DNA of 64,000 nucleotides, taken from assembly GCA_943353165.1 (NCBI GenBank), contig CALRAM010000002.1:1716-65715 (forward strand), given 5' to 3'. Below the pieces are notes generated by a model. That model did no database searches. It was not told where the DNA came from and saw only the letters and a list, made by a program, of their open reading frames with translations. This document shows positions 1 through 64,000 of the stretch, piece by piece; the first letter of the stretch is position 1; every line of letters begins with the position of its first letter. The stretch is from an uncultured Candidatus Saccharimonas sp. (lineage in GTDB: Bacteria; Patescibacteriota; Saccharimonadia; Saccharimonadales; OMJO01). A program made the position numbers and the translations under genes.

Positions 1-115
1 TAGTAGCCTTGGCTTTTATGGCATTTGTTATCAGCAGCCGAACTGTTCTAGACACTGCAGAATCGTCATCTAGATAAGCTGCGCCTAGGTTGGTGTTGAC
101 ATTTAGTTTGGTCAT
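1..115 (-). CDS. Partial CDS (5' end only, continues past window start); possible GspE/PilB/PilT-family secretion ATPase N-terminus
   Basis: Absent from the ORF track because no stop lies in the window. The reverse complement reads ATG (115-113) MTKLNVNTNLGAAYLDDDSAVSRTVRLLITNAIKAKAT. The LLITNAIKAKA stretch resembles the helix preceding the ASDIH motif of GspE-family ATPases. Only 38 codons are visible. Confidence 0.3.
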   Translation of the reverse strand, partial: MTKLNVNTNLGAAYLDDDSAVSRTVRLLITNAIKAKAT

Positions 116-217
116 AGTACAGCTAACATTATAAGCCATAAGCAGTTTTTAGATGGATAAGTTTTGTTATACTTAGACAGAAAACAATATCTAAAGGGTA
201 GGGAAAGGACTAAAACT

Positions 218-1264
218 ATGGCAGCGAAAAAAGAACCAAAAAAAGTCAGCACATTAGCACCAGCTATGGAGCAGTCTGAGGGTAAGGAAAAGGCACTAGG
301 TTTAGCCTTAGAGAGCATCGAAAAACAGTTTGGCAAAGGCTCCATCATGAAGCTTGGCGAGTCCTACAAAGTAGACATCGAAACGACTTCTACTGGAGCA
401 CTTAGCCTAGACCTAGCCCTAGGTGGTGGACTGCCCCGTGGTCGAGTCGTAGAAGTTTATGGACCCGAGAGTTCAGGCAAAACAACCCTGACGCTTCACG
501 CTATAGCACAGGTCCAAAAAGCTGGGGGTACGGCTGCCTTTATAGATGCCGAACACGCCCTAGATCCGCAATACGCAAAGCGAATAGGTGTAGATATTAG
601 CAATTTGTTGCTGTCCCAGCCAGATAACGGCGAGCAAGCGTTGGAAATAGTAGAGACTCTGGTTCGGTCAAATGCAGTCGATATCATTGTCATCGACTCG
701 GTAGCAGCACTGGTGCCCAGGGCCGAGATAGAAGGCGATATGGGCGATAGTTTGCCAGGTTTGCAGGCCCGTCTGATGAGTCAGGCTCTACGAAAGCTGA
801 CAGGCGTTATTAGTCGTAGCAAATCCACAGTGGTATTTATCAACCAAATTCGCATGAAGATAGGCGTTATGTTTGGTAATCCAGAAACAACTACTGGTGG
901 AAATGCGCTAAAGTTCTATGCGTCAGTGCGTATGGACATTCGCCGAATCGGCCAGATAAAACAAGGCGAAGAAATCATAGGTAACAGAACTCGTGTCAAA
1001 GTTGTAAAGAACAAGGTGGCTCCACCTTTCCGCCAAGCCGAATTTGATATTATGTACAACCAAGGCATCAGTACTAGTGGCGACATTTTGGACCTTGCCA
1101 CAGCCGAAAACATAGTAGAAAAAGCTGGTGCGTGGTTTAGCTATAACGGCGAAAAGATTTCCCAAGGCCGAGAAGCCGCCAAAAAATACCTAGAAGAAAA
1201 TCCCAAAGTTATGGACGAGATAGCCGGCAAGGTCAAAGCCGCATCCGTAGCCAAAGAAGAATAG
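218..1264 (+). CDS. recA: Recombinase RecA
   Basis: Carries the Walker A motif GPESSGKTT and the RecA signatures [21 protein letters not shown] and ALKFYASVR. The ATG at 218 follows a GGGAAAGGA SD-like sequence. The track ORF starts at an upstream TTG (164). Confidence 0.95.
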
Positions 1265-1307
1265 TTTTTTCTAAAAGATGATAACGCCTTAGCAGAAACA
1301 TTTTGAA

Positions 1308-1910
1308 ATGAAAATCACTGATATTCGGCCACAGGTAAAACGGGCAAATCGATACTCTGTTTTTGTAGACAAAAAATATACTTTTAGTCTGGGTGAATCA
1401 GAGTTAATACGACTGGGTATTCACAGTGGCCAAGAAGTCAGCGTTACAGAAATAGAGTCATTTAAGGGGCTGTCAAAACTGGACAAAATATATGGGCTGG
1501 CCCTACAGCTGGTAGTGCGCCGGCCACGTAGCGAAAAGGAACTACGCGATTATCTGAGGCGAAAAGGGCACGACGAAGACGGTGCTACGTTCATACTTAA
1601 CAAGTTAACTGTGAACGGTTTGGTAGATGACGAGGCCTTTGCGACTAGCTGGGTAGCCAACCGACGCCTACTAAAGCCAACTTCCCTGCGCAAACTTCAG
1701 TTGGAATTACGCCAAAAAGGTATTTCTAGCGAAACCATAGAAAAAGTTCTGGCCGAGGACGAAGTCTCTGATAGCTCTGTGCTGATGGACATAATTGCCC
1801 GAAAACGCCGTCAGACAAAATATCAGGACGATATGAAATTGATGCAATATTTGGCACGACAAGGTTTTGGCTATGGAGACATAAAGTCGGCCTTGACAGA
1901 CAAAGACTAG
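1308..1910 (+). CDS. recX: RecA regulator RecX
   Basis: 200 aa protein located immediately downstream of recA. It has a three-repeat helical RecX-like sequence (ALQLVVRRPRSEKELRDYLRRKG, LNKLTVNGLVDDEAFA). Confidence 0.8.
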   Translation: MKITDIRPQVKRANRYSVFVDKKYTFSLGESELIRLGIHSGQEVSVTEIESFKGLSKLDKIYGLALQLVVRRPRSEKELRDYLRRKGHDEDGATFILNKLTVNGLVDDEAFATSWVANRRLLKPTSLRKLQLELRQKGISSETIEKVLAEDEVSDSSVLMDIIARKRRQTKYQDDMKLMQYLARQGFGYGDIKSALTDKD

Positions 1911-2431
1911 GCTACTGGTACGGCTGACCCTAGAGGTATCTGTTTGCCTTGCAAGGGGTCGTTGACGACTATTTTGGAGTTGGTTACTTCTGTAATCTGC
2001 GAACGATCTATGCTCAGCTGACCACCGCTAAAACTTTTTAGGACAGACTGGCCTACATATATTTTTTGGATATACATGCTAGAAATATCGACAGCGTAAT
2101 CTGTGACTTTGCCCAGACGCTTTTTGTCGGTTGTGTGGACTGCTTTGTCTATGACTACAAAGTTTAGCTCCATGACGCTTTTTAGTCGTATTAGGTCTTT
2201 TGGGTCGGTCAAAACGTCGTGGTCGTTAACTATAAAGCCCAGATTGCTTTGTTCGCGGATGTCTTGGACTAGCAGCACCAGCTTGTCCCTGCTGATGCTG
2301 TCGGCACAGTAGAACCCCTCTATTTTCAGGTTGTTTGGGTCGATAATAGGAGTCAAAACTTTTGCTACTGGGGCACCGGTACGCAGACTCATAACCGATA
2401 TATTTTTGAATGAATTGCTAAGCTTTAACAT
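1907..2431 (-). CDS. PRC-barrel domain protein
   Basis: 174 aa with two PRC-barrel-like halves (VMSLRTGAPVAKV...IDPNNLKIEGFY and GKVTDYAVDISSMYIQKIYV). Its 3' end overlaps the recX stop convergently by 4 nt. Confidence 0.6.
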   Translation of the reverse strand: MLKLSNSFKNISVMSLRTGAPVAKVLTPIIDPNNLKIEGFYCADSISRDKLVLLVQDIREQSNLGFIVNDHDVLTDPKDLIRLKSVMELNFVVIDKAVHTTDKKRLGKVTDYAVDISSMYIQKIYVGQSVLKSFSGGQLSIDRSQITEVTNSKIVVNDPLQGKQIPLGSAVPVA

Positions 2432-2499
2432 GACTGTAAATAGTATAACCTAAATAATCCTGTGTATAACTTATGGCACTAGTATTTTGGGGATGTACA

Positions 2500-4713
2500 A
2501 TGACTACCAAGATGAAGTACAGTCGGCTTTTCACTGGGGTGGTGATGGCAATGTTACTTTTGGTGCCAGCAAGCGCGTCTGCCGTCGCTGTTTGTAGCCT
2601 ATGTATTGTAGAGGTTCAGTCTCAGGGCATAAATAGTGCGGCCGAAGACTATATTGTCGTAGCCAATAACACTAGTGTTCCATATGACACCACAGGCGTT
2701 GCATTAAAATATTACACTGCAGCCGGCAACAATACGACGTCTAGGAACATAGCATTGTCCGGCAGCTTGCCCGCTAGGTCGTCAATGGTTTTTGTTTCTG
2801 CAGGTTTGGCGACTGCCAATCCGACTGCTAGGCAGTTTCCCTCTGGTCTGGCGCTTTACGACGCCGGAGGTTCGTTAGAGCTCGTAACAGGCAGCACTAT
2901 AATGGATAGGGTCAGTTGGGGAGTAGTTACGGATCCTTTGCGAAGTGCAACACCTGGGCCTGTCCACAGCAAAGGTGCTTCGCTGACCAGAAAACACAGC
3001 GCTCTAGGGTTTTTGGATTCGGACAATAGTAGTGCCGATTTTGAGGCTGTCTGGCACGCATGTAGCGGATTGTCTATAAACGAAATTCAACCCTTTGCCG
3101 TAGGCCTGGAAGGCGAAGATATTTTGCCAGGACTGGAGTTGGTAAAATATAGCAACGCAGTCCTAGACATTGACTGCCCCATTCTGATAAACGGGGTCAA
3201 ATATTTTGTGGCAGCCGGAGATTTGCAGGCGACACCTTCAATAATTATCATAAATAATGTGCTGGACAATCTGGGCGACGTTTTGGACTTGTCTTTGTTG
3301 GTTGATGCTCCGAACACTGTGCAGTTAATCTCTGGTAGTTTTTACGGCGATCTGGCCTTGCCTATAACTAGCACTCTGACTTTGCAGCCTGTTTTGTCCG
3401 ACGGTCAAACCTATGCGTTTTTTGTCAGCAGCTGGAAGCCCACCTATAGCCCAACGCTCGGTTCGAGCAACAAATTATCTACTGTTTTGGTGTTGCCTAC
3501 AGACCCACCACCTACTGTGCCACCAGACGCATGTACAGATGTAAAGCTCAACGAAATGTTGCCAAATCCTACTGGAGATGACACTGGAAACGAGTGGATT
3601 GAGCTGATAGGTCTGACTGACAAGCCTAGCTTTTTAGGTGACTGCGGGGTACAGGTAATTACACCTACGACCACAACTACATACGCTTTTGGGCCAGACC
3701 AGTTCATAGACGCCAATGGTTTGGATTCTTTTACAGAGTTCAGTGACGGTGTAAGTATGCGAACATTAACTCTGAGAAACAGCGATACAAATACAATTAG
3801 CTTTGGGCGCATAGAGAACGATCAGTTTGTGCCGATACAAACAGTGCAGTACAAAGACGCACCAGAAGGTCAGAGCTGGGCGCGTTTTTCTGATGGCTGG
3901 AAGTGGGTCGCCAACCCTACCAAAAACTTGTCAAATACTACCCAGACAACAGAGGATGAAGATCCGTCGCCTACAGAGTTCCCTGCGCCACCACCACCAG
4001 TATCTCCGCCGCCTACAGTACTGCCAGCTTCACCGATAAGTATCGTGGAGTTGTTGCCCAACCCAGCGTCGCCCCAAACAGACGAAGCTGACGAGTATTT
4101 GGAGTTGTTTAATCCAACAAATGTAGCCGTAGATTTGACAGGCTACAAAGTTCAGACAGGCTACACATATAGTTATAGTGTGACTCTGCAAAACCAGACC
4201 ATACCAGCCAATGGCTATCTGGTTATAAAGAGTGGAAACACCAGTCTGTCTCTGGCGAATGCCGGTGGTCAGGCTCATTTGCTAGACCCTGCAGGAAATA
4301 TTATTAGCACGACAGATGTCTACACCGATGCACCGGAAGGGCAGGCGTGGGCTCTGGTGGACGACGTCTGGAAGTGGACAGGTTCTCCGACCGTTGGCGC
4401 TACTAACATTTATAGCGATCCTGTATTAACGGCAGTCACTACCAAAGCATCCAAGGCCACAAAAGCTACAAAAGCAGTAAAGGCTGTGTCTACCAAAAAA
4501 CCTGCTACTGCTGGTAATGTTAGCGAACAAAATGGCAGGGAGTTACCGAATGAACCAGCGCCATTGCACTTTGGGGTGCTTGCAGGAGTTGGTGCTCTTG
4601 CAGTAGGATATGCAGTATATGAGTACAGAAAAGACTTGGCAAACAGAATCTACCAGTTCAGACGCTACCGAAAAGCTCGCCGGGCAACTAGGTCACAATC
4701 TACGGGGCGGTGA
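2500..4713 (+). CDS. Surface-anchored lamin-tail-domain (LTD) repeat protein
   Basis: Has an N-terminal signal/TM segment (LFTGVVMAMLLLVPASASA). Repeated LTD signatures are present (NEMLPNPTGDDTGNEWIELIG, VELLPNPASPQTDEADEYLELFNPT). Pro-rich linkers, a KA-rich stalk and a C-terminal TM plus basic tail follow. The track ORF begins at 2473, but the ATG at 2500 has a GGGGA SD 7 nt upstream. Confidence 0.8.
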   Translation: MTTKMKYSRLFTGVVMAMLLLVPASASAVAVCSLCIVEVQSQGINSAAEDYIVVANNTSVPYDTTGVALKYYTAAGNNTTSRNIALSGSLPARSSMVFVSAGLATANPTARQFPSGLALYDAGGSLELVTGSTIMDRVSWGVVTDPLRSATPGPVHSKGASLTRKHSALGFLDSDNSSADFEAVWHACSGLSINEIQPFAVGLEGEDILPGLELVKYSNAVLDIDCPILINGVKYFVAAGDLQATPSIIIINNVLDNLGDVLDLSLLVDAPNTVQLISGSFYGDLALPITSTLTLQPVLSDGQTYAFFVSSWKPTYSPTLGSSNKLSTVLVLPTDPPPTVPPDACTDVKLNEMLPNPTGDDTGNEWIELIGLTDKPSFLGDCGVQVITPTTTTTYAFGPDQFIDANGLDSFTEFSDGVSMRTLTLRNSDTNTISFGRIENDQFVPIQTVQYKDAPEGQSWARFSDGWKWVANPTKNLSNTTQTTEDEDPSPTEFPAPPPPVSPPPTVLPASPISIVELLPNPASPQTDEADEYLELFNPTNVAVDLTGYKVQTGYTYSYSVTLQNQTIPANGYLVIKSGNTSLSLANAGGQAHLLDPAGNIISTTDVYTDAPEGQAWALVDDVWKWTGSPTVGATNIYSDPVLTAVTTKASKATKATKAVKAVSTKKPATAGNVSEQNGRELPNEPAPLHFGVLAGVGALAVGYAVYEYRKDLANRIYQFRRYRKARRATRSQSTGR

Positions 4714-5086
4714 AGTTATAGAATTGGTCAGCGATCTGGGGGGCGGCAAAACTACATTTGTCAGAGGATTGGCTAGGGGCATGAATAGCCCTGACAATGT
4801 TTCTAGCCCCAGCTACACTATTTCCCAGGTTTATCAGGCGGGCAATCTGGAACTGCATCATTATGATTTTTATAGGCTAGAACAGGCAGGATTGATGACG
4901 CACGAACTAGGCGACGACCTAGAAAATCCCCACGCCGTGGTGGTCATAGAATGGGCAGATGTAGTTCAGCATGTTCTGCCTGCTAGCAGAATCAGGATTC
5001 ACATAAAATCTACAGGCGACGAAACTCGCCAACTGGACTTCCGTTATCCTGCTAGCTTGGGCTATGCTATGGATGGAATATGTTGA
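4610..5086 (+). CDS. tsaE: tRNA t6A37 threonylcarbamoyl-transfer ATPase TsaE
   Basis: P-loop SDLGGGKTTFVRGLARG plus SPSYTI and HHYDFYRL motifs, typical of TsaE/YjeE. The start (4610 or 4619) lies inside the 3' end of the LTD gene, giving about 95-104 nt of overlap. Confidence 0.8.
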   Translation: MQYMSTEKTWQTESTSSDATEKLAGQLGHNLRGGEVIELVSDLGGGKTTFVRGLARGMNSPDNVSSPSYTISQVYQAGNLELHHYDFYRLEQAGLMTHELGDDLENPHAVVVIEWADVVQHVLPASRIRIHIKSTGDETRQLDFRYPASLGYAMDGIC

Positions 5087-5472
5087 TACTAACTTTGCGA
5101 ACAGATAATCCACAGGCGGAAATAGGCCTCTACGAATCAAATGAAAAGCTGGCCTATGAAAAGTGGGTAGCCCACCGGCAACTGGCCGAAACCATCCACA
5201 CAAAGATTTTGGATTTGCTAAAAACGCAGGATAAACAGTGGTCCGACATACAAGCAGTAGTCTGCTACAAAGGTCCAGGGAGCTTTACGGGCCTGCGTAT
5301 AGGTATAAGCGTGGCAAATGCCCTGGCCAGTTCGCTAGATGTACCAATAGAGTCCAGCACTGGAGACGACTGGATAGAAATATCCATCAAAAAAATAGCA
5401 ACAAAATCATTCACTAGCCCAGTCATGCCTGTCTATGGGACCGAGGTTCATATTACCCAGCCGCGAACTTGA
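5080..5472 (+). CDS. tsaB: TsaB-like protein (N-terminal domain only, 130 aa)
   Basis: GPGSFTGLRIGISVANALA motif of TsaB/YeaZ. It overlaps the tsaE stop by 7 nt and is roughly half the usual TsaB length. Confidence 0.7.
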   Translation: MLILTLRTDNPQAEIGLYESNEKLAYEKWVAHRQLAETIHTKILDLLKTQDKQWSDIQAVVCYKGPGSFTGLRIGISVANALASSLDVPIESSTGDDWIEISIKKIATKSFTSPVMPVYGTEVHITQPRT

Positions 5473-5642
5473 CGGTTGACCAAACCCGTGGTCAGAGTTA
5501 TAGTTAGGGATAGGAATCGGTTTTGTGCAGACAGAACCGACCGTCCAACAGATTTCTATAAATTTTGATAATCCGAGACTACAATAGCTAAAGATGTGAT
5601 AGTGATGCAACCTGTAGTTTTGGCACATATAAGGAGTAATAT

Positions 5643-7157
5643 ATGGATCCAATAACCATTATTTTAGTAGTGGCTGGACTAGCCGTTGGCTTTGGTGCCA
5701 ACAATGTAGTCACAAAGAAAAAACTTGGTTCAGCCGAAGACGCTGCCAACAAAGAACTGGCAAAGGCCAAAAAAGAAGCCACCAAGTTGGTGGATGAAGC
5801 CCGTCAAAAGGCAGATCAGGAGTCCGAACAGTCACGCAGGGACGAACAGTCACGCAGACGAGAAATAAAGGACATAGAACAGCGTTTGCTGGACCGCGAG
5901 GTCTCTTATGACAAAAAGCTGCTAGATATGGACAAGCGGGCCGAAAAGCTTCGTGGTGGCGAAAACGAAGTAGAAGAGCTAAAGGACGAAATACGAGTCA
6001 TCAGAAAAAAACAGCAGGACAAGCTAGAAAAGATAGCCAAGCTAACAAAGGAAGACGCTGCTGACAAGCTGATAAAAATGACGGAACGAGATATCCGAAA
6101 TGACCTTACGGGATTAATCGCCAAGCTTCAGAACGAAGCCAAAGAAACTGCCGAAGACAAAGCAGCAATGATAATAACTGGCGCTATGGAGAGAATGGCT
6201 AGCGAAGTAACTGCCGAGCGTACAATTACCAGCGTAAAGTTACCAGACGAAGAAATGAAAGGTCGTATCATCGGCAAAGAAGGTCGTAACATCCAAGCCC
6301 TACAACGAGCCACCGGCGTAGATATTATGGTGGACGACACCCCGGGAATGATAGTGCTGAGCTGTTTTGACCCTATTCGCAGAGAAGTTGCCAGGCAGTC
6401 ACTAGAAATGTTACTAAAAGACGGTCGGGTTCACCCAGGTCGCATAGAGGAAATAGTTGAAAAGGCTCAGATGCTTGTAGCCAAAGATGTTATACACGCC
6501 GGCGAAGATGCTGCCAGAGAAGTCGGTATCATTGGTATTCCAAAAGAAATCTTGCAACTTTTGGGCGAACTAAAGTTTCGTACTAGTTTTGGTCAAAATG
6601 TCCTAAAACACAGCACAGAGATGGCGCACATAGCAGGCATCATAGCCGAAGAAGTTGGCGCCAATGTAAAAACCACCAAATACGCCGCCTTGGTACATGA
6701 CCTAGGAAAAGCTTTGACTCACAAAATGGAAGGCAAACACCACCACATTAGCGGCGAAATGTTACGCAAATACGGAGCGCCAGAAGAAGTCGCCCACGCC
6801 GCCGAAGCACATCACGATGATATGGAAGCCACAACGCCAGAGGCATTAATAGTGCGGGTAGTAGATGCCATCAGTGCATCTAGGCCGGGCGCCAGAAACA
6901 TCAGCGCAGAGAACTTTGGAGACAGGATGAAGGACCTAGAAAATGTGGCAAACGGCTTTCCGGGTATCGAAAAATCCTACGCCATCAGCGCTGGTCGTGA
7001 AGTCCGTGTGTTTGTCCGTCCACAAGACATAGATGATCTGTCAGCCATAAAGCTGGCCCGCGATATAGCCACAAAGATTGAATCCACTATGCAGTACCCA
7101 GGTACCATAAAGGTAAATGTCATCCGCGAAACGCGCGCCATAGAGTTTGCCAAATAA
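5643..7157 (+). CDS. rny: Ribonuclease Y
   Basis: N-terminal TM segment, a long charged coiled coil, a KH domain (GRIIGKEGRNIQAL) and an HD domain (ALVHDLGK, HHDD). AAGGAG SD upstream. Confidence 0.95.
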   Translation: MDPITIILVVAGLAVGFGANNVVTKKKLGSAEDAANKELAKAKKEATKLVDEARQKADQESEQSRRDEQSRRREIKDIEQRLLDREVSYDKKLLDMDKRAEKLRGGENEVEELKDEIRVIRKKQQDKLEKIAKLTKEDAADKLIKMTERDIRNDLTGLIAKLQNEAKETAEDKAAMIITGAMERMASEVTAERTITSVKLPDEEMKGRIIGKEGRNIQALQRATGVDIMVDDTPGMIVLSCFDPIRREVARQSLEMLLKDGRVHPGRIEEIVEKAQMLVAKDVIHAGEDAAREVGIIGIPKEILQLLGELKFRTSFGQNVLKHSTEMAHIAGIIAEEVGANVKTTKYAALVHDLGKALTHKMEGKHHHISGEMLRKYGAPEEVAHAAEAHHDDMEATTPEALIVRVVDAISASRPGARNISAENFGDRMKDLENVANGFPGIEKSYAISAGREVRVFVRPQDIDDLSAIKLARDIATKIESTMQYPGTIKVNVIRETRAIEFAK

Positions 7158-7169
7158 CAGAGTACTGCG

Positions 7170-7727
7170 ATGAAATTTGTAATACTGCACGGTACCTCAT
7201 CCAACCATTCCAGCAACTGGTTTCCTTGGCTAAAGGAACAGCTAGAAAAAAAAGGCCACAGCGTTTGGGTGCCCGATTTGCCAAATTCCCAAAAGCCCGA
7301 CATCGCCGCGTACAACGATTTTTTGCTAAAAAGTGGGCAAGATTTTGAGGATTCCGTCATGATAGGCCATTCGTCTGGGTCGGTAGCAGTCAGCGGTTTG
7401 TTGCAGGTTTTACCAGAGAGTGTAAATATCAACACAGCCATCTTGGTCGGAACATTCAGAGGAGATTTGGGCTGGGATTCGTTGCACGGCGTAAATATCC
7501 CGTTTGATTACGAAAAAATCAAGTCAAAGGCAAAGCAGTTCATAGTCGTACACTCCGACGATGACCCATATTGTCCGCTAGACGGGGCAAAGTATGTGGC
7601 AAAACAATTGGGTGCAGAGTTTGTATTGTTGCCAAAGATGAAGCATTTCAGCTTTCAGCTGGACCCTAAATTTAGCCAGTTTCCTGAACTGCTAGACATC
7701 ATAAACAAAAAGGTTCTAGCGGGATGA
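7170..7727 (+). CDS. Alpha/beta serine hydrolase, YdeN/RBBP9-like
   Basis: 185 aa. Nucleophile elbow IGHSSGS, with HSDDDPYCP and KMKHF as candidate Asp and His of the triad. N-terminus FVILHG..SNWFPWL is typical of this family. Confidence 0.65.
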
Positions 7728-8521
7728 ATATTTTATACATAGGCGATATTATGGGTCAGTCTGGGGTAGATGTCGTTCGCAGGGTTCTGCCAGAACTGAA
7801 AAAGCAGCACCATATTGACCTGGTAATCGCTCAGGCGGAAAATGTTACGGAGGGCAAGGGGCTGTCGCCTGATGATTTTAAACTACTGAGGGATATGGGA
7901 ATAGACTTTTTTAGTGGCGGCAACTGGAGCACTCATAGGTCCGAACTAAACGGGCATCTGAACGATCCAAACCAGCCTGTTATTCGACCAGCCAACTATC
8001 CAGATGATGTAGCGGGGTTGGGAGCAAAGTCCGTTCAGACCGCGAAGGGTTTGGTCTTGGTCGTCAGTTTGTTGGGCCAGATAGTGGGCAAGGATGCGGA
8101 CAAGCCTGTAGATAATCCATTGACTACCATAGACAGAATCCTAGAAAAAACTAAACATGTTAAGTATAGTGCCAAAGTTGTTAATTTTCATGGCGACTAC
8201 AGTAGCGAAAAACTGGTCATAGGGCATTACCTAGACGGGCGCGTCAGTGCTGTTATAGGCGACCATTGGCACATACCTACGGCTGACGCTATGGTTTTGC
8301 CAAAGGGCACTGCCCATATTACAGATGTAGGAATGTGCGGTAGCTTGCACTCTAGTTTGGGAATAAAATTGGATTCTATCATTTCGCGGTGGCGCGACGG
8401 CACAAAAAACCGCAACGAGCTAGAAACAAAAGGTACGATGCAGTTCAACGCCGTGCTGGTAGATGTAGCAGAAAACGGTCTGGCAAAAACCATTTTGCCT
8501 ATACGGCAGATATTGGACTAG
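7724..8521 (+). CDS. ymdB: YmdB-type metallophosphoesterase (2',3'-cyclic-nucleotide phosphodiesterase family)
   Basis: [25 protein letters not shown] and [10 protein letters not shown] motifs. Linkage to rny matches the arrangement in Firmicutes. There is a 4-nt start/stop overlap with the upstream gene. Confidence 0.85.
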
Positions 8522-8577
8522 CGTAGGCTCTGGAAAACAGTCCAGTAATCTGTTAGAATAGACCTCGTAACACACTT

Positions 8578-8653
8578 CGGGGTGTGGCGCAGTTGATAGC
8601 GCGCTCGGTTTGGGACCGAGAGGTCGAAGGTTTGAGTCCTTTCACCCCGACCA
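8578..8653 (+). tRNA. tRNA-Pro (anticodon TGG), CCA encoded
   Basis: Hand-folded. Acceptor CGGGGTG/CACCCCG, anticodon stem CTCGG/CCGAG with loop TTTGGGA, T-arm GAAGG TTTGAGT CCTTC. Confidence 0.9.
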
Positions 8654-8660
8654 ATGAAAC

Positions 8661-8685
8661 AGTCCATCATTCGATGGGCTTTTTC
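8661..8685 (+). terminator. Rho-independent terminator after tRNA-Pro
   Basis: Hairpin AGTCCATC-ATTC-GATGGGCT followed by TTTTC. Confidence 0.6.
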
Positions 8686-8751
8686 ATTTCAGATTTTATC
8701 GACAGATGTTTGAGGGCTAGAAAACGGGAAAGTCCTATATAATAAAACAAT

Positions 8752-9384
8752 ATGTTAAACGCTGCCTTTCTTGTAGTATCGGGTTTTATGATTACTTTGA
8801 TAGTTGAACAGCTTCACAGCAGAGGCACTATTCGGACTGAGGTAGCCAGAAAGACAATCCATGTCGTAGCTGGGTTGATCGTAGCTATCTGCCCATTCTT
8901 TGTCAGTTGGAACGTTATACTTGTCGGCAGTATCGCCTTTTTTTTAGCCGTCGGTTTAGCCAGGTGGCTAAAGATATTTGGTTCTCAGCACGGAATAAAC
9001 CGGATTACTTGGGGTGAATTCTTTTTTCCGCTGAGTGTCTTTTCTATAGTTCTAGTGCATCCTTCTAGGTGGGTTTTTGTGTTGGCTATGCTAAATCTGG
9101 CCATCGGGGACACTGTTGCGGCGTTGGTCGGTACAAAGCTAGGCCGTTCAAACTCCTACAAAGTGTTTGGCCAAAATAAATCGGTTGCCGGTAGCCTGGC
9201 GTTCTTTGCAGTGTCGGCTGGATTGGTTATGATTACCTTCGCACTTGCCCCTTTGGGTGACACTGCGTTGTTGCGTACGGAGTTGTTGATACTACCTTTT
9301 GTAGCAACACTGGCAGAAAATGTTGGCGTTTATGGGCTAGATAATTTGTTTATACCGTTAGCTGTTGTTTTGCTACTAGCCTAG
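8752..9384 (+). CDS. Polyprenol/dolichol/phytol kinase-family integral membrane protein
   Basis: 210 aa with about 6 TM segments. RKTIHVVAG and GDTVAALVGTKLGR...KSVAGSLAFF motifs resemble the CTP-dependent polyprenol kinase / cytidylyltransferase superfamily. Confidence 0.5.
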   Translation: MLNAAFLVVSGFMITLIVEQLHSRGTIRTEVARKTIHVVAGLIVAICPFFVSWNVILVGSIAFFLAVGLARWLKIFGSQHGINRITWGEFFFPLSVFSIVLVHPSRWVFVLAMLNLAIGDTVAALVGTKLGRSNSYKVFGQNKSVAGSLAFFAVSAGLVMITFALAPLGDTALLRTELLILPFVATLAENVGVYGLDNLFIPLAVVLLLA

Positions 9385-11245
9385 GTTTCTTTTTCCACGA
9401 GCCATGAGCGCGCAGGGCATTTATGATGACTGTTATATCCACCAGCTCCTGTATGGATGCACCATAGACTGGCTTGAATTTGCCAGTGGCAAAAATGCCC
9501 ATCAACCCGACGCTGATGAATATACCCATCAGTATGCTCTGCTTTGCTATAAATAGCGTTCGCTTGGATACTTCTACGGCTGTGGCTACTTTGGATATGT
9601 CATCTAGCATTATTACTACGTCTGCTGATTCGCTGGCAGCAGTGGATCCGCGTGCACCCAGCGCTATGCCGACATCAGAAGCTGTCAGCACAGGAGCGTC
9701 GTTTACGCCATCACCCACGAAGGCAACGGGTTTGTGGGTTACTTTTTCTATGGCGCGTAATTTGTCTACGGGCAAACAGTTGGCGGTAACATCAGTAATG
9801 CCCAGCTCTTTGGCTATAGAGTTTGCAGTTGCCTCGTTGTCGCCCGTGACCATCAGCGTATGGTGAATGCCCAGCGCGCGTAATTTTGCTAGCATACCAG
9901 AGCTCTCTGGGCGTAGCTCGTCGTAAAACATAATGATGCCGGCAAGTTTCTGATTTATAGCTACAAATGTTGCTGTTTGCTTCGGCAATTGAGAGCTTAG
10001 CTTTTTAGGGATTTCTACATTTTGGTCTTCTAGTAGACTCAATCGTCCAACCAGAATAGATTTTCCGTCCAACCTACCGGATAGCCCACGTCCAGACAAT
10101 TCCTTTACTTGTTTGGCTTTTTTGAGTTTTGACCCAGCATCTAGGGCAGCCTGTACTATGGCTTTTGCCAGTACATGGGTAGAGCTCTGCTCTAAGGCGG
10201 CAGCGGCTATCAATATGTCAGAACGGCTGTAGTCAGCGTATACTTTTACATCTTTGACTACCGGTTGTCCTCTTGTCAGGGTGCCTGTTTTGTCAAATGC
10301 GACAGTTTTTATGACGGCTAGTCGTTCCATTGCCGCACCTGTTTTTATGATGATACCGTGTTTTGCCGCTCGGCTCATACCAGAAATGAGTGCTATGGGC
10401 GCGCCTATCAGTAACGGGCACGGTGTCGCCACTACCAATACTTCTAGAAATCGTATGGATTCCCCAGAGATAGCCCACGCCGCACCGGCAATGATAAACG
10501 ATACGGCCGTAAACGGTATGCTGTAGCGGTCGGCTAGCCGCACAAAGGGCGAATTAGCTGACGAAGCAGATTTGACCAATTTTATTATCTGTTCGTACTG
10601 GCTGTCCGCTGCGGTATGTAGGGCTCTAGCTGTTATGGCGCCTTCGATATTTATAGAGCCACTCAGTAGTTGGTCGTTGATGTCTTTGGTGATCGGCAAA
10701 CTTTCGCCTGTCAGGCTTGACTCGTCAAAGCTGGAATTGCCTTCTAAAATAATGCAATCCACAGGTACTACTTCGCCGGGGTATATGACTATTTTGGACC
10801 CAACTGCAACCAGAGATACGGCCACATCTAGTGTTTTGTTGCCTTTTATTAGGTGGGCTTTTTTGGGTTTTTGGTTTAGCAGGGATGTCAGTTCTGTTTT
10901 TGCTCGTTTTTCGGCAAAATCTTCTAGGGCTTCTCCGCCTGTTAGCATCAGTACTATTATCATGCCGGCCCAGTATTCCTTCATCAGCACAGAAACCACT
11001 ATGGCCGTGATAGCCAGCAAGTCTAGACCGTATTTGCCGCTACGCAAATCTTCTATCATCCCCCAGCCCAAAGGCAATATGCTAATCAATGCAGTAGCGC
11101 TAATCAGTATATGTGCCCATCCGCTGTTGCCTGTCAGTGACAGTATCAGAGAAGCCAGTGCGGCCACCAGAACTATGCCCAGCTGTTTGTAATTACCAAA
11201 AAAAGCCCGCGTTTTTTTGAACAATTTGTTTTTTGCAAATAACAT
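9350..11245 (-). CDS. Heavy-metal translocating P1B-type ATPase (no N-terminal metal-binding domain)
   Basis: TGES, DKTGTLT, MVTGDN and GDGVNDAP motifs, with membrane motif VATPCPLL. No CxxC HMA domain at the N-terminus. The 3' end overlaps the convergent upstream gene by 35 nt. Confidence 0.9.
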   Translation of the reverse strand: MLFAKNKLFKKTRAFFGNYKQLGIVLVAALASLILSLTGNSGWAHILISATALISILPLGWGMIEDLRSGKYGLDLLAITAIVVSVLMKEYWAGMIIVLMLTGGEALEDFAEKRAKTELTSLLNQKPKKAHLIKGNKTLDVAVSLVAVGSKIVIYPGEVVPVDCIILEGNSSFDESSLTGESLPITKDINDQLLSGSINIEGAITARALHTAADSQYEQIIKLVKSASSANSPFVRLADRYSIPFTAVSFIIAGAAWAISGESIRFLEVLVVATPCPLLIGAPIALISGMSRAAKHGIIIKTGAAMERLAVIKTVAFDKTGTLTRGQPVVKDVKVYADYSRSDILIAAAALEQSSTHVLAKAIVQAALDAGSKLKKAKQVKELSGRGLSGRLDGKSILVGRLSLLEDQNVEIPKKLSSQLPKQTATFVAINQKLAGIIMFYDELRPESSGMLAKLRALGIHHTLMVTGDNEATANSIAKELGITDVTANCLPVDKLRAIEKVTHKPVAFVGDGVNDAPVLTASDVGIALGARGSTAASESADVVIMLDDISKVATAVEVSKRTLFIAKQSILMGIFISVGLMGIFATGKFKPVYGASIQELVDITVIINALRAHGSWKKKPRLVAKQQLTV

Positions 11246-11302
11246 ATGTACTAATTATAACAGAGATAATCTGATATAATAGCAACGTTCTGTTATGTTT
11301 GT

Positions 11303-11377
11303 GCGGGATTCGTATAACGGTTAATATATAAGTTTTCCAAACTTAGGACGGGGTTTCGACTACCCCATCCCGCACCA
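11303..11377 (+). tRNA. tRNA-Gly (anticodon TCC), CCA encoded
   Basis: Hand-folded. Acceptor GCGGGAT/ATCCCGC, anticodon stem TAAGT/ACTTA with loop TTTCCAA, T-arm GGGGT TTCGACT ACCCC. Confidence 0.85.
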
Positions 11378-11380
11378 ATT

Positions 11381-11457
11381 GCCCCGGTAGCTCATCTGGA
11401 TAGAGCAGGAGACTTCTAAGCTCAAGGTAGTAGGTTCAAGTCCTACCCGGGGCACCA
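11381..11457 (+). tRNA. tRNA-Arg (anticodon TCT), CCA encoded
   Basis: Acceptor GCCCCGG/CCGGGGC, D-arm GCTC..GAGC, loop CTTCTAA, T-arm GTAGG TTCAAGT CCTAC. The anticodon stem GGAGA/GCTCA has only 3 Watson-Crick pairs. Confidence 0.75.
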
Positions 11458-11499
11458 TTGAATATATGTGGTGCATATAGTATAATCACCCCTGTTCGT

Positions 11500-11577
11500 G
11501 GTGCTTGTAGCTCAGTTGGTTAGAGCGCCGGGTTGTGGTTCCGGAGGTCGGGAGTTCAATTCTCCTCAAGCACCCCA
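11500..11577 (+). tRNA. tRNA-His (anticodon GTG) with encoded G-1, CCA encoded
   Basis: Acceptor GTGCTTG/CAAGCAC, preceded by G (11500) opposite discriminator C. Anticodon stem CCGGG/TCCGG with loop TTGTGGT, T-arm GGGAG TTCAATT CTCCT. Confidence 0.9.
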
Positions 11578-11633
11578 AATTATGATGATCCCTGAATGGG
11601 GTCATTTTAATTTTCTAGGGTATTATTACAAAA

Positions 11634-13154
11634 TTACAAATCGTGAGTTACTGTGATTTTTGCGCCTAGGCTGTTTAATCTATCTGCCAGATCTTCGTAT
11701 CCACGGTTGATGGTGTAGACATTGCGTAGTACGGAAGTCCCTGACGCAGCCAGCATACCAATCAGCAACATCACGGCCGGTCGGATGCCACTAGGGCAGG
11801 TAACATCGGCTGATTTCCAACGGGTTGGTCCATTTATATAGACACGGTGCGGGTCGGCTAGCTCCAGGTCTACGCCTATCTTTTTTATTTCTGTAAACAT
11901 CAGCGCTCTATCTTCGTATATCCAGTCGTGTATCAGCGTCCGACCTTTTGCGACCGCACAAATAGGCACAAAATACGGTAGATGGTCAATGTTTAATCCT
12001 GGATAAACACTGGGGTGGAGCTTTTCTTTTGGGGCTATTAGTTGGTGGTGTTTGTGGATTTTTAGGTCCACCAGGTCGGTTTTGCCGTTGTTTGCCTTGT
12101 AGATAGGAGATGCGTCGTATCTGAGTCCCATTTTTTCTAGTTTTAGTAGCTCTAATTCCATAAAATCTATTGGCACACGTCGTATGGTAATAGCCGAATT
12201 GGTGGTTATGGCTGCTGCCACAAAGGTCATGGCTTCTACTGGGTCCTCGCTGGGATAATAAATGACATTTTTCTTTATGTTTTTGACCCCCTGGACTACA
12301 AGAGTAGAAGTTCCAATGCCGTCAATTTTTACGCCTAGCTTTTGTAGAAAAAAACAGATGTCTTGGACCATATAGTTGGCGCTGGCCATCTTTATGGTAG
12401 TTGTGCCGTCTATGCACGCAGCTGCCATCAGGATATTTTCTGTGGTGGTATCGCCAGATTCATACAGAACTATCGGTCTTTTGGCGGGGCGGGCTTTGAC
12501 GGATACATTGTAGTGTCCGCTTTTTGTGCTAACATTTACACCTAATTCTTCCAGAGCGTACAGATGGGGCAAAACGGTTCGTTTTCCTAGTTTGCAACCA
12601 CCTGCATAGGGGATTTGGAACTCTTTGAAATAATGCATAAGTGGACCCAGCAGCATAATTACACTGCGTGTTCGGCGAGCGGCTTCTTTGTTCATCTTTG
12701 CCAGATTGATAGTGGCGGGCGGCTTTATCTCTAGGTCGTTTCCGTTCATCCAGCGTATTTTTACACCTATACTTTCCAATACTTCTATAATTCTGTTTAC
12801 TTCTTCTATGCGGGCAACATTTAGCAGTTTGGTGGTGCCACGGTTTAGTAACGATGCGCAAAGCAAGGCCACGGCCGCGTTTTTGCTGGTTTTTATGGAT
12901 ATCTCTCCCCGAAGTTCGTGCCCTCCTTCTATCTGCAAGTTAATCGTAGAGCTCTCTCCGATACTAATTATTGTTTTGTTTAGTACCTCGCTGATACGAC
13001 CCAGAGTTTCCAGCGACAGATTTTGTTTGCCGTGTTCTATGCGGTTGACTGCCGACTGACTGGTGTGCATTCGGCGAGCAAACTCGGCCTGAGTCATATT
13101 GCGTTCTTGTCGTATCTGAGTTATTAATCGACCTATTTTTTCGTTTGTTTTCAT
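11634..13154 (-). CDS. murA: XRE-family HTH domain fused to UDP-N-acetylglucosamine 1-carboxyvinyltransferase (MurA)
   Basis: Residues 1-66 form an XRE HTH (IRQERNMTQAEFARRMHTSQSAVNRIEHGKQNLSLETL). The rest is a full-length MurA (KNAAVALLCASLL; active-site loop PYAGGCKLGKRTVLPH retains the Cys). The ATG at 13154 gives MKTNEK; the track ORF extends to 13190. Confidence 0.85.
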   Translation of the reverse strand: MKTNEKIGRLITQIRQERNMTQAEFARRMHTSQSAVNRIEHGKQNLSLETLGRISEVLNKTIISIGESSTINLQIEGGHELRGEISIKTSKNAAVALLCASLLNRGTTKLLNVARIEEVNRIIEVLESIGVKIRWMNGNDLEIKPPATINLAKMNKEAARRTRSVIMLLGPLMHYFKEFQIPYAGGCKLGKRTVLPHLYALEELGVNVSTKSGHYNVSVKARPAKRPIVLYESGDTTTENILMAAACIDGTTTIKMASANYMVQDICFFLQKLGVKIDGIGTSTLVVQGVKNIKKNVIYYPSEDPVEAMTFVAAAITTNSAITIRRVPIDFMELELLKLEKMGLRYDASPIYKANNGKTDLVDLKIHKHHQLIAPKEKLHPSVYPGLNIDHLPYFVPICAVAKGRTLIHDWIYEDRALMFTEIKKIGVDLELADPHRVYINGPTRWKSADVTCPSGIRPAVMLLIGMLAASGTSVLRNVYTINRGYEDLADRLNSLGAKITVTHDL

Positions 13155-13272
13155 ATTTGTACTAAAAATTATACCACGCACGATATACAAAGCAATACGG
13201 CCGCTAGGCGTGCTAAAATAGGAGTAGACTAGTACATAGACCAGAAAAAAATTAAAGCAGGGGATTGTTTAG

Positions 13273-14532
13273 ATGAAAGACAAGGCAATAGAAAAACTTA
13301 TAAAGCTAGAAACTAGCAGACAGCTAGAGGGTCTGGAAATGATTCCCAGCGAAAACCACACGTCTGTAGATGTTTTGCAGGCACTAGGGTCTAGACTGAC
13401 AGACAAATACTCCGAGGGCTACCCTGGCATGCGCTACTATGGCGGCTGTGAATATGTAGACCAGATAGAAAACTTGGCCCGAGACAGAGCAAAGGAATTG
13501 TTTGGCTGCACACACGCCAATGTCCAGCCACACTCTGGCGGACCAGCCAATTTGGCGGCATTTTATGCATTGCTAGATCCGGGCGATACGTTGATGGGAC
13601 TGGCACTGCCACACGGCGGGCATATGACTCACGGATTGAAGCTGAATTTTTCTAGTACTTTTTATAAAAGTGTCCAATACCATGTAACTCCAGAGGGCAT
13701 CATAGACATAGACCAGATGTACAAACTGGCAAAAGAGCACAAACCAAAGCTGATTATTGCGGGCGGCAGCGCCTATCCCAGAATTTATGAATGGGCAAAA
13801 TACAAAGAAATTGCGGACTCGGTGGGGGCATACTTGCTAGCCGATATGAGCCATGTGGGTGGGTTAGTTGCCGGCGGTGTATATCCTAGTCCTATTGGAA
13901 TTGCGGATGTAGTGACAACTACCACCCACAAGACTCTTCGTGGACCACGCGGGGCCATGATACTGTGCAATGGGTTGCCGTCCAATCCATTAAAAAAGCC
14001 AGAGCGAACCAGAGAAAACCTGCCATCGCTGATTGACCGCGCTATTATACCCGGATTGCAGGGCGGACCACACAACCATCAGACCGCGGGCATAGCCATA
14101 GCTTTGCGCGAGGCTATGCAGCCGGCGTTTAGGCAATACGCCAGTCAGGTTATCAAAAATGCTAAAGTCTTAGCCTCTGAACTGTTGGCCAGGGATTATA
14201 AATTAGTCAGTGGCGGTACAGATTCACATTTGGTATTGCTGGACCTTTCTGATAAAAATATTAGTGGCAACCAAGCAGAGTCGGCACTAGGAAAAGCAGG
14301 GATTACTGTAAACAAAAATTCTGTACCGTACGATACGCGGTCGGCATTTGACCCCAGTGGCATACGATTGGGTACGCCTGCATTAACTACGCGTGGTATG
14401 GCCGAAGCAGAGATGGTCCAAATAGTTAAATGGATAGATTTAGCGATAAATAATTCTACGGATGATAAATTACTTTACAAGTTAAGTGATGAAATAAAAG
14501 ATTTCGCCCTCAAGTTCCCATTGCCCCAGTAG
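13273..14532 (+). CDS. glyA: Serine hydroxymethyltransferase
   Basis: 419 aa. PLP-lysine motif VVTTTTHKTLRGPRG, plus SENHTS and YYGGCEYVD motifs. Confidence 0.95.
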   Translation: MKDKAIEKLIKLETSRQLEGLEMIPSENHTSVDVLQALGSRLTDKYSEGYPGMRYYGGCEYVDQIENLARDRAKELFGCTHANVQPHSGGPANLAAFYALLDPGDTLMGLALPHGGHMTHGLKLNFSSTFYKSVQYHVTPEGIIDIDQMYKLAKEHKPKLIIAGGSAYPRIYEWAKYKEIADSVGAYLLADMSHVGGLVAGGVYPSPIGIADVVTTTTHKTLRGPRGAMILCNGLPSNPLKKPERTRENLPSLIDRAIIPGLQGGPHNHQTAGIAIALREAMQPAFRQYASQVIKNAKVLASELLARDYKLVSGGTDSHLVLLDLSDKNISGNQAESALGKAGITVNKNSVPYDTRSAFDPSGIRLGTPALTTRGMAEAEMVQIVKWIDLAINNSTDDKLLYKLSDEIKDFALKFPLPQ

Positions 14533-14534
14533 AG

Positions 14535-15155
14535 TTATTTTTTGTGGCGTTTATTGGAAAGGTTTATTGCTAGATATATCCCGAGTGCTGTGCCTATGAC
14601 CGTTTCGCCGATGCGTATCAATGATGACTGAATTTTTTCTATTTGCTCTCTGGTTGCCATTTTTTCTATGGCGATAGGTGTTCGGGAAAAGTAGTCCATA
14701 TCTTTTTCCATGTTTACCATGTGGTATTCAAATATTTTCTGCACGGCGTCCTCGGGGCTATCGTAGTAGTCCATCATTTGACTTATCTGCGTAGCGATTA
14801 GGGTTTCATCTGGGTAGCCCACTCTGAATAATCTTTCTTCTGGCGGTTCGCACAGTTTGTTTAGGAATTCTACTCGTCGCTTGTCGTCGTCTACCAATAT
14901 GCTGGCCATCAAGCCGGCCTTTTCTTCGACTGGATATTCCTCTGATTCGGACACAAAAATTAGGGCGTTTCTAATGGACTCGGACAGGGCGCCTATCTGA
15001 TCATCGACAGATTCCATGGATTTGGCGGTGCCCTTGTTTATAAAGTACGTAGCCGAATTCTCGAACTGGGTGGTTTGGGCTTGGACGATTTCTAGCATAT
15101 CGTGCAGATTTGGCTCTTCTGGCTCATAAAAAATCTCGGGGTTATTTTCAAACAT
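14535..15155 (-). CDS. Hypothetical protein with C-terminal TM anchor
   Basis: 206 aa acidic protein with a C-terminal hydrophobic segment (VIGTALGIYLAINL) plus KRHKK. No recognisable family. Confidence 0.5.
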   Translation of the reverse strand: MFENNPEIFYEPEEPNLHDMLEIVQAQTTQFENSATYFINKGTAKSMESVDDQIGALSESIRNALIFVSESEEYPVEEKAGLMASILVDDDKRRVEFLNKLCEPPEERLFRVGYPDETLIATQISQMMDYYDSPEDAVQKIFEYHMVNMEKDMDYFSRTPIAIEKMATREQIEKIQSSLIRIGETVIGTALGIYLAINLSNKRHKK

Positions 15156-15219
15156 TTGAACATTTTACCACAATATTTACGGTACGGCACACAGATGAGT
15201 TGGTACATTTTGGTTATGT

Positions 15220-16269
15220 TTATTTTTCTACAACGGGATGGGCCCCAATGGTTTCTGGCTCTTGTGTCAGCACTACGCCAAATTTTTGGTTTACTGCGTC
15301 CATAATCTTTTGCTTAAAAGCCATCAGGTCAGCAGTAGTTTTGGCGTGTTCGTTTACTAGCACCAGAGGTTGCGCCGCCCAAGTTGCCATGCCCGTGGCA
15401 GGGTCGTGGGCATCTGCGTAGCCAGCATGTTCTATCAGCCAGGCAGCGGATAGTTTGAATTCTGCGCCGTTTTCCCAGTGCGCTATTTTTGGATAATCTT
15501 TTATTAGCTGGGCCATTTTTTCTTTTTTGACTATGGGATTTTTGAAAAACGAGCCGTTATTGTTTACCACGCTGGGGTCAGGCAATTTTATGCGACGAAT
15601 GGCCATGACGGCATCGCGGATAGCTGGTGTGGTTATGTCGGAGATGCCGTTTTGTTCAAAATATTCAGCCAGCGAAGCATAAAACGGAGGCTTTGGAGCG
15701 TCTTTTGTGACATGAAAAGTTACGCTGGTGATATAGAATCTACCCTTGTCCTTGCCGTTAAAACGACTGCTCCTGTAGCCAAACTGGCAATCCGATGCCT
15801 TCAGGGTGACCAATTGTCGCAGATTGTTGTCGTAGGCCTCTAGGGACGACAGGGTTTCGGACACATCACGGCCATAGGCACCGACATTTTGGACAGGAGT
15901 ACCACCTGTAGTGCCAGGCACGGCGGACAGTTCCGCCAAGCCCCCGTAGCCGTCGTCTACGGTTCGTTTGACCACGCTGTCCCAGTTTTCGCCAGAACCT
16001 ATGGTGTAATAGGCATTGTTTTCATCTGGTTTTTGGACATCAATTCCTAGTATTTTGTTTACTAGCACCAGACCGTCAAAGCCCGCATCTGTCCAGACGA
16101 TGTTGCTGCCAGTGCCTATCATTATGACTGACAAATTACGCTCTTTTGCCCAGTCTACCGCTGGGCCAATCATTTTGGCGTCAGTGATGTCCAGCAAGTA
16201 TTTGGCGTTTCCGCCCAGTCGCATAGTAGAATATTCTGCCAGCGACACATTCGAATGTGGATGGATCAC
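15220..16269 (-). CDS. murB: UDP-N-acetylenolpyruvoylglucosamine reductase (MurB)
   Basis: 349 aa. FAD-binding N-terminus (STMRLGGNAKY, IGTGSN), SAVPGTTGGTPVQNVGAYG, and a C-terminal substrate domain (GSFFKNP). Confidence 0.9.
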   Translation of the reverse strand: MIHPHSNVSLAEYSTMRLGGNAKYLLDITDAKMIGPAVDWAKERNLSVIMIGTGSNIVWTDAGFDGLVLVNKILGIDVQKPDENNAYYTIGSGENWDSVVKRTVDDGYGGLAELSAVPGTTGGTPVQNVGAYGRDVSETLSSLEAYDNNLRQLVTLKASDCQFGYRSSRFNGKDKGRFYITSVTFHVTKDAPKPPFYASLAEYFEQNGISDITTPAIRDAVMAIRRIKLPDPSVVNNNGSFFKNPIVKKEKMAQLIKDYPKIAHWENGAEFKLSAAWLIEHAGYADAHDPATGMATWAAQPLVLVNEHAKTTADLMAFKQKIMDAVNQKFGVVLTQEPETIGAHPVVEK

Positions 16270-16901
16270 TTCTTGGTATCTTGCCGCTTGGCGTTATAGA
16301 TGTACAGCAGGCTAGCCAACAAAGTAATCCCATAAAAGTACCAGACTTTTTGGAACCAACCTGGTTGTTGCAAGTTTTTGCCCAGTTTCAGACCGTGTAC
16401 AAATATGGCTATAATGGCGACATCTGTGGCATAGACGATGTATTTCCACCAATTCTTTTTATCAAAAAATCTGCGTAGTTCATAGGCCAGAAAAATGCTC
16501 AGACCTAGTGTACCCAAGGCTGCCGCCCAGCGTAGAGTAGGGGCAACATAATGCGTCAGATAGCTGTTTGGTGGCAAACCGTAGCCATCACGCCACAGCT
16601 GGAACCACAGCAGGCTGGGATGTAGCAGTATGGCGACTAGTACCAACAGACTGGTTATCTGAAAGTACGTATTCAATACCTTTTTTTCCACACCTTTTAT
16701 CTGACGAAACACGCTGGCGGTGTAGTGCGACCACATTATGCTAAATGCTAGCAGTCCAAACAGTGGAAAAACCTGATAAACCAAACCTGCGTTGCCGTCA
16801 AAAGTCCACTTCAAACCCTGCCCCCAAGCCACTACAGCCAATATGACGGCTAGACTAGTGGTAGCCCAGGCAAAAAGCATTACTTTGGTTTTATCGGTCA
16901 T
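16266..16901 (-). CDS. Integral membrane protein (about 6 TM, conserved His residues; function unknown)
   Basis: 211 aa and hydrophobic, overlapping the murB start by 4 nt (operon). His in MWSHY, LLHPS and FVHGLK hints at a ferric-reductase/cytochrome-b-like fold, but this is not established. Confidence 0.5.
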   Translation of the reverse strand: MTDKTKVMLFAWATTSLAVILAVVAWGQGLKWTFDGNAGLVYQVFPLFGLLAFSIMWSHYTASVFRQIKGVEKKVLNTYFQITSLLVLVAILLHPSLLWFQLWRDGYGLPPNSYLTHYVAPTLRWAAALGTLGLSIFLAYELRRFFDKKNWWKYIVYATDVAIIAIFVHGLKLGKNLQQPGWFQKVWYFYGITLLASLLYIYNAKRQDTKK

Positions 16902-16993
16902 GCTTTGATTGTATAGAATTTTTGTACTTTTTCATAGTTGGCACAGCTTAAATAGTAGATACAAAAACCCCAGACTAGCTGGGGCTCTTGTAT

Positions 16994-17011
16994 TGGTGCG
17001 CCCGGACGGAT
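16994..17011 (-). repeat. 18-nt duplicate of the 3' end of tRNA-Arg(TCG)
   Basis: TGGTGCGCCCGGACGGAT is identical at 16994-17011 and at 17161-17178 (the 3' end of the tRNA on the minus strand). The copy lacks a T-loop and a 5' acceptor partner. Confidence 0.85.
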
Positions 17012-17120
17012 ATCGCCACCTTCGTGGCTCCTCCACTCAGCCATGCTCGGTGCAAGCACCTGTGCGTGACTTCGCTACGCCGAACCTGCGGCTCAAATCC
17101 GTGCTCGAAAGTTCGAGCTG

Positions 17121-17147
17121 AAATAAAAACCACTCTCGAAGGAGTGG
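17121..17147 (-). terminator. Rho-independent terminator after tRNA-Arg(TCG)
   Basis: Minus-sense hairpin CCACTC-CTTCGA-GAGTGG followed by TTTTTATTT. Confidence 0.6.
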
Positions 17148-17160
17148 CTTACATTTCACC

Positions 17161-17237
17161 TGGTGCGCCCGGACGGATTCGAACCGCCGACACCTGGTTC
17201 CGAAGACCAGTGCTCTAATCCGCTGAGCTACGGGCGC
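17161..17237 (-). tRNA. tRNA-Arg (anticodon TCG), CCA encoded
   Basis: The reverse complement folds with acceptor GCGCCCG/CGGGCGC, anticodon stem CTGGT/ACCAG with loop CTTCGGA, T-arm GGCGG TTCGAAT CCGTC. Confidence 0.9.
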
Positions 17238-17341
17238 AGAATACTTCATCAGATTACCATATCTGTTGGAGTGTGGCTATATGCTATATGTTGGAGAGGT
17301 CGGTTGCCAAATTGTAGTCTGGCCTCTATCCTTAGAGTGTA

Positions 17342-17821
17342 ATGATACATTTTATAGCAGCAATGGATAGCAAACGGGGTATTGCCACGGACGCTGGCAT
17401 ACCGTGGCAGGGGCAGGTGCCGGGAGATGTGGCGCAGTTTCGGGCAAAGACGCTACACAGCAACCTGTTGATGGGCAGTGGTTGGTACGCAGAGCAGAAA
17501 CTACCTTTGCCAGACAGACGCAACTTTGTAGCTACCAGCAATCCACAGCCTTTGCGTGAGGGGTTTGAACGCGTCAGCGATGCCAGAACCTTTCTGCAGC
17601 AGTTTGACGGCGATATGTGGGTCGGTGGCGGTGCAGGGTTGTTCGCCAGCACGCTGGACCTAGCCGACCAGTTGCATCTGACACATTTGGAGGGCGACTG
17701 GCACTGCACCAAGTTTTTTCCAGAGTTTATGGATCAATTTCAACTGGTCGAAAAATCCGAACCAATGACAGAAAACGACATAACATATTATTTTGCTAGA
17801 TATAGCAGACTACCGAACTAG
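17342..17821 (+). CDS. folA: Dihydrofolate reductase
   Basis: 159 aa. N-terminus MIHFIAAMDSKRGIATDAGIPW and the GGGAGLF glycine motif are typical of DHFR. Confidence 0.75.
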   Translation: MIHFIAAMDSKRGIATDAGIPWQGQVPGDVAQFRAKTLHSNLLMGSGWYAEQKLPLPDRRNFVATSNPQPLREGFERVSDARTFLQQFDGDMWVGGGAGLFASTLDLADQLHLTHLEGDWHCTKFFPEFMDQFQLVEKSEPMTENDITYYFARYSRLPN

Positions 17822-17833
17822 CTCATACCGCAT

Positions 17834-17896
17834 CTGTCCAAGGAGCCTCCTTGGACAATTGGAAAAAGGACGGAGCGTGGAAAGATGAGGGTGGGG
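17834..17896 (+). repeat. Repeat R2 copy a (palindrome plus GGACGGAGC..GGAA.GATGA module)
   Basis: CTGTCCAAGGAGCCTCCTTGGACA hairpin followed by AAAAAGGACGGAGCGTGGAAAGATGAGGGTGGGG. It is homologous to 21405-21460, and both copies lie just after a plus-strand stop codon. Confidence 0.8.
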
Positions 17897-17919
17897 TAGT
17901 TAGATTGGTTTTTGGCGGA

Positions 17920-18009
17920 GTGGGTGTAGCTCAGTTGGCGCCAGTTGTAGTGGCTAGATTGTCTGATCTCCAAAACCGAAGGCCGCGGGTTCAATGCCTG
18001 CCACCCCTG
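17920..18009 (+). pseudogene. Decayed tRNA-Trp-like pseudogene
   Basis: The 3' part is canonical (T-arm GCGGG TTCAATG CCTGC, acceptor CACCCCT, discriminator G) and a CTCCAAA anticodon loop (CCA) is present. However, the D-arm carries a ~16-nt insertion (CGCCAGTTGTAGTGGC), the anticodon stem does not pair, the acceptor has a mismatch and no CCA is encoded. Confidence 0.55.
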
Positions 18010-18155
18010 TCAAAGCACTTAGTTAGAGTTTTTAATCTGTGTTTGTAGGTTTTTCCATTGCTCATCTTTAGCACCTTGTATCTCCTGGGTTAGTTTTTTG
18101 AACTTATCTATATTTTCCTTGCTTTTTAGGTCAGGTATGGCTTCGATTTGCTTCT

Positions 18156-18233
18156 GGATCAATTTCAATTGGTCAGAAAATCCGAACCCATGACAGAAAA
18201 CGGCATTACATATTATTTTGCTAGATATAGCAG
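18156..18233 (+). repeat. 78-nt direct repeat of the folA 3' coding end
   Basis: 18156-18233 matches 17731-17808 with 6 mismatches in 78 nt (hand alignment). It is a non-coding relic located just downstream of the convergent RCC1 gene. Confidence 0.9.
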
Positions 18234-18269
18234 GACAATGAGCTTGGAACGGGTTTTAGAGAGGGGGTG

Positions 18270-19418
18270 CTACCAAACCCGAGTTGGTACGGTCTTGTAA
18301 GTAGTGTTGCCAATACCAAGCTGACCGATATAATTATCTCCCCAACACCACAGAGTCCCATCGGTCTTTGTAGCGCAGGTTTTATCATTCCCCGCGTAAA
18401 CCGATGCAACTCCCGCGATGTATAGCTGCGTTGGTACGTATTTGTTGGTGGTAGTGCCTATACCAAGCTGAGCCCAATTATTTCCTCCCCAACACCACAG
18501 AGTCCCATCGGTCTTTGTAGCGCATGTATGGTAAAGCCCAGCCGATACAGACGATACTCCAGCTATATATAACTGCGTAGGTACGGTCTTGCCAGTAGTG
18601 TTGCCAATGCCAAGCTTACCGGTGCTATTATACCCCCAACACCATAGCGACCCATCAGTCTTTGTAGCGCAGGTATGGTCATCGCCCGCCGACACCGACG
18701 CTACTCCCGCGATATTTACCCGTTTTGGTACATTCGAGGCAGTGGTGTTGCCTATACCAAGTTGTCCATAAGCATTATACCCCCAACACCATAGCGTCCC
18801 ATCGGTCTTTGTAGCGCAGGTATGGCCATATCCCGCCGACACCGAGGCCACTCCCGCGATGTATAGCTGCGTTGGTACGTTTTTGCTAATAGTGCTGTTA
18901 ATGCCAAGCTGACCCTTGTCATTATACCCCCAACACCATAGCGTCCCATCGGTCTTTCTAGCGCAGGTATGGCTATCCCCCGCCGACACCGATGTTACTC
19001 CCGCGATGTATAGCTGGGTCGGTACTCTCTTGCCAGTAGTACTACCAATGCCAAGCTGACCCTTGTCATTATACCCCCAACACCATAGCGACCCATCGGT
19101 CTTTCTAGCGCAGGTATGGCTATCCCCCGCCGACACCGATGTTACTCCCGCGATATTCACCTTCGTTGGTACGGTCTTGTCAGTGGTGCTGCCAATACCA
19201 AGCTGCCCAGAATCATTTTGCCCCCAACACCACAGCGTCTTATCGGACTTTATCTCGCAGGTATGGGCATACCCCCCCGTGGCGGCGTTGCTCCTGGTCA
19301 GCAGGTAAGTACCTATGCCTGCTACGGCAGATACTACTACCACTGCTAGCAGCATCTTTAGTGGAGATGTCTTTCTAAAACTTAGTTTCTTTGTTGATTT
19401 CTTGTTCTTGGTTGCCAT
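18270..19418 (-). CDS. Secreted/anchored RCC1-repeat (seven-bladed beta-propeller) protein
   Basis: Signal anchor MATKNKKSTKKLSFRKTSPLKMLLAVVVVSAVAGIGTYLL, followed by seven units of about 50 aa (HTCA.KTDG.LWCWG.N..GQLGIG.T). The ATG at 19418 has a GGGGAG SD. The track ORF starts at TTG 19436. Confidence 0.85.
   Translation of the reverse strand: MATKNKKSTKKLSFRKTSPLKMLLAVVVVSAVAGIGTYLLTRSNAATGGYAHTCEIKSDKTLWCWGQNDSGQLGIGSTTDKTVPTKVNIAGVTSVSAGDSHTCARKTDGSLWCWGYNDKGQLGIGSTTGKRVPTQLYIAGVTSVSAGDSHTCARKTDGTLWCWGYNDKGQLGINSTISKNVPTQLYIAGVASVSAGYGHTCATKTDGTLWCWGYNAYGQLGIGNTTASNVPKRVNIAGVASVSAGDDHTCATKTDGSLWCWGYNSTGKLGIGNTTGKTVPTQLYIAGVSSVSAGLYHTCATKTDGTLWCWGGNNWAQLGIGTTTNKYVPTQLYIAGVASVYAGNDKTCATKTDGTLWCWGDNYIGQLGIGNTTYKTVPTRVW
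18290..19270 (-). repeat. Intragenic tandem repeats (about 7 x ~150 nt) encoding RCC1 blades
   Basis: CCATCGGTCTTTGTAGCGCAGGT-like strings recur about every 147-150 nt across the gene. Confidence 0.8.
19279..19418 (-). repeat. Shared signal-anchor module, copy 1 (5' end of the RCC1 gene)
   Basis: These 140 nt align colinearly with 20214-20353, with about 13 mismatches clustered at the extreme 5' end. Confidence 0.85.
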
Positions 19419-20353
19419 TACCAGTTTACTCCCCAAATTCCATTGGCACCTGTTGCTTGAACTGGTCCTATAGGTACGTCAGTCGGTTCCCCGAATATAA
19501 CTCTGACTGATCCGTTAGCGTTGTAGTATGAATTACCTCTTTTTACGCCAACATAGTTAGTATCTGTACCTCCAGGTATTTTTGTAACAATAGGTGTGTC
19601 TCCAATGTTGCCAAATCTTTTAGTGGTAACGGTTCCAATTGCATTATTGGTGAGGTTGGTCAGGTAGAATGTAGCATTGTTTGGCCTGTAAACTCCTATG
19701 CTAACTTTGCCATCGCCGTTCCAGTCTCCTACTAAGGGCTTATCTCCGAGATTACCAAATTTGTATGTTTTAGTGCCCGACGTTCCGACACTCAGATAGA
19801 ATGTTTGATTGCTTGGCCTGTAAACTCCAAATTGTGAACTGCCGGAGTTGTCCCAGTCACCGCAAAGTGGTGTATCTCCAGGATTACCGTAAAATACCTC
19901 CCACCCTGATAGGCTGCCTGCGCTGCTGGGCCTTAATGTCCATTTTCCACTGTAAAATGTCCACACATCATAATCAACATCCCAACCCTGCTTATTTGCG
20001 CCGCCAAGAACTTTTTTAGGACAGACAACGATTTGGTTTGAAGATTTGGGTATTGTATAGGTTGTTGAAACTGTCGCATTAAAATAATTAGGCATTCCAT
20101 CAGCTCCAAACCCACCAGTCAGATAATTTCCCCCATCATTGGAATTAAATATTTGACCAGTAGATGGTCTGTATATAGTTAGCGCTCTTGGAATAGGTAT
20201 AGGCCCGCCTATTGTGGCGGCGTTGCTCCTGGTCAGCAGATAAGTACCGATACCTGCTACAGCAGATACTACTACCACTGCTAGCAGCATCTTTAGGGGT
20301 GATGTCTTTCTAAAACTTAGTTTCTTTGTTGATTTCTTTGATTTCTGTGCCAT
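19418..20353 (-). CDS. Secreted/anchored FG-GAP/VCBS-like repeat protein
   Basis: Same N-terminal module (MAQKSKKSTKKLSFRKTSPLKMLLAVVVVSAVAGIGTYLLTRSNAAT) followed by GDWDNSGSSQFGVYRPSNQTFYL and GDWNGDGKVSIGVYRPNNATFYL repeats. Its TAA stop overlaps the ATG of the RCC1 gene by 1 nt (TAATG). Confidence 0.8.
   Translation of the reverse strand: MAQKSKKSTKKLSFRKTSPLKMLLAVVVVSAVAGIGTYLLTRSNAATIGGPIPIPRALTIYRPSTGQIFNSNDGGNYLTGGFGADGMPNYFNATVSTTYTIPKSSNQIVVCPKKVLGGANKQGWDVDYDVWTFYSGKWTLRPSSAGSLSGWEVFYGNPGDTPLCGDWDNSGSSQFGVYRPSNQTFYLSVGTSGTKTYKFGNLGDKPLVGDWNGDGKVSIGVYRPNNATFYLTNLTNNAIGTVTTKRFGNIGDTPIVTKIPGGTDTNYVGVKRGNSYYNANGSVRVIFGEPTDVPIGPVQATGANGIWGVNW
20214..20353 (-). repeat. Shared signal-anchor module, copy 2 (5' end of the FG-GAP-like gene)
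   Basis: See 19279-19418. Confidence 0.85.
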
Positions 20354-20588
20354 TTGTATTGTTTTCCTTTGTATTAGATAACTATTCATTATCAACTATA
20401 ATCACATAACAAAATAAAGCAATAGCGAAATGCAAAACAGGGTGGGGCAGGGAACGGAGATATTGGGCGCGGTCCAGTATTCGGACTGTTGACACAATTT
20501 GGCGGTGTAGTGTACTTTTTATAGTACAATCATATGGACAAGATAGAGTAAGGTAACTTTTTATATTTTAAAAGCAAAGGGGTAAATT

Positions 20589-21377
20589 ATGAGTAACAAA
20601 AAAAATCTAGGTTGGTTGTGGGGCGAAGGTTTGGTCATATTGGTAGGAATAGTAGTATTGGTCGCAGCGCTATTGATAGCCCAGCTGACGGGGAGAGACA
20701 TCATCAGCAGTATCGTAAACCTGAACTCCACCATGATATATGTGCTGGTTGGCGCATTAGTGTTTGCAGAGGCCGCCCTCTTCCTAGGTTTTATAATTCC
20801 CTGCGAGATAGTAGTCATATTTGGCGGTGTGCTGGCTAGCGGTGACCATGTCAATCTGCCTGGGCTGATCGCTGTGGTTGCTATTGCTGCGGTAGTCGGT
20901 GACACGGTAGCTTTCTGGATTGGGCACAAATACGGCGACCGTATCCTGTCTCTTAAACAGCTAAAACACCACAAGTCAGACATAGACCACGACCTAAAGA
21001 TGCTGGAAAAGAGAGGGGCAAAAGCAATGTTTATAGCCCGCTTTGTACCGTTTATGCGGGTGGTTATGCCTGGGCTTGCAGGTGCGTCAAATGTTTCATT
21101 TCGTTCGTTTATATCCACAAACGCTCCAGCTGGGATTGTCTGGGGAGTAGTCCTGACCTTGGTTGGTTGGGTTATCGGCTATTCGTATCATATGGCGTCA
21201 TTGACTGACACTTGGAGCGCGTTGGCGTTGCTGTTGATAATTATATCTGCCACAGCTGTCATATTTTCTAAAATCTGGCGCACCGAAGTCAGCCAAGAGA
21301 GCAATTTTGAAGCAAAAGCCAAAAAAGGCGATGAGCAACTAGCCAAAGAGCTAAAGTCCGTCAAAAACAAGAAATAG
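20589..21377 (+). CDS. DedA/VTT-family membrane protein
   Basis: 262 aa. VFAEAALFLGFIIPCEIVVIFGGVLA and FIARFVPFMRVVMPGLAG motifs are typical of DedA (SNARE-associated) proteins. Charged C-terminal tail. Confidence 0.8.
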   Translation: MSNKKNLGWLWGEGLVILVGIVVLVAALLIAQLTGRDIISSIVNLNSTMIYVLVGALVFAEAALFLGFIIPCEIVVIFGGVLASGDHVNLPGLIAVVAIAAVVGDTVAFWIGHKYGDRILSLKQLKHHKSDIDHDLKMLEKRGAKAMFIARFVPFMRVVMPGLAGASNVSFRSFISTNAPAGIVWGVVLTLVGWVIGYSYHMASLTDTWSALALLLIIISATAVIFSKIWRTEVSQESNFEAKAKKGDEQLAKELKSVKNKK

Positions 21378-21404
21378 CCCAAAACCTGCGGGCATACAAA
21401 ACAA

Positions 21405-21460
21405 CTGTCCAAGGAGGCTCCTTGGAAAAAGGACGGAGCTTGGAAGGATGATGGCAGGGG
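21405..21460 (+). repeat. Repeat R2 copy b
   Basis: CTGTCCAAGGAGGCTCCTTGGAAAAAGGACGGAGCTTGGAAGGATGATGGCAGGGG. Homologous to 17834-17896, which has a 7-nt insertion. Confidence 0.8.
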
Positions 21461-21500
21461 CCATTTTCTGGATAGCGAAGGGACTCGGTCGCAACTAGAA

Positions 21501-22097
21501 TCAGGGCTTCTTTGACTTTAAAGCCAGCCAGTCCGGGACTTCAATAAACCTAATTTCTTCCCAACTATCAATCTCTTCCTCTGTGACATCATAAATTGCT
21601 TGGTACGCAGTCTCCACGCTACCGTGGAGAGCGTCTGAAAAGTCTAGGCCAAGCTTTATTGCTACGCTTTTTAACTCTTTTTCATTTTTTGCTTCAATTT
21701 CTACAAAACTAGGTATCCAGGGCCAAGTGTCTAGTTCTATTTCCGTGCTTCCAAGCTTCCAGCTTTCGCGCTTTGTTTCTTGAAATGATTTTGATTCCAT
21801 ACCGATTGATTCAAGAAAGCTACAGGCCGCATCAAAATTTTCTACAACTACATTTACTTCTTTAGTACCGTGAACAGTTCTATCATTTAGCTGCTTGTAG
21901 CTTAGAGTGATTTTATCTCCTTCGTTTCGAACCCTAACCCAACCCCCGATTTTATATAGCCTTTGATCTGGGAAGTCATAAACCTTACGGGTCATGAGCC
22001 TTTCTTCGGCAATAAGTTTTGCACCAATACTCAGTAGTAGCTTTCGCATTGACACTAAATTTATATCAAGCCATTTTGCTTCAATTTCAGTCTGCAT
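21501..22097 (-). CDS. CYTH-domain protein (triphosphate tunnel metalloenzyme / class IV adenylate cyclase-like), paralog 1
   Basis: 198 aa. N-terminal EIEAKW (ExExK) motif, with later RVR, E.E and EIE strands typical of CYTH. Confidence 0.75.
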   Translation of the reverse strand: MQTEIEAKWLDINLVSMRKLLLSIGAKLIAEERLMTRKVYDFPDQRLYKIGGWVRVRNEGDKITLSYKQLNDRTVHGTKEVNVVVENFDAACSFLESIGMESKSFQETKRESWKLGSTEIELDTWPWIPSFVEIEAKNEKELKSVAIKLGLDFSDALHGSVETAYQAIYDVTEEEIDSWEEIRFIEVPDWLALKSKKP

Positions 22098-22104
22098 TTG
22101 TCTA

Positions 22105-22219
22105 AGTATATCAAAAAACAGAGGTAAATTACTTCTGTCTATGCATCCTTCTACAGGCTCAGGCTTAATAAGCGGATTGGAGGTTTATCCGGCTGTCAGA
22201 ATGACGGCAGGGGCCAGCG
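22105..22219 (-). promoter_or_regulatory. Conserved 115-nt leader upstream of CYTH paralog 1 (terminator-like hairpin plus U-tract)
   Basis: Differs from 22784-22898 at only 3 positions. Minus-sense ACAGAAGT-AATTT-ACCTCTGT followed by TTTTTT lies 15-20 nt before the start codon. Confidence 0.6.
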
Positions 22220-22234
22220 GGGTTGCTATCGCAA

Positions 22235-22783
22235 CTATTTTTCATTCTCCAAAAACTTGTACATAAGCGTGTCATAACCTTCGTGGACCCGTTCTTCTTG
22301 CCCAACTCCGAGCTCCAATAATATACTCCAGAGTTCTGATTGAATAGCATCTACATCTGCTTCGTCATCTGCCAGCTTCTCTACCTCAATAAAAGAGCCT
22401 AGATTATCAACCTCATCTAAGCATATTTCAAGCTTGTTATATTTTGCAGTCCGTCTTTTTTTACAAATCCTTACGCCTAATGTATAGCCAACTCGTTCAA
22501 GCATATCTGACACATCTTTAGCATTTTCAATTATGGTTTCTCGTTCATGGTTATCTCGTGACCTAGTTGAAGCTGTGTACTTCATTGTTAAGATAATTTT
22601 ATTTCCTTGTTTACGGATTCGAAAGATATTCCAATTTGGGTCGTTCTTAGATAATTTAGTTTCATATGTAGTGTCATCTTGAACGGTGGGTTCGCCAAAT
22701 GAAATACCTAGTTCGCTGGCTTTATCAAGTAAATCTTTGATGTTATTAACTCGCGCCTTAACCTCTATTTCTCGCATTACCAT
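22235..22783 (-). CDS. CYTH-domain protein (CyaB-like class IV adenylate cyclase / triphosphatase), paralog 2
   Basis: 182 aa. MREIEVKARV (ExExK), FRIRKQGNKIILTMK, ICLDEVDNLGSFIEVE. Strongly diverged from paralog 1. Confidence 0.75.
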   Translation of the reverse strand: MVMREIEVKARVNNIKDLLDKASELGISFGEPTVQDDTTYETKLSKNDPNWNIFRIRKQGNKIILTMKYTASTRSRDNHERETIIENAKDVSDMLERVGYTLGVRICKKRRTAKYNKLEICLDEVDNLGSFIEVEKLADDEADVDAIQSELWSILLELGVGQEERVHEGYDTLMYKFLENEK

Positions 22784-22898
22784 AGTATATCAAAAAACAG
22801 AGGTAAATTACTTCTGTCTAAGCATCCTTCTACAGGCTCAGGCTTAATAAGCGGATTGGAGGTTTATCTGGCTGTCAGAAAGACGGCAGGGGCCAGCG
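22784..22898 (-). promoter_or_regulatory. Conserved 115-nt leader upstream of CYTH paralog 2
   Basis: Second copy of the leader. It abuts the ATG at 22783, and no minus-strand gene lies upstream for its hairpin to terminate. Confidence 0.6.
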
Positions 22899-22943
22899 TA
22901 GAAAGCTATTGCATTATATTCTCTTTTATGCTATTATATCAAC

Positions 22944-23408
22944 ATGTCATCAGAATTTGCTAAGTCATACCTAGAACAAGTACCTGAACGTTGCAGGAAA
23001 TGTCCTGTTTTAGCTCGTTTTGTTTTTCTATCAGCTAATTCTGATAAATATGCCAGACAGAGTATGGATAATATTGAATTAGTACAGGAGGCAGTACAGA
23101 ATAATCCTGCCCTAGAACCCATTATTGATATTAATAAACTTGGCTTAGTCGAAAATCTTAATCAAAGTACAGATTCTGAATTAGAGTATCTTCGTTTATT
23201 GGCTATAGCTGTTAAGTTTGTAGATGAAAACTGTCCTGGAGCACGTAGAGGTTTTAGTAGAAATGACAGTTTAGGGCAGCAAATTGTCGCACTAGTTGGT
23301 AATGTACGCACTTGCCCTAATCCAAATTTTGCTTCATTGCAAGATGACCCTACTGCTCACTTGCAACTATTACTTGGTAATTGGGACCCTATATCTCAAC
23401 CTGAATAA
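22944..23408 (+). CDS. Hypothetical protein
   Basis: 154-aa ORF with no recognisable motifs, inside the repeat-bounded mosaic. Confidence 0.45.
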   Translation: MSSEFAKSYLEQVPERCRKCPVLARFVFLSANSDKYARQSMDNIELVQEAVQNNPALEPIIDINKLGLVENLNQSTDSELEYLRLLAIAVKFVDENCPGARRGFSRNDSLGQQIVALVGNVRTCPNPNFASLQDDPTAHLQLLLGNWDPISQPE

Positions 23409-23424
23409 ACCGTAGTACACATCT

Positions 23425-23446
23425 TTGGAGGGCCAGCGGGGACTCG
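23425..23446 (-). repeat. 22-nt copy of the tRNA-Lys 3' end (att-like)
   Basis: TTGGAGGGCCAGCGGGGACTCG is identical at 23425, 24331 and 24523 (the last within and adjacent to the intact tRNA-Lys). Confidence 0.9.
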
Positions 23447-23621
23447 ACCTACCTTTGGCAGGCCCGTCGCAACATCTTTGCAAAACCAGTTTGCAAGAGT
23501 TGACTCCCTTGCGACCCGCCACAGGCGGCTCTCACCCGATCACCCTTTTGGCGTGTCAGGAATTCAAATCCAATTAGCTCAACCAATGAAAAAGCCCTAT
23601 CTTGCGATAGGACTGTTTCAT
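23447..23621 (-). repeat. tRNA-Lys-downstream module, decayed copy B
   Basis: Colinear homology to 24353-24523 (for example TTGCGACCCGCCACAGGCGG...TTTTGGCGTGTCAGGAATTCAAATCC versus TTGCGCCCCGCCACAGGCGGGG...TTTTTGGCGTGTCCGGAATTCGAGTCC). Confidence 0.75.
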
Positions 23622-23695
23622 TGGAGGTCCACGGTGGACGAAGTAGCAACTATACTTAACCGAAGTGCTAGACTGAAAGCATGAAGAATGTATTT
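23622..23695 (-). pseudogene. Decayed tRNA-Lys pseudogene
   Basis: TGGAGGTCCACGGTGGACGAAG...CTTAA...GTGCTAGAC aligns block by block with the intact tRNA-Lys (TGGAGGGCCAGCGGGGACTCGAA...CTTAA...GTGCTCTAAC), but the stems no longer pair. It overlaps the start of the 23681 ORF. Confidence 0.5.
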
Positions 23696-24277
23696 GCTGT
23701 AATTGCAGCTATTCTGGCTATTGCAGGTAATTTACCTTATATACGAGATGCGTTTACGAAGCGGGTTAAACCCCATCCTTTTACTTGGCTCGTGTGGACA
23801 ATTGTTTCAGCAATTGTATTATTCGGTCAAATAGTGGAAGGCGCAGGAATCGGAGCGTTACCTACGGCAGTAGCGGGGGCTTTTACTACAATAATATTCC
23901 TATTTTCAATTCAGTATGGCTTCAAATATGTTAAGAAATCAGATAAATACTTTTTAGCTGCTGCCTTACTCGGGATTATCCCTTGGCTCATATTTGATAA
24001 CGCTACTGTTTCAGTAATCATTGCTGTCGCAATCGATTTGATAGCATTTGTACCTACGTTACGTAAAACATACTTTCATCCAGAAACAGAAACACCAATT
24101 CTTTATGGCTCAAATGTATTGAGGCATATATTAACACTGTTTTCTTTGCAGGCATATAATATCGCCACTACACTACATTCAATCTCCATGATCATTACTA
24201 ACTCAACCATGGTCGTACTAACCACAAGTAAAAAAGCACACATAAAAGCACATAAAAACAATACAACTCTCAAATAA
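23681..24277 (+). CDS. Hypothetical integral membrane protein (about 6 TM)
   Basis: 198 aa and hydrophobic throughout. Lies between the two tRNA-Lys modules. Family not recognised. Confidence 0.55.
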   Translation: MKNVFAVIAAILAIAGNLPYIRDAFTKRVKPHPFTWLVWTIVSAIVLFGQIVEGAGIGALPTAVAGAFTTIIFLFSIQYGFKYVKKSDKYFLAAALLGIIPWLIFDNATVSVIIAVAIDLIAFVPTLRKTYFHPETETPILYGSNVLRHILTLFSLQAYNIATTLHSISMIITNSTMVVLTTSKKAHIKAHKNNTTLK

Positions 24278-24330
24278 TTAATTTTTAAGCATACTCCTGC
24301 GCCAAGGCTTCGGAAGCACAGGTAAGCTTA

Positions 24331-24352
24331 TTGGAGGGCCAGCGGGGACTCG
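24331..24352 (-). repeat. 22-nt copy of the tRNA-Lys 3' end (att-like)
   Basis: Identical to 23425-23446 and 24523-24544. Identity breaks inside the T-loop. Confidence 0.9.
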
Positions 24353-24523
24353 CCCACATTCTGCGGGCCCAGAACTTTCATACTTGCAACAAGTGGCAAA
24401 TCTGAAAGATTCTCTTGCGCCCCGCCACAGGCGGGGCTCACCCCGGACACCTTTTTGGCGTGTCCGGAATTCGAGTCCAATGCTGCCAACGAAAAGACCC
24501 CAGGCAAGCTGAGGTCATTTCAT
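24353..24523 (-). repeat. tRNA-Lys-downstream module, copy A (two strong hairpins)
   Basis: Contains CCCCGCC-ACA-GGCGGGG and CCGGACAC-CTTTTTGGC-GTGTCCGG hairpins. Bracketed by the tRNA-Lys 3' end and its 22-nt duplicate. Confidence 0.75.
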
Positions 24524-24600
24524 TGGAGGGCCAGCGGGGACTCGAACCCCGGACACCCTGCTTAAGAGGCAGGTGCTCTAACCAGCTGAGCTACTGGCCC
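24524..24600 (-). tRNA. tRNA-Lys (anticodon CTT), CCA encoded
   Basis: Reverse complement: acceptor GGGCCAG/CTGGCCC, anticodon stem CCTGC/GCAGG with loop CTCTTAA, T-arm CGGGG TTCGAGT CCCCG. Confidence 0.9.
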
Positions 24601-24711
24601 TTAAATTGCGATTTGTTTTTGTAAGGTGCGGTGTGTTTCTGGGGCTATTTTTATTTAGCTGTTCAGAGCACAGGTGTTATTTATATTCTACTCGGCATAG
24701 GATGCCTCGGG

Positions 24712-24729
24712 CAGCTGAGCTACTGGCCC
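24712..24729 (-). repeat. 18-nt copy of the tRNA-Lys 5' end
   Basis: CAGCTGAGCTACTGGCCC is identical to 24583-24600. It sits upstream of the intact gene and has no matching 3' half. Confidence 0.8.
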
Positions 24730-24802
24730 GCAACAATACATACTCTAAACGACCGGTGTTATTTTAGCACAGACCACTGTCATATCAAATGGTTCGATCA
24801 GA

Positions 24803-25528
24803 CTATACGACTGCAACCGGTTCAACGGCAGGTGGGCTGGAAGTTTTGATATTTTGGTAAAGCACTATAAGAGCAGCTTGGTACATAAACAATAGATATA
24901 TCGCAAACGGTATACCAATAATTGTGATAACGGGCAAGGATATAACAATATAAACACCGATTATTTCCCATACTTTGCCAACATTCCCTTTTGTGGCCTT
25001 CCAGCTGGCACTGATGGCGTCTAGGCAGTTCATTTTTTGGTCAATCAAGTAGTACAAGGTCAAAGCTAGACGGGGTCCCCAAAACAGAACAGGAATAAAT
25101 AGTAGAAACGCGCTTGCAATCAAAAACGCGCCAACAATAATATTGCAGAATGTATAATTTATTAAAAGTTTTGGTGAAAGGGTAGACTTTACGGCATCAG
25201 TTAGCTTGATCTTTTTGCCCTGAGTGGCGTTCAATAACAAAACAACTGTGATGATGGCAACTAAAATGGACGCGATATTTAGTATTATCACGTTGCCTAG
25301 TGGAAGTGTTGCTTGATTAGCGGTGCCAATCTTTGAGCTATTAGAAATGACAGGGTAATATAAAAAGCTCGTTAACGCAGTAGAACTTAATAACAAAATT
25401 AATAGCGGTTTTATAGCTAGCATAACGGCACTCTTTGAGTACTTGAAAGCGCCAAAGGCTCCTGGCCATACGGTCTGACTGTTCATGATATTTTGTTTTT
25501 TGGTTTCGACAACGGCTGGATCTGACAT
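24803..25528 (-). CDS. Hypothetical integral membrane protein
   Basis: 241 aa with about 6 TM segments. Resembles DUF975-type membrane proteins only loosely. Confidence 0.5.
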   Translation of the reverse strand: MSDPAVVETKKQNIMNSQTVWPGAFGAFKYSKSAVMLAIKPLLILLLSSTALTSFLYYPVISNSSKIGTANQATLPLGNVIILNIASILVAIITVVLLLNATQGKKIKLTDAVKSTLSPKLLINYTFCNIIVGAFLIASAFLLFIPVLFWGPRLALTLYYLIDQKMNCLDAISASWKATKGNVGKVWEIIGVYIVISLPVITIIGIPFAIYLLFMYQAALIVLYQNIKTSSPPAVEPVAVV

Positions 25529-25645
25529 AGCAAAATTCCCTTGTTTAAATGTTATATCATAATCGTAGCATAGTTATGCAAATTACGATGTCGATAAAAA
25601 ACACCGAAAGAGTTACCCCTGTAATTTGGCTTTTTTTGTGCTACA

Positions 25646-26458
25646 ATGCCAGCAATGCAAAAAATACTTAGTGGCCGTGATCTAGCGGATTATATACAGG
25701 AACGCCAAGGCCGACAGGCTCGTGCTCTGATACAGTCAGGAGGCGTACAGCCAAAATTAGCCATCATCGTTACTACCAAAAACCCAACCATAGAGCTGTA
25801 TGTCAAACTAAAACAGCGCTATGGCAACGACATCTCTGTGGAGGTTGAAGTGCACCGTGTGCCTGTGTCCGAAGCGGCGGAGTTGATAGACAGTCTAAAC
25901 AACGACGACACCGTTCACGGAATTATAGTACAGCTACCTCTGAGCGATGTGTCGATGACCGACGAGATAGTAAACAAAGTAGCTCCAGCCAAAGATGTGG
26001 ATGCCTTGGGCAAAGACGCCATGTACGAACCCGCCACCCCTATGGCGATAATGTGGCTACTGGCAGGCTACAACATCAACCTAGTCGGCAAACACATACT
26101 ACTGATTGGCCGTGGAAAGCTGGTGGGGGCCCCGTTGCAAAAGCAGATGATTGCTTCGGGTTTAGATGTGGAAGTTGCCGACCGCAGCACTGACCTGGCC
26201 CAGCGTGCCCTAAAAGCCGACATCATCATCACCGCAACAGGCAATCCGGGTATATTGACTGCCGATATGATAAAAAGTGGTGCCGTAGTAGTAGATGCCG
26301 GAGTTGCCAGCGAAAGCGGCAAAACTGTCGGCGACCTGGCCGATGATGTTTATGACCGCGACGATTTAACTATGACGCCAAAAAAGGGCGGAGTAGGTCC
26401 GTTGACCGTCTGTGCACTATTCGAAAATGTGTTGCGGGCAGCTAGAGAAAAAATATGA
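25646..26458 (+). CDS. folD: Bifunctional methylenetetrahydrofolate dehydrogenase/cyclohydrolase
   Basis: 270 aa. GIIVQLPL, VLLIGRGKLVGAPL and KKGGVGPLTV motifs. Confidence 0.9.
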   Translation: MPAMQKILSGRDLADYIQERQGRQARALIQSGGVQPKLAIIVTTKNPTIELYVKLKQRYGNDISVEVEVHRVPVSEAAELIDSLNNDDTVHGIIVQLPLSDVSMTDEIVNKVAPAKDVDALGKDAMYEPATPMAIMWLLAGYNINLVGKHILLIGRGKLVGAPLQKQMIASGLDVEVADRSTDLAQRALKADIIITATGNPGILTADMIKSGAVVVDAGVASESGKTVGDLADDVYDRDDLTMTPKKGGVGPLTVCALFENVLRAAREKI

Positions 26459-27102
26459 AAATAGGTGTTTTTGACAGCGGTGTCGGTGGTTTGTCGGTAG
26501 CCAAGGCCATAGAGTTGGCTCTGCCAAATGATCAGGTGGTATTGCGCGAAGATAGCGAAAACTTGCCATACGGCAACAAAACTCCGCAGCAGTTGTACGA
26601 CCTGGTTTTGCCGTTACTAAAAAGTTTGGTGGACGAAGGCTGTCAGGTAATTGTAGTCGCCTGCAACACAGTTACGACCACAATTATCGGACAATTGCGC
26701 CAGACTCTGACCGTTCCGCTGGTCGGCATAGAACCTATGATCAAACCAGCGGCTTTGCAAACAAAATCGGGCATTATAGCTGTTTGCGCTACGCCCACAA
26801 CACTAGGCAGTCAGCGCTACAAATGGCTAAAAAATGAGTATGCCACAGGTGTGCAGGTATTGGAGCCAGACTGTAGCGATTGGTCCACTATGATAGAGAA
26901 CAACCAGATCAATCACGGCAAAATAGCTGAACGAATCGAATCGGTTTGTCAAAAGGGTGCCGATGTCATAGTCCTGGCCTGCACTCATTACCACTGGATT
27001 CAGGACACCATAGACACTATTGCGGGCGATAGAGCAGTAGTTATTCAGCCAGAGGACGCCATAATAGCGCAACTAAAACGCGTAATAGCACAGATAGTTT
27101 AG
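26455..27102 (+). CDS. murI: Glutamate racemase (short form)
   Basis: GVFDSGVGGLSV, VVACNT and LACTHY motifs containing the two catalytic Cys. Overlaps folD by 4 nt. Confidence 0.85.
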   Translation: MKIGVFDSGVGGLSVAKAIELALPNDQVVLREDSENLPYGNKTPQQLYDLVLPLLKSLVDEGCQVIVVACNTVTTTIIGQLRQTLTVPLVGIEPMIKPAALQTKSGIIAVCATPTTLGSQRYKWLKNEYATGVQVLEPDCSDWSTMIENNQINHGKIAERIESVCQKGADVIVLACTHYHWIQDTIDTIAGDRAVVIQPEDAIIAQLKRVIAQIV

Positions 27103-27109
27103 GTTAGGT

Positions 27110-27484
27110 TTATGTTTTGGACAGTTCGGCTTTGACTATTTCGGCGACTTGGCGCGGAGTCAGTTCGGCTTTGACTATGTAGCGTAAAATATCCAATGAT
27201 TTTAGTATTTCTGGTGCTTCTTCGGCGCCTTTGTTTGTCAGGATTATTACTTTAAAGTTTTTTCCCCAACTAGTCTGGCGCATTTTGGACAGCATTTGAT
27301 CGCCAGTCATCTCTGGCATCATCAGGTCCAGTAGCACAATATCGGGCATCATTTTTTCTACTAAAGCCAATCCGATTAGGCCATTATCTGCAGTTTCTAC
27401 TATGAATCCTTCTAGCTCAAACTTTATACGATACATCTGGCTGATAGACATATCGTCTTCTATGATTGCGATTTTGTAGGTCAT
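27110..27484 (-). CDS. Stand-alone response-regulator receiver domain
   Basis: IAIIEDD, VLLDLMMPEMTG, ILTNKG and VKA motifs (CheY-like). No output domain. The ATG at 27484 gives MTYKIAII. Confidence 0.85.
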   Translation of the reverse strand: MTYKIAIIEDDMSISQMYRIKFELEGFIVETADNGLIGLALVEKMMPDIVLLDLMMPEMTGDQMLSKMRQTSWGKNFKVIILTNKGAEEAPEILKSLDILRYIVKAELTPRQVAEIVKAELSKT

Positions 27485-27591
27485 ATTATTTCTAGCATAG
27501 CACAAACACTTTCAGCAGGTGTTGAATGAATGACTATACTGGGTCCTTTCTATCCTAGGTTTAGGATTGTGGCAGTTTATTTTTATGAGAA

Positions 27592-28518
27592 TTAGGCCAA
27601 CTGACTGGATTTTTTGTATTTTCTACTCCTCTCTATGCGCTTACTTACGAAACGAGGGACTTCTAATCCCAAAGCAAGTGACATCCAAACCAAGGGGTTA
27701 CCGGCATAATCAAGTATAGCTCCCGCGTTTTGATGGTTTTGGCTCAGAACAATTTCTGACAACCCGTACCCAAGCCCAGCTCCTACTAGCGCACATTTAC
27801 CAGATAGAGCAGCAGCTTTTCGTAACAGTTCATTACGTCTGACATCTGGGTTTTGTATTTTTTCGGCGACGATAAACGGGGTTACGCCTAGGCTAAAAAA
27901 AGTCGAATAAGCTTCTCTGATGTGCGAATACCATCTACGGTTTTTCGCTGTCCCTATATCCTCTGCATAGCCCAGCATTTTTGGGTAGTGCTGATTTAAT
28001 CTTTCGACGGTTTCGGGTGATTTGTCCATCGCTTCTGCCCATGTACTGCCGATAAAACCTTGCATAGCAAATACCATACCAAATGCGGCCACTGCAGTTT
28101 TTGGTGGGCTATTTGTTTGGTTGAACACGTTGACTACCATAGGCGCAATAAGTACTTCTGAAAGTTTTAGTCTCTCGGCTGCCTGGCCAGTAATAGCGCC
28201 TATTTGCGCTATTCTGCCGACAGTATTATTGTTTTGCCAGTCTATTCTAAAGCCAGTGGCAACGGCTCCGAGTTTCTGGTGCCAAAGCATATTGTTTTCG
28301 GTAGACTGCAAATTTTCTGGGACAGTATCATTTATGTTTGCAGGTTCTAGGGATTCGGGGTTTGTAGAGTATTTTTCTATTTCCATAGGATTGTAAGTTT
28401 TATAAAAAAAACGAGCAACCCAGCTAGATGTATTTTTATCTAGAAGATTACTCGTTATGTTTACTAATGTACTAATAATTAGTTTGGAGTCAATTACCAA
28501 AAAAGTCAATACCAACAC
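27592..28518 (-). CDS. Hypothetical membrane-associated protein
   Basis: 308-aa ORF (alternative start at ATG 28386, MEIEKY). Contains hydrophobic Gly/Ala-rich segments. Sandwiched between the two receiver genes. Confidence 0.45.
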   Translation of the reverse strand: MLVLTFLVIDSKLIISTLVNITSNLLDKNTSSWVARFFYKTYNPMEIEKYSTNPESLEPANINDTVPENLQSTENNMLWHQKLGAVATGFRIDWQNNNTVGRIAQIGAITGQAAERLKLSEVLIAPMVVNVFNQTNSPPKTAVAAFGMVFAMQGFIGSTWAEAMDKSPETVERLNQHYPKMLGYAEDIGTAKNRRWYSHIREAYSTFFSLGVTPFIVAEKIQNPDVRRNELLRKAAALSGKCALVGAGLGYGLSEIVLSQNHQNAGAILDYAGNPLVWMSLALGLEVPRFVSKRIERSRKYKKSSQLA

Positions 28519-28547
28519 ACTCTATAACAGAAAGTATCGGGGGCTTT

Positions 28548-28925
28548 CTAGTCCAGGATTTCTGTAATTATTTCGTATAATTGTCTGGGCGTGTGGTGTG
28601 CCTTTACAATGTAGCGGTCCACTCCCAGCAGTCGTAGTTCTGTGGGAGCTTCGTGTTTACTAATGTTTGTCAGTATGATTATACGGATATTGGCCGCCCA
28701 CTCGTATTTACGAAGTTCTTGGAGCATTTCCAACCCACCCATTATGGGCATCCGCAAATCCAACAATACTAGGTCGGGACGCTCTTTTGATATAATTTCC
28801 AATCCTAGCAGACCGTTATCGGCTGTGCTGACAACAAAACCTTCGAGGCTAAGTTTGGTAGCGTACATTTGTTGTATAGCGGAGTCGTCTTCTACGATAG
28901 AAATTTTCTTCTTGGTTTTTTTCAT
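28548..28925 (-). CDS. Stand-alone response-regulator receiver domain
   Basis: ISIVEDD, VLLDLRMPIMGG, ILTN and VKA motifs. No output domain. Confidence 0.85.
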   Translation of the reverse strand: MKKTKKKISIVEDDSAIQQMYATKLSLEGFVVSTADNGLLGLEIISKERPDLVLLDLRMPIMGGLEMLQELRKYEWAANIRIIILTNISKHEAPTELRLLGVDRYIVKAHHTPRQLYEIITEILD

Positions 28926-29080
28926 AGGCTATTTACTTTTGACGATACACCCTTTTTGGCGTAGTATCAATACGTATCATAGTTTCAAAGATACGTACTT
29001 TATACAAATAAACGGGAACGAATTTAGCTAATAAATTTGGCTTTTTTCGCTCCCGTTTTTGTAATAAAAAGGATAATTAA

Positions 29081-29953
29081 ATGACCCCGACAGAACCTAT
29101 AAATCCAGAAATATATAATTTAGCGCACCAGTCGTACGAGTCCAACATACGCTACGATTTGAGCAAAAAAGAACTTTATTTATTAGAAATCCAGTTGGGC
29201 ATGGATGTGCAAGATAGTTTCTTGCAAGACCACGCCAACGTGGTAGTAGTAGATTCGCAAAGCCATTATGCAAATATTGGTCGAATGCACGAAATTATAG
29301 ACGGAGGGTTTTCTGATTATGATAATGAGATGCAGGATTACGAACACAACTCCGTTTTTTTGTATGTACTGAACCCTGACAACGAAATATTTGGACATAA
29401 CAACGAGCTAGATGATAAAAACCAGCCATTGGTGGCGCATGTATTTAGGATTACAAAACCCAACGAAATACACCAATCAAAGGGTGAAACAGGTATATTT
29501 ACAATAGATGATTTGGTTAGGTTGGGCTACATAGATCAACAGTCCGCGCTGGGCTATTACAATTTGGTTGGAGCTGAGGGTTTGAGCAAAGCTTTTAGCG
29601 TGGATTCTAATCTAGAGATAAAAGAGGCGAAACCAACGCTGGACAAACCTTATTCGTTTTGGGGATACAAAGCCATAAACCAGTACGGAATAGACAATGG
29701 CTTTTTCTATGCATTTGCCTATCTCAATCCTTCTGCCATAAAATCACTGCAAAATTCTGGGCTAGACCTTTATCCATTCATGGAACGCGAAGATATTGTT
29801 CTAGAAGACACCGATCACGGTGGATCTTATGTTCCTGTAGTTCTGGCTGCAACAGAGTCCACGATAAAAACTTTTAACGACCCAAGTTTTGCCAAAAATG
29901 AGTTGATTTCCCATTTTGCAAAGACCCCGTTGAATATCATTTACACAAAATAA
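29081..29953 (+). CDS. Hypothetical protein
   Basis: 290-aa ORF preceded by AAAGGA. No family recognised. Confidence 0.5.
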   Translation: MTPTEPINPEIYNLAHQSYESNIRYDLSKKELYLLEIQLGMDVQDSFLQDHANVVVVDSQSHYANIGRMHEIIDGGFSDYDNEMQDYEHNSVFLYVLNPDNEIFGHNNELDDKNQPLVAHVFRITKPNEIHQSKGETGIFTIDDLVRLGYIDQQSALGYYNLVGAEGLSKAFSVDSNLEIKEAKPTLDKPYSFWGYKAINQYGIDNGFFYAFAYLNPSAIKSLQNSGLDLYPFMEREDIVLEDTDHGGSYVPVVLAATESTIKTFNDPSFAKNELISHFAKTPLNIIYTK

Positions 29954-30003
29954 CACTTTTTTGAAATAGTGTATAAAGCCTTTTGTGCTTATAATAAAAA
30001 GCA

Positions 30004-32211
30004 ATGATCATACTACTATTACTCGGCGTGGCTATACTTCAGTTATTTTTGAGTTTTGTCATATTATACGAAAATCGTAGATCTAGGCAAAAGCAAGGGC
30101 AGATTTATCTGGCGTTTTTTTGTCTGACAGTATTGCTTTGGAATATGGCAAATATGGTTTTGGTAGACGATAGCGCTGTAAGCCTCAACAATATTTACCT
30201 CTACAATATAGCAAATCAATTTGGGTTTATTTTTGGGTCAATTGGGTTGCTAGTGGTGTATTTATTTACTCTAAAATACCCTAGAAACAAAAAGAAAACT
30301 ACAACAAATAGGGTGGTAATATCTTTAGGCTTGGTGTTTTGTGCTTGTTCGGCTCTGCCATTCATATCGGGTAGCTACCAGAGTACAAGCAGTGGAATAA
30401 AGTATATAGCCGGCTCTTTCTCTATTTCTTTTTTGGTTTATAGCTTTTTGCTGTTGGTTGCAGCTGTAGACAACGTAGTTTCGGTGCTTAGATTAGATAG
30501 AGCAGACGCCCGATTGGTCATGCAAGCCAAAGCATTGCTTTTCGGAATGGTAGTAATGTTTGTTCAGGGTGTGTTCTTTATAATTGTTATCCCGGCTATT
30601 ATTTCTGCACGCGGCTATCCTGTGGAAACAGCAAATACCAGCTACTTGATTGGCTATATGGCGCCTTATTGGTTTATCGGGGCAGCCTTGTACAGTATTT
30701 TTAAGCAGCAGTTATTCGATATAAAGGCAGTTGTTTTAAATTTTGTGGCTTCTGCTATCTCTCTGACGCTTGTTGCGTCATTTTTTTCTGTACTGGGATT
30801 GTACCTAGCATCTAATATTTTTGACCTAAAAATTACTACCAGTCAGGCATTTTTATTAGTCCTAGTTACGATCATAACAACTCTATTCTTTCAGCTGACA
30901 AAAAAGTATGTAGAAATGGCAACCGTAAGGCTTTTTTATCAGGATAAATACGACACACGGGCAGTACTAAATCAGTTTAGCGGGATAGTTGTCAAAAATC
31001 TGGACTTACAGTTACTAATGGAAAAATCTTTAGAGGCGATTACCCGTATTTTTAAATCAGAGACAACTACTGCATATATATATGAAAACAATGATTACCA
31101 GGGCAAAAAAATTGGCCTAGAAAAAATTGGCCTAGAAAAATTACAATTCATGCGTAATTTAGCATCAAAAATTGGCCCAGATATTAATGTTATCGCGTCA
31201 GACGGACTGGAAAATACTTCAGATTGGAAGGTTCTAAAATCGGTCGGAGTAGATGTTATAGTGCTGCTAAAGTCTACAAATGAGTGCATAGGTTTAGTTT
31301 TTTTGGGAACAAAAAAAGGTGGAGGGGGGTATAACAAACAGGACCTTGCCATGCTGACTATCATGGGCAATGAATTGTCTGTAGGTCTTCAGAATTCTAT
31401 AAGGTTCGATGAAATACGAAAGTTCGCAGATACTTTGCAGCAAAAGGTAGATATAGCAACCAGAGATCTGAACAAAGCAAACCTTGCCCTAAAGGCTCTG
31501 GACGAGACAAAGGACGAGTTTGTCAGCATGGCATCGCACCAGTTGCGGACCCCACTGACCAGCATGAAGGGCTATGTCAGCATGGTGTTGGACGGCGATG
31601 CAGGAAAGATAACAGCTCCTCAGAAAAAACTTTTGGAACAAGCATTTATCAGTAGTCAGCGGATGGTGTATCTGATAGCCGACCTACTGAATGTTTCTAG
31701 GTTAAAAACAGGCAAATTTATCATAGAAACTAGTCCCACTGATTTGGCAAAGCTGACCCAGGAGGAAATTGGCCAGCTGTCAGAAACCGCAAAGGGACGA
31801 AAACTGACGCTGACATACGACCAGCCCAAAAACTTTCCACTGCTAATGCTGGACGAGACAAAGACTCGGCAGGTTCTGATGAATTTCATAGACAACGCTA
31901 TTTATTACACACTGGCTGGAGGACACGTTCATGTGCACCTAGAGGAAAAAGGCCAAACTGTTGAATGTAGGGTAGAGGACAACGGTCTAGGCGTACCAAA
32001 AGCAGATCAGCATCTATTGTTTACCAAGTTTTATAGGGCCGGCAATGCCAAAAAAGCACGTCCAGATGGCACAGGTCTGGGGCTATTTATGGCCAAAAAA
32101 GTTATAGCAGCCCAAGGTGGCGCCATAATATTCAGTAGTACAGAAGGAAAAGGCAGTGTCTTTGGCTTTAGCTTTGCTAAAGACAAACTCAAAATCCCCG
32201 CCCCCAAGTAG
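30004..32211 (+). CDS. Multi-TM sensor histidine kinase
   Basis: About 8 N-terminal TM helices and a GAF-like middle region. H-box SHQLRTPLTSMKGY, plus N/G boxes NFIDNAIYY, DNGLGVP and GTGLGL. Confidence 0.9.
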   Translation: MIILLLLGVAILQLFLSFVILYENRRSRQKQGQIYLAFFCLTVLLWNMANMVLVDDSAVSLNNIYLYNIANQFGFIFGSIGLLVVYLFTLKYPRNKKKTTTNRVVISLGLVFCACSALPFISGSYQSTSSGIKYIAGSFSISFLVYSFLLLVAAVDNVVSVLRLDRADARLVMQAKALLFGMVVMFVQGVFFIIVIPAIISARGYPVETANTSYLIGYMAPYWFIGAALYSIFKQQLFDIKAVVLNFVASAISLTLVASFFSVLGLYLASNIFDLKITTSQAFLLVLVTIITTLFFQLTKKYVEMATVRLFYQDKYDTRAVLNQFSGIVVKNLDLQLLMEKSLEAITRIFKSETTTAYIYENNDYQGKKIGLEKIGLEKLQFMRNLASKIGPDINVIASDGLENTSDWKVLKSVGVDVIVLLKSTNECIGLVFLGTKKGGGGYNKQDLAMLTIMGNELSVGLQNSIRFDEIRKFADTLQQKVDIATRDLNKANLALKALDETKDEFVSMASHQLRTPLTSMKGYVSMVLDGDAGKITAPQKKLLEQAFISSQRMVYLIADLLNVSRLKTGKFIIETSPTDLAKLTQEEIGQLSETAKGRKLTLTYDQPKNFPLLMLDETKTRQVLMNFIDNAIYYTLAGGHVHVHLEEKGQTVECRVEDNGLGVPKADQHLLFTKFYRAGNAKKARPDGTGLGLFMAKKVIAAQGGAIIFSSTEGKGSVFGFSFAKDKLKIPAPK

Positions 32212-32506
32212 CCCCCAATTCAAAACATTGGGTGCTGGGCAAGAATTGAAGCAGGTAATCTAGAGGACTGACCTCTAATCCTTGACCTCTAATCCCCCGA
32301 TTAATGTTATGTACGCTGTTTTCGTGCTTGAGTAGACAAGCTAGCGTTACCCGCTCTTGGCGGGTAAAATGGGCTTAGTGCATATGCGCCTCCTTAGTAT
32401 GATTTAGTTGTTACAAACCATATTGTACTGATGGAGAACGTATATGTCCCTTTATGATTCTGGTCTTAGGTGTCGCAGTTTATGGGTAGAATGGAGGGGA
32501 ATAAAA

Positions 32507-32535
32507 TTGACATTTAATGAATAATGTAATAAAAT
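32507..32535 (+). promoter_or_regulatory. Sigma70-like promoter for the SerRS-type operon
   Basis: TTGACA (32507-32512), 17-nt spacer, TAAAAT (32530-32535). It lies about 30 nt upstream of the GAGG SD and the ATG at 32567. Confidence 0.5.
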
Positions 32536-32566
32536 ATTATTATATAAAGATACGTTGAGGTATGTA

Positions 32567-33844
32567 ATGCATGATTTACGCGGGTTATTTGAAGTAGACG
32601 AAGCTCAGTTCGAGACACTGCAAGGTGAGTTTGCGAAACGTGGCGCAGAGCTGACTGTTGAAGATCAGGAAGACCACTTCGCTATTAGCGAGCTAAAGGC
32701 AGGTATCGAAGATACAAACTGGCGTAAAAACGTAATAAGTTTGTCATTTCAAGATGCAAGCAAAGAGGAGCGAGCTGAGTTGGTAAAGCAAGCCGCTCAA
32801 CTAGGCGAACGTAGACAAGAATTGACGGAGCTGCTGTCGACTCGACAAACCAGGTTCATGCATAGAATGATGTTGCTGCCAAACTTTTCGGCTAGTCATG
32901 TTCCACCAGGTGAAAGTGAGGAAGATAATGTTACTATTTCTGAACATCTCTTAGATCGAATTCATAATGGTCCTGATACACCGGATCATCTTGAAATCGG
33001 TACTAGGCTTGGTATTATTGACAACAAGCGCGCAGCAGTATTATCCGGCTCAAAATTTAGTTTACTGAGAGGTAATGGAGCGACCCTAAAAAGGGCGTTA
33101 CTCAACCTAATGCTTGATCGTGCCACTGAATTAGGATACGAAGAAACAGATGTGCCGTTCTTGGTCCGTCCTGAGATGATGCAGGGGACTGGACAGTTGC
33201 CTAAGTTTGAGGGCGATATGTTTCGGACTGAAAGCAATGAAGGCAATCCGCTGTACCTTATACCGACAACAGAGGTGCCTCTAACAAATATGCTCCGTGA
33301 CCATACCTTTACCGAAGACGAACTAAGCGTTAAGTTAACCGGCTCGTCAGAGAATTTTCGTCGTGAGGCAGGTAGGGCCGGAGCAGACACAAAGGGGCTG
33401 ATCCGAAACCATCAGTTTCCTAAAGTTGAATTAGTACGCATCGCACATCCAGATACATCATGGGATGACTATAGTGAAATGATCGAAGAATCTAGTGGAC
33501 TACTTGAGATGTTAGGTCTCCCATTCCGCACTATAGAACTATGCGACGGTGATCTAGGGATTGCCGCTCATTCTACGCGAGATTTAGAGGTGTGGCTGCC
33601 AAGTCGCAATGGCTGGCTTGAGGTTTCTAGCGTCAGTAACACTGGAGAGTTCCAGGCTCGTCGAATGGGCATGAAATACAAAGACGGACAAGGTAAACGA
33701 AGTTACGTACATACGTTAAATGGAACTTCAGTAGCGGTTGGCAGGACTATTGCCGCGATACTAGAAAATGGTCTACAAGCCGACGGCAGCGTTGAGATTC
33801 CCGAAGTTTTGCACGATTACACTAAATTTGACGTAATAGGATAA
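32567..33844 (+). CDS. Seryl-tRNA synthetase-type class II aaRS (full length, diverged)
   Basis: LIPTTEVPLTN, FRREAGRAGADTKGLIRNHQFPKVE (motif 2), GDLGIAAHSTRDLEVWLP, EFQARR and HTLNGTSVAVGRTIAAILEN (motif 3), plus an N-terminal coiled-coil arm. Several usually conserved residues differ (SENFRRE for SPCFRSE, SSVSNTGE for SSCSNCED). The track ORF starts at TTG 32555. Confidence 0.8.
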   Translation: MHDLRGLFEVDEAQFETLQGEFAKRGAELTVEDQEDHFAISELKAGIEDTNWRKNVISLSFQDASKEERAELVKQAAQLGERRQELTELLSTRQTRFMHRMMLLPNFSASHVPPGESEEDNVTISEHLLDRIHNGPDTPDHLEIGTRLGIIDNKRAAVLSGSKFSLLRGNGATLKRALLNLMLDRATELGYEETDVPFLVRPEMMQGTGQLPKFEGDMFRTESNEGNPLYLIPTTEVPLTNMLRDHTFTEDELSVKLTGSSENFRREAGRAGADTKGLIRNHQFPKVELVRIAHPDTSWDDYSEMIEESSGLLEMLGLPFRTIELCDGDLGIAAHSTRDLEVWLPSRNGWLEVSSVSNTGEFQARRMGMKYKDGQGKRSYVHTLNGTSVAVGRTIAAILENGLQADGSVEIPEVLHDYTKFDVIG

Positions 33845-33859
33845 ATTGAGCATAACGCT

Positions 33860-34522
33860 ATGGCAGAGATATTCATAGCAGGCGGTGGATCTAGCGAAGA
33901 GTCAAAAGATATTGATGTGTTGTTCCGATCAAGCGTTTTAGATCGTTCAGCGCAACCTTCATGTTTATATATTCCAAACGCAGCAGACACGGACGACTTT
34001 AGTCCCATGCGTAAATGGTTTAACGAAACATATCCGTTTTTTTCAGAAATCATCACACCGGAAGATTTCATAAAAAGTGATACGATAGATTCAATAAGCG
34101 ATACGATAGATTCAATATATATTGGAGGTGGTTATAATAGGACACTTATGAACTTTTTTGCTTCGAGGGGCATTGATGCATCTTTCTTTCTAAGATTCTT
34201 GTCAAAGGACGTTACGCTGTATGGTGGAAGCGCTGGGGCAGTTGTCCTTGGTGAATCGTTGTTGACAGGACGTGAAATTATGCGTGAACCTGAAAAGTAT
34301 AAGGATCTAGAAAAGACAGGGTTTAATATGTGTGGAGGTTATAGCTTTTGTCCACATTATGACGAAAGTAATCAATCAGCTATCCAGGCATTGGCACAAA
34401 AAGAGCAGTTGAATATTGTTCGACTTCATGACAGGGCAGGCTTGGTGTTTGACAATGGGAATATTATTAACACTGTTAATGTTAGACAGGAAGACATTGT
34501 TATGGGGAGGAAGAATGGCTAG
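33860..34522 (+). CDS. Peptidase S51 (PepE/cyanophycinase-like) family protein, paralog 1
   Basis: CLYIP, IYIGGGYN, LYGGSAGAVVLG (Ser nucleophile context) and CPHYD (His). Contains an in-frame 21-nt tandem duplication (DTIDSIS DTIDSI). Confidence 0.7.
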   Translation: MAEIFIAGGGSSEESKDIDVLFRSSVLDRSAQPSCLYIPNAADTDDFSPMRKWFNETYPFFSEIITPEDFIKSDTIDSISDTIDSIYIGGGYNRTLMNFFASRGIDASFFLRFLSKDVTLYGGSAGAVVLGESLLTGREIMREPEKYKDLEKTGFNMCGGYSFCPHYDESNQSAIQALAQKEQLNIVRLHDRAGLVFDNGNIINTVNVRQEDIVMGRKNG

Positions 34523-35501
34523 GGATAATTCACTAATAGAATACAGCCAAAGAATTGCAGAGAGCAGTTACGCTGAGGAATACATAGAACTATTGCATGA
34601 AATAAGTGATATCTACGATGATCCGTCATTTTTGAACGCAGAGCCAGTAGTACGTGCCCAAGGGACGACTTTGTACACAACCTCAGGCGTACAGGCCTAC
34701 ACTGAATTGTTCGAACAGCAGGCAATGAACGAACATAGTGCCGGATTATTCTCGCAGCCAGTCATTCGCATCAATCATCTGGATGGCGTGGCACTTGGCT
34801 CGTACGTATCATTCATTAACTTTGGCGCGATGCAAACAGGTGTAAGCGCAGAAAGGCATGCCGAGATTGATGATGCATATTTTGAGGTATTGAAAGCAGC
34901 CAATGATCAGAAAGTAGAGCGCGGCGATATTTCAGAATTTGAAAAAGATGTTGGCAATGTTCGCTATGAAACAACTCAACGAAATTATTTCGTTGATAAT
35001 CTTGATGTTGGAGACGTATTATTCCATAGAATTATTGTACCTAAAATGGGGAGTCTAGCACTTTCTGAGGTAGGAGGTGGTTTTGAAAGGTATTTCTTTG
35101 GTCGTAGCGGCAGCATAATTGAAGAGTCGACAGGTATACCTACGACAGCAGATAATGTTCGTTTTCTTGACACTATCCGAACAGCTGTACTTATGGTCGC
35201 GAACGGCGTAACCGGTTCAAATAATAATCATGGCTATCAATTTAGAAAAGTCGCCAAACGCATGCTGGCCGAAGATTGTTTTGACGATGGTATTGTTGAA
35301 TATGCATTTGAACATACCTTTAACTATTGGCAGAATCAGCGTGGTACTAGCATTGACGTAAGAGATGCGAAAAGCTTGTTAATGGCTGAGGTTTGGCGAC
35401 ACATTAATATTGCTTCGCTAAAATCTGTCGGCCGTTCAGCAAAAAGCAGTACTCAAATTTCATTGCCTCCAAATGATTTTAAAGAAAAATACCAAGTTTA
35501 G
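34515..35501 (+). CDS. AlaRS catalytic-core-like protein (class IIc aaRS fold, no editing or C-Ala domains)
   Basis: Four colinear AlaRS-like motifs. TTLYTTSGVQAYTELF matches PTLLFTNAGMNQFKDVF. SQPVIR matches SQRCVR. SEVGGGFER matches VDTGMGLER. DTIRTAVLMVANGVTGSNNNHGYQFRKVAKR matches DHIR..FLIADGV.PSN.GRGYVLRRIIRR. The ATG at 34515 has a GGGGAGG SD and overlaps the S51 stop by 8 nt. The track ORF starts at 34416. Confidence 0.55.
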   Translation: MARDNSLIEYSQRIAESSYAEEYIELLHEISDIYDDPSFLNAEPVVRAQGTTLYTTSGVQAYTELFEQQAMNEHSAGLFSQPVIRINHLDGVALGSYVSFINFGAMQTGVSAERHAEIDDAYFEVLKAANDQKVERGDISEFEKDVGNVRYETTQRNYFVDNLDVGDVLFHRIIVPKMGSLALSEVGGGFERYFFGRSGSIIEESTGIPTTADNVRFLDTIRTAVLMVANGVTGSNNNHGYQFRKVAKRMLAEDCFDDGIVEYAFEHTFNYWQNQRGTSIDVRDAKSLLMAEVWRHINIASLKSVGRSAKSSTQISLPPNDFKEKYQV

Positions 35502-35503
35502 TT

Positions 35504-36127
35504 TCACTTTTTAAATACAGAAATTGTGCCGATATGTTTTTGGTATGAGTTGGTATAGATAACTCCGCCGTCTTCGGGTATGCAAATAATATTTGTCTTA
35601 TTATCGCTCATTAGAATATTGATCATACTAGTTGGAAAGTCGCGATGATTGTAGTGCGGTATTACTGAAAAACCATTGAGCATATCTAATCCTAAATTAA
35701 CCTGATGAGGCCACTCATTTCTGGGGGCAGTGCGTATAGTCTTTCCTAGGATTATAGCACCAGCGCTACCGCCATATAATACACAACCTTTTTCTAATTG
35801 TTCACGTATGAATACATGAATATTATGCTGTTTTATTACATCCAGTAGATGTCCCGTATTACCTCCGCCAATATAGACTGTGTCGTATAACTGCTCAAGA
35901 AGTGATGCGTCTGGGTTGTGTTCATCAAACACACTTACTGAAGATATATATTTATAGTTTTTCGTGAACCATTCGCAAGCTGTACTGTAGTCTTTTAGAG
36001 CAAGAGCAGTGGGGATGTAGAGGCATTTAATGTCGCCTTTAGGTAAAAGCTTCTTGTATTCAGCGTCGAGTCTTCGAGATTGATGCTCGTCTCCACCACC
36101 TCCAAGTATGATTACGCCATCCATCAT
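35504..36127 (-). CDS. Peptidase S51 family protein, paralog 2
   Basis: CLYIP, VYIGGGNTGHLL, LYGGSAGAIILG and IPHYN motifs. Starts 2 nt after the stop of the SAM synthetase gene. Confidence 0.7.
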   Translation of the reverse strand: MMDGVIILGGGGDEHQSRRLDAEYKKLLPKGDIKCLYIPTALALKDYSTACEWFTKNYKYISSVSVFDEHNPDASLLEQLYDTVYIGGGNTGHLLDVIKQHNIHVFIREQLEKGCVLYGGSAGAIILGKTIRTAPRNEWPHQVNLGLDMLNGFSVIPHYNHRDFPTSMINILMSDNKTNIICIPEDGGVIYTNSYQKHIGTISVFKK

Positions 36128-36129
36128 TG

Positions 36130-37380
36130 CTAATGGTTGACGAGGTTACCGGCAATAAATTCATCAGTAATCTCAGGAATTTTTAAAAGCTCCTCTTCCA
36201 CGATCTGTTTAACGGTATTAGCATCCGCTTCGGTCGTTATACGGGTGTGCCAAGGTTTTAAGAGCATGCCTCCATTCTGTGAGACTATTTCAACGATATT
36301 AGAAAACCCTGTTTCATCATAAATACGTTTGGCGATTTTCTTGGTGCAGACCGCGTATATAAAACCTGCGTAGTATCGAGGATTTTTTCCGTTAGTGCCT
36401 TCCATCGACATCGGTTTCCTTGAGGTTATTAGTCCATTGGTCCGATTTCCGCGACCGACTACGCCAATATCTCCCGAAAGAGACGCTCCGCTTACTGTTA
36501 AATAGAAGTTTTGTGTTTCGTATTTGTCTTTTGTGTTAGTTGATATATTTACTTTATAGTCAGGAAGCTCATTCTCACAAAATACGTGCATTTCTGATGT
36601 AATCATATCAAGGTTTTTCTTGTAAGCTTCATAATCTGGCACATAGGCTGCAATTTGAGGTATACAAGCGGTAATGTCAACATTTATACCCTCCCTATAA
36701 GCCATAACTTTTATATCGGTGCCTAGCCATTTGTTTTCTTTACGTTTTTTATCGCTGGTAAGGTGTCGTTCAAGCTTAATCACAGTTGATTCAAGTGGGC
36801 TAAGTGGTTCATATGCAACACAGAACGATGTGTCATTGGCCACGACGTCTTCATAGCCCCGTACAGATGTTTTTTCTACGGGACTAAACATGTTGGCGAT
36901 TGAGCCTTTGCTTTCTTTGAGTGTGCCAGGTCCAGCATAAGATGTAAGAAGATCAATAATTTTTACTGTATCGTCAAACTCAATCATTGGGAATTTAGCA
37001 GCGAAGTAACTGCGTAAAACATCCTCGATTAAATCTTCAACTGGTAGTTTTTTACCCAAGAAGCTGCGAGAGATGCGACCAGAAAGTACGATTATAATGG
37101 GTTCAACAAATTTTCCTTTGCCGAACGCGACTTCTGTTTTTCCGCCAATCATCATAAGTTTATCGATTTGATGGTGTAATACCATACCGTCGCAATGTTC
37201 AGTCGTGTAGGCGGAATATTTTTGCGAAATTAATGACGATAATTCATCACAGATTGAGTCAGGATGTCCGGCACCTTTCCGTTCAATTAACTCACTGTCT
37301 ATATCGAGCATAGGATTTGTACTAACTACATCAATTTTTCCTGCTTTTACAGATTTTTGACCTATCTTATAACTTCCCAT
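36130..37380 (-). CDS. Archaeal-type S-adenosylmethionine synthetase (methionine adenosyltransferase)
   Basis: ERKGAGHPDSICDE and GASLSGDIGVVGRGNRTNGLITSRKPMSMEGTNGKNP match the archaeal MAT family signature rather than bacterial MetK. Starts 2 nt after the radical-SAM stop. Confidence 0.85.
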   Translation of the reverse strand: MGSYKIGQKSVKAGKIDVVSTNPMLDIDSELIERKGAGHPDSICDELSSLISQKYSAYTTEHCDGMVLHHQIDKLMMIGGKTEVAFGKGKFVEPIIIVLSGRISRSFLGKKLPVEDLIEDVLRSYFAAKFPMIEFDDTVKIIDLLTSYAGPGTLKESKGSIANMFSPVEKTSVRGYEDVVANDTSFCVAYEPLSPLESTVIKLERHLTSDKKRKENKWLGTDIKVMAYREGINVDITACIPQIAAYVPDYEAYKKNLDMITSEMHVFCENELPDYKVNISTNTKDKYETQNFYLTVSGASLSGDIGVVGRGNRTNGLITSRKPMSMEGTNGKNPRYYAGFIYAVCTKKIAKRIYDETGFSNIVEIVSQNGGMLLKPWHTRITTEADANTVKQIVEEELLKIPEITDEFIAGNLVNH

Positions 37381-37382
37381 AC

Positions 37383-38489
37383 TTAATCTCTCTTACTTTT
37401 ATCTTTAATAAAAACTTGCGTTGTTTGAATTATCTCGCCTCGCAGACCCATAATCCTTGCATTAATTGTTCTGTCGGTGTGATTGCAATCTGTGCATTTT
37501 ACTCCTTCTAGTAATTTATCTCTAGAATGTTTGGACGACTCCCATAGACTCCTAAATGAACCATTATTCGCTTCAAGCGAACCAAAAAGTTCACCGTTTG
37601 GATCATCTGGCTGAGAGGCTAGGCAGCACGAAAACACCTCTCCGTAGGGGTTTAGGGCAATTTTGAAATAGGGTACTATGCAGGGATTGCCTGTAATCCG
37701 AGTTAGTTCTTCGTTGGTGCGAATAACGAGTGCATCACCATATATATTTGTGAGGCTGTTCAGTACTTCCTGTAACTCAGCTATCTGCGAATCATCAGGT
37801 TTAATAATGCCATATATATCCTGCTTATAGACTAAACGGTCAATGCCTAAGCTACCAAGTAGATAATTTGCTGTTTTCTGGACGCTTTCAGGGTTGCTAT
37901 TGATCCTACCTAGAATTGCTGTGGCATTTATCTGTAATCGAGGATCAGTAGCTGATTCACGAACATCGACTATCCTACGCATATTTGCAAGAGTCTTCGA
38001 TACTGCTGGATTATCTTCGTGCAGCCCTCTTATCCGATTGTATTCTTGCTGGTTGGTCGTATCTATACTAAATCTTAGCTCATCAATATCTAACAGATAC
38101 TGATCAACTTCCTCGGGTATTTGATTACCGTGAGTTATTAGGCGAGTTCTCATAGTTCGGCTACCAAGATTTGAAAGTAGTCTATCGATTCCCTTATATA
38201 AAAAGGGCTCACCGCCACCCGATACTGATATTTCTTGGACGCCCATTTCTTCGGCCTCGTCAAACAGATCGGAATATTGATCGACGGAGAGCATTTCGTT
38301 TCGCCGAGTCGCGTCATTTCCTACGCCGCCATGGAAGCAATAAGAACAACGATGATTGCAAAGATCTGTCGGATGCACCTCCACTACAATCGGGGCAGGA
38401 TCCTGGCCTAGATCACGTGCAGACAAAACAGATTCAATCGCATCGATCTGCAGCTGTTCGTGTGGGGTAAAAGTGTTCGTAACAGGCAT
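37383..38489 (-). CDS. Radical SAM enzyme (function unknown)
   Basis: CNHRCSYC (CxxxCxxC) cluster motif, SVSGGGEPFLY (GGE motif), and additional C-terminal Cys residues (FSCCLA, KCTDCNH). Confidence 0.85.
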   Translation of the reverse strand: MPVTNTFTPHEQLQIDAIESVLSARDLGQDPAPIVVEVHPTDLCNHRCSYCFHGGVGNDATRRNEMLSVDQYSDLFDEAEEMGVQEISVSGGGEPFLYKGIDRLLSNLGSRTMRTRLITHGNQIPEEVDQYLLDIDELRFSIDTTNQQEYNRIRGLHEDNPAVSKTLANMRRIVDVRESATDPRLQINATAILGRINSNPESVQKTANYLLGSLGIDRLVYKQDIYGIIKPDDSQIAELQEVLNSLTNIYGDALVIRTNEELTRITGNPCIVPYFKIALNPYGEVFSCCLASQPDDPNGELFGSLEANNGSFRSLWESSKHSRDKLLEGVKCTDCNHTDRTINARIMGLRGEIIQTTQVFIKDKSKRD

Positions 38490-38853
38490 TAGTATATTTT
38501 ACACTCCTTTTGTAATGTAAGCAAAAGCGTGATCACCAGAGTGGGAGGTAGTTCCTATTGGGTAGAATACGTGAGTTGACCTTTTTCATTTAAAGGAACC
38601 TAGAGGTCCGTCCTCTATAGGTGTTATTATCGAAAAGTTTGGGAATAGACGAATTGTTTAAATATTTAGGTGGATGGCTGTGAATTATGGGAGCAGTTTG
38701 TAGAATTTATTTATACTAGAGGCCGTTATCCATTTGTTGTCTCCGTGTGCGCCACCACCATCTAGGCGCAGCATTATCCCAATGTCAAGAAATGAATTAG
38801 TTCGATAAAAGCATAAGGGTATTGAAAACATACCATAAATGTTGTCTAGGTTA

Positions 38854-38882
38854 TTGACAATTCGTACGACAGGTGTTAGAAT
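38854..38882 (+). promoter_or_regulatory. Sigma70-like promoter for the LPXTG surface protein gene
   Basis: TTGACA (38854-38859), 17-nt spacer, TAGAAT (38877-38882). AAGGAGAGG SD upstream of the ATG at 38924. Confidence 0.5.
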
Positions 38883-38923
38883 AAGCGACATAAGTTTGAT
38901 TATTGTAAGGAGAGGTCAGTCGT

Positions 38924-40279
38924 ATGAATTTATTTAAAAAGTTTGCCATCCGTGGATTGATAGCTGGAGCATTTATAGCTGCTTCTGTAGCCGTCGGTAC
39001 TATAGTTTTTAGCCCAAAGCATACAAATGCTGTAAACGGCTATGATTGTGACAGCAATGCTGTCATATACTGTGGTGCTCGCTCCGTTCCAGAACTGATA
39101 ACAAAATACGACAATTACGGTTCTGCTGGTCATATTTATAACGACCTTCATAACGTTTATAGTGCTTTTGGCATATCTAGTGATGGTGTTCACAGACTAG
39201 CCAATAATGTGGTTATAGGGCAAGTTCATTCAGACGGTACTGTCTGGATTGGCTCTAAGATGATAGGTCAAAACGCCCTGACAGCCGGTCGCCAAAACAA
39301 GCCTGGTAGTTTTGCCGTTCCTGGCACAGGAGTATTCGCTAGACCACCCAGCGTATCGTTCGATAGTGGTAGCTTGGACGCCTATATAGGTTTTGAAGAC
39401 GGCAAACCTGCCTGGGCTATATTGGCTGCCTGTGGTAACCCAGTCAGCTGGGACCGCCCAACCGTTACTATAGCCAAACAAGTCAAAGACCCAAAGACAG
39501 GGGTTATGGCCGAAAATGCTACTTTCCAAAACGGAGACCACATTCGCTACACTTTGGACGTAGGCAACACTGGTCGTGCAACTGCTAACAATGTTATCGT
39601 ACGCGACTTTTTGCCTGTGGGTCAGACATACGATGTGAACAGTACCAGCGTAGATGGTAGATTTTTTGGAAATGGCGTAGCAGGTAATGGCATAAATATC
39701 GGATCGTTGGCGGTGGGAGCGGTAGTCAAAGTGTCCTTTACTGCGACAGTCAGTCTGCCAGAAACAAATTGTAGCACTACTCGTATGACAAATATTGGTG
39801 CAGTTATACCGGACAATGGTCCGTCTGCTACAGACACGGCCAATACGGATATTGTGGTCAGCTGTGCATCGCAATGTACTCTGTTGAGCGCGCCGACTTA
39901 TGCTATAAAATTGGGCGATAAATTGGTCTTTACTGCTGTAGCTAGTGTAAAAGGTCTGAGTATTTCTGACTACAGCTTCAAGCTAAACACCAAATCGGTA
40001 CAAAGTGGCATGGGCAATACCTACGAGTTTGTTCCTACAGAAACCGGGGAATACACGGTCAGCGTGTTGGTCAAGTTTTCTGACGGCAAAACAGATGGCG
40101 ATAGTGGCGCGTGTGCCAAAATAGTAAAAGTCTACAAAGACGAAATACCTCCAACCCCTCCAACCCCGATACTGCCAAACACTGGCGCGGGCGACATAGT
40201 GGGAATATTTGTAGCCACATCATTTGTAGGTGCGATAGCCCACAAACTTTATATGGCACGCAAGTTTGCGCGTTTGTAA
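38924..40279 (+). CDS. LPXTG-anchored surface protein with DUF11-type repeat domain
   Basis: Signal peptide, a DUF11-like segment (YTLDVGNTGRATANNVIVRDFLP), and a C-terminal sorting signal LPNTGAG followed by a hydrophobic stretch and ARKFARL. Confidence 0.8.
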   Translation: MNLFKKFAIRGLIAGAFIAASVAVGTIVFSPKHTNAVNGYDCDSNAVIYCGARSVPELITKYDNYGSAGHIYNDLHNVYSAFGISSDGVHRLANNVVIGQVHSDGTVWIGSKMIGQNALTAGRQNKPGSFAVPGTGVFARPPSVSFDSGSLDAYIGFEDGKPAWAILAACGNPVSWDRPTVTIAKQVKDPKTGVMAENATFQNGDHIRYTLDVGNTGRATANNVIVRDFLPVGQTYDVNSTSVDGRFFGNGVAGNGINIGSLAVGAVVKVSFTATVSLPETNCSTTRMTNIGAVIPDNGPSATDTANTDIVVSCASQCTLLSAPTYAIKLGDKLVFTAVASVKGLSISDYSFKLNTKSVQSGMGNTYEFVPTETGEYTVSVLVKFSDGKTDGDSGACAKIVKVYKDEIPPTPPTPILPNTGAGDIVGIFVATSFVGAIAHKLYMARKFARL

Positions 40280-40381
40280 AGACTGTGGATAAACCACTAG
40301 TATTATCTGCCTAGATATGCTAGAGTAATACATAGAACTAGAGCACTGACTGACCGCTCAAGTACAAAAAGCTAGATAAAA

Positions 40382-40415
40382 CCCCTTCACTTTAGGCAGA
40401 AGGGGTTTTCATTTT
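40382..40415 (+). terminator. Rho-independent terminator
   Basis: CCCCTTC-ACTTTAGGCA-GAAGGGG followed by TTTTCATTTT. Confidence 0.7.
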
Positions 40416-40450
40416 AACCTCTGTTATGGTAAAATAACGCGGTAAATCGT

Positions 40451-40525
40451 GGTCCCATCTTCTAACGGTTAGGAATTCGGGTTTTCATCCCGGCAATAGG
40501 AGTTCGATTCTCCTTGGGATCACCA
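40451..40525 (+). tRNA. tRNA-Glu (anticodon TTC), CCA encoded
   Basis: Acceptor GGTCCCA/TGGGATC, anticodon stem TCGGG/CCCGG with loop TTTTCAT, T-arm AGGAG TTCGATT CTCCT. Confidence 0.85.
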
Positions 40526-40534
40526 ATCTAAGAG

Positions 40535-40555
40535 CCCCACGCAAGTGGGGTTTTT
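40535..40555 (+). terminator. Rho-independent terminator after tRNA-Glu
   Basis: CCCCAC-GCAA-GTGGGG followed by TTTTT. Confidence 0.75.
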
Positions 40556-40580
40556 AGATTGGTAGTTGCTCGAAGAGCAA

Positions 40581-40630
40581 CGAACTCCTATTGCCGGATC
40601 GACCATAGTCGAAGGCAATAGAGTTCGATA
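40581..40630 (+). repeat. Hairpin repeat unit 1 built from tRNA-Glu 3'-half sequence
   Basis: GAACTCCTATTGCC...GGCAATAGAGTTC forms a long stem. The right arm copies tRNA-Glu 40493-40507 (GGCAATAGGAGTTCG) and the left arm is its inverted copy. Confidence 0.75.
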
Positions 40631-40720
40631 ATCAAAGGCACGCGCAGAAGTTTACTTCGAGCATGACTGCAGATTATATGCGCGAAGGCGCTATATTCTC
40701 CTTGGTAGTCGCGTGGCGAT

Positions 40721-40770
40721 TGTACTCCAATTGCCGGATCGACTTTATTCGAAGGCAATAAAGTTACCGG
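40721..40770 (+). repeat. Hairpin repeat unit 2 (decayed copy of unit 1)
   Basis: TGTACTCCAATTGCCGGATCGACTTTATTCGAAGGCAATAAAGTTACCGG is colinear with unit 1. An 11-nt tRNA-Glu 3' piece (ATTCTCCTTGG) also occurs at 40695-40705. Confidence 0.7.
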
Positions 40771-40829
40771 TTTAGAGATTTTAGGGTTTAACTGTTCATA
40801 ACAAGCATTAGCAGGTACAATAAGCAGTA

Positions 40830-42266
40830 ATGCAATCTACAAATAAAGTCCCAAATACACCAGCCGTTGCCTTTAAGCGCACAAAAATTGTGGCTACTAT
40901 AGGTCCAGCTACTAATAGTTATGAATCTGTACTGGATATGATAAAGGCTGGCGCAAACGCTATGCGTTTGAATTTTAGTCATGGAACATATGAAGAACGC
41001 GACGATCAGTTGGCCTGGGTGCGACGGGCTAGCAATGATTATGGCAAGCCAGTAGCAATCATACAGGATTTGCAAGGACCAAAGGTCAGGCTGGGCGATT
41101 TTGAAGGCTTTATAAATGTAGTCAAAAACCACGCCCTTAGCTTTAAATACAATGCCGATTATGAACGGTCGGGTTTGATACCTACGCAGTATGACCTCAG
41201 TAAACATATGAAACGGGGTGAACGGCTGTATCTGTTTGATGGAAAAATCAGGACCGTCGTTACCAGCATAGTTGACGGTGTTATTCATGCGCGGGCAGAA
41301 AATGACGGCGTGTTGATGAAACGAAAAGGTATGAACCTACCAGATACTGATTTTGAGGGCGATATCATAACCGCAAAAGACAGACAAGATATTGCCTACG
41401 GATCTACCAGAGACATAGATTATGTTGCGCTCAGTTTTGTACAATCGAGCGCTGACATCAGAAAACTCCGTACCATACTAAAAGGCTTGGGTAGTACAGC
41501 CAAAATCATAGCCAAGATAGAGACCAGAGCAGCCGTTGAAAACATCGTTTCTATAATAGAAGAAAGTGACGCCATAATGATAGCCAGAGGAGATTTGGCC
41601 ATAGAGACAGAGGCAGAATCGGTACCCATAGTCCAGAGGCAGATAATAGAACTGGGCCAGCTACACGCCAAACCGACCATAGTTGCTACCCAGATGTTAG
41701 CCAGTATGGTGGAAACATTAGAGCCAACGCGCGCCGAAGTTTCTGATGTAGCTACGGCAGTTTTGCTGGGAGCCGACGCAGTAATGCTCAGCGACGAAAC
41801 AGCCAACGGCAAACATCCCATAGAAGCAGTAAAGGTCATGAAAAGAGTTATTTTGTACAGTCAACAGCACAAATCAATATATTCATCACGGACAGTTCTA
41901 AGGGCAACTCCTACCAAACAAAATGCTATCTCTAACGCCGTGATAAGCTTGGCCGAAAATGTAGATGCTCGTGCCATAGTTGCCGAAACAGCTTCTGGCT
42001 CTACGGCTATGCAGTTGGCCGCCAGGAGGCCAGAAAGGCCAATCGTGGCCGTGACTGCCGATAAACGAACTGCCCAGCAGCTGGCGTTAGTTTATGGAAC
42101 CAAAAGCTACGTCAGACCAATAGACAAATTTGCAGCCACCAAGCTAACAAACTGGTTGCGCCAGAATAAAGTGCTGAACAAAGGCGATATGATAGTTACT
42201 GCTTCTGGACAGTACCCTGGCATGGTGGGAACGACGGATACAATAAAAGTGCGTATGCTGGAATAA
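40830..42266 (+). CDS. pyk: Pyruvate kinase
   Basis: MRLNFSHG, KIETRAAVEN, MIARGDLAIE and MLSDETANG motifs. Confidence 0.95.
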   Translation: MQSTNKVPNTPAVAFKRTKIVATIGPATNSYESVLDMIKAGANAMRLNFSHGTYEERDDQLAWVRRASNDYGKPVAIIQDLQGPKVRLGDFEGFINVVKNHALSFKYNADYERSGLIPTQYDLSKHMKRGERLYLFDGKIRTVVTSIVDGVIHARAENDGVLMKRKGMNLPDTDFEGDIITAKDRQDIAYGSTRDIDYVALSFVQSSADIRKLRTILKGLGSTAKIIAKIETRAAVENIVSIIEESDAIMIARGDLAIETEAESVPIVQRQIIELGQLHAKPTIVATQMLASMVETLEPTRAEVSDVATAVLLGADAVMLSDETANGKHPIEAVKVMKRVILYSQQHKSIYSSRTVLRATPTKQNAISNAVISLAENVDARAIVAETASGSTAMQLAARRPERPIVAVTADKRTAQQLALVYGTKSYVRPIDKFAATKLTNWLRQNKVLNKGDMIVTASGQYPGMVGTTDTIKVRMLE

Positions 42267-42278
42267 AGATTGGTGGGC

Positions 42279-43568
42279 ATGGGATTTTCTAAAAAAACAA
42301 TAAAAGACATAGACCTACGGGGCAAACGAGTTTTGCTGAGAGCAGACTACAATGTGCCTCTGAACAAAGCCGGCGAAATAACTACTGATTATAGGATAAA
42401 GAAATCAGTGGCAACTATAAAATACCTGCTTGACCATGGTTGTAGCGTAATAATATGTTCGCATTTGGGAAGGCCTGACGGCAAAGTGGATAAAACCTAC
42501 AGTTTGTCGCCAGTCGTTCATAGGTTGAGCAAATTGCTGGGTATGCATATATTTTTCTCGGATAATTGTGTTGGGCCAGAAGCACAGGCAGCTGCCGAAC
42601 AGTTGCAGACTGGTCAGGTTCTGGTTCTGGAAAACTTGCGCTTTCATACAGAAGAAGAAGCCAACGACGAGGATTTTGCAAAGTCATTGTCTGGGCTGGC
42701 AGATGTCTTTGTGCAGGACGCGTTTGGTGTAGTCCATAGGGCTCACGCCTCTACTGACGCCATAACCAACTACATTCCTAGCGTGGCGGGGCTGCTACTA
42801 GCCAACGAAGTAGAAACCATAAACGATGTCATGGCTGACCCAAAGCGTCCTTTGATGACAATTATTGGAGGCGCTAAAATATCTGACAAAATAGCTATTT
42901 TGAAACGATTCATAGATGTAGCAGATTTTGTGGCTGTTGGCGGGGCTATGGCCAACACTTTTCTGCTGGCAGAAAATATAAAAATAGGCAAAAGTCTGGC
43001 AGAAAAAGAGGAAGTCCCACTAGCCAGAGAAATTATTGCTCTGGCTAGGGCAAAGTCAAAAAAGACAAATTTTATATTTTATTTGCCTCAGGACGGCGTG
43101 GCCGCAAAGGGCATGACAAAGACGTCACCCACTCGCGTAGTGGATTGGGATTCGCACGTTTTCGCTGACGTAGAAAACTATCCCAAAAAAGTCCCCAGAG
43201 AAGACACCCGAATAGCTGCCGATGAAATGATTTTGGATATCGGTCCGTTTTCTGGTGCTTTTATAGCGGGTGGCATGCAACTGGCCAGTACGGTTATCTG
43301 GAATGGTGCTATGGGTGTTACAGAAATTTCTGGTCTGCAGGGTCCAGTTGGGCCTTTTTCTCATGGGACAGAACTGATAGTAGAGGCCATGCAGGGGCAA
43401 TTTGGGCATAAACCGTTTACTGTTTTGGGCGGTGGAGATACCGTAGGATATATAGAAGACCGTGGATTAACAGATAGCTTTGACCATGTTTCTACAGGTG
43501 GTGGCGCCAGTATGGAGCTTATGAGTGGCAAAAAACTACCCGGAGTAGAGGCTCTGATGAACAAATGA
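42279..43568 (+). CDS. pgk: Phosphoglycerate kinase
   Basis: RADYNVPL, SHLGRPDG, GGAKISDKI and STGGGASMELM motifs. The ATG at 42279 gives MGFSKK; the track begins at TTG 42270. Confidence 0.95.
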   Translation: MGFSKKTIKDIDLRGKRVLLRADYNVPLNKAGEITTDYRIKKSVATIKYLLDHGCSVIICSHLGRPDGKVDKTYSLSPVVHRLSKLLGMHIFFSDNCVGPEAQAAAEQLQTGQVLVLENLRFHTEEEANDEDFAKSLSGLADVFVQDAFGVVHRAHASTDAITNYIPSVAGLLLANEVETINDVMADPKRPLMTIIGGAKISDKIAILKRFIDVADFVAVGGAMANTFLLAENIKIGKSLAEKEEVPLAREIIALARAKSKKTNFIFYLPQDGVAAKGMTKTSPTRVVDWDSHVFADVENYPKKVPREDTRIAADEMILDIGPFSGAFIAGGMQLASTVIWNGAMGVTEISGLQGPVGPFSHGTELIVEAMQGQFGHKPFTVLGGGDTVGYIEDRGLTDSFDHVSTGGGASMELMSGKKLPGVEALMNK

Positions 43569-43602
43569 GTGGTACAATACCATCAAAGAAAGCACAAACA
43601 TT

Positions 43603-44406
43603 ATGCGTAGAATTCTAATAGTCGGAAACTGGAAAATGCACCTGAATGCATCTCAGGCTAGTTTGTTGGTTCATAGATTGAGCGAACGAATAAAGATTCA
43701 CCGCGACATAGAAGTCGTTTTAGCGCCCAGTATGTTATTAATTCAGCCATTGAGTTTGCAGATTGACAGGCGCAAATTTCGGCTAGCGGCCCAAAACGCC
43801 TACTTTAAAGACGAAGGCGCATACACAGGAGAAGTTAGTTTTACTATGCTCCAAGAATTGGTCCATTATGCCCTGATAGGCCATTCAGAAAGACGACATG
43901 TTTTCAACGAAAACCTAGGTTTGATACGCGACAAAGTGGCAGCCAGTGTTCGAAATAACATTACCCCTATATTGTGTGTAGGTGAAACAAAAGACGAAAA
44001 ACAAGCCAAAGAAACCAGCAGGGTTCTCCATGATCAACTGATTAGTGCGCTGAGCGATCTGACCGCCAACGAAGTCAGCGCTATGGTAATAGCATATGAG
44101 CCAGTTTGGGCTATCAGCAATGGTGCAAACTATGCAAACCACGAGGTGGCAAAACCTGACGAGGTGGCAAAAGCAGTTCAGGTTATACGGCACAATATAT
44201 TTGAGCTATATGGCAAAAAGGCTTCAGAAGAAGTCAGGGTTTTGTACGGCGGCAGTTCAAATAGCCAAAATGCACGCGCTTATCTAGAAATAGATGGCGT
44301 AGATGGGCTCTTGCCTGGCGGTGCCAGTCTAAATTATCATGAATTTTCTGCTATGGTTAATGCAGCAGACAAAATGCTAAATGACAGAAAAGGCATAGAT
44401 GAATAA
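43603..44406 (+). CDS. tpiA: Triosephosphate isomerase
   Basis: VGNWKMH, IGHSERR, AYEPVWAI and LYGGS motifs. Confidence 0.95.
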   Translation: MRRILIVGNWKMHLNASQASLLVHRLSERIKIHRDIEVVLAPSMLLIQPLSLQIDRRKFRLAAQNAYFKDEGAYTGEVSFTMLQELVHYALIGHSERRHVFNENLGLIRDKVAASVRNNITPILCVGETKDEKQAKETSRVLHDQLISALSDLTANEVSAMVIAYEPVWAISNGANYANHEVAKPDEVAKAVQVIRHNIFELYGKKASEEVRVLYGGSSNSQNARAYLEIDGVDGLLPGGASLNYHEFSAMVNAADKMLNDRKGIDE

Positions 44407-44791
44407 CAATCCAACCCAAAAAGTTTTTGATATTAGGCGTCCGGGTAATTCTCCGGCGGACACTACTTCGCGTCCAAGTATAGTTACAAATGATGGGGTA
44501 GTCAGAGATCCAACACTGACTGTCACTCAGAATCCTGCATCCGCACCTACTGGCCCACAAATTCCTGTAGAAGCCACAGCCACCGCCACCCAGATTGAAC
44601 AAACAGCTCTGGACCAGTGGTCAAAGTCAGACAACCCAAAAGTTCCAAACAGCCATTCTGGCAAATTGATACGAAATGTCTCCATAGTTTTTCTTTTTCT
44701 TTTGGTTGTTTTTTTAGGCGTTGACCTACTGATAGATGCCGGTATAGTCAAAACCTCAATTAACCCAGTCATTGACTTGATAAAGAACTGA
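44399..44791 (+). CDS. Hypothetical protein with C-terminal TM segment
   Basis: 130 aa with a low-complexity N-terminal half and one TM segment (VSIVFLFLLVVFLGVDLLI). Overlaps the tpiA stop by 8 nt. Confidence 0.5.
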   Translation: MNNNPTQKVFDIRRPGNSPADTTSRPSIVTNDGVVRDPTLTVTQNPASAPTGPQIPVEATATATQIEQTALDQWSKSDNPKVPNSHSGKLIRNVSIVFLFLLVVFLGVDLLIDAGIVKTSINPVIDLIKN

Positions 44792-44854
44792 ATAGAAATT
44801 TGATAAGTAGAGTTAACAACAGCCTGCGCGGCGAAAACTTGCTAAAATAGACAG

Positions 44855-47011
44855 GTGCCAACAGATTTACTAACAGGACTAAATTCTGAACAAGCTCGCG
44901 CCGTAGAGACGACGGAGGGGCCGCTTTTGATATTGGCCGGTGCGGGTAGTGGCAAAACCATGACGCTAACCCATCGTATTGCATATCTGATAGCTACCCA
45001 CAAAGCAACACCCTTTAATATATTGGCTGTAACTTTTACCAACAAAGCCGCCAAAGAGATGCGTGAACGAGTGGCAAAGCTGCTGGGCGAAAATGCAAAC
45101 AACAGGTCTTTTATGCCTTATATGGGAACATTTCATGGTATTTGCGTGCGACTTTTGCGTCAAGACGGCGAGCATGTAGGCTTGCCCAAAAATTTTGTAA
45201 TATTTGACGAAGGCGACCGTTTGGCGGCCATAAAACGGGCCAGCCGACAACTGATGTTGGACGAAAAAGCATTCCCACCACGAACTCTTTCGGGGTTGAT
45301 AAGCAATGCCAAAAACGAGCTAGTTACGCCCAGTGAATATACCGGCATAGGTAGCGGTCCAATACATAAAGCGGCCGCCAGTATCTATCCTGTTTATGAA
45401 AAGATTTTGAAAGAAAACTCGGCGTTGGATTTTGATGATCTGATTTCTAAAACGGTTACATTGCTAAAAAACAATGAACCTATTCGCGAAAAATGGCGAA
45501 AACAGTTTGGCTACATAATGATAGATGAATACCAAGACACCAATGCGGCACAGTACAAACTGATACAGCTATTAACCAACAAAAAAAACAATATTGCAGT
45601 AGTTGGCGATGATTGGCAATCGATTTATTCGTGGCGTGGAGCGGATTTTAGAAACATACTAAAGTTTGAAAAAGACTACCCAACAGTGAACATAATCAAG
45701 TTAGAGCAAAATTATAGGAGCACAAAATCCATATTGGATGCTGCTCATTCTGTCATAACCAAAAACAGTCATCGTTCCGACAAAAAACTCTGGACGGCGG
45801 CGGGCGAAGGCCAACCAGTTTCTATAAGCCAGTTATCAAATGAACGAGCAGAAGGTGAGTTTATAGTTCGTAGAGTCCAAAACGCAGTTGATGCTAGGTT
45901 TCGAAGGTTCGAAGATTTTGCTGTTTTGTACAGGACTAACGCCCAAAGTCGTATCATTGAAGAAACAATGATAAGGTATGGCATACCCTATCGTATAGTT
46001 GGTGGACAGAGGTTTTATGACCGCAAGGAAATAAAAGATATTATGGGCTATCTGCGACTAATATATCAGCCAAATGACCGCGTCAGTTTTGAGCGAATAG
46101 TAAATGTGCCAACCCGCGGTATTGGGGTCAAATCTGTTCAAACCTTTTTGCAGTGGCAACAGTCAGGCGAGTTGTCGTTACAGCAGGCACTGGACAGTGT
46201 TTCTGACTGCACAGACCTGACGCCAAAAGCCAGAAAGAGTCTGGGCGAACTAGGCGACATCATCAGCTCGCTACGCGATTTGGTAGAACAAACTACATTG
46301 CCTGGACTGATGGATAGTTTGCTGAGACGCATTGATTATATGAACTTTTTGGACGACAAAACTCCTCAGGGCGAATCCAGGCAAGAAAACATAAAAGAGC
46401 TGGTAAGTGTGGCTCAGAATTATGACGAGCTGGGACTAGACGGGTTTTTAGCAGAAATGGCACTGATCAGCGATGCCGACAATGTAGACTATGGCAATAA
46501 CGCCGTAACATTGATGACTCTACACGCCGCCAAAGGGTTGGAGTTTCCTGTGGTTTTTATGACAGGGCTGGAAGAGTCCATTTTCCCGCATTCCAGAGCA
46601 ATGTACGACCAGTCAGAAATGGAAGAAGAGCGCAGGTTGTGTTACGTTGGGATGACACGGGCTAGGGAAGAACTCCACATTAGCTATGCTAGTTGCCGGA
46701 TGCTTTATGGCGGCCTGCAACATAATCCGCCCAGTCGTTTTCTGTCCGAAATCGATGGTGAATTTCAGGCAGATACCACAGCTAGTTTTGGTGGCCTGCT
46801 ATCAGGTTATGACGAAGTACCAGCCACGACACCAACAATGTCAGGAGAGCCTAGGTACGTTCCGGATTTGAACGAAGGTGATGGAGTAAAGCATCAGTTG
46901 TTTGGGGTAGGGACAGTTTTGGAAATTGACGGCGATAACGCCACGATATATTTCAAAGGCAAAGGCACCAAAAAGCTAAATATATCTTTTGCTCCACTGG
47001 AAAAGTTGTGA
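44855..47011 (+). CDS. pcrA: ATP-dependent DNA helicase PcrA/UvrD family
   Basis: GAGSGKT, DEYQDTN, VGDDWQSIYSWRGA, TLHAAKGLEF and VGMTRA motifs. GTG start. Confidence 0.9.
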   Translation: MPTDLLTGLNSEQARAVETTEGPLLILAGAGSGKTMTLTHRIAYLIATHKATPFNILAVTFTNKAAKEMRERVAKLLGENANNRSFMPYMGTFHGICVRLLRQDGEHVGLPKNFVIFDEGDRLAAIKRASRQLMLDEKAFPPRTLSGLISNAKNELVTPSEYTGIGSGPIHKAAASIYPVYEKILKENSALDFDDLISKTVTLLKNNEPIREKWRKQFGYIMIDEYQDTNAAQYKLIQLLTNKKNNIAVVGDDWQSIYSWRGADFRNILKFEKDYPTVNIIKLEQNYRSTKSILDAAHSVITKNSHRSDKKLWTAAGEGQPVSISQLSNERAEGEFIVRRVQNAVDARFRRFEDFAVLYRTNAQSRIIEETMIRYGIPYRIVGGQRFYDRKEIKDIMGYLRLIYQPNDRVSFERIVNVPTRGIGVKSVQTFLQWQQSGELSLQQALDSVSDCTDLTPKARKSLGELGDIISSLRDLVEQTTLPGLMDSLLRRIDYMNFLDDKTPQGESRQENIKELVSVAQNYDELGLDGFLAEMALISDADNVDYGNNAVTLMTLHAAKGLEFPVVFMTGLEESIFPHSRAMYDQSEMEEERRLCYVGMTRAREELHISYASCRMLYGGLQHNPPSRFLSEIDGEFQADTTASFGGLLSGYDEVPATTPTMSGEPRYVPDLNEGDGVKHQLFGVGTVLEIDGDNATIYFKGKGTKKLNISFAPLEKL

Positions 47012-47472
47012 ACAAAATATCTGTTTTAGCGGGTAGGATGGTTTTCTGGGCTGGTTGGCCAGTACTTTGGATATATTTGCTTCGTAGTACCAGAACACGA
47101 ATAATAATAGAATTCGACGGTAAAATATTGGTCTTAAAAAATCGGCTAAACAACAATAGGTGGTCTCTGCCCGGTGGTGGATTGCATCGTGGCGAAGACC
47201 CGACAAACGGGGTCGTCAGGGAACTATACGAAGAAACGGGCATAAGTATAAAAACAACAGATGTCGCAGAGATATCTAGGGGCAAAATAAACCACAGGGG
47301 ACTACGTTATAGCGTCGTAAGTTTTTGCGCCAAAATGGTCAGCAGCCCCGTGCTGAATATACAACGATTAGAAGTAGCTGAAGCAAGCTGGTTAATGCCA
47401 GAGGATTTGGACATTTCAAACACTAGCCATGACGCCATGATGATCATTGATCAGTGGAAACAGGGGCGGTAA
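47008..47472 (+). CDS. NUDIX hydrolase
   Basis: Intact Nudix box GGGLHRGEDPTNGVVRELYEETGI. The GTG start overlaps the pcrA stop. Confidence 0.8.
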   Translation: MNKISVLAGRMVFWAGWPVLWIYLLRSTRTRIIIEFDGKILVLKNRLNNNRWSLPGGGLHRGEDPTNGVVRELYEETGISIKTTDVAEISRGKINHRGLRYSVVSFCAKMVSSPVLNIQRLEVAEASWLMPEDLDISNTSHDAMMIIDQWKQGR

Positions 47473-47549
47473 TTTGCTATACTGACAGTAGCGTAGTTCA
47501 ATAAAAACGAACTACAAATAAAAAGTTTTGTCCGTCGCAGTCAAATATT

Positions 47550-48827
47550 ATGAAAAAATCTATCTATGCTATAAAACAAAAAGCCTTGTCGAGAAACAAG
47601 CACTTTTTGAAGTTAAAAAACCACCCATTTTTGGTACCTGTATCGACTTTTTTGGTTATGATGATTTTGACAGCTGGTTTATTGGTAGCTACAAACGGAC
47701 AAACTGTAGCGTCTAGCGATTCGCATATAGTAAAGCTCAGTATCAATGGCAAACAAAAAGTCATTCCTACTCGGGCCAAAACTGTCGGAGAACTGTTGCA
47801 AAGATCAAATGTAGTTATGAACGAAGGCGATGTTGTAGAGCCCGCAAAAGACACACCAATAGTTGACGATGATTTTCGGGTAAACCTATACAGAGCTCGT
47901 CCAGTTACGGTATACGACGGAGAAAAACGCATTCAGGCTTTGAGTGCAGCTACAACTCCAAGGAGTGTTGCCATTCAGGTAGGACTGACCGTGTACCCAG
48001 AAGACTACATAAACGTTGTCAGTAATGATGCCAGCTTAAAAGACAATATTATAGGCCAAAAAATTGCCATAGACAGAGCATCGTTGGCATATATTAATTT
48101 GTATGGAACACCTCTAACTGTACGGACTCACGCCAAAACTGTAGGCGAGCTAATAAAAGAAAAGGGCATAAAATTGGCGGGCGATGACACCTTGCGTCCC
48201 GATTCTGCCGTTTTGCTAACTCCTACAACTCAGGTCTTTATAATTGGCAACGGTATAAAGGTTGTTGCACTAGAAGAGGATATACCTATGCCCGAAGAAA
48301 TTATCGATGACCCAAATCTTAGCTTTGGTACTTCGGCAATACGTCAAAATGGATCAGCCGGCAAAAGGACATCAACATATCAGATAGAAGTTCAAAAGGG
48401 TGTAGAGATTAGCAGAAAACTTCTCCAAACTGTAGTTACAGTAGAACCTGTGAAGCAGATAGTGGCCAGAGGAAAGGCAATATACATACCCGAAGACAAG
48501 TCGGTATGGATGTCGGCGGCAGGCATAGAGCCCGGAGATTACCCGTATGTTAATTACATTATTAGTCACGAATCTGGCTGGTGCCCTTCGAAATGGCAAG
48601 GACAAATTGGCTACTGCCCAGCATTTTATACGCAGCTGCACGACCCTAGCAGTGGTTATGGGTTTGGGCTCTGTCAATCTACTCCAGCCATAAAAATGGC
48701 TTCGGCGGGCGCGGATTGGAGCACCAGCCCTATTACGCAACTTCGCTGGTGTTCTGGCTATGCTAAAGCACGATACGGTAGCTGGGGTGCAGCTTATAAT
48801 CATTGGCTGAGTAGCCGCAACTGGTAG
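47550..48827 (+). CDS. DUF348/G5-domain cell-wall protein with C-terminal lysozyme-like (transglycosylase-type) domain
   Basis: N-terminal TM segment, repeated DUF348-like units (KTVGELL...L.P.D.V), a G5-like segment (GSAGKRTSTYQIEVQKG), and a Cys/Trp-rich C-terminal domain (ISHESGWCPSKW..GLCQSTP). Confidence 0.6.
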   Translation: MKKSIYAIKQKALSRNKHFLKLKNHPFLVPVSTFLVMMILTAGLLVATNGQTVASSDSHIVKLSINGKQKVIPTRAKTVGELLQRSNVVMNEGDVVEPAKDTPIVDDDFRVNLYRARPVTVYDGEKRIQALSAATTPRSVAIQVGLTVYPEDYINVVSNDASLKDNIIGQKIAIDRASLAYINLYGTPLTVRTHAKTVGELIKEKGIKLAGDDTLRPDSAVLLTPTTQVFIIGNGIKVVALEEDIPMPEEIIDDPNLSFGTSAIRQNGSAGKRTSTYQIEVQKGVEISRKLLQTVVTVEPVKQIVARGKAIYIPEDKSVWMSAAGIEPGDYPYVNYIISHESGWCPSKWQGQIGYCPAFYTQLHDPSSGYGFGLCQSTPAIKMASAGADWSTSPITQLRWCSGYAKARYGSWGAAYNHWLSSRNW

Positions 48828-48829
48828 TT

Positions 48830-49630
48830 ATGGAAAATGCCCTACCAAAGAAATCACTAGGACAGCACTGGCTAAATGACCCAGCTAGCTTGGCCTCTAT
48901 CTGCGAGATGGCAGACCTAAATCCAAAAGACACCGTTCTAGAGATTGGTCCTGGGCACGGCTCCTTGACCCAAAACTTGACACTTTTAGCAAATAACGTA
49001 GTGGCAGTAGAGTTCGATGATCATCTGGCAGCTCAGTTACCGCTAAGGGTTAGGGTTGAAAACCTAAAAGTTGTACATGAAGATATATTAAAATACGATC
49101 TAACTAAGTTGCCGATTGATTACAAGGTAGTCGCTAACATTCCGTATTATTTGACCAGCAATTTGCTAAGAGTTCTTTGCGAATCAGACAATCCTCCGAC
49201 CTTGATGGTTTTGTTGGTCCAAAAAGAAGTCGCCCAGCGAGTTTGCGCCCCTGCCGGCAGCATGTCCATGTTGTCCGTCAGTGTGCAGTTTTACTACACT
49301 GCAGAGCTAGGGGCAATTGTGCCGGCAAAACTGTTTACGCCTCCACCAAAGGTTGATTCGCAAATATTAAAATTGACTAGACATAAAGCGGAGCTGTTTC
49401 CGGGAATCAATACAAAGAATTTTTTTAGAGTTGTAAAATCCGGTTTTGCAAATCGTCGAAAGACACTGGCCAATTCGCTTTCGGCAGGGCTACACATTTC
49501 AAAAACAGAAGCTGCAGCGTTTATAGGTTTAGCCAAATTAACTATAAATGCTCGCCCCCAAGAATTGTCTCTGACCGATTGGCACAATCTATATCTGGCA
49601 ATTATTACCACCGATATACTTCAAAAATAA
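48830..49630 (+). CDS. rsmA: 16S rRNA (adenine1518/1519-N6)-dimethyltransferase
   Basis: LGQHWL, LEIGPGHGSLT, ANIPYYLTS and RRKTL motifs. Confidence 0.9.
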   Translation: MENALPKKSLGQHWLNDPASLASICEMADLNPKDTVLEIGPGHGSLTQNLTLLANNVVAVEFDDHLAAQLPLRVRVENLKVVHEDILKYDLTKLPIDYKVVANIPYYLTSNLLRVLCESDNPPTLMVLLVQKEVAQRVCAPAGSMSMLSVSVQFYYTAELGAIVPAKLFTPPPKVDSQILKLTRHKAELFPGINTKNFFRVVKSGFANRRKTLANSLSAGLHISKTEAAAFIGLAKLTINARPQELSLTDWHNLYLAIITTDILQK

Positions 49631-49706
49631 AAACTCCCCTGCCCTATAAATACTTGACTTGTTAAGTATTTACCTACTACAATGAGTTAGTTAGGAAAAA
49701 ATCTAT

Positions 49707-50156
49707 ATGTCCCCTACCAATAACATTGGCTATATGCTGCACCACTTGTCTTTTGTTCTGGCTCGCCAGTCTGATCAGGTTTTGCAGGAACAGCTGGGCA
49801 TAGGGTTTTCTCAGTTCAAGATACTGATGGCTCTACAAATAGGACCCAGTGTCCAGCAGAGGCAAATAGCCGACAAATTGGGTCAAACAGAAGCCAGCAT
49901 TAGCCGTCAAATAAAACTGATGCACGAACAGGGCCTACTAGTCAGCATTAAAAATCCCCAAAACAAAAGAGAGCACATAACACGTGCCTCGACAAAAGGC
50001 GAAAGATTGACCAACAAAGCCAACGAGGTTTTGAATGCATATCATTCCCCAATGTTTCATCACCTAAATGTCAAGCAGCAGGAACAACTGCTAGAAATCT
50101 TAGCTATAATGCACGATTATGCTTGCGTCAGTACAGTTCATCATCTAGATAAATAA
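49707..50156 (+). CDS. MarR-family transcriptional regulator
   Basis: 149 aa with a winged-helix pattern (FKILMAL...QRQIADKLGQTEASISRQIKLMHEQGLL). Located upstream of an MFS pump. Confidence 0.75.
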   Translation: MSPTNNIGYMLHHLSFVLARQSDQVLQEQLGIGFSQFKILMALQIGPSVQQRQIADKLGQTEASISRQIKLMHEQGLLVSIKNPQNKREHITRASTKGERLTNKANEVLNAYHSPMFHHLNVKQQEQLLEILAIMHDYACVSTVHHLDK

Positions 50157-50174
50157 ACGGAAAGATAATTCAAA

Positions 50175-51494
50175 ATGGAACAAACAAGCACAAACCCAGT
50201 ACGACGAGCCCTACCGGCTGCACTATTGACAGTTTTTATAGACGCAGTTGGTGTGGCAATCATAATACCGGTTTACATTCTGTTGGTATTGCCTGGACCA
50301 CAGAGAGTCATACCGGCTGGTTGGTCGTTGCAAAGTGGATTTATTTTTTTGGGTTGGCTGACAGGAATTTATTCTTTGTGCGTATTTTTGGCAGCCCCTC
50401 TACTAGGCGAGTTATCGGATCGTTATGGTCGAAAGCCAGTTTTAGCAATTAGTTTGTTCGGTACGGCTATCAGCTATGCGCTATTTGCCTTTGGGATTAG
50501 AGAACACAGCATTGCCCTACTAATTGCTGGGCGCGCTTTGGACGGTATAACAGGAGGAAATATAGCTGTAGCTAGAGCCGTTATTGGCGATATAAGCGAT
50601 AAAAAAACCAGGGTTCGTAACTATGGACTTATCGGTGCAATGTTTGGTATAGGTTTTGTTCTGGGGCCCTACTTGGGCGGTAGATTAGCTAGTCCAGGTA
50701 TACCGTTAATAAATATTTTTGGGCATCAGTTACTGAGAACGCCTTCATGGTTCAATGCTCAAACGCCCTTTTGGTTTGCTATGATTTTATCTCTAATTGA
50801 CGTAGTGGTTATTTTGTTTGTGCTACCAGAAACGCTGAGAAAAAAAATAAATAACGGAAGATTACATTTGGCACAGTCTTTTCATAATATTGCCAGAGCC
50901 TTCAGGCTGCCAGACCTGAGACCAATATTTGCTACGAGTTTTTTGTTTAGCAGCGGGTTTACTTTTTTTACAACATTTTTTGGGATAAACTTGGCAAGAC
51001 GATTGGGTTTTGCGCCTAGCAATATAGCTGATTTCTTTAGTTATATAGGTATATGTATAGCAGTTATGCAGGGCGTAGTGGTGCCTTTGATAGCCAGGAA
51101 GTTTACAATTCACAGAGTGCTACAATTCTCGTTTTTCGGGCTATCGTTAGCTATATTGGGCCTTTTTCTACCTAAAAATACCACACAATTGCTGTTGATT
51201 GCGCCTGCTATACCGCTGTTTGTAGCACCAATTATGGCCAATATGATTTCTCTGGTAAGCGCCATTGCTGGGCCAGACAGACAAGGCGAAGTTATGGGCA
51301 TAAACAGTTCCGTCGAAGCATTGGCCCAGGGCATACCTGCTGTGTTGTCTGGATATCTGGCGTCCATTTATGTAGGCTTGCCACTGATTGTTTCTGCTAT
51401 AACTCTGGCCACAGCTGGTACAGTTTTTTGTGTTTTTGTCAAAAAGTCTAAATTGCCAAAAGAATTACAAACACTTCACGGCTCTGCAAATTAA
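50175..51494 (+). CDS. MFS transporter (drug:H+ antiporter-like)
   Basis: 12 predicted TM segments. MFS motif A GELSDRYGRKPVL. Confidence 0.8.
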   Translation: MEQTSTNPVRRALPAALLTVFIDAVGVAIIIPVYILLVLPGPQRVIPAGWSLQSGFIFLGWLTGIYSLCVFLAAPLLGELSDRYGRKPVLAISLFGTAISYALFAFGIREHSIALLIAGRALDGITGGNIAVARAVIGDISDKKTRVRNYGLIGAMFGIGFVLGPYLGGRLASPGIPLINIFGHQLLRTPSWFNAQTPFWFAMILSLIDVVVILFVLPETLRKKINNGRLHLAQSFHNIARAFRLPDLRPIFATSFLFSSGFTFFTTFFGINLARRLGFAPSNIADFFSYIGICIAVMQGVVVPLIARKFTIHRVLQFSFFGLSLAILGLFLPKNTTQLLLIAPAIPLFVAPIMANMISLVSAIAGPDRQGEVMGINSSVEALAQGIPAVLSGYLASIYVGLPLIVSAITLATAGTVFCVFVKKSKLPKELQTLHGSAN

Positions 51495-51498
51495 AAAA

Positions 51499-51522
51499 GC
51501 ACCTCTTGCGAGATGCGTTTTT
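51499..51522 (+). terminator. Rho-independent terminator after the MFS gene
   Basis: GCACCTC-TTGC-GAGATGC (one mismatch) followed by GTTTTT. It abuts the 3' end of the convergent tmRNA gene. Confidence 0.55.
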
Positions 51523-51929
51523 GGAGGAGCTGGCGGGTACTGCCCCCGCGTCCATCGGTTTACAATGTTAGTCTTCTACAAGCATAGGTCGTTTAATATA
51601 AAGACAATATAACCGTTAAACGACCAAAAAGTTATACGTCTTTGGTTCAAAAGTCTTAGCAAATGCATAGAACCAAGTGCATTTGAGCGATCAGATATAT
51701 GACATGCGTTTGAACTCTATCTGATGTCGAGTTCTGCACGGCTCTAGGGTTTTACGCTAAAGCTGGTGCAAAGCTAGGTACTGTAAACAGACTAGCTAAG
51801 CGTTGAGTAAATGATTTTGCATTTATTCGGTTTGTCTATTTAAATCTTACAAAAAAGTAGGACTTTCGCTGACAAGCGGCTTGCGAACTAACTTGTAAAG
51901 GTCCAATGTCGAGCTTAAAATTCAGCCCC
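51522..51929 (-). ncRNA. ssrA: tmRNA (SsrA)
   Basis: The minus strand starts GGGGCTGAATTTTAAGCTCGACATTGG and ends GGACGCGGGGGCAGTACCCGCCAGCTCCTCCA. The acceptor GGGGCTG/CAGCTCC carries the G3:U70 Ala identity pair. Candidate tag ORF at 51820-51752: GCA AAA ... GCT TTA GCG TAA = AKSFTQRLASLFTVPSFAPALA. Confidence 0.8.
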
Positions 51930-51938
51930 ATAAATATT

Positions 51939-51967
51939 ATTTTAACAAATAAAGTAGTTTTTTGCAA
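51939..51967 (-). promoter_or_regulatory. Sigma70-like promoter for ssrA
   Basis: Minus-sense TTGCAA, 17-nt spacer, TAAAAT, ending 9 nt before the GGGG 5' end. Confidence 0.5.
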
Positions 51968-52067
51968 GCCGCTAACGGCTTGGGATAGTACAAGCTAAAA
52001 AAGCACTACCACTATTTCTATTTTTACGATACCATTAGAACAATGATTATAAAAGGAGAACTTTTTA

Positions 52068-53945
52068 ATGTTGAATAAAATAAAATCTATAGGTAGCCGT
52101 CCGGATATCCTAGGTGCCATCGCATTTGTTCTGATATTTTCTTTTGTTGGCATATACCTTTTGTTTGGTGCCAAGGCTATGAGTCGGCCTATATTTATCA
52201 GTCCATCAAATAATGCTTCAACAAGAGGCGTCATAAAGATAAACCTATCTGTCATAAATGCAAAGCGTAATACTACCGGCAAGCTTTTAGTTGACGGGGT
52301 AAATACTGGAGGCTCTTTAGTGTATTCCAGTAAAGGTGTTTGGACATACAAATCTGCCGATGGAACTATAGGCTTTAACTCGGCATCATTGACGGTTGGG
52401 ACTCACAAATTAGTTGCAGTTATTAACAACACATACTCTCCTACACTTATCATCCAAAATACTGCCTATGTTGGGATTACACTGCCTGTAAATGGAGTTA
52501 CATATGGGCGTAATGTAGTATTTTCCGGAAACTTTAACACCCCAACCCCAACAGCTGCCATAAAATTATATGTAGACGGGGTTTTGCAACCTGGTAAAGT
52601 AGTGAGTTCATCATATGGCTGGGTCTATCAGGCAGTAGACGGAACATACGGAGTAAATGTGCCCACTATAGGTAAACATACGTTTTTGTTTCAGGTAGAT
52701 GACCTAAAGAGCACTCCTGTAACCGTAAATATCGCCGATACTGGCATAGTAAAGATAAACTCGCCCCTAGCGGGAGCAACAGTCAGCAGTCCTGTAAATA
52801 TATCCGCTCAGATAGACAACCCTGTAAACCCGTATCTTTTAGTAGATGGCAAGATAGCTACGGGAAAACTGGTGCCAACAGCTAACGGATGGCTCTATGA
52901 AGCCAGTGTCGGAGTATATGGGCTGACATTGGCCGCCGGATCGCATACACTACAGATAATTAACGGAACTCAAACCAGCACTGCTATAACAGTAAATGTG
53001 TCAACGGTTGCCTCGTTGTCCGCAAGTACTACATGGGCAGATCATATGGGCATATCTATGAGTTTGAGTAGGTCGAACGTAGATAAGGCCAAGGCTCTGG
53101 GTGTCAAATGGGTTAGAATTAGCTGGGAACAAAATTGGGGTACATTTGACACGACTAGTCTAGACTATGCGCACGGTCAGGGCCTAAAAGTATTGCAGTC
53201 ATGCCAAAAAGCTGGAAAGACATACACCGCCACCGACATAAGCTCTTTTGCTAGCTACTGCGCGTCTTGGGTGGACAAAGGCATAGATGCTCTAGAAATA
53301 GGTAACGAATGGAATCATGTGCCTTTTTGGAACCCAGATCCAAACGGTTCGTACACTTTGCAGGCCCAACTAATGGACGCAACAAGTTCAGCCATCAGGG
53401 CAAAATCTAGCACTATACCTATAATGAACTCCGGATGGTCGCCCGAAGCTACACCAGATACACCAACAGAAGCTATGTCTAGAACTTTAGACGCTTCAAA
53501 CGGCAACCTAAAGGCAAATGGAAACGCAATTGCTCATCATGGCTATGCGTACCACTGCAATTCGCCGCTGCTATGCTCCTATCCTAGCCAAACATGGAAT
53601 GCTTTCCTGTACACCCAGAATGTTTATGCGGCAGCTAAAACGCGTGGTTATGACCACCCAGTATGGCTGACCGAGATTGGGGGCCCATCTGGAAATGGCA
53701 CTAATCTATATACTGGACTGCCTTTTACGCTAGCATCTCAGCAGCAGCTATACAAAGATTACGTAACTGGCATTAAACAGATGCGAACCGCTGGCACCCC
53801 AATAAATATGGTGTTCTGGCACACAATACAGGACGGTCAGAGCGCAACTAATAGTGTAGAACTAACATTTGGACTATACGACACAGCAGGTGCCATAAAA
53901 CCAGCTGGACAGGTTGTAAAAGACCAAGCTTTATTGGCCTGGTAG
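52068..53945 (+). CDS. Secreted clan GH-A (GH5-like) glycoside hydrolase with tandem beta-sandwich repeats
   Basis: N-terminal signal anchor. Four units of about 90 aa share the G..Y.A.DGTYG pattern. The C-terminal TIM-barrel-like domain has LEIGNEWN (acid/base Glu) and WLTEIGG (nucleophile Glu). Confidence 0.55.
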   Translation: MLNKIKSIGSRPDILGAIAFVLIFSFVGIYLLFGAKAMSRPIFISPSNNASTRGVIKINLSVINAKRNTTGKLLVDGVNTGGSLVYSSKGVWTYKSADGTIGFNSASLTVGTHKLVAVINNTYSPTLIIQNTAYVGITLPVNGVTYGRNVVFSGNFNTPTPTAAIKLYVDGVLQPGKVVSSSYGWVYQAVDGTYGVNVPTIGKHTFLFQVDDLKSTPVTVNIADTGIVKINSPLAGATVSSPVNISAQIDNPVNPYLLVDGKIATGKLVPTANGWLYEASVGVYGLTLAAGSHTLQIINGTQTSTAITVNVSTVASLSASTTWADHMGISMSLSRSNVDKAKALGVKWVRISWEQNWGTFDTTSLDYAHGQGLKVLQSCQKAGKTYTATDISSFASYCASWVDKGIDALEIGNEWNHVPFWNPDPNGSYTLQAQLMDATSSAIRAKSSTIPIMNSGWSPEATPDTPTEAMSRTLDASNGNLKANGNAIAHHGYAYHCNSPLLCSYPSQTWNAFLYTQNVYAAAKTRGYDHPVWLTEIGGPSGNGTNLYTGLPFTLASQQQLYKDYVTGIKQMRTAGTPINMVFWHTIQDGQSATNSVELTFGLYDTAGAIKPAGQVVKDQALLAW

Positions 53946-54042
53946 AGGTGCGTGAAAATCTCCAAAAGGTTTAATCGTATCGTAGGGCTATGGCTAGCCT
54001 TGGAGTATAATAAAATTGTAGTTTTCTAAAAAAGGAGGGCGT

Positions 54043-54450
54043 ATGTTAAAAATATTTGGTAGCTTCTTGGTCGTTATAAGTACCTTGGTGATTATAGACG
54101 GGTTTTGGCTAGGATTAATAGCTCCAAACTTTTACAAGAAGCATATAGGACATTTAATGGCTACTAACCCTACATGGGCTGCTGCGGGTTTGTTTTATGT
54201 AGTTTTTATCGTTGGGCTTTTGTATTTTGTTGTCAGACCCCTAGGAGTGGACGCTAGCTTGCTCAAGATTTTTCTGAGTGGTGCTCTTTTTGGACTCGTA
54301 ACCTATGCTACCTATGATCTGACTAATCAAGCCACACTAAAAGATTGGCCTATAATTGTAACTATTGTAGATCTAGTTTGGGGAACTTTTCTGACAGCCA
54401 GTGTGTCGACTGTGTCTGTTGTCGTACTTCGTTTTCTCGGGTGGGTATAA
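54043..54450 (+). CDS. DUF2177-like small membrane protein
   Basis: 135 aa with 4 TM segments. The N-terminal IIDGFWLGLIAPNFYKKHIG pattern resembles DUF2177. Confidence 0.5.
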   Translation: MLKIFGSFLVVISTLVIIDGFWLGLIAPNFYKKHIGHLMATNPTWAAAGLFYVVFIVGLLYFVVRPLGVDASLLKIFLSGALFGLVTYATYDLTNQATLKDWPIIVTIVDLVWGTFLTASVSTVSVVVLRFLGWV

Positions 54451-55224
54451 GTGCTAGCAAAAAATCTTTTGGTTGCCGCCGTAGTTATTTTTCTTTATAT
54501 GACTATCGTGTCAATTGTAGCTCGTAGACTGCGGAGAAATGATTTGGCAGATGTTGCTTGGGGCCTAGGTTTTGTGGTAGTAACTTTATGCACCATGCTA
54601 TACCAAGGGCTGTTTGGCATAATTCAGCTGACCGTCGCCTTCATAATTACTCTGTGGGGGCTCAGGTTATCCAGTCATATATTTGGTAGCTGGAGTAAAA
54701 GAGCAGAAGAAGACTACAGATACCAATCCATGCGACAATCATGGAAATACTCGCCTACAATACAAGCTTATTTTCAGGTGTTTTTGCTGCAGGGTATTTT
54801 GTTATTTTTTGTGGCTATGCCTATTTTTGTTATTAATTCAACAACAGCTAGTTTTACGGGGCTAATATATTTCGGTTTGTTAGTTTGGATTATAGGATTT
54901 ACTCTGGAAGCTACCGCCGACAATCAGCTCCGCAAATTCTTAGCACAGCCAAAAAACAAAGGCAATATAATGGATAAAGGCCTCTGGAAGTATAGTCGGC
55001 ACCCTAATTATTTCGGGGAAGTTACTCAGTGGTGGGGTATTGGTTTTATAGCCGTAGCTCTACCTCTTGGCTGGCTAGGTTTGGTAGGTCCGATAACTAT
55101 AACATTTTTGATAACTAAAGTTTCCGGTGTGCCCCTGCTAGAAAAAAGATATGCCAAAAATTTGCAGTATCAAGCCTACGCCAAAAAAACCTCTGTACTC
55201 TTGCCTTTACCACCAAAAGCTTGA
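54451..55224 (+). CDS. DUF1295 / steroid 5-alpha-reductase-like membrane protein
   Basis: WKYSRHPNYFGEVTQWWG motif and multiple TM segments. The GTG start lies directly after the upstream stop. Confidence 0.65.
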   Translation: MLAKNLLVAAVVIFLYMTIVSIVARRLRRNDLADVAWGLGFVVVTLCTMLYQGLFGIIQLTVAFIITLWGLRLSSHIFGSWSKRAEEDYRYQSMRQSWKYSPTIQAYFQVFLLQGILLFFVAMPIFVINSTTASFTGLIYFGLLVWIIGFTLEATADNQLRKFLAQPKNKGNIMDKGLWKYSRHPNYFGEVTQWWGIGFIAVALPLGWLGLVGPITITFLITKVSGVPLLEKRYAKNLQYQAYAKKTSVLLPLPPKA

Positions 55225-55246
55225 GTGCTGTTATAATTAATTTCTG

Positions 55247-56701
55247 ATGAACTATTTTGTAACTACATCTATACCATACGTAAATGGTCCGCCACACTTG
55301 GGTCATGCTATGGAGTTTGTTATGGCCGACGTTTTGGCTAGGGCTGCTCGGGCAGATGGAACGCCTGTGCTATTTAGCACAGGAACCGACGAGCATGGTG
55401 GCAAAATAGCTCAAAAAGCAGCCGATAGCAAACAAACCCCGAAAGTTTTCGTTGATAATATGAGCAAAGAATTTCAGGACTTGGCAAAGCAGTTAAATAT
55501 CAGCAACGATAGGTTTGTCAGAACGACAGATAAAGCACACCAGCAAAGAGCCCAAATAATCTGGAAAAATCTAGAAAAAGACATATACAAAGGCAAGTAT
55601 GTAGGTTTGTACTGTACCGGTTGTGAGGCATTTGTCACAGATGTAGTCGCCAAAGAAAATAAAGATATATGCCCTCATCACAACAAACCGTACGAAAAGC
55701 TTCAAGAAGAAAACTATTTTTTCAAGCTGACCAAATATGCCCCTCAGATACAGCGGGCAATCGAAAGTGGGAGTTTTCAAGTCATACCAGCAACGAGAAA
55801 ACACGAGATAACAAACCTCATAAAAGACGGTCTAGAAGACATCAGTGTTTCTAGACCAACAGAAAAGGCTGGTTGGGGTATTGCTGTGCCGGGAGACACC
55901 TCGCAGGTAATGTATGTTTGGTTTGAAGCACTAATGAATTACATAACTGTTCTGGGCTATCCAGAACACGAAGATTTTAAAAAGTTTTGGCCTGCAAATG
56001 TTCAGGTTGTAGGTAAAGATATTAGTCGATTCCATGCTGCTATTTGGCCAGGAATGCTGTTGGCACTGGGGATACCACTACCAAAAATGGTCTATGTGCA
56101 CGGTTTTATAAACATAGACGGTCAAAAAATGAGCAAAAGTTTGGGAAATAGCGTAACCCCAAAAGAAATTATTAAAAAATACGGCACTGATGCTCTGAGA
56201 TATTATTTGTTGCGTCATATTCCAAGCTATGGAGACGGCGATTTTAGCTGGCAGCGTATGCACGATGCCTACAACAACGAACTGGCCAACGAGCTGGGTA
56301 ACGCTGTGCAGCGTACCGCAGCTATGATAATTCAGTTTCAGAAAGGAATAATTGGTAATATACCACCGGCTGAACACGACATAGCACAGTACCAATCAGC
56401 TCTGGAAGAATGTCGCTTTGACAGAGCACTAGACGAAGTATGGGAACAGGTAAGAGGGTTGAATCAATATATCGATGAACAAAAACCTTGGGAGATAAAT
56501 AAAAGGGGCGAAGCAGAACATCTGAGAGATGTTTTGGCTTATCAAACTAGCTGTTTGCTGGAAATAGCGGGACTTTTGCAGCCTTTTTTACCTGAAACGG
56601 CCACACAAATACGCTATGTTTTTGAGGAAGGAATTGTACGTCCCATAAAAGACACACTATTTCCGAAACATGACACCCATCCGGGCGCCACTAAACGATA
56701 G
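55247..56701 (+). CDS. metG: Methionyl-tRNA synthetase (short form)
   Basis: PPHLGHAMEF (HIGH-type), KMSKS and a CxxC..CPHH knuckle. 484 aa without the C-terminal dimerisation domain. Confidence 0.9.
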   Translation: MNYFVTTSIPYVNGPPHLGHAMEFVMADVLARAARADGTPVLFSTGTDEHGGKIAQKAADSKQTPKVFVDNMSKEFQDLAKQLNISNDRFVRTTDKAHQQRAQIIWKNLEKDIYKGKYVGLYCTGCEAFVTDVVAKENKDICPHHNKPYEKLQEENYFFKLTKYAPQIQRAIESGSFQVIPATRKHEITNLIKDGLEDISVSRPTEKAGWGIAVPGDTSQVMYVWFEALMNYITVLGYPEHEDFKKFWPANVQVVGKDISRFHAAIWPGMLLALGIPLPKMVYVHGFINIDGQKMSKSLGNSVTPKEIIKKYGTDALRYYLLRHIPSYGDGDFSWQRMHDAYNNELANELGNAVQRTAAMIIQFQKGIIGNIPPAEHDIAQYQSALEECRFDRALDEVWEQVRGLNQYIDEQKPWEINKRGEAEHLRDVLAYQTSCLLEIAGLLQPFLPETATQIRYVFEEGIVRPIKDTLFPKHDTHPGATKR

Positions 56702-57020
56702 AATTGTTTTGGTTCCTAACAGCTTGCAGGATCAGCCATTTAGTCAAAAATGGTAAGCGTGTTCGCCTGAGTGAATTCCACAATATCTTTATGCCAGCAG
56801 GTGACTCTACGTCATACCGTAAATAGGGAGTATTTATATTGCTTAAGTTACTGTACTCTAGGTTTCTCATTATTTTGGCCTCCACCACCCATTAATTAAT
56901 TAAATCTGCAGCACTTTTATAACCTCCTTTTAGTAATTGTATTAGGTACACTTACTCTCTCATAGTACTCTTAGCTATTTTCTTGTCAACACTATTCTTT
57001 GATATTCTTTTAGGGCTATT

Positions 57021-57698
57021 TTATTCGAAACTACGAGTTAAGTATTCTAGTTCGTGCTTGTTGAATTTGTATAGTCTGGCTGGACGGTGAGCGCCTTCCA
57101 TATGTTGTTCGTCGGTTGCATTTATAAGGTTAAAGCTAAGGATTTTTTTACGGAAATTCCGCTTGTCGAACTTATCTTCCATAACAGTTTCGTAAACAGT
57201 TTGTAGCTGAGAAAGGGTGAACATCTTTGGCAACAACGCAAATATAGCATTTGTGTAATAAAGTTTGGATTTTAATCTTTGGTGGGCGTATTCAATCATA
57301 TTATTGTGGTCAAAAGCCAGAGTTGGTATCTGGTCCAAGGGATAGAATTGAGCGTTTCGATTGTGTGACGTTGCTTTAGGTGTTATAGATTTGCCCAGAC
57401 CCATATAAACCACCGAGACGGCAGGTACCCCCGGGTCGTTCTTTATAGAATCAAATGTATATAGCTGTTCTAGAAAGCCTAGCTGTTTTATTTGTATACC
57501 TGTTTTGTTGTTTATTATTCTGCTTGCGGCTATTTGGGTGCTTTCATCTAGGGGAACTGGACCTCCAGGAAGCGCCCATCTTTCTTTGTATGGTTCGTCT
57601 TCCCTCTGGGTTAGTAGCACTGATAATTCTTCGTTAATTAACTGAAAAATAACTGTATTTACAAAAACGCCGGGAGTTAATATGTTATGTTTAGTCAC
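57021..57698 (-). CDS. NrtR-like protein (degenerate Nudix domain plus C-terminal winged helix)
   Basis: The Nudix-fold N-terminus has a degenerate box (LPGGPVPLDESTQIAASRIINNKTGI, lacking the REx2EE glutamates). The C-terminal wHTH-like tail (FDKRNFRKKILS...ARLYKF) is as seen in NrtR regulators. Confidence 0.5.
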   Translation of the reverse strand: MTKHNILTPGVFVNTVIFQLINEELSVLLTQREDEPYKERWALPGGPVPLDESTQIAASRIINNKTGIQIKQLGFLEQLYTFDSIKNDPGVPAVSVVYMGLGKSITPKATSHNRNAQFYPLDQIPTLAFDHNNMIEYAHQRLKSKLYYTNAIFALLPKMFTLSQLQTVYETVMEDKFDKRNFRKKILSFNLINATDEQHMEGAHRPARLYKFNKHELEYLTRSFE

Positions 57699-57765
57699 TA
57701 AACGTAAATTATACGCTAACTTATTATTTTGTAAAGGTGACGGAGCAAAGTGCTAATATAAGCAC

Positions 57766-58551
57766 ATGGATTTCCTAGACAGCCATTGCCATATTCACTC
57801 TGCTGATTACCAGTTAGATTTGATGCAGGTTATTGAAGATGCTACAAGCGTTGGAGTAAAACAACTATTATGCGTTGGCTGTGATTTGGCTGACAGCCAA
57901 CTAGCCATAGGGTTGGCGAATAAGCACGAAAATATCTGGGCAACGATAGGCATACACCCTCATGAGAGCGATAATTATGTGCACGATCATCATGCCTTAC
58001 AACAGTTCAGGGATTTGGCCAGTAGTCCAAAGGTAGTAGCCATCGGCGAAACAGGTCTGGATTATTACTACAATCATTCCACTGTCGAAAACCAGAAAAA
58101 AATGCTGCGTTTTCAAATGGATTTAGCAAAACAGCATAGTTTGCCGATGGTTTTTCATATACGCGAGGCATTTGATGATTTTTGGCAAATTTTTGATGAA
58201 TACAGTGGCATACAGGGTGTTGTTCATAGTTTTACTGCCTACACAGACCAATTAGACCAAATCCTGTCCAGAGGCTTGTTTGTCGGTCTAAACGGTATAG
58301 TAACCTTTACAAAAGATCCTTTGCAGTTAAAAGCCATAAAATCAGTACCATTAGACAGGTTATTGCTAGAAACGGACTCTCCTTACTTGACCCCTGTACC
58401 TTATCGTGGTACAATCTGTCAGCCGAAACACTTGTTGGAGACAGCTAAATATTTAGCTGGTATTAGGGGCGAGACTTTAGAGCAACTCGCCACTGCAACC
58501 ACAAAAAACTCCAAAAAACTTTTTCTGGCAGACACTATAAAAAAATTATGA
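57766..58551 (+). CDS. tatD: TatD-family metal-dependent hydrolase/DNase
   Basis: DSHCHI, GETGLDYYY, VFHIREA, VVHSF and ETDSPYLTP motifs. Confidence 0.9.
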   Translation: MDFLDSHCHIHSADYQLDLMQVIEDATSVGVKQLLCVGCDLADSQLAIGLANKHENIWATIGIHPHESDNYVHDHHALQQFRDLASSPKVVAIGETGLDYYYNHSTVENQKKMLRFQMDLAKQHSLPMVFHIREAFDDFWQIFDEYSGIQGVVHSFTAYTDQLDQILSRGLFVGLNGIVTFTKDPLQLKAIKSVPLDRLLLETDSPYLTPVPYRGTICQPKHLLETAKYLAGIRGETLEQLATATTKNSKKLFLADTIKKL

Positions 58552-58877
58552 TCACTACAAACATTACAATAACACCAGAAAACCGTGCAGAGTTAAGCAA
58601 ATATCCTGTAGAACTAGTTGAAATGGCACGCCAACGCTTAGACAATATATCTAATAGTTGTATATTTTTGGAGCAAAACCCTGTCGTAAAAGCAGGGCTG
58701 TCTAATGAAATGCACGCCGAAGCGCTCAGAGCTGAGCAGTTAGCGGTAGAGAATAGCCCTACAGATGAATCAAATGGCCTCAAACAGTTTCATATGGGCG
58801 AATCCGCAGTCTCTGATTCGCATATGGACGATATTCGACAACAAATAAAGGAAATCTATGATCAAAAAACTAATTAG
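58548..58877 (+). CDS. Hypothetical protein
   Basis: 109-aa ORF overlapping the tatD stop by 4 nt. No family recognised. Confidence 0.45.
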   Translation: MITTNITITPENRAELSKYPVELVEMARQRLDNISNSCIFLEQNPVVKAGLSNEMHAEALRAEQLAVENSPTDESNGLKQFHMGESAVSDSHMDDIRQQIKEIYDQKTN

Positions 58878-58884
58878 GGGTGTA

Positions 58885-59229
58885 ATGCCACAAAATAGCG
58901 AACAGCGACGAGCAAACCTGTATCGCAATTTGATTCGCCGTGAAGCAAAAATAGGTGGTGAAATCTTTGGACCAGTAGCCAGAGGTGGACGCCGCGAGTT
59001 TTTTTGTCTAGATGAGCGAACTTGGATATGGCACGAAGAATGGAAGGACGAATCTGGTCAATCCCGTTCCAGGACTACTCGTTATGACATCAGACCAGAC
59101 GGCATCGTAAAAGCCCAAGACGGCTTTGCTTATCAGTGGGTGACTCCAAAAGAAGCCCTGCATCTATACCAAGCAGTCAGGAATTATCAGCAGCGCGTTG
59201 GCAATGAACTTTATAGTTTTGCCTACTAG
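58885..59229 (+). CDS. Hypothetical protein
   Basis: The ATG at 58885 follows an AGGGG SD and avoids overlap with the upstream gene (the track ORF starts at 58858). Arg/Trp-rich, 114 aa, no family recognised. Confidence 0.45.
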   Translation: MPQNSEQRRANLYRNLIRREAKIGGEIFGPVARGGRREFFCLDERTWIWHEEWKDESGQSRSRTTRYDIRPDGIVKAQDGFAYQWVTPKEALHLYQAVRNYQQRVGNELYSFAY

Positions 59230-59250
59230 ATAACATTTTTTTAGTCTATT

Positions 59251-60426
59251 ATGAAAAGCATATATTTAGATTTTGCCGCCGCTTCACCGATGGACAAAGA
59301 GGTATTTTTGGCTATGAAACCATATCTGGCTGATAATTTTTATAACCCCGCCTCGCAATATCTGGCTGCCAAAAGTGTCCGAAAAGATATAGAAAAAGCT
59401 AGATCAGGCATCGCTCATTGGTTGGGTATTCGACCAGGTGAGCTGGTATTTACAGCTGGTGGCACAGAAGCCAACAATCTGGCGGTAAATGGTGTTATGC
59501 AACGATTTCCAGGTGCAAATATTGTAGTAAGTTCCATAGAACACGACTCTGTATTAAAGTCGGCCAGCAGATACGATACGGTAATAGTGGATGTCGACAA
59601 TGACGGACTGGTATGTCTAGAGAAACTAAAAAAAGCCATAAACGACCAGACTGTTATGGTAAGTATTATGTATGCCAATAACGAGGTCGGTAGCGTACAA
59701 TCTATGAAAAAAATAGCTGAAATAATAAATTCGGTTTTGCAGTCACGCAAAAACATCAGCAATGACCTGCCGTTGTATTTTCATACTGACGCCTGCCAAG
59801 CGGCTGCATATTTGGATTTACACGCAAATACGCTGTGTGTTGATATGATGACCATAAACGCCGGCAAGATATATGGCCCAAAGCAATCAGGGGCACTATA
59901 TGTTAGAGCTGGACTAGCGATTTTGCCACAAGTTCTAGGTGGTGGGCAAGAGCTGGGTTTGCGTAGTGGCACAGAAAATGTGGCAAATATTGTTGGCTTT
60001 GCAAAGGCCTTGGATTTGGTCCAAACCCGAAGAATCAAAGAAGTAAAAAGAATGTCCAAACTTCAATCTACGTTCATAGAATTGCTGGAGCGAGCTATAC
60101 CAACAGTTACCATAAATGGTAGCAAAAAACATCGTTTGCCAAACAATGTTCACATCACCGTGCCCGGAACAGACAACGAACTACTAATGATGCAGCTCGA
60201 TGAAGCTGGCGTGCAGTGTGCAGTTGGGTCTGCTTGTAGTGCTAGCAACGATGAACCCAGTCATGTGTTAAAGGCTATCGGTCTGAGCGACGAAGCTGCC
60301 AGATCAAGCCTGCGATTTAGTATGGGTTTTCAAACAACAGAGCTAGAAGTCCGCAAAACAGTATTATTGCTAGAAAAAATCCTAAATAATTCGGGTTATT
60401 TTGGCGACAAAAGCCAGCCAAAGTAG
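59251..60426 (+). CDS. Cysteine desulfurase (class V aminotransferase, NifS/IscS-like)
   Basis: FTAGGTEANN, SSIEHDSV, HTDACQA, INAGKIYGPK (PLP Lys) and GSACSA (catalytic Cys). Confidence 0.85.
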   Translation: MKSIYLDFAAASPMDKEVFLAMKPYLADNFYNPASQYLAAKSVRKDIEKARSGIAHWLGIRPGELVFTAGGTEANNLAVNGVMQRFPGANIVVSSIEHDSVLKSASRYDTVIVDVDNDGLVCLEKLKKAINDQTVMVSIMYANNEVGSVQSMKKIAEIINSVLQSRKNISNDLPLYFHTDACQAAAYLDLHANTLCVDMMTINAGKIYGPKQSGALYVRAGLAILPQVLGGGQELGLRSGTENVANIVGFAKALDLVQTRRIKEVKRMSKLQSTFIELLERAIPTVTINGSKKHRLPNNVHITVPGTDNELLMMQLDEAGVQCAVGSACSASNDEPSHVLKAIGLSDEAARSSLRFSMGFQTTELEVRKTVLLLEKILNNSGYFGDKSQPK

Positions 60427-60528
60427 TTAATTTTAACAAAAACACCTACAAAAAGGTTTAATTTTAACGAGTTTTGGGGTATATTTAATGTAGTAAAATG
60501 TTTATGGCTAAGGGGTGGGTCTATCAAA

Positions 60529-61137
60529 ATGAATAGCGGACAATTATTTCTAATACTGGGCAGTCTAGCTGCCGCTACAGCCAGTTTTGTCTGGATGGCT
60601 CTACGTACTACCGTAACCCCTGTCAAAGAAGCTGATATCTTGCAAGATTCAGAGCACGATGTAGAGCATATCTTTAACAACGAATTCAGAGAATTGTTGC
60701 GAAATCGTGGCAGGTTACTCTTTGAAAAAATTATTAGCGAAAATGCTATGTTTCTGCAACAGGATTTGCGTCTAACTACTTCTCAGCTAAACGAGTACAT
60801 GAAAGACGAGATAACCAAAAAACTCCAAGAAGAATTTATTAAATATGAACAATCAATCGCTGATGCAAAGAATCTTGCAGTAGATTCCATCACTAAAACC
60901 CAAAAAATTATGGAGGAACAGCGTCAGCAAATGAGTCAGCAATTGACTGAAGAAATCACAAAAGAAAAAGCCCGATTAATGACAAATTTTGAAGAAAATA
61001 TGGCCGATATAGTCAATCATTATGTTCTGGCAGCAGTTGGTGATCAAATTGATTTGAACGATCAGCTAGAGTACATTTTGTCTGACCTAGAAACAAACAA
61101 ACAAGCAATAATCAAGGACATCACAGATGGCGCCTAA
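60529..61137 (+). CDS. atpF: Probable F-type ATP synthase subunit b (divergent)
   Basis: One N-terminal TM segment followed by a long charged coiled coil. Its position directly upstream of the delta-like gene, with overlap, supports the call. Sequence similarity alone is weak. Confidence 0.45.
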   Translation: MNSGQLFLILGSLAAATASFVWMALRTTVTPVKEADILQDSEHDVEHIFNNEFRELLRNRGRLLFEKIISENAMFLQQDLRLTTSQLNEYMKDEITKKLQEEFIKYEQSIADAKNLAVDSITKTQKIMEEQRQQMSQQLTEEITKEKARLMTNFEENMADIVNHYVLAAVGDQIDLNDQLEYILSDLETNKQAIIKDITDGA

Positions 61138-61618
61138 AGACAAAAAGATGGTTTTGCCTTTGAGCGTTATGGGCAAACAAGATGTAGGTAGATTGCTCCG
61201 AGAAGTAGAAACATTGAACGAGTTTCTTAGGCAGTCTGCTATCAGGCAGTCAGACAATACCGTCAAAATGCCGCGTACAAGTCGTTTTATGGACGAGATA
61301 GTACAGATAAATGAACTGAACCCTCTAGTGGAAGCAGACAGAAAATCACTAGTAGATTTTCTGTCAACAGTTAAGACCAAGGCCCCTGTTTTGCATATGA
61401 GCTTTAACGCCGATCCTTCCCCTTTGTTCACTCAGAAACTGATGACTTGGCTGAGAAAAGAGATACACCCGCAGGTTTTGTTGCAGACAGGGTTGCAGCC
61501 AAATATTGGCGCTGGATGTGTTGTTCGCACAGATAGCAAATATTTTGATTTTAGCATGCGCCATCATTTCACAGAGAAAAGATCTGTTTTAATTCAAAAG
61601 ATAAAGGGCGAAAAATGA
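61127..61618 (+). CDS. atpH: Probable F-type ATP synthase subunit delta (OSCP-like)
   Basis: 163 aa, located between the b-like and alpha genes with start/stop overlaps on both sides. C-terminal [17 protein letters not shown] resembles the delta C-terminal domain. Confidence 0.55.
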
Positions 61619-63120
61619 GCGCCGCTAGTGCCAAAAAAGTTACTGGTCAGCACTTTGACCGATTAATAAAAGCCGGTCAACCAGTAGGAGAGATAATTGC
61701 TGTAAATCGTTTTTTGCTGACACTTTCAGGACTGCAACCGTGCAACATTCATGCCCTAGTCATGTTTGAAGACGGCAGTAAGGGTTTCGTTCACCAGATA
61801 TTAAAGGATTCTGTAATAGTCTTGCACCTTGGAAACGAAATGCTCCAAATAGGTACATTGGCGGTAGTTCAGCATCAGGAGCTAGTAAGCAAGGTCGGCA
61901 AAGATTTTATAGGCAGAGTCGTATCAGTTACCGGCGAACCATTGGACGGCAAAGGTCCCATAGCCGCCAGCGCAGTTTGGCCAGTGTTTAATCCAGCGCC
62001 ACCATTACACGCCCGCAAATTATTAGATACCCAGCTAGAGAGTGGAGTCACCGTTATAGATTCATTGTTCCCAATAGTTCGTGGTCAGCGTTTAGCTGTT
62101 ATCGGGGATAGCAAGTCTGGCAAAAGCACAATGGTGACTCAGCTAACCATAAACCAAAAAAACACTGATCAAGTAGTTGTCTACGCTTTGATAGCCAAAA
62201 GACGCACAGATGTAGATTCGCTACTTTCGCAACTAGAATCTACCGGTTCTCTAAAAAAAGCTATCGTGGTGGTATCGACGATGTTCGAATCCTTGATTAT
62301 GAGTTATTTGGCGCCTTATGTAGCATGTGCAATGGCCGAATATTTGTGGCAGGAGTGCAACCAAGACACGATTATTATCTATGACGATTTGACTAGTCAT
62401 GCTCAGGCATACCGCGAAGTTGCCTTGCTGACTGGCGTTAGTCCAGGGCGTGATTCCTATCCAGGAGATATGTTTTATGCACATTCAAGTTTACTAGAAA
62501 GAGCTGGAAGACTAGACAAAAACGGAGCTCACTTGACTAGTATACCGTTGGTTTTGGCCGCCGGTGGCGACATAACAGCGTTTTTGCCGACCAACATCAT
62601 GTCTATAACTGACGGTCAGTGGATATTGGATATGGATATTTTCAGAAAAGGCTTGCGTCCGGCTGTCAGTATGGGGCTGTCTGTTACTCGTGTTGGAGGA
62701 GTAGGGCACAACAAAAGGCAAAAAGAATTAGCAGCCAGAGCCCTGAAAGTTCTAGCAGACTATCGGCAGGCCGAAGAGTTTTCTCATTTTGGTTCGGAGC
62801 TTGCTCCAGAAGCCAAAAAGGCTCTCGCTACCGGAAAGCATATATTTGAAATAATGAACCAAAACCCAACAGACACCTATTCTTTGATGGCTCAACAGCT
62901 TATGTTTGATATTGTGCTAAATCTAAGTGCGGGCCAAATTTTGGATGTCGGAAGCCTAAAACTAAACGCCAACAAATACGGCACAAAAGTAGAAAAAGAC
63001 GAACAATATGACAAAGTTCGTGCCGAAATACTTCAGAAATCGCTAATGGGTTCGTCGCCTAAACCTGCATCGCCTCCAGCTACACAGCAAACGCCAGTAG
63101 AGGAGAAGCCAAATGCATAA
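61615..63120 (+). CDS. atpA: F-type ATP synthase subunit alpha
   Basis: Walker [38 protein letters not shown] and ITDGQWILD motifs. Confidence 0.9.
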
Positions 63121-63970
63121 ACCCAACGAAATAGAAAAAGAAGAGAAGGCCATGGCGACACTCGTGGAGTTAACGAGTGTTTTTGAGGGTATAGCCAGTA
63201 TGCGTATATCTCAGATACGAAACCAAGTTTTGATAGCTACGAAATTTTTTCATGAACTATGGCATATCTATTCGCAAATTCGGGTTGACGAAAAGTTTCA
63301 TTTTGGTCGCAGCCAGCCTCAGCTAGATATCATAGACAAAGAGCTTTTTATTATCATAACGGCCGAGGGTGGTTTCAGTGGAGATATCGACCAGAGATTA
63401 GTTGAAGTTATGTTGAAGTCCTACGATAACTCAAAAAACGATGTAGTGGTTGTGGGACACCACGGGGCTGTCCAGTTAGCCCAAAGAGGAGTAACTTTCA
63501 AGAAATATTTTAAACTACCTACAAACGATCAAAGTATAAACGTAACTCCTATGACAGAGGAAGTAAGAAAATACAAATCTACTCAAGTATTTTACCAGGA
63601 ATATGTATCACTGTTGGTACAGGAAACTAGACAAATACCATTATCAGCAGCCGTCAAAGAACGTGGGGCAAAATCATCTGCAGCCGATGAGCTAATTAGC
63701 GAATCGAACTACATATTCGAGCCTAGTGCTCATGCAGTAGTAGATCACCTTGAAAATTCAATGATGCAGATAACTTTGGCGCAAGTTATTTTGGAATCCA
63801 AACTGGCTCAGTATGCTAGTCGTTTTAGAGCTATGTCGGCGGCTCACGAAAAATCAGAGGAAACACGAACTGATTTGCATTTGGCGTACAACAGGGCTAG
63901 GCGAGGCGTCAAAGACGAGCGATTAAAAGAAATCGTAAATGGTATGCGCAAATCTGGGGTATCCGTATGA
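63113..63970 (+). CDS. atpG: F-type ATP synthase subunit gamma
   Basis: 285 aa. N-terminal helix ([22 protein letters not shown]) and C-terminal helix ([21 protein letters not shown]) are typical of gamma. Confidence 0.8.
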
Positions 63971-64000
63971 ACGGTGTAGTAACGTACATTAGTGATTTGA
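63967..64000 (+). CDS. atpD: F-type ATP synthase subunit beta (5' end only, runs off the window)
   Basis: The ATG at 63967 overlaps the atpG stop (ATGA) and reads [11 protein letters not shown]. The call rests on operon position only. Confidence 0.5.
   Translation, partial: MNGVVTYISDL

Follow-up and report, generated by a model that had tools for sequence, protein, structure and literature searches.

Repeated tRNA-Lys 3' ends in a Saccharibacteria genome are the tails of two copies of a small structured element

The tRNA-Lys(CTT) gene of the 64-kb stretch of DNA analyzed here (the window) lies on the minus strand at 24524..24600, encodes its CCA, and was called by ARAGORN and by the Rfam tRNA model (70.2 bits). 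The first-pass annotation had reported that the 22-mer TTGGAGGGCCAGCGGGGACTCG occurs three times around this gene, and we found it to be exact at 23425, 24331, and 24523, with 0 occurrences expected in 100 shuffles. On the minus strand, the 22-mer covers tRNA-Lys nt 56-76, from C56 to A76 with the encoded CCA, and the single A that comes next. The segment of ~170 nt downstream of the tRNA folds much better than its shuffles (z = -6.3), contains both hairpins named in that annotation, and forms the body of a unit that we call element A, all of it on the minus strand. Element A starts with an intrinsic-terminator-like hairpin, T1 (24489..24523; terminator scan), which abuts the CCA of tRNA-Lys and reads ATGAAA, stem, TTTTCGTT. 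The 5' arm UGGCAGCAUUGGACUCGAAUUCCGGACAC (24460..24488) follows as a degenerate antisense copy of tRNA-Lys nt ~72 to 44, recovered as the 19-nt inverted repeat I3, whose complementarity to the T arm of the tRNA is 89%. After a cap loop, GCCAAAAAG (24451-24459, by sequence reading), comes S', a sense copy of tRNA nt 44-54 whose last base is T54 (24440-24450; direct repeat D11 and junction mapping). The hairpin CCGGACAC/GTGTCCGG is the antisense tRNA copy paired with the sense tRNA copy. The 87-nt type-2a module (24353..24439; alignment, RNAalifold, and covariation with controls) matches the covariance model at 98.9 bits and has three hairpins: P1 (24416-24440, using T54), which is the CCCCGCC/GGCGGGG hairpin, P2 (24371-24413), and P3 (24352-24368, using C56). 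The tail (24331..24352), the second of the three 22-mers, repeats tRNA nt 56-76 exactly and adds an A.

A second colinear copy at 23425-23621, 72% identical to the element A region, is likewise on the minus strand and constitutes element B. Its T1 (23586..23621; terminator scan and inverted repeat I1) has a stem sequence unlike that of T1 of A, and is followed at 23534..23585 by the antisense arm (23553-23585), a cap loop, and an S' ending at T54 (23534). The type-2b module (23448..23533; P1 at 23510-23534, P2 at 23466-23507, P3 at 23447-23463) was matched by nhmmer and by the covariance model (103.3 bits). The tail (23425..23447), which includes the first 22-mer, matches tRNA nt 55-76 and a following A perfectly over 23 nt, at a distance of 1.1 kb from tRNA-Lys. 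The first-pass annotation had described a decayed colinear copy at 23447-23621; the colinearity holds, but the decay does not, given that P2-P3 of module B differ by one base (by eye) from the intact element beside tRNA-Lys(TTT) in another genome (L040), with compensatory differences in P1. On sequence comparison, modules A and B read as two separate conserved subtypes (2a and 2b), and B as no decayed copy of A, which excludes segmental duplication with decay as the origin of the pair. Next to element B, a tRNA-Lys 3'-end remnant, GTCCACCGTGGACCTCCA (23622..23639, minus strand; 14/18 matches, a score equaled by 72/2000 shuffles), occupies the place of the tRNA end or of an earlier tail in element arrays. 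The tRNA-Lys pseudogene previously proposed at 23622-23695 was called by neither ARAGORN nor Rfam; its resemblance to tRNA-Lys is limited to these last 18 nt, and the match of the 5' part was not significant (324/2000 shuffles as good). The 198-aa membrane protein gene placed between the two modules is present at 23681..24277 on the plus strand. It has no Pfam match, its neighbors vary among genomes, and its 1603 homologues, many of them 65-83% identical, identify it as a conserved Saccharimonadales gene and rule it out as element cargo.

Units of one and the same architecture stand at tRNA-Lys, tRNA-Arg, and tRNA-Glu, three of the seven tRNAs of the window. Behind tRNA-Arg(TCG) (17161-17237) lies a type-1 element (16994..17160, minus strand) with the order T1, antisense arm, GGTTCG, type-1 module, and an exact 18-nt tail (16994-17011), beyond which is its own terminator (~16960-16993). 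Behind tRNA-Glu(TTC) (40451-40525), a type-1 element on the plus strand (40526..40712) consists of T1, an exact 17-nt antisense T-arm copy at ~40581, a type-1 module, and a decayed tail of which 11 nt are exact at 40695. A covariance-model search of the window returned no further type-2 copy.

Across the family, each unit sits behind the terminator of a tRNA and on the same strand as the tRNA, and is composed of a terminator, a degenerate antisense copy of tRNA nt 76 to ~45, a cap hairpin or loop, a sense copy of nt ~44-54, the module, and a tail that repeats nt 55/56-76 exactly in the sense direction. The units that the repeats bound are short (~170-190 nt), and the conserved three-hairpin type-2 module accounts for ~85-87 nt (87 nt for element A and 85-87 nt among the 2b copies from metagenomes). 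For those type-2 elements that were mapped, S' (the left flank) extends through T54 and the tail begins at T55 or C56 with no duplicated bases; in type 1, S' runs through G57 and the tail begins at nt 58-59. S' has one G missing where the T-stem is a G5 run. The junctions of both types have the form of an exact insertion on the 3' side of a short motif, with the target not duplicated. Antisense arm alignments were obtained for 45/45 elements, a terminator-like hairpin follows 41 of the 45 tRNAs bearing an intact element, and in 27/45 intact elements the element's own terminator lies directly behind the tail CCA. Tails were perfect (0/18 mismatches) in 20 elements whose antisense arms were 76% identical, which suggests selection on the tail rather than a neutral flank. 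Decayed tails form a graded series, with 20/66 type-1 tails at mismatch noise level. Mismatches in the arms lean to G.U-compatible changes (60/593 versus 33/543 positions), and those of the fold-back favor nt 58, 64-65, 68, and 72. The elements are GC rich in a genome of ~40% GC. We also considered a lone antisense arm as a palindrome extension at the terminator, which was rejected because its scores without the module were within shuffle noise.

The structure of the module is supported by covariation. In 11 type-2 sequences analyzed with RNAalifold, 26 of 33 pairs were changed on both sides, and pairing was 91.6% compared to 67% in shuffles and 29-46% in slid controls. Over 97 module copies obtained from metagenomes by pattern scans, pairing was 96.6% and 29/33 pairs covaried; P3 of this alignment, like the type-1 core, was fixed by the search patterns, and its invariance is no evidence. 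The P2 hairpin of type 1 has 4 covarying pairs. G.U cells outnumber A.C cells in type 2 (29 versus 6) and in the type-1 core (8 versus 0), and P3 of type 2 contains one near-invariant G.U, which places the fold on the tRNA-sense strand. This strand-specific fold is also compatible with single-stranded DNA. Type 1 has GCGAAGC and CTTG loops, which form stable DNA mini-hairpins. Only tRNAs and one tmRNA reached the gathering score of Rfam 15, and at E <= 10 the Lys and Arg elements gave weak chance matches only. The first-pass annotation had offered, as an alternative to integration, that the hairpin-rich segment is a small RNA cotranscribed with the tRNA; a structured segment linked to the tRNA is borne out by the covariation and the tRNA-sense strand, and comes nearer to our findings than its integrase reading.

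Beyond the window, pattern scans identified ~90 more elements among the matches listed in CPR genomes, mostly Saccharibacteria. The type-1 core motif matched at least 118 genome stretches; of the 118 matches listed, ~85 were labeled Saccharibacteria, Saccharimonadales, or Saccharimonadia, 7 were from other CPR or unlabeled bacteria, one real element was in a Limnocylindria-labeled MAG, and the remaining matches were GC-rich chance. Among the matches listed, a tRNA lay within ~230 nt upstream at 66 loci, and at 33 of the listed type-1 loci the tail was an exact copy of at least 12 nt (most commonly 18-19 nt) of the upstream tRNA's own 3' end. A 2b scan returned 74 metagenome loci, with tails of 22 nt equal to the last 22 nt of the upstream tRNA in 25/42 (Val, Gln, Arg, Glu, Ala, and Ser tRNAs). 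Tails match whichever tRNA is upstream, over at least 15 amino-acid identities; 28 of the 78 tRNAs preceding a strict type-1 motif have no 12-nt exact 3'-end copy. When tRNAs were chosen without regard to the type-1 motif, at least 13 of the 71 at the loci examined had elements. Modules can be near-identical at two tRNAs of one genome (tRNA-Arg and tRNA-Ser) while the arms differ. Arrays contain two to four units, mostly back to back without ORFs, and mixed type-1 and type-2 arrays stand behind single tRNAs in L068, L071, and L116. Modules also occur inside promoter-bearing pseudo-tRNAs (nt 1-54) with an intact copy of that tRNA downstream (L117, L149, L152, L155, L180, L184, L209, and L214). 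In L117 a module is nested within another module after GGGT, and in L180 a type-2-like module lies within a D-loop.

Comparison of related genomes revealed presence/absence variation at the Lys locus. A relative that has kept the FolD synteny (L145) carries its tRNA-Lys(CTT) bare, lacking both the terminator and an element, and provides the empty site that the first-pass annotation had proposed to look for. In strain L004, an additional cassette of 372 nt is inserted where the module B tail ends in CCA; it is bounded by a ~11-nt repeat and contains a small ORF for a putative ~66-aa membrane protein. The architecture is thus not an ancestral feature free of polymorphism, which that annotation had named as evidence against integration. 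Neighboring genes also differ between strains (a 114- versus a 154-aa ORF; CYTH copies), and tRNA-Pro provides an orthologous empty site between the window and L028 and L071. The tRNA-Arg element showed no polymorphism in the seven strain contigs that spanned it (ten returned), and the spacer between tRNA-Glu and pyruvate kinase held an element in all six genomes compared (the window and five others; pyruvate kinase 64-71% identical).

No protein partner was found. Pfam searches of 50 ORFs spanning the window revealed no integrase, transposase, or reverse transcriptase domain, and therefore no tyrosine integrase of the kind that the first-pass annotation had suggested searching for; the matches were to housekeeping proteins only (e.g., RecA, RNase Y, SHMT, MurB, glycolysis enzymes, tRNA synthetases, and ATP synthase). 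When the 1035 ORFs lying up to 2.5 kb from the 118 listed loci were clustered all against all, no recurrent mobile-element protein emerged, the largest clusters being spurious ORFs of GC-rich chance loci, ORFs antisense to tRNAs, and ordinary syntenic genes. There was no Y1/HUH transposase (TnpA or RAYT) beside the loci examined, and no TnpB, IscB, or Cas12k effector gene in the window or recurrently beside the 118 loci. A viral_contigs scan for phage origin, made with the type-1 core pattern only, gave three chance matches in coding DNA. A full-text literature search returned no description of such elements, nor did term look-ups within two structured-RNA surveys (PMC11109978 and PMC8632094), and this small structured element is apparently undescribed.

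Subtypes 2a and 2b of one family of composite, tRNA-linked elements are both present in the region. We propose, with moderate confidence, that the module is a small nonautonomous insertion element specific for tRNA T-loops. This interpretation is favored by the precise junctions, the pseudo-tRNA contexts, the nesting and mixed arrays, the near-identical modules with differing arms, the continuum of tail decay, and the empty orthologous sites. The module would move by means of a factor encoded elsewhere in the genome, an enzyme that is hypothetical, since neither the window nor the recurrent neighbors of the 118 loci include a transposase, integrase, or reverse transcriptase. Copies would survive only within redundant partial tRNA copies adjoining the parent gene, and selection would maintain the tRNA-sense-strand fold of the module, whether as RNA or as single-stranded DNA. 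The 22-mers would then be the tRNA-derived right flank of each insertion, their repetition resulting from the stacking of units and not from integrase crossovers. PATEs (IS200/IS605-derived) and REPIN-RAYT elements are likewise short (about 60-90 nt), nonautonomous, and protein-less, with hairpins at both ends, a strand-specific structure, and an enzyme that would act in trans; they share a pattern of exact insertion beside a short motif (GGT| or TTCG|) that neither duplicates the target nor involves terminal inverted repeats, and occur as several subfamilies, nested and in arrays. They differ from the elements described here, which have no Y1/HUH transposase beside them, target the inside of tRNA T-loops, are each contained in a partial, folded-back copy of the tRNA next to them, and have hairpins that directly adjoin the junction and take up U54 and U55 as paired bases, instead of standing 10-19 nt from it. 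Archaeal noncanonical tRNA introns and split tRNA genes share an insertion in the T-loop of tRNA-derived sequence, but the present elements are bacterial and their host sequence is a partial or pseudo-tRNA, not a functional gene. Several observations count against insertion. We saw no empty/filled pair for the module alone, i.e., a fold-back pad without a module; the two module-less downstream 3'-end copies (L091 and L100) are neither of them clearly a complete fold-back pad. To our knowledge, the fold-back arms are not explained by any transposition chemistry. The perfect tail of B so far from its tRNA also argues against insertion, as does the own terminator behind the CCA, which is RNA-gene-like, and a conserved function could also account for the occupied spacer between tRNA-Glu and pyruvate kinase.

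The last three of these observations also speak for a functional RNA tied to its cognate tRNA, the main rival reading, which we consider possible but hold only tentatively. Read-through of the tRNA terminator would yield an RNA of ~150-190 nt whose 5' antisense arm pairs with the tRNA-identical tail as an acceptor plus T-stem helix, with the module replacing the T-loop and the 3' end being CCA; such an RNA could be a guide, a decoy, or a "spare 3' end." The strong covariation, the G.U bias of the module to the tRNA-sense strand, the lean of arm mismatches to G.U-compatible changes, the GC richness, the exactness of the tail through CCA beside a diverged arm, and the filling of the tRNA-Glu spacer across deep divergence are all in keeping with it, and a linked protein would be unnecessary. 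However, the element lies behind a terminator without a promoter of its own (T1 abuts the 5' arm), more than a third of the tRNAs preceding a strict type-1 motif have no exact 3'-end copy, nearly a third of type-1 tails are at noise level, and many tRNAs and entire orthologous sites are without an element. The arrays, nested modules, and pseudo-tRNA contexts resemble selfish accumulation, and strand-specific structure is equally expected of single-stranded-DNA transposon ends.

A more specific proposal, which we consider unlikely, is that the elements are natural RNA devices acting on their cognate tRNA or tRNA gene. Such a device would combine an antisense guide to the tRNA 3' half, a catalytic or protein-recruiting T-loop module, and a spare 3' end through CCA, and could replace or repair damaged tRNA 3' ends, e.g., those left by a nuclease toxin that attacks the T-loop or the acceptor stem. 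The RNA might instead direct an insertion reaction specific for the T-loop. Engineered trans-splicing group I ribozymes and RNase P external guide sequences share the antisense guide, the core, and the exact 3' exon ending in NCCA, and, with tRNA-like RNAs (tmRNA, YrlA, and mascRNA), an arm-tail helix equivalent to the acceptor plus T-stem stack of a specific tRNA. Here, in contrast, the core is 55-87 nt and matches no ribozyme family, and the CCA is predicted to be paired with UGG; we know of no catalytic activity for the elements, and of no natural tRNA-like RNA that is respecified per neighboring tRNA. In type V-K CRISPR-associated transposons, a delocalized crRNA homes to tRNA genes. With this crRNA and with the TnpB omegaRNA, the elements share the last hairpin of a scaffold followed by 18-22 nt equal to the tRNA 3' end, and the conserved T-loop, which lies 5' to the matched site in the tRNA gene, might play the part of a TAM or PAM; they differ in having no TnpB, IscB, or Cas12k nearby, a "guide" paired to an internal antisense arm, and no Rfam omegaRNA match. 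Among other candidates, a retroviral-type primer-binding site was rejected because it is the insertion point that fixes the 18-nt length, and the corresponding length in type 2 is 21-22 nt. A T-box riboswitch, a resemblance of the type-1 core to domain V of group II introns, a casposon-like long target duplication, and an IS110 bridge RNA each lacked a defining feature.

The first-pass annotation had inferred repeated integration and/or segmental duplication at the locus; in full, this model would be repeated tyrosine-integrase integration and accretion at the tRNA-Lys 3' end, with the 22-mers as att cores, followed by segmental duplication and decay. The tRNA 3'-end direct repeats that bound the units and the variation of the locus are real, and the L004 cassette at the tail CCA, the empty tRNA-Lys site, and the strain-variable neighbors fit such a history. 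Nevertheless, we regard it as improbable. There is no integrase in 64 kb or beside the 118 listed and 74 metagenome loci, the viral-contig scan gave chance matches only, the ~170-190-nt units are mostly cargo free, and the structured core is common to tRNAs of at least 15 identities, whereas differing attP arms would not share one. An antisense tRNA copy and a module that splits the T-loop are foreign to att sites, and A and B, as distinct subtypes, are no duplicate pair. Tycheposons of Prochlorococcus and CIME/ICE accretion at tRNA-Lys in streptococci share the tRNA 3'-end direct repeats, the tandem stacking, and small cassettes present or absent by strain, but differ from the present loci, with their lack of an integrase, ~170-nt units, antisense tRNA copy, and structured module across tRNAs; the repeat here begins within the T-loop because the module is inserted there. 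The 22-mers beside tRNA-Lys are the tails of two copies of a structured element and not phage-integration scars. Least probable in our estimate is a folded single-stranded-DNA recombination site like integron attC or the CTX-phi attP, in which arms mimicking the double-stranded tRNA 3' half would let a host recombinase exchange cassettes at tRNA-derived sites: the imperfect, strand-specific fold-back that reproduces a double-stranded target in arrays, its preferred mismatch positions, the GCGAAGC and CTTG loops, and the small gene and cassette between and after units at the Lys locus are shared with or expected of such sites, but the arms derive from the neighboring tRNA, the module breaks the putative crossover region, no IntI or Xer-type gene is linked, most units are back to back without a cassette, and the ORF that separates A from B belongs to the conserved core genes.

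Saccharibacteria genomes are about 1 Mb and have little spare DNA, and these units still sit at a sizeable fraction of their tRNA genes, at times in arrays. If they are mobile, they would represent a new, protein-less kind of element that is aimed at the tRNA T-loop, whose few bases are the most conserved in biology, always resides in a folded-back copy of its own target, and points to a trans-acting enzyme common to an entire bacterial class. If they are functional RNAs, their tRNA-specific, reprogrammable layout of guide, module, and spare part would bear directly on the repair or surveillance of tRNAs and on RNA-guided tools; an RNA device or RNA-guided insertion would amount to a new RNA-programmed system, respecified per tRNA, in ultrasmall CPR bacteria. 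Under either reading, partial tRNA copies in CPR genomes should not be counted as prophage scars, and the roughly 200 aligned examples gathered here make the question testable at once.

Two further tRNA-like stretches lie near the Lys locus. A tRNA-3'-like remnant at 22211-22222 is part of a 115-nt repeat that precedes a tandem pair of CYTH genes, and its likeness to a tRNA is probably due to chance. The 18-nt copy of the tRNA-Lys 5' end that the first-pass annotation had placed at 24712..24729 is exact (direct repeat D7, minus strand), and is located 111 nt upstream of tRNA-Lys, just downstream of a promoter-like site at 24788-24761 (promoter scan).

The repeats beside tRNA-Lys were confirmed, and they are part of a large family of elements for which no description was found in the literature searched. 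The 22-nt repeat occurs exactly at 23425, 24331 and 24523 (and in 0 of 100 dinucleotide-preserving shuffles); on the minus strand it corresponds to nt 56-76 of tRNA-Lys(CTT) plus the following base. Both ARAGORN and Rfam call this tRNA at 24524-24600 (minus strand), and its CCA is encoded. From the tRNA to the second 22-mer, the GC content rises to 57-60% compared to about 40% in the surroundings, and the fold of -97 kcal/mol is far better than those of shuffled sequences (z = -6.3). Read on the tRNA strand, this element (element A) consists, after the CCA, of a terminator-like hairpin, a degenerate antisense copy of the tRNA 3' half capped by a 9-nt loop, tRNA nt 44-54 copied in sense orientation, an 87-nt segment of three hairpins (the module, 24353-24439, with hairpins P1 to P3), and an exact copy of tRNA nt 56-76 (the tail). 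Both hairpins in the first-pass annotation find their place here: CCCCGCC/GGCGGGG is P1 of the inserted segment, and CCGGACAC/GTGTCCGG forms between the antisense arm and the sense tRNA copy.

The second copy of the module (element B) had been described as colinear and decayed. It is colinear with the first over 23425-23621, at 72% identity, but it is not a decayed version of it. By eye, P2-P3 of module B are one base apart from those of an element beside tRNA-Lys(TTT) in another genome (L040), with compensatory changes in P1, and module A groups with elements in three others (L097, L071 and L117). A and B are thus two subtypes, termed 2a and 2b, rather than an original and its decayed duplicate. 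The proposed full tRNA-Lys pseudogene was not borne out: the similarity (14/18) is confined to its final 18 nt, and the 5' part does not outscore shuffles. The 198-aa ORF separating the two elements is present as reported. It is conserved in Saccharimonadales (1603 homologues), and its neighbours vary from genome to genome. The tRNA-Lys 5' end does have an exact 18-nt copy, at 24712-24729; this copy lies on the minus strand 111 nt upstream of the gene, with a sigma-70-like promoter match (24788-24761) just upstream and no module between copy and gene. This copy may be a relic of a 5'-side duplication, comparable to a pseudo-tRNA context found elsewhere.

The type-2 fold was examined by covariation. 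In 11 type-2 sequences, 26 of 33 pairs showed changes on both sides and 91.6% of cells were paired, compared to 67% in shuffled and 29-46% in slid controls. Among 97 copies (80 distinct), in an alignment where P3 was fixed by the search pattern and P1 and P2 were free, the values were 29 of 33 pairs and 96.6% of cells (76% when shuffled). G.U pairs outnumbered A.C pairs (29 versus 6) and one G.U pair in P3 is almost invariant, which assigns the fold to the tRNA-sense strand. The basal pairs involve U54 in P1 and U55 (or C56) in P3. For the other module family, type 1, the P2 hairpin is the only unbiased test, and it has four covarying pairs. No Rfam family matched the elements.

Type-1 elements, built on the same plan as the Lys ones, are present at two further tRNAs in the window. 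Behind the terminator of tRNA-Arg(TCG) (17161-17237) come a T-arm copy in antisense, GGTTCG and a conserved core that differs from the Lys ones; an exact 18-nt match to the tRNA's own 3' end closes the element (16994-17160, minus strand), and a second terminator lies beyond it. The element at 40526-40712 (plus strand), behind tRNA-Glu(TTC) (40451-40525), has the same layout, with an exact 17-nt antisense copy and a decayed tail; the tRNA-Glu spacer also carries a repeated hairpin, ATTGCCGGATCGAC...GTCGAAGGCAAT, at about 40590 and 40740. The tRNA-Pro and the Gly-Arg-His cluster have a terminator only. Directly behind the tmRNA (51522-51929, minus strand; Rfam, 51.6 bits) is a terminator, with neither an element nor a copy of the tmRNA 3' end downstream. 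The post-tRNA terminators (8654-8695, 17119-17160, 23586-23621, 24489-24523 and 40526-40562) share a symmetric form of A-rich run, GC stem and U-rich run, e.g., ATGAAA...TTTTCAT; the hairpin reaches the base after CCA, and at element-bearing loci the antisense arm prolongs the palindrome outward.

A search of species-representative genomes with the motif common to the cores at tRNA-Arg and tRNA-Glu (CACGCNCAG, a spacer of 10-16 nt, CGAGCATGRCTG) matched at least 118 stretches. Among the matches listed, about 85 carry the label Saccharibacteria, Saccharimonadales or Saccharimonadia, seven come from other CPR or unlabelled bacteria, one is a real element in a Limnocylindria-labelled MAG, and the remainder are GC-rich chance matches. 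This distribution, with the sample names, makes a freshwater Saccharibacterium the very probable source of the window. The Limnocylindria-labelled contig (L027, DATHJH010000039.1) has a complete element at tRNA-Ala with an exact 18-nt tail. Of two stretches labelled Kaiserbacteria, L029 has a complete element at tRNA-Arg with an exact 16-nt tail, and L011 has a core with no upstream tRNA detected. Elements in MAGs not labelled Saccharibacteria may reflect mis-binning, mislabelling or a wider distribution. Among the listed loci, 66 have a same-strand tRNA within about 230 nt upstream, covering 15 amino-acid identities, and in 33 of these the sequence behind the core exactly repeats the 3' end of that tRNA over at least 12 nt, CCA included (most commonly 18-19 nt). 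All 45 of the intact elements that were examined have the antisense arm, which begins with UGG directly behind the terminator U-tract and reaches about nt 46, at 70-85% identity. Type 2 was found by nhmmer and a covariance model at ten more places among the genome loci, and a scan for subtype 2b ends yielded 97 copies at 74 metagenome loci, with modules of 85-87 nt. The 22 nt after the 2b module equal the last 22 nt of the upstream tRNA (Val, Gln, Arg, Glu, Ala or Ser) in 25 of the 42 cases with such a tRNA.

We favor, with roughly an even chance of being correct, a non-autonomous insertion module that is specific for T-loops and resides in fold-back partial copies of tRNAs. In type 2, the left tRNA-derived flank runs through T54 (one G shorter where the T-stem is a five-G run) and the tail resumes at T55 or C56, with zero duplicated bases; type 1 follows G57, and its tail resumes at nt 58-59. 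Type 2 also occurs in a second context, in the T-loop of a pseudo-tRNA (nt 1-54) that lies behind a promoter. Downstream come TCGAATCC, a short stretch of antisense T-loop, another promoter and the same tRNA in intact form (L117 3238-3500; L149, L152, L155, L180, L184, L209 and L214). L117 has one module nested in another after GGGT, and L180 a type-2-like module in a D-loop. Several 2b tails (L167, L170, L181, L183 and L210) contain extra GC-rich hairpin-like inserts at about nt 65/66, the T stem/acceptor stem junction, perhaps a third class of small insert. Single tRNAs can be followed by arrays in which two to four units of types 1 and 2 are mixed, and one genome has nearly identical tRNA-Arg and tRNA-Ser modules with different arms. 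Tails form a continuum from perfect to unrecognisable. Empty orthologous sites, a comparison raised in the first-pass annotation, were indeed seen: at tRNA-Lys in L145, a relative with FolD synteny, and at tRNA-Pro in the window versus L028 and L071.

A functional RNA directed at the cognate tRNA ranks second, as a possible but tentative reading. In the 20 type-1 elements whose 18-nt tail is perfect, the antisense arm is just 76% identical, so the two tRNA-derived parts are under different constraints; alternatively, selection against long perfect inverted repeats could account for the degenerate arm. Also in its favor, the 23-nt tail of module B is perfect at 1.1 kb from the tRNA-Lys gene, a terminator directly follows the tail in 27/45 elements, and the tRNA-Glu/pyruvate-kinase spacer bears an element in 6/6 genomes compared, at a pyruvate kinase identity of 64-71%. 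Classical integrase scars, as the 22-mers had first been read, are improbable, with no integrase, transposase or reverse transcriptase domain in the 50 window ORFs and no recurrent protein beside related loci; an attC-like folded recombination site is about as improbable.

One strain contig (L004, ERZ27263765 k141_667347) carries 372 extra, strain-specific bases (1438-1809), inserted at the CCA end of the module B tail (window about 23421-23431), which there has two mismatches. This cassette holds a small ORF, read as a putative membrane protein of about 66 aa, and is bounded by imperfect ...CCTCCAAA(G/T)AT repeats. A 388-aa protein (18270-19436, minus strand) is built almost wholly of seven RCC1 repeats, which is unusual for so small a genome; the adjacent ORF (19418-20395) had no Pfam match. 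Tandem CYTH-domain genes (21501-22097 and 22235-22783) are each linked to a preceding 115-nt repeat (22105-22219 and 22784-22898, 97% identical), and within this repeat 12 nt (22211-22222) match the 3' end of tRNA-Lys, probably by chance. The CYTH block and the adjacent ORF (114 or 154 aa) vary among strains.

Follow-up and report, generated by a model that had tools for sequence, protein, structure and literature searches.

A specialised archaeal-type methionine adenosyltransferase and an AlaRS-like protein form the core of a conserved gene module in Saccharibacteria and other uncultured lineages

Six closely packed genes of an uncultured Candidatus Saccharimonas sp. bring aminoacyl-tRNA synthetase-type proteins together with S51-family hydrolases and SAM-related enzymes, which raises the question of whether they work together and, if so, on what. 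In the window, that is, the whole 64,000-nucleotide stretch of DNA analysed, the six open reading frames sit where the original prediction had placed them, and public assemblies of the same species have identical gene calls. On the plus strand, a canonical, full-length SerRS (425 aa; 32567-33844) is followed by S51a, an S51-family serine hydrolase of lineage 'a' (220 aa; 33860-34522), and a truncated AlaRS-like protein (328 aa; 34515-35501). The minus strand encodes a radical-SAM enzyme with a Cys-rich, SPASM/twitch-like C-terminal region (368 aa; 37383-38489), an archaeal-type methionine adenosyltransferase (MAT) of the 'type A' subfamily (416 aa; 36130-37380), and S51b, a second S51-family serine hydrolase, of lineage 'b' (207 aa; 35504-36127). 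The close packing was also as described: the S51a and AlaRS-like genes share 8 nt at their junction (ATGGCTAG), with GGAGG ahead of this overlap, and 2 nt separate the convergent stop codons of the AlaRS-like and S51b genes as well as the genes at the minus-strand junctions.

The predicted promoter, TTGACA-17-TAAAAT (32507-32535, plus strand), is present, matches 11 of 12 consensus positions and is the top site of the gap upstream of the plus operon. However, promoter-like sites show no overall enrichment in the region (22 versus 17 +/- 4.3 in shuffles), and this site is a consensus match only. Similarly, the non-coding stretches said to bracket the block measure about 343-355 and 434 nt, well above the median of 50 nt for gaps in the window, but about nine gaps within the window reach at least 340 nt, so they are not unique. 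The flanking genes are housekeeping genes, and a check for compositional deviation gave no sign of recent transfer, the composition of the block matching that of the rest of the window.

Profile HMM searches upheld all six family assignments, that of the AlaRS-like protein through profile comparison and predicted structure. The SerRS aligns end to end with the serS equivalog TIGR00414 at 400 bits (cut-off 301.65). It has only about nine close relatives (58-63% identity), and the four with examined contexts all lie in the same module; the next-best matches outside this clade come from Aquificota and Campylobacterota. Since all module SerRSs tested are canonical and full length, Ser-tRNA should be their product. 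Both hydrolases exceed the gathering score of Peptidase_S51 (PF03575; 23.9), S51a with 58 bits and S51b with 91 bits. They are 28% identical and, as described in the original prediction, share CLYIP, LYGGSAGA and PHY, although IYIGGG in one is VYIGGG in the other. Orthologues of each occur in all five module lineages, at 37-49% identity for S51b and 38-54% for S51a, the latter being 28-34% identical to lineage 'b'. These S51 proteins retain the nucleophile Ser as well as the His, S51b aligning with Lmo0363 (3l4e) and PepE (1fy2/7c9b).

The MAT scores 306 bits against PF01941 and matches MjMAT (7p82) with an E value of 2e-57, yet falls under every NCBIfam MAT cut-off. Type-A MATs carry the consensus substitutions N to Q71, D to I305, V to R335, H to Y337 and K to F340, and one Glu is deleted; the residues lost are near-invariant in other archaeal-type MATs, which suggests that the product may not be plain SAM. 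The radical-SAM enzyme matches PF04055 (Radical_SAM) at 55 bits and has a CxxxCxxC motif. SPASM reaches 20.6, just under its gathering score of 21.5, and the nearest families, W-cofactor maturase, viperin and MoaA, are all far under their cut-offs.

The claim of homology to an AlaRS core proved genuine. As a single sequence the AlaRS-like protein gave sub-threshold family scores only; its profile matched A. fulgidus AlaRS (2ztg/3wqy) with an E value of 7e-15, and the best PDB matches of its AF2 model (pLDDT 90) in Foldseek were AlaRS catalytic fragments (E about 1e-9 to 1e-10, TMq 0.56-0.64). From this modelling, we are confident that the protein has the AlaRS aminoacylation fold together with the helical tRNA-recognition domain; it has no editing or C-Ala domain. 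Residue conservation indicates that the nucleotide site is kept and the amino-acid pocket remodelled. The family keeps the motif-2 Arg (R69), the Phe at Ec F90, and motif 3, in which G239 and R242 are invariant and E241 is found in 32 of 33 members, while the tRNA domain retains Ec D285, R288, S301, N302, G306, Y307 and R310. The AlaRS N212 position is acidic (Asp/Glu) in 30 of 33 members; W170 is lost, and in the clade of the window's protein the D235 position is Glu. The family is rare (177 representatives in 1.8 billion proteins), and this clade was found in 2 of 185,579 species representatives.

The neighbourhood itself is conserved across lineages with differing flanks. Genes for MAT, SerRS, S51a, the AlaRS-like protein and S51b occur together in four diverged Saccharibacteria-type lineages (L009, L015, L018 and L021) whose flanks are unrelated, and both S51 lineages are kept in all four. 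Distant AlaRS-like homologues (24-31% identity) again adjoin an archaeal-type MAT and S51, often SerRS, and also radical-SAM genes (L026, L028, L029 and L114). Natural fusions join an AlaRS-like protein to S51 in two independent metagenomes and to a GT1 protein in another case (P0125/L114). In the S51 fusion P0250, S51 is placed after the AlaRS-like part, where AlaRS has its editing domain. In a survey anchored on MAT, we scored the neighbours of the 20 metagenomic MATs nearest to that of the window and of 60 more distant MATs. An AlaRS-like or S51 gene adjoined 17 of the nearest 20 (AlaRS-like, 15; S51, 11; SerRS, 8), whereas no AlaRS-like, S51 or SerRS gene lay beside any of the 60 distant ones. 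Modules that are otherwise orthologous employ MATs of two subclades with a mutual identity of just 35-40%, and likewise SerRSs from two or more separate groups, which argues that both activities are functionally needed.

Because of this synteny, the fusions and the MAT survey, we rejected the null hypothesis, a chance neighbourhood of housekeeping serS, a metK-equivalent and unrelated peptidase genes. Such a grouping could call on the fully canonical SerRS, the unremarkable composition and the housekeeping flanks, and the window's serS or MAT may also serve housekeeping; but the set recurs beside different flanks and its associations persist in distant homologues, making chance the least probable of the readings considered. 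The same results bear out a functional link between the synthetase half and the SAM half of the locus. The predicted unity of all six genes did not extend to the radical-SAM gene, which is missing from three of five close module lineages and from most modules. Its orthologues precede type-A MAT in L009, L026, L031, L033-L036, L113 and L114, type-A MAT is always preceded by such a gene, and the pair is also found where the other module genes are absent; the radical-SAM gene is thus part of a separate radical-SAM/MAT cassette. Minimal modules consist of MAT, AlaRS-like and S51 genes, with or without SerRS, and hold no classical SAM-using enzyme, so that the MAT product is probably used by the AlaRS-like protein.

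We conclude that this six-gene set is a lineage-specific form of a dedicated, conserved module, which turns up in unrelated genomic contexts both in Saccharibacteria and in other metagenomic lineages. Its deep core is the specialised archaeal-type MAT and the AlaRS-like protein; S51 and canonical SerRS are frequent partners, and the radical-SAM enzyme was added in the window's version. The module is not specific to CPR bacteria, the setting first proposed, given that its contigs span a GC content of 0.30-0.68 and that the MAT subfamily is named in several phyla. As predicted, the searchable literature yielded no described system that combines these genes.

Most likely, judging by analogy, the module serves to make or process a small aminoacylated compound of the adenosine type. 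In the ascamycin cluster of Streptomyces sp. 80H647, AcmF is a truncated AlaRS-like, aminoacyl-tRNA-dependent transferase that holds an adenosine derivative in the adenylate site and in which the D235 position is an essential Glu; its partners are a dedicated canonical synthetase, AcmD, and AcmE, a hydrolase that removes the aminoacyl group (PMC12945691; Zheng et al., ACS Catal 2024). The comparison with ascamycin made in the original prediction was therefore apt. By analogy with these three proteins, our tentative best explanation is that a seryl group passes from Ser-tRNA to SAM, or to an adenosyl compound derived from it, and that the S51 proteins act as de-aminoacylases. MAT would make SAM or a close adenosyl-sulfonium analogue. 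The AlaRS-like protein, no longer charging tRNA, would hold the adenosine-type compound in its relic aminoacyl-adenylate pocket, bind the acceptor end of Ser-tRNA(Ser) supplied by the adjacent SerRS, and move the seryl group to an amine on this compound to yield a seryl-adenosyl small molecule. The radical-SAM enzyme would tailor the nucleoside moiety, and the two S51 hydrolases would break the aminoacyl or dipeptide-like bond, serving proofreading, maturation or self-protection.

Several points count against seryl transfer. A tRNA domain of the AlaRS type should favour tRNA(Ala) over tRNA(Ser). SerRS was found in just about 15 of 24 AlaRS-like loci (many contigs are short), ProRS takes its place in two, and no dedicated tRNA gene accompanies the module. 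The common occurrence of GT1, kinase and phosphatase genes as partners points to sugar or phospho chemistry, which the model leaves unexplained. In addition, the family differs from AcmF as described in keeping the two ATP-contacting Args of motifs 2 and 3 as well as the Phe at Ec F90, so the AlaRS-like protein might itself adenylate an amino acid.

Such adenylation is part of a rather unlikely alternative, a producer-immunity cluster for a seryl-adenylate mimic that inhibits SerRS. The AlaRS-like protein would activate Ser, Ala or Gly with ATP and ligate it, MshC-like and without tRNA, to a SAM-derived adenosyl amine, yielding a stable aminoacyl-adenylate analogue; the cluster SerRS would be a resistant target copy, and S51 (elsewhere S66) would act in MccF-like immunity or Trojan-horse processing. 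The conserved ATP site (R69, F90 and motif 3) fits this, as does the restriction of the window's SerRS clade to module carriers, and S66 peptidases, the MccF family, repeatedly accompany the module (L026, L028 and L033). The MAT subfamily also occurs in Streptomyces, Hyalangium (beside NRPS/PKS genes) and Micromonosporaceae, where it would be accessory if these carry canonical MetK, as we assume. Extra synthetase genes are carried by the albomycin and ascamycin clusters. However, an acyl-phosphate intermediate ought to be disfavoured by the Asp/Glu that replaces N212 close to the reaction centre, and in L050 the module SerRS is followed by two tRNA-Ser genes, as expected of a housekeeping serS. 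The GT1 genes adjoining the module in seven loci (L009, L029, L039, L040, L044, L045 and L047), the GT1 fusion, and the PIG-L deacetylase and PHP phosphatase of L040, DOI-synthase-like::aminotransferase of L048 and APH-like kinase and GT2 of L038 would instead suit an aminoacylated sugar or glycoconjugate, whether cytoplasmic metabolite or envelope component. Following mycothiol/bacillithiol-like logic, GT1/GT4 would make a glycoside, a deacetylase would free its amine, the synthetase-like protein would ligate an amino acid, and SAM would serve methyl or aminocarboxypropyl decoration; MshC, a CysRS paralogue working with MshA (GT4) and MshB (PIG-L), provides the precedent. We find this decidedly unlikely, with neither glycosyltransferase nor deacetylase in the window's module, GT1 in a minority of loci, and the tight MAT/AlaRS-like pairing and SerRS unaccounted for.

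Less likely still is a function directed at tRNA, in which the AlaRS-like protein binds the acceptor stem for SAM-dependent modification of the tRNA or its aminoacyl group, or S51 deacylates mischarged tRNA. The textbook problem for AlaRS editing is the confusion of Ser with Ala; the adjacent SerRS, the retained tRNA-recognition domain with its conserved residues, and the editing-domain position of S51 in P0250 agree with such a role, but the patchy, rare spread is unlike that of a translation quality-control factor, the variable tailoring-type neighbours look biosynthetic, and a dedicated MAT is left without explanation. Anti-phage defence, with the radical-SAM/MAT cassette making a viperin-like modified nucleotide that the remaining module derivatises or detoxifies, seems very improbable. 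The N-terminal core of the radical-SAM protein matches pVip models (59 bits), and viperin_w_prok scores 57 bits; in an Ardenticatenaceae locus (L113) the cassette and a VakA-like kinase lie between STAND NTPases and an integrase, and a similar kinase accompanies the Hyalangium cassette. Yet the viperin score is 57 against a cut-off of 180, the alignment is limited to the generic radical-SAM core, none of the other five proteins matched PADLOC models, most modules lack the radical-SAM gene, and the window neighbours are housekeeping genes.

Known systems share parts of the module. LuxI-type acyl-homoserine-lactone synthases acylate the alpha-amine of SAM with a carrier-activated acyl group; they are related to the module in neither sequence nor fold, and the hypothetical, purely mechanistic analogy is that tRNA would be the acyl carrier. 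Prokaryotic viperins with kinases resemble it in that viperin and MoaA are (weakly) nearest to the radical-SAM enzyme and in the kinase neighbour and defence-island setting of L113; unlike viperins, the module enzyme is always paired with MAT, and its C-terminal half is unrelated. MshC/BshC systems likewise use a synthetase paralogue as a small-molecule amino-acid ligase, and GT1/GT4 recur and PIG-L occasionally appears beside the module, but MshC is a class-I CysRS paralogue and the mycothiol and bacillithiol pathways lack MAT, S51 and SerRS. With albomycin and microcin C (MccB/D/E/F) the module has in common a SerRS that is additional or linked to the cluster, steps that depend on radical-SAM enzymes and on SAM, and peptidases that would act on aminoacyl-nucleotide analogues, S66 occurring in three related loci; it lacks siderophore, thionucleoside, MccB-type adenylyltransferase and precursor-peptide genes, and the window has S51, not S66. 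To our knowledge, neither system has AlaRS-like or archaeal-type MAT components.

The closest precedent appears to be AcmD/AcmE/AcmF of ascamycin. The module differs in its partner synthetase (SerRS rather than AlaRS), its hydrolases (S51 rather than a secreted alpha/beta-hydrolase), its constant MAT partner, its retained ATP-contacting Args, its Asp/Glu at N212 (Gln in AcmF), its hosts (Saccharibacteria and other uncultured lineages) and the absence of sulfamate and halogenation genes. Both nevertheless combine an AlaRS-like protein of aminoacylation and tRNA-recognition domains only (for AcmF, by its description) and a Glu at the AlaRS D235 position with a cluster-encoded canonical class-II synthetase supplying aminoacyl-tRNA, a hydrolase able, in the window's module putatively, to strip the aminoacyl group and, if SAM is the acceptor in the window's module, an adenosine-type acceptor.

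All six open reading frames of the block were recovered where the original prediction had placed them, and gene callers give identical results in 24 or more public contigs from this species. On the plus strand, the SerRS gene (32567-33844) is followed by S51a (33860-34522), encoding the first of two S51-family hydrolase paralogs, whose stop overlaps the start of the AlaRS-like gene (34515-35501) by 8 nt (ATGGCTAG) with GGAGG immediately 5'. The three minus-strand genes, S51b (35504-36127), an archaeal-type methionine adenosyltransferase (MAT; 36130-37380) and a radical-SAM gene (37383-38489), are spaced by 2 nt each, and the convergent stop codons are also 2 nt apart. Profile searches agreed with the assigned families: the SerRS is canonical, both S51 proteins and the archaeal-type MAT were recovered as such, and the SPASM/twitch region of the radical-SAM enzyme is borderline. 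The proposed promoter, TTGACA-17-TAAAAT at 32507-32535, matches the consensus at 11 of 12 positions; across the region as a whole, such sites show no enrichment. The flanking gaps are indeed long against a median gap of 50 nt in the window, but such gaps are not unique to this block.

Within these long gaps there was no Rfam match at E <= 1, and neither a T-box nor a SAM riboswitch was found; the predicted folding of the leader is no stronger than that of shuffled sequence (z = -0.45). A 17-nt palindrome, TAGAGG-N5-CCTCTA, is present once in each flanking gap (32261-32277 and 38601-38617), giving exactly 2 copies in the 64-kb window versus 0.10 expected by chance, and the left copy overlaps a tandem TGACCTCTAATCC x2 at 32269-32295. 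We considered the palindrome as a module boundary or shared operator and rejected it, as it is confined to same-species loci and its right-hand copy is missing in some strains. No compositional trace of recent transfer was seen, with GC and GC3 of the six genes within ~1.3 SD of the window's genes, and no dedicated tRNA gene was consistent across 27 loci. Adjoining the module, 38924-40279 encodes a CLIPPER-domain protein that carries an LPNTG-type sortase signal and a C-terminal membrane anchor and is therefore likely a cell-surface protein. Two strains of the same species (L002 and L003) have an extra 215-aa pilin-like (N_methyl) gene between the CLIPPER-domain gene and pyruvate kinase. The host belongs to the Saccharibacteria; its pyruvate kinase near the module shares a cluster, at 90% identity or above, with a protein that NCBI lists under a Saccharibacteria bacterium.

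The only close homologue of the AlaRS-like protein (42% identity) is at L009, a diverged Saccharibacteria-type lineage in which the order is S51b(-), SerRS, S51a, AlaRS-like, MAT(-) and radical SAM(-) and the flanks are wholly different. Looking up three SerRS relatives identified further lineages of this type (L015, L018 and L021), which have MAT, SerRS, S51a, AlaRS-like and S51b(-), again among other flanks. Consequently, the predicted six-gene linkage stands in part: the aaRS half and MAT/S51 recur with unrelated flanks, but radical SAM is missing from L015, L018 and L021.

The AlaRS-like family extends to distant loci with other gene sets. L026/L027 (family member P0250), from two independent metagenomes, contain radical SAM, MAT, an AlaRS-like::S51 fusion, ProRS, a ProRS-like paralogue (diverged in L026), methyltransferase, AsnA-like and S66 genes, and L028 (P0126) contains methyltransferase, S66, AsnA-like, amidohydrolase, SerRS, AlaRS-like and HAD genes. 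At L029/L030 (P0128), GT1(-) and S51(-) are followed by MAT and AlaRS-like, and at L114 (P0125), MAT(-) and radical SAM(-) are followed by SerRS, an AlaRS-like::GT1 fusion and His_Phos. A methyltransferase, an AsnA/AsnRS-core-like gene and an S66 (MccF-family) peptidase are common to L026 (11497-16977) and L028 (2654-5591), which are very different AlaRS-like loci. Upstream of the L028 cluster, a 59-aa ORF with a PF01411 (AlaRS) match, at 2425-2604(-), is possibly the remnant of another AlaRS-like gene.

We also surveyed the module from the side of the MAT, using 80 MAT loci from a metagenome scan, which were ranked by similarity to the window MAT and searched with local HMMs. Among the 20 nearest, 15 have an AlaRS-like gene, 11 an S51 gene and 17 either one, and two of the three loci with neither are contigs of ~2 kb; a SerRS-type gene is present in 8/20 and a radical-SAM gene in 4/20. 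An AlaRS-like, S51 or SerRS neighbour was found for none of the 60 more distant MATs, for which about half of the loci are at least 8 kb. The linked loci range in GC from 0.30 to 0.68. These comparative data contradict a chance grouping of housekeeping genes, the null hypothesis that accompanied the original prediction. We conclude that the module is real and conserved and, within the literature that could be searched, undescribed, as had been supposed: no described system with these genes was found. GT1, S66, amidohydrolase, methyltransferases, kinases and phosphatases also recur as partners, with carbamoyltransferase, PIG-L and a DOI-synthase-like::aminotransferase seen occasionally; such a variable partner set is typical of a small-molecule pathway that is diversifying.

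The window SerRS is a full-length match to the serS equivalog TIGR00414, including the N-terminal tRNA-binding arm (400.4 bits vs a cut-off of 301.65; protein residues 14-419, profile positions 10-418 of 418), with a weak score to Pfam Seryl_tRNA_N (19.7 vs 28.2). Its close relatives number only ~9 (58-63% identity), the next matches being SerRSs of Aquificota and Campylobacterota, and all module SerRSs tested were above the serS cut-off. The idea that one SerRS clade has co-evolved with the module was unsupported, since its SerRSs fall into two or more separate groups; the module has recruited SerRS more than once. No second serS was present in the ~20 kb around each locus. At L050, on a contig with a GC of 0.60, two tRNA-Ser genes (GCT and TGA anticodons; 12805-13016) directly follow the module-linked SerRS, which hints that the housekeeping SerRS of an organism can be the one in the module.

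The AlaRS-like ORF encodes a 328-aa protein whose C-terminal end falls within the tRNA-recognition domain. It scored 25.5 bits versus 457 for the alaS equivalog, which includes the editing and C-Ala domains, and a single-sequence search with it gave AlaRS matches below threshold only. The claim that it is homologous to the AlaRS core (class IIc) was nevertheless borne out by profile and predicted structure. An exhaustive HMMER search yielded 177 representatives (50% clustering), mostly of 330-420 aa and 22-30% identical, and the family profile matched A. fulgidus AlaRS (2ztg) at E 7e-15 and 3wqy at 1e-14, with coverage of the aminoacylation domain and of the first part of the tRNA-recognition domain. 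The AlphaFold2 model from a 27-sequence alignment (pLDDT 90, pTM 0.90) gave as top Foldseek matches the AlaRS catalytic fragments 1riq, 3hxu, 9jc7 and 3wqy (E 4e-10 to 1e-9), followed by GlyRS-alpha. The members looked up all come from metagenome/SRA-assembly collections and have no informative names, 'hypothetical protein' at most. The window's own clade is present in only 2 of 185,579 GTDB species representatives and is thus rare and patchy.

To map residues, we aligned 33 family sequences by MAFFT L-INS-i with what we took to be the E. coli AlaRS reference sequence, cross-checked against fragments in the HMMER output. R69, F90, G239 and R242 (E. coli numbering) are invariant in 33/33, E241 is Glu in 32/33 and G237 is Gly in 31/33, while N212 is replaced by Asp or Glu in 30/33 (D167 in the window protein). 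In the window's clade D235 is Glu (E185) and W170 is lost (V146). The tRNA-domain residues D285, R288, S301, N302, G306, Y307 and R310 are conserved. By this map, the nucleotide-binding pocket and tRNA-type domain are retained, and the amino-acid site and reaction-centre surroundings are remodelled. Broad alignments of the family contained no stretch conserved enough for pattern-based scans. Glu versus Asp at the D235 position was rejected as a marker of SerRS linkage because both occur with SerRS (7 loci with Glu, 6 with Asp), and the split is lineage-specific.

Both S51 proteins exceed the Pfam Peptidase S51 gathering score of 23.9 (58.4 and 91.5 bits) and fall below the PepE and cyanophycinase equivalog cut-offs. 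Their GGSAGA (G-x-S-x-G elbow with the catalytic Ser) and PHY (catalytic His) motifs align with 3l4e and 7c9b. S51a and S51b represent two old orthologous lineages, both retained in 5/5 module lineages. At L015, the interval 14894-16772 (Saccharibacteria MAG GCA_035329585.1), a few kb downstream of the module, contains yet another S51-like gene, the third and a divergent one, whose neighbours are a zeta-toxin/AAA_33 kinase-like gene and an alpha/beta-hydrolase.

The window MAT scores 305.9 bits versus 27 for PF01941 and lies below all NCBIfam MAT cut-offs (278 vs 435 and above). The catalytic residues of TkMAT are His33, Tyr271, Asp201, Asp283, His62, Asn64 and Asn161 (PMC3853416); the window MAT keeps these sites as H39, Y293, D222, D304, H69/H70 and N182, with Gln71 in place of Asn64. 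Module MATs form two subclades, 35-40% identical to each other, in otherwise orthologous modules. Type A (the window, L009, L026, L031, L033-L035 and L114) always has a radical-SAM gene directly before it, and type B (L015, L018, L021, L029 and others) never does. In type A the catalytic His and the adenine-stacking Tyr are intact, as are both Asp and Asn161 (TkMAT numbering); it lacks one conserved Glu, and has consensus changes at near-invariant archaeal-type positions (N64->Q, at Q71 of the window MAT; D->I305, in GDDG->GDIG; V->R335, H->Y337 and K->F340, in GKNPVNHVGK->GKNPRYYAGF), at most of which type B has the archaeal-type residue. These changes suggest that substrate or triphosphate handling may be altered in type A. 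Since MATs and SerRSs of different origin fill the same slots, the sequences argue that both activities are needed by the module.

The radical-SAM protein matches Radical_SAM (55.2 vs 29.5) with its CxxxCxxC motif as CNHRCSYC and is borderline for SPASM (20.6 vs 21.5). Together with the MAT it is a separable cassette, also found without the other module genes. Named members of the MAT subfamily are from Patescibacteria, Myxococcota, Chloroflexota, Bacteroidota, Woesearchaeota and Actinomycetota. In Hyalangium rubrum (L031 9000-21251; GCA_034259325.1), the pair lies beside two ATP-grasp ligases, a kinase-like gene and a B12-radical-SAM gene, with MbtH, a thioesterase and a PKS/NRPS gene as further neighbours. 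In an Ardenticatenaceae MAG (L113 6087-11118; GCA_020634435.1), the pair is grouped with an APH-like kinase, an AAA_28 (VakA-like) kinase and GT2, and two STAND-type NTPases and an integrase flank the group, in what looks like a defence island; no AlaRS-like, S51 or SerRS gene is present there.

The ascamycin parallel drawn in the original prediction proved apt. AcmF, the one characterised truncated AlaRS-like enzyme, does not activate alanine; it moves the aminoacyl group from aminoacyl-tRNA to an adenosine derivative in the former adenylate site, with an essential Glu at the D235 position, and its partners are a canonical cluster-encoded aaRS, AcmD, and a hydrolase, AcmE, which reverses the reaction (PMC12945691). 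Each component of this system has a counterpart in the window module, which adds an enzyme for an amine-bearing adenosine compound, SAM. Because minimal versions of the module (MAT, AlaRS-like and S51, with or without SerRS) have no classical SAM user, the AlaRS-like protein is most likely the consumer of the MAT product. Taking these points together, we propose that Ser-tRNA(Ser) would donate its seryl group to SAM, or to an adenosyl compound derived from SAM, that the radical-SAM enzyme would tailor the product in the window's version, and that the S51 enzymes would cleave an aminoacyl or dipeptide-like bond. On chemical grounds, the acidic replacement of N212 would suggest a site better suited to a cationic sulfonium/ammonium than to an acyl-phosphate. 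A more specific version, to which we give only a slim chance, is that the family is a new enzyme class whose substrate, bound in the relic aminoacyl-adenylate pocket, is SAM itself and whose acyl donor is aminoacyl-tRNA. Ser-tRNA would then acylate the alpha-amine of SAM, and the resulting N-seryl-SAM could lactonise, LuxI-like, to seryl-homoserine lactone and methylthioadenosine, with dipeptidase-like turnover by S51.

Several features are weak points of the seryl-transfer proposal: the AlaRS-like protein still has the ATP-site residues, its AlaRS-type tRNA domain has SerRS and not AlaRS as partner, some loci are without SerRS, the type-A MAT is altered, and the roles of GT1 and the kinases are left unexplained. 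Among its rivals is an immunity-bearing antibiotic cluster, in which the AlaRS-like protein would be an ATP-dependent ligase and SerRS a resistant copy, and the S66/MccF-family neighbours favour this explanation. Others are an MshC-like aminoacylation of a glycoside and a tRNA-directed editing or modification role. A viperin-like defence function is a further rival, for which the family cut-offs were not reached (NF038283, 57 vs 180). A known defence system was rejected, as PADLOC yielded only a generic radical-SAM-core match to pVip, over profile positions 1-149 of 257.

To our knowledge, few aaRS paralogues have been repurposed for small-molecule chemistry, each giving new enzymology (MshC, AcmF, SbzA and cyclodipeptide synthases), and we know of almost nothing on the chemistry of Saccharibacteria towards hosts or competitors. 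Here a whole family of uncharacterised truncated AlaRS-like proteins, with ~177 representatives when clustered at 50%, is linked to a SAM-synthetase subfamily of its own; epibiotic Saccharibacteria are among the carriers of this family, and in the present survey it came from metagenome/SRA-derived sequences only. The module is compact (5-6 genes), has informative fusions and numerous natural forms that have or lack radical SAM, GT1, S66 or methyltransferase, and is directly testable in a defined system of MAT, SerRS, AlaRS-like protein, S51, tRNA, Met, Ser and ATP. If the N-seryl-SAM reading were true, it would mean that Saccharibacteria and other uncultured bacteria make signalling or antibiotic molecules of a new family, derived from tRNA and SAM.

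Compared with known systems, the module, with its putative chemistry, is best filed with aaRS-paralogue-based small-molecule biosynthesis. Like AcmF, the window AlaRS-like protein is cut down to the aminoacylation and tRNA-recognition domains (PMC12945691). AcmF carries N219Q and D232E and has lost most ATP residues (PMC12945691), whereas in the window protein D235 (E185), N212 (D167) and W170 (V146) are changed but R69, F90 and motif 3 (G, E, R) are kept.
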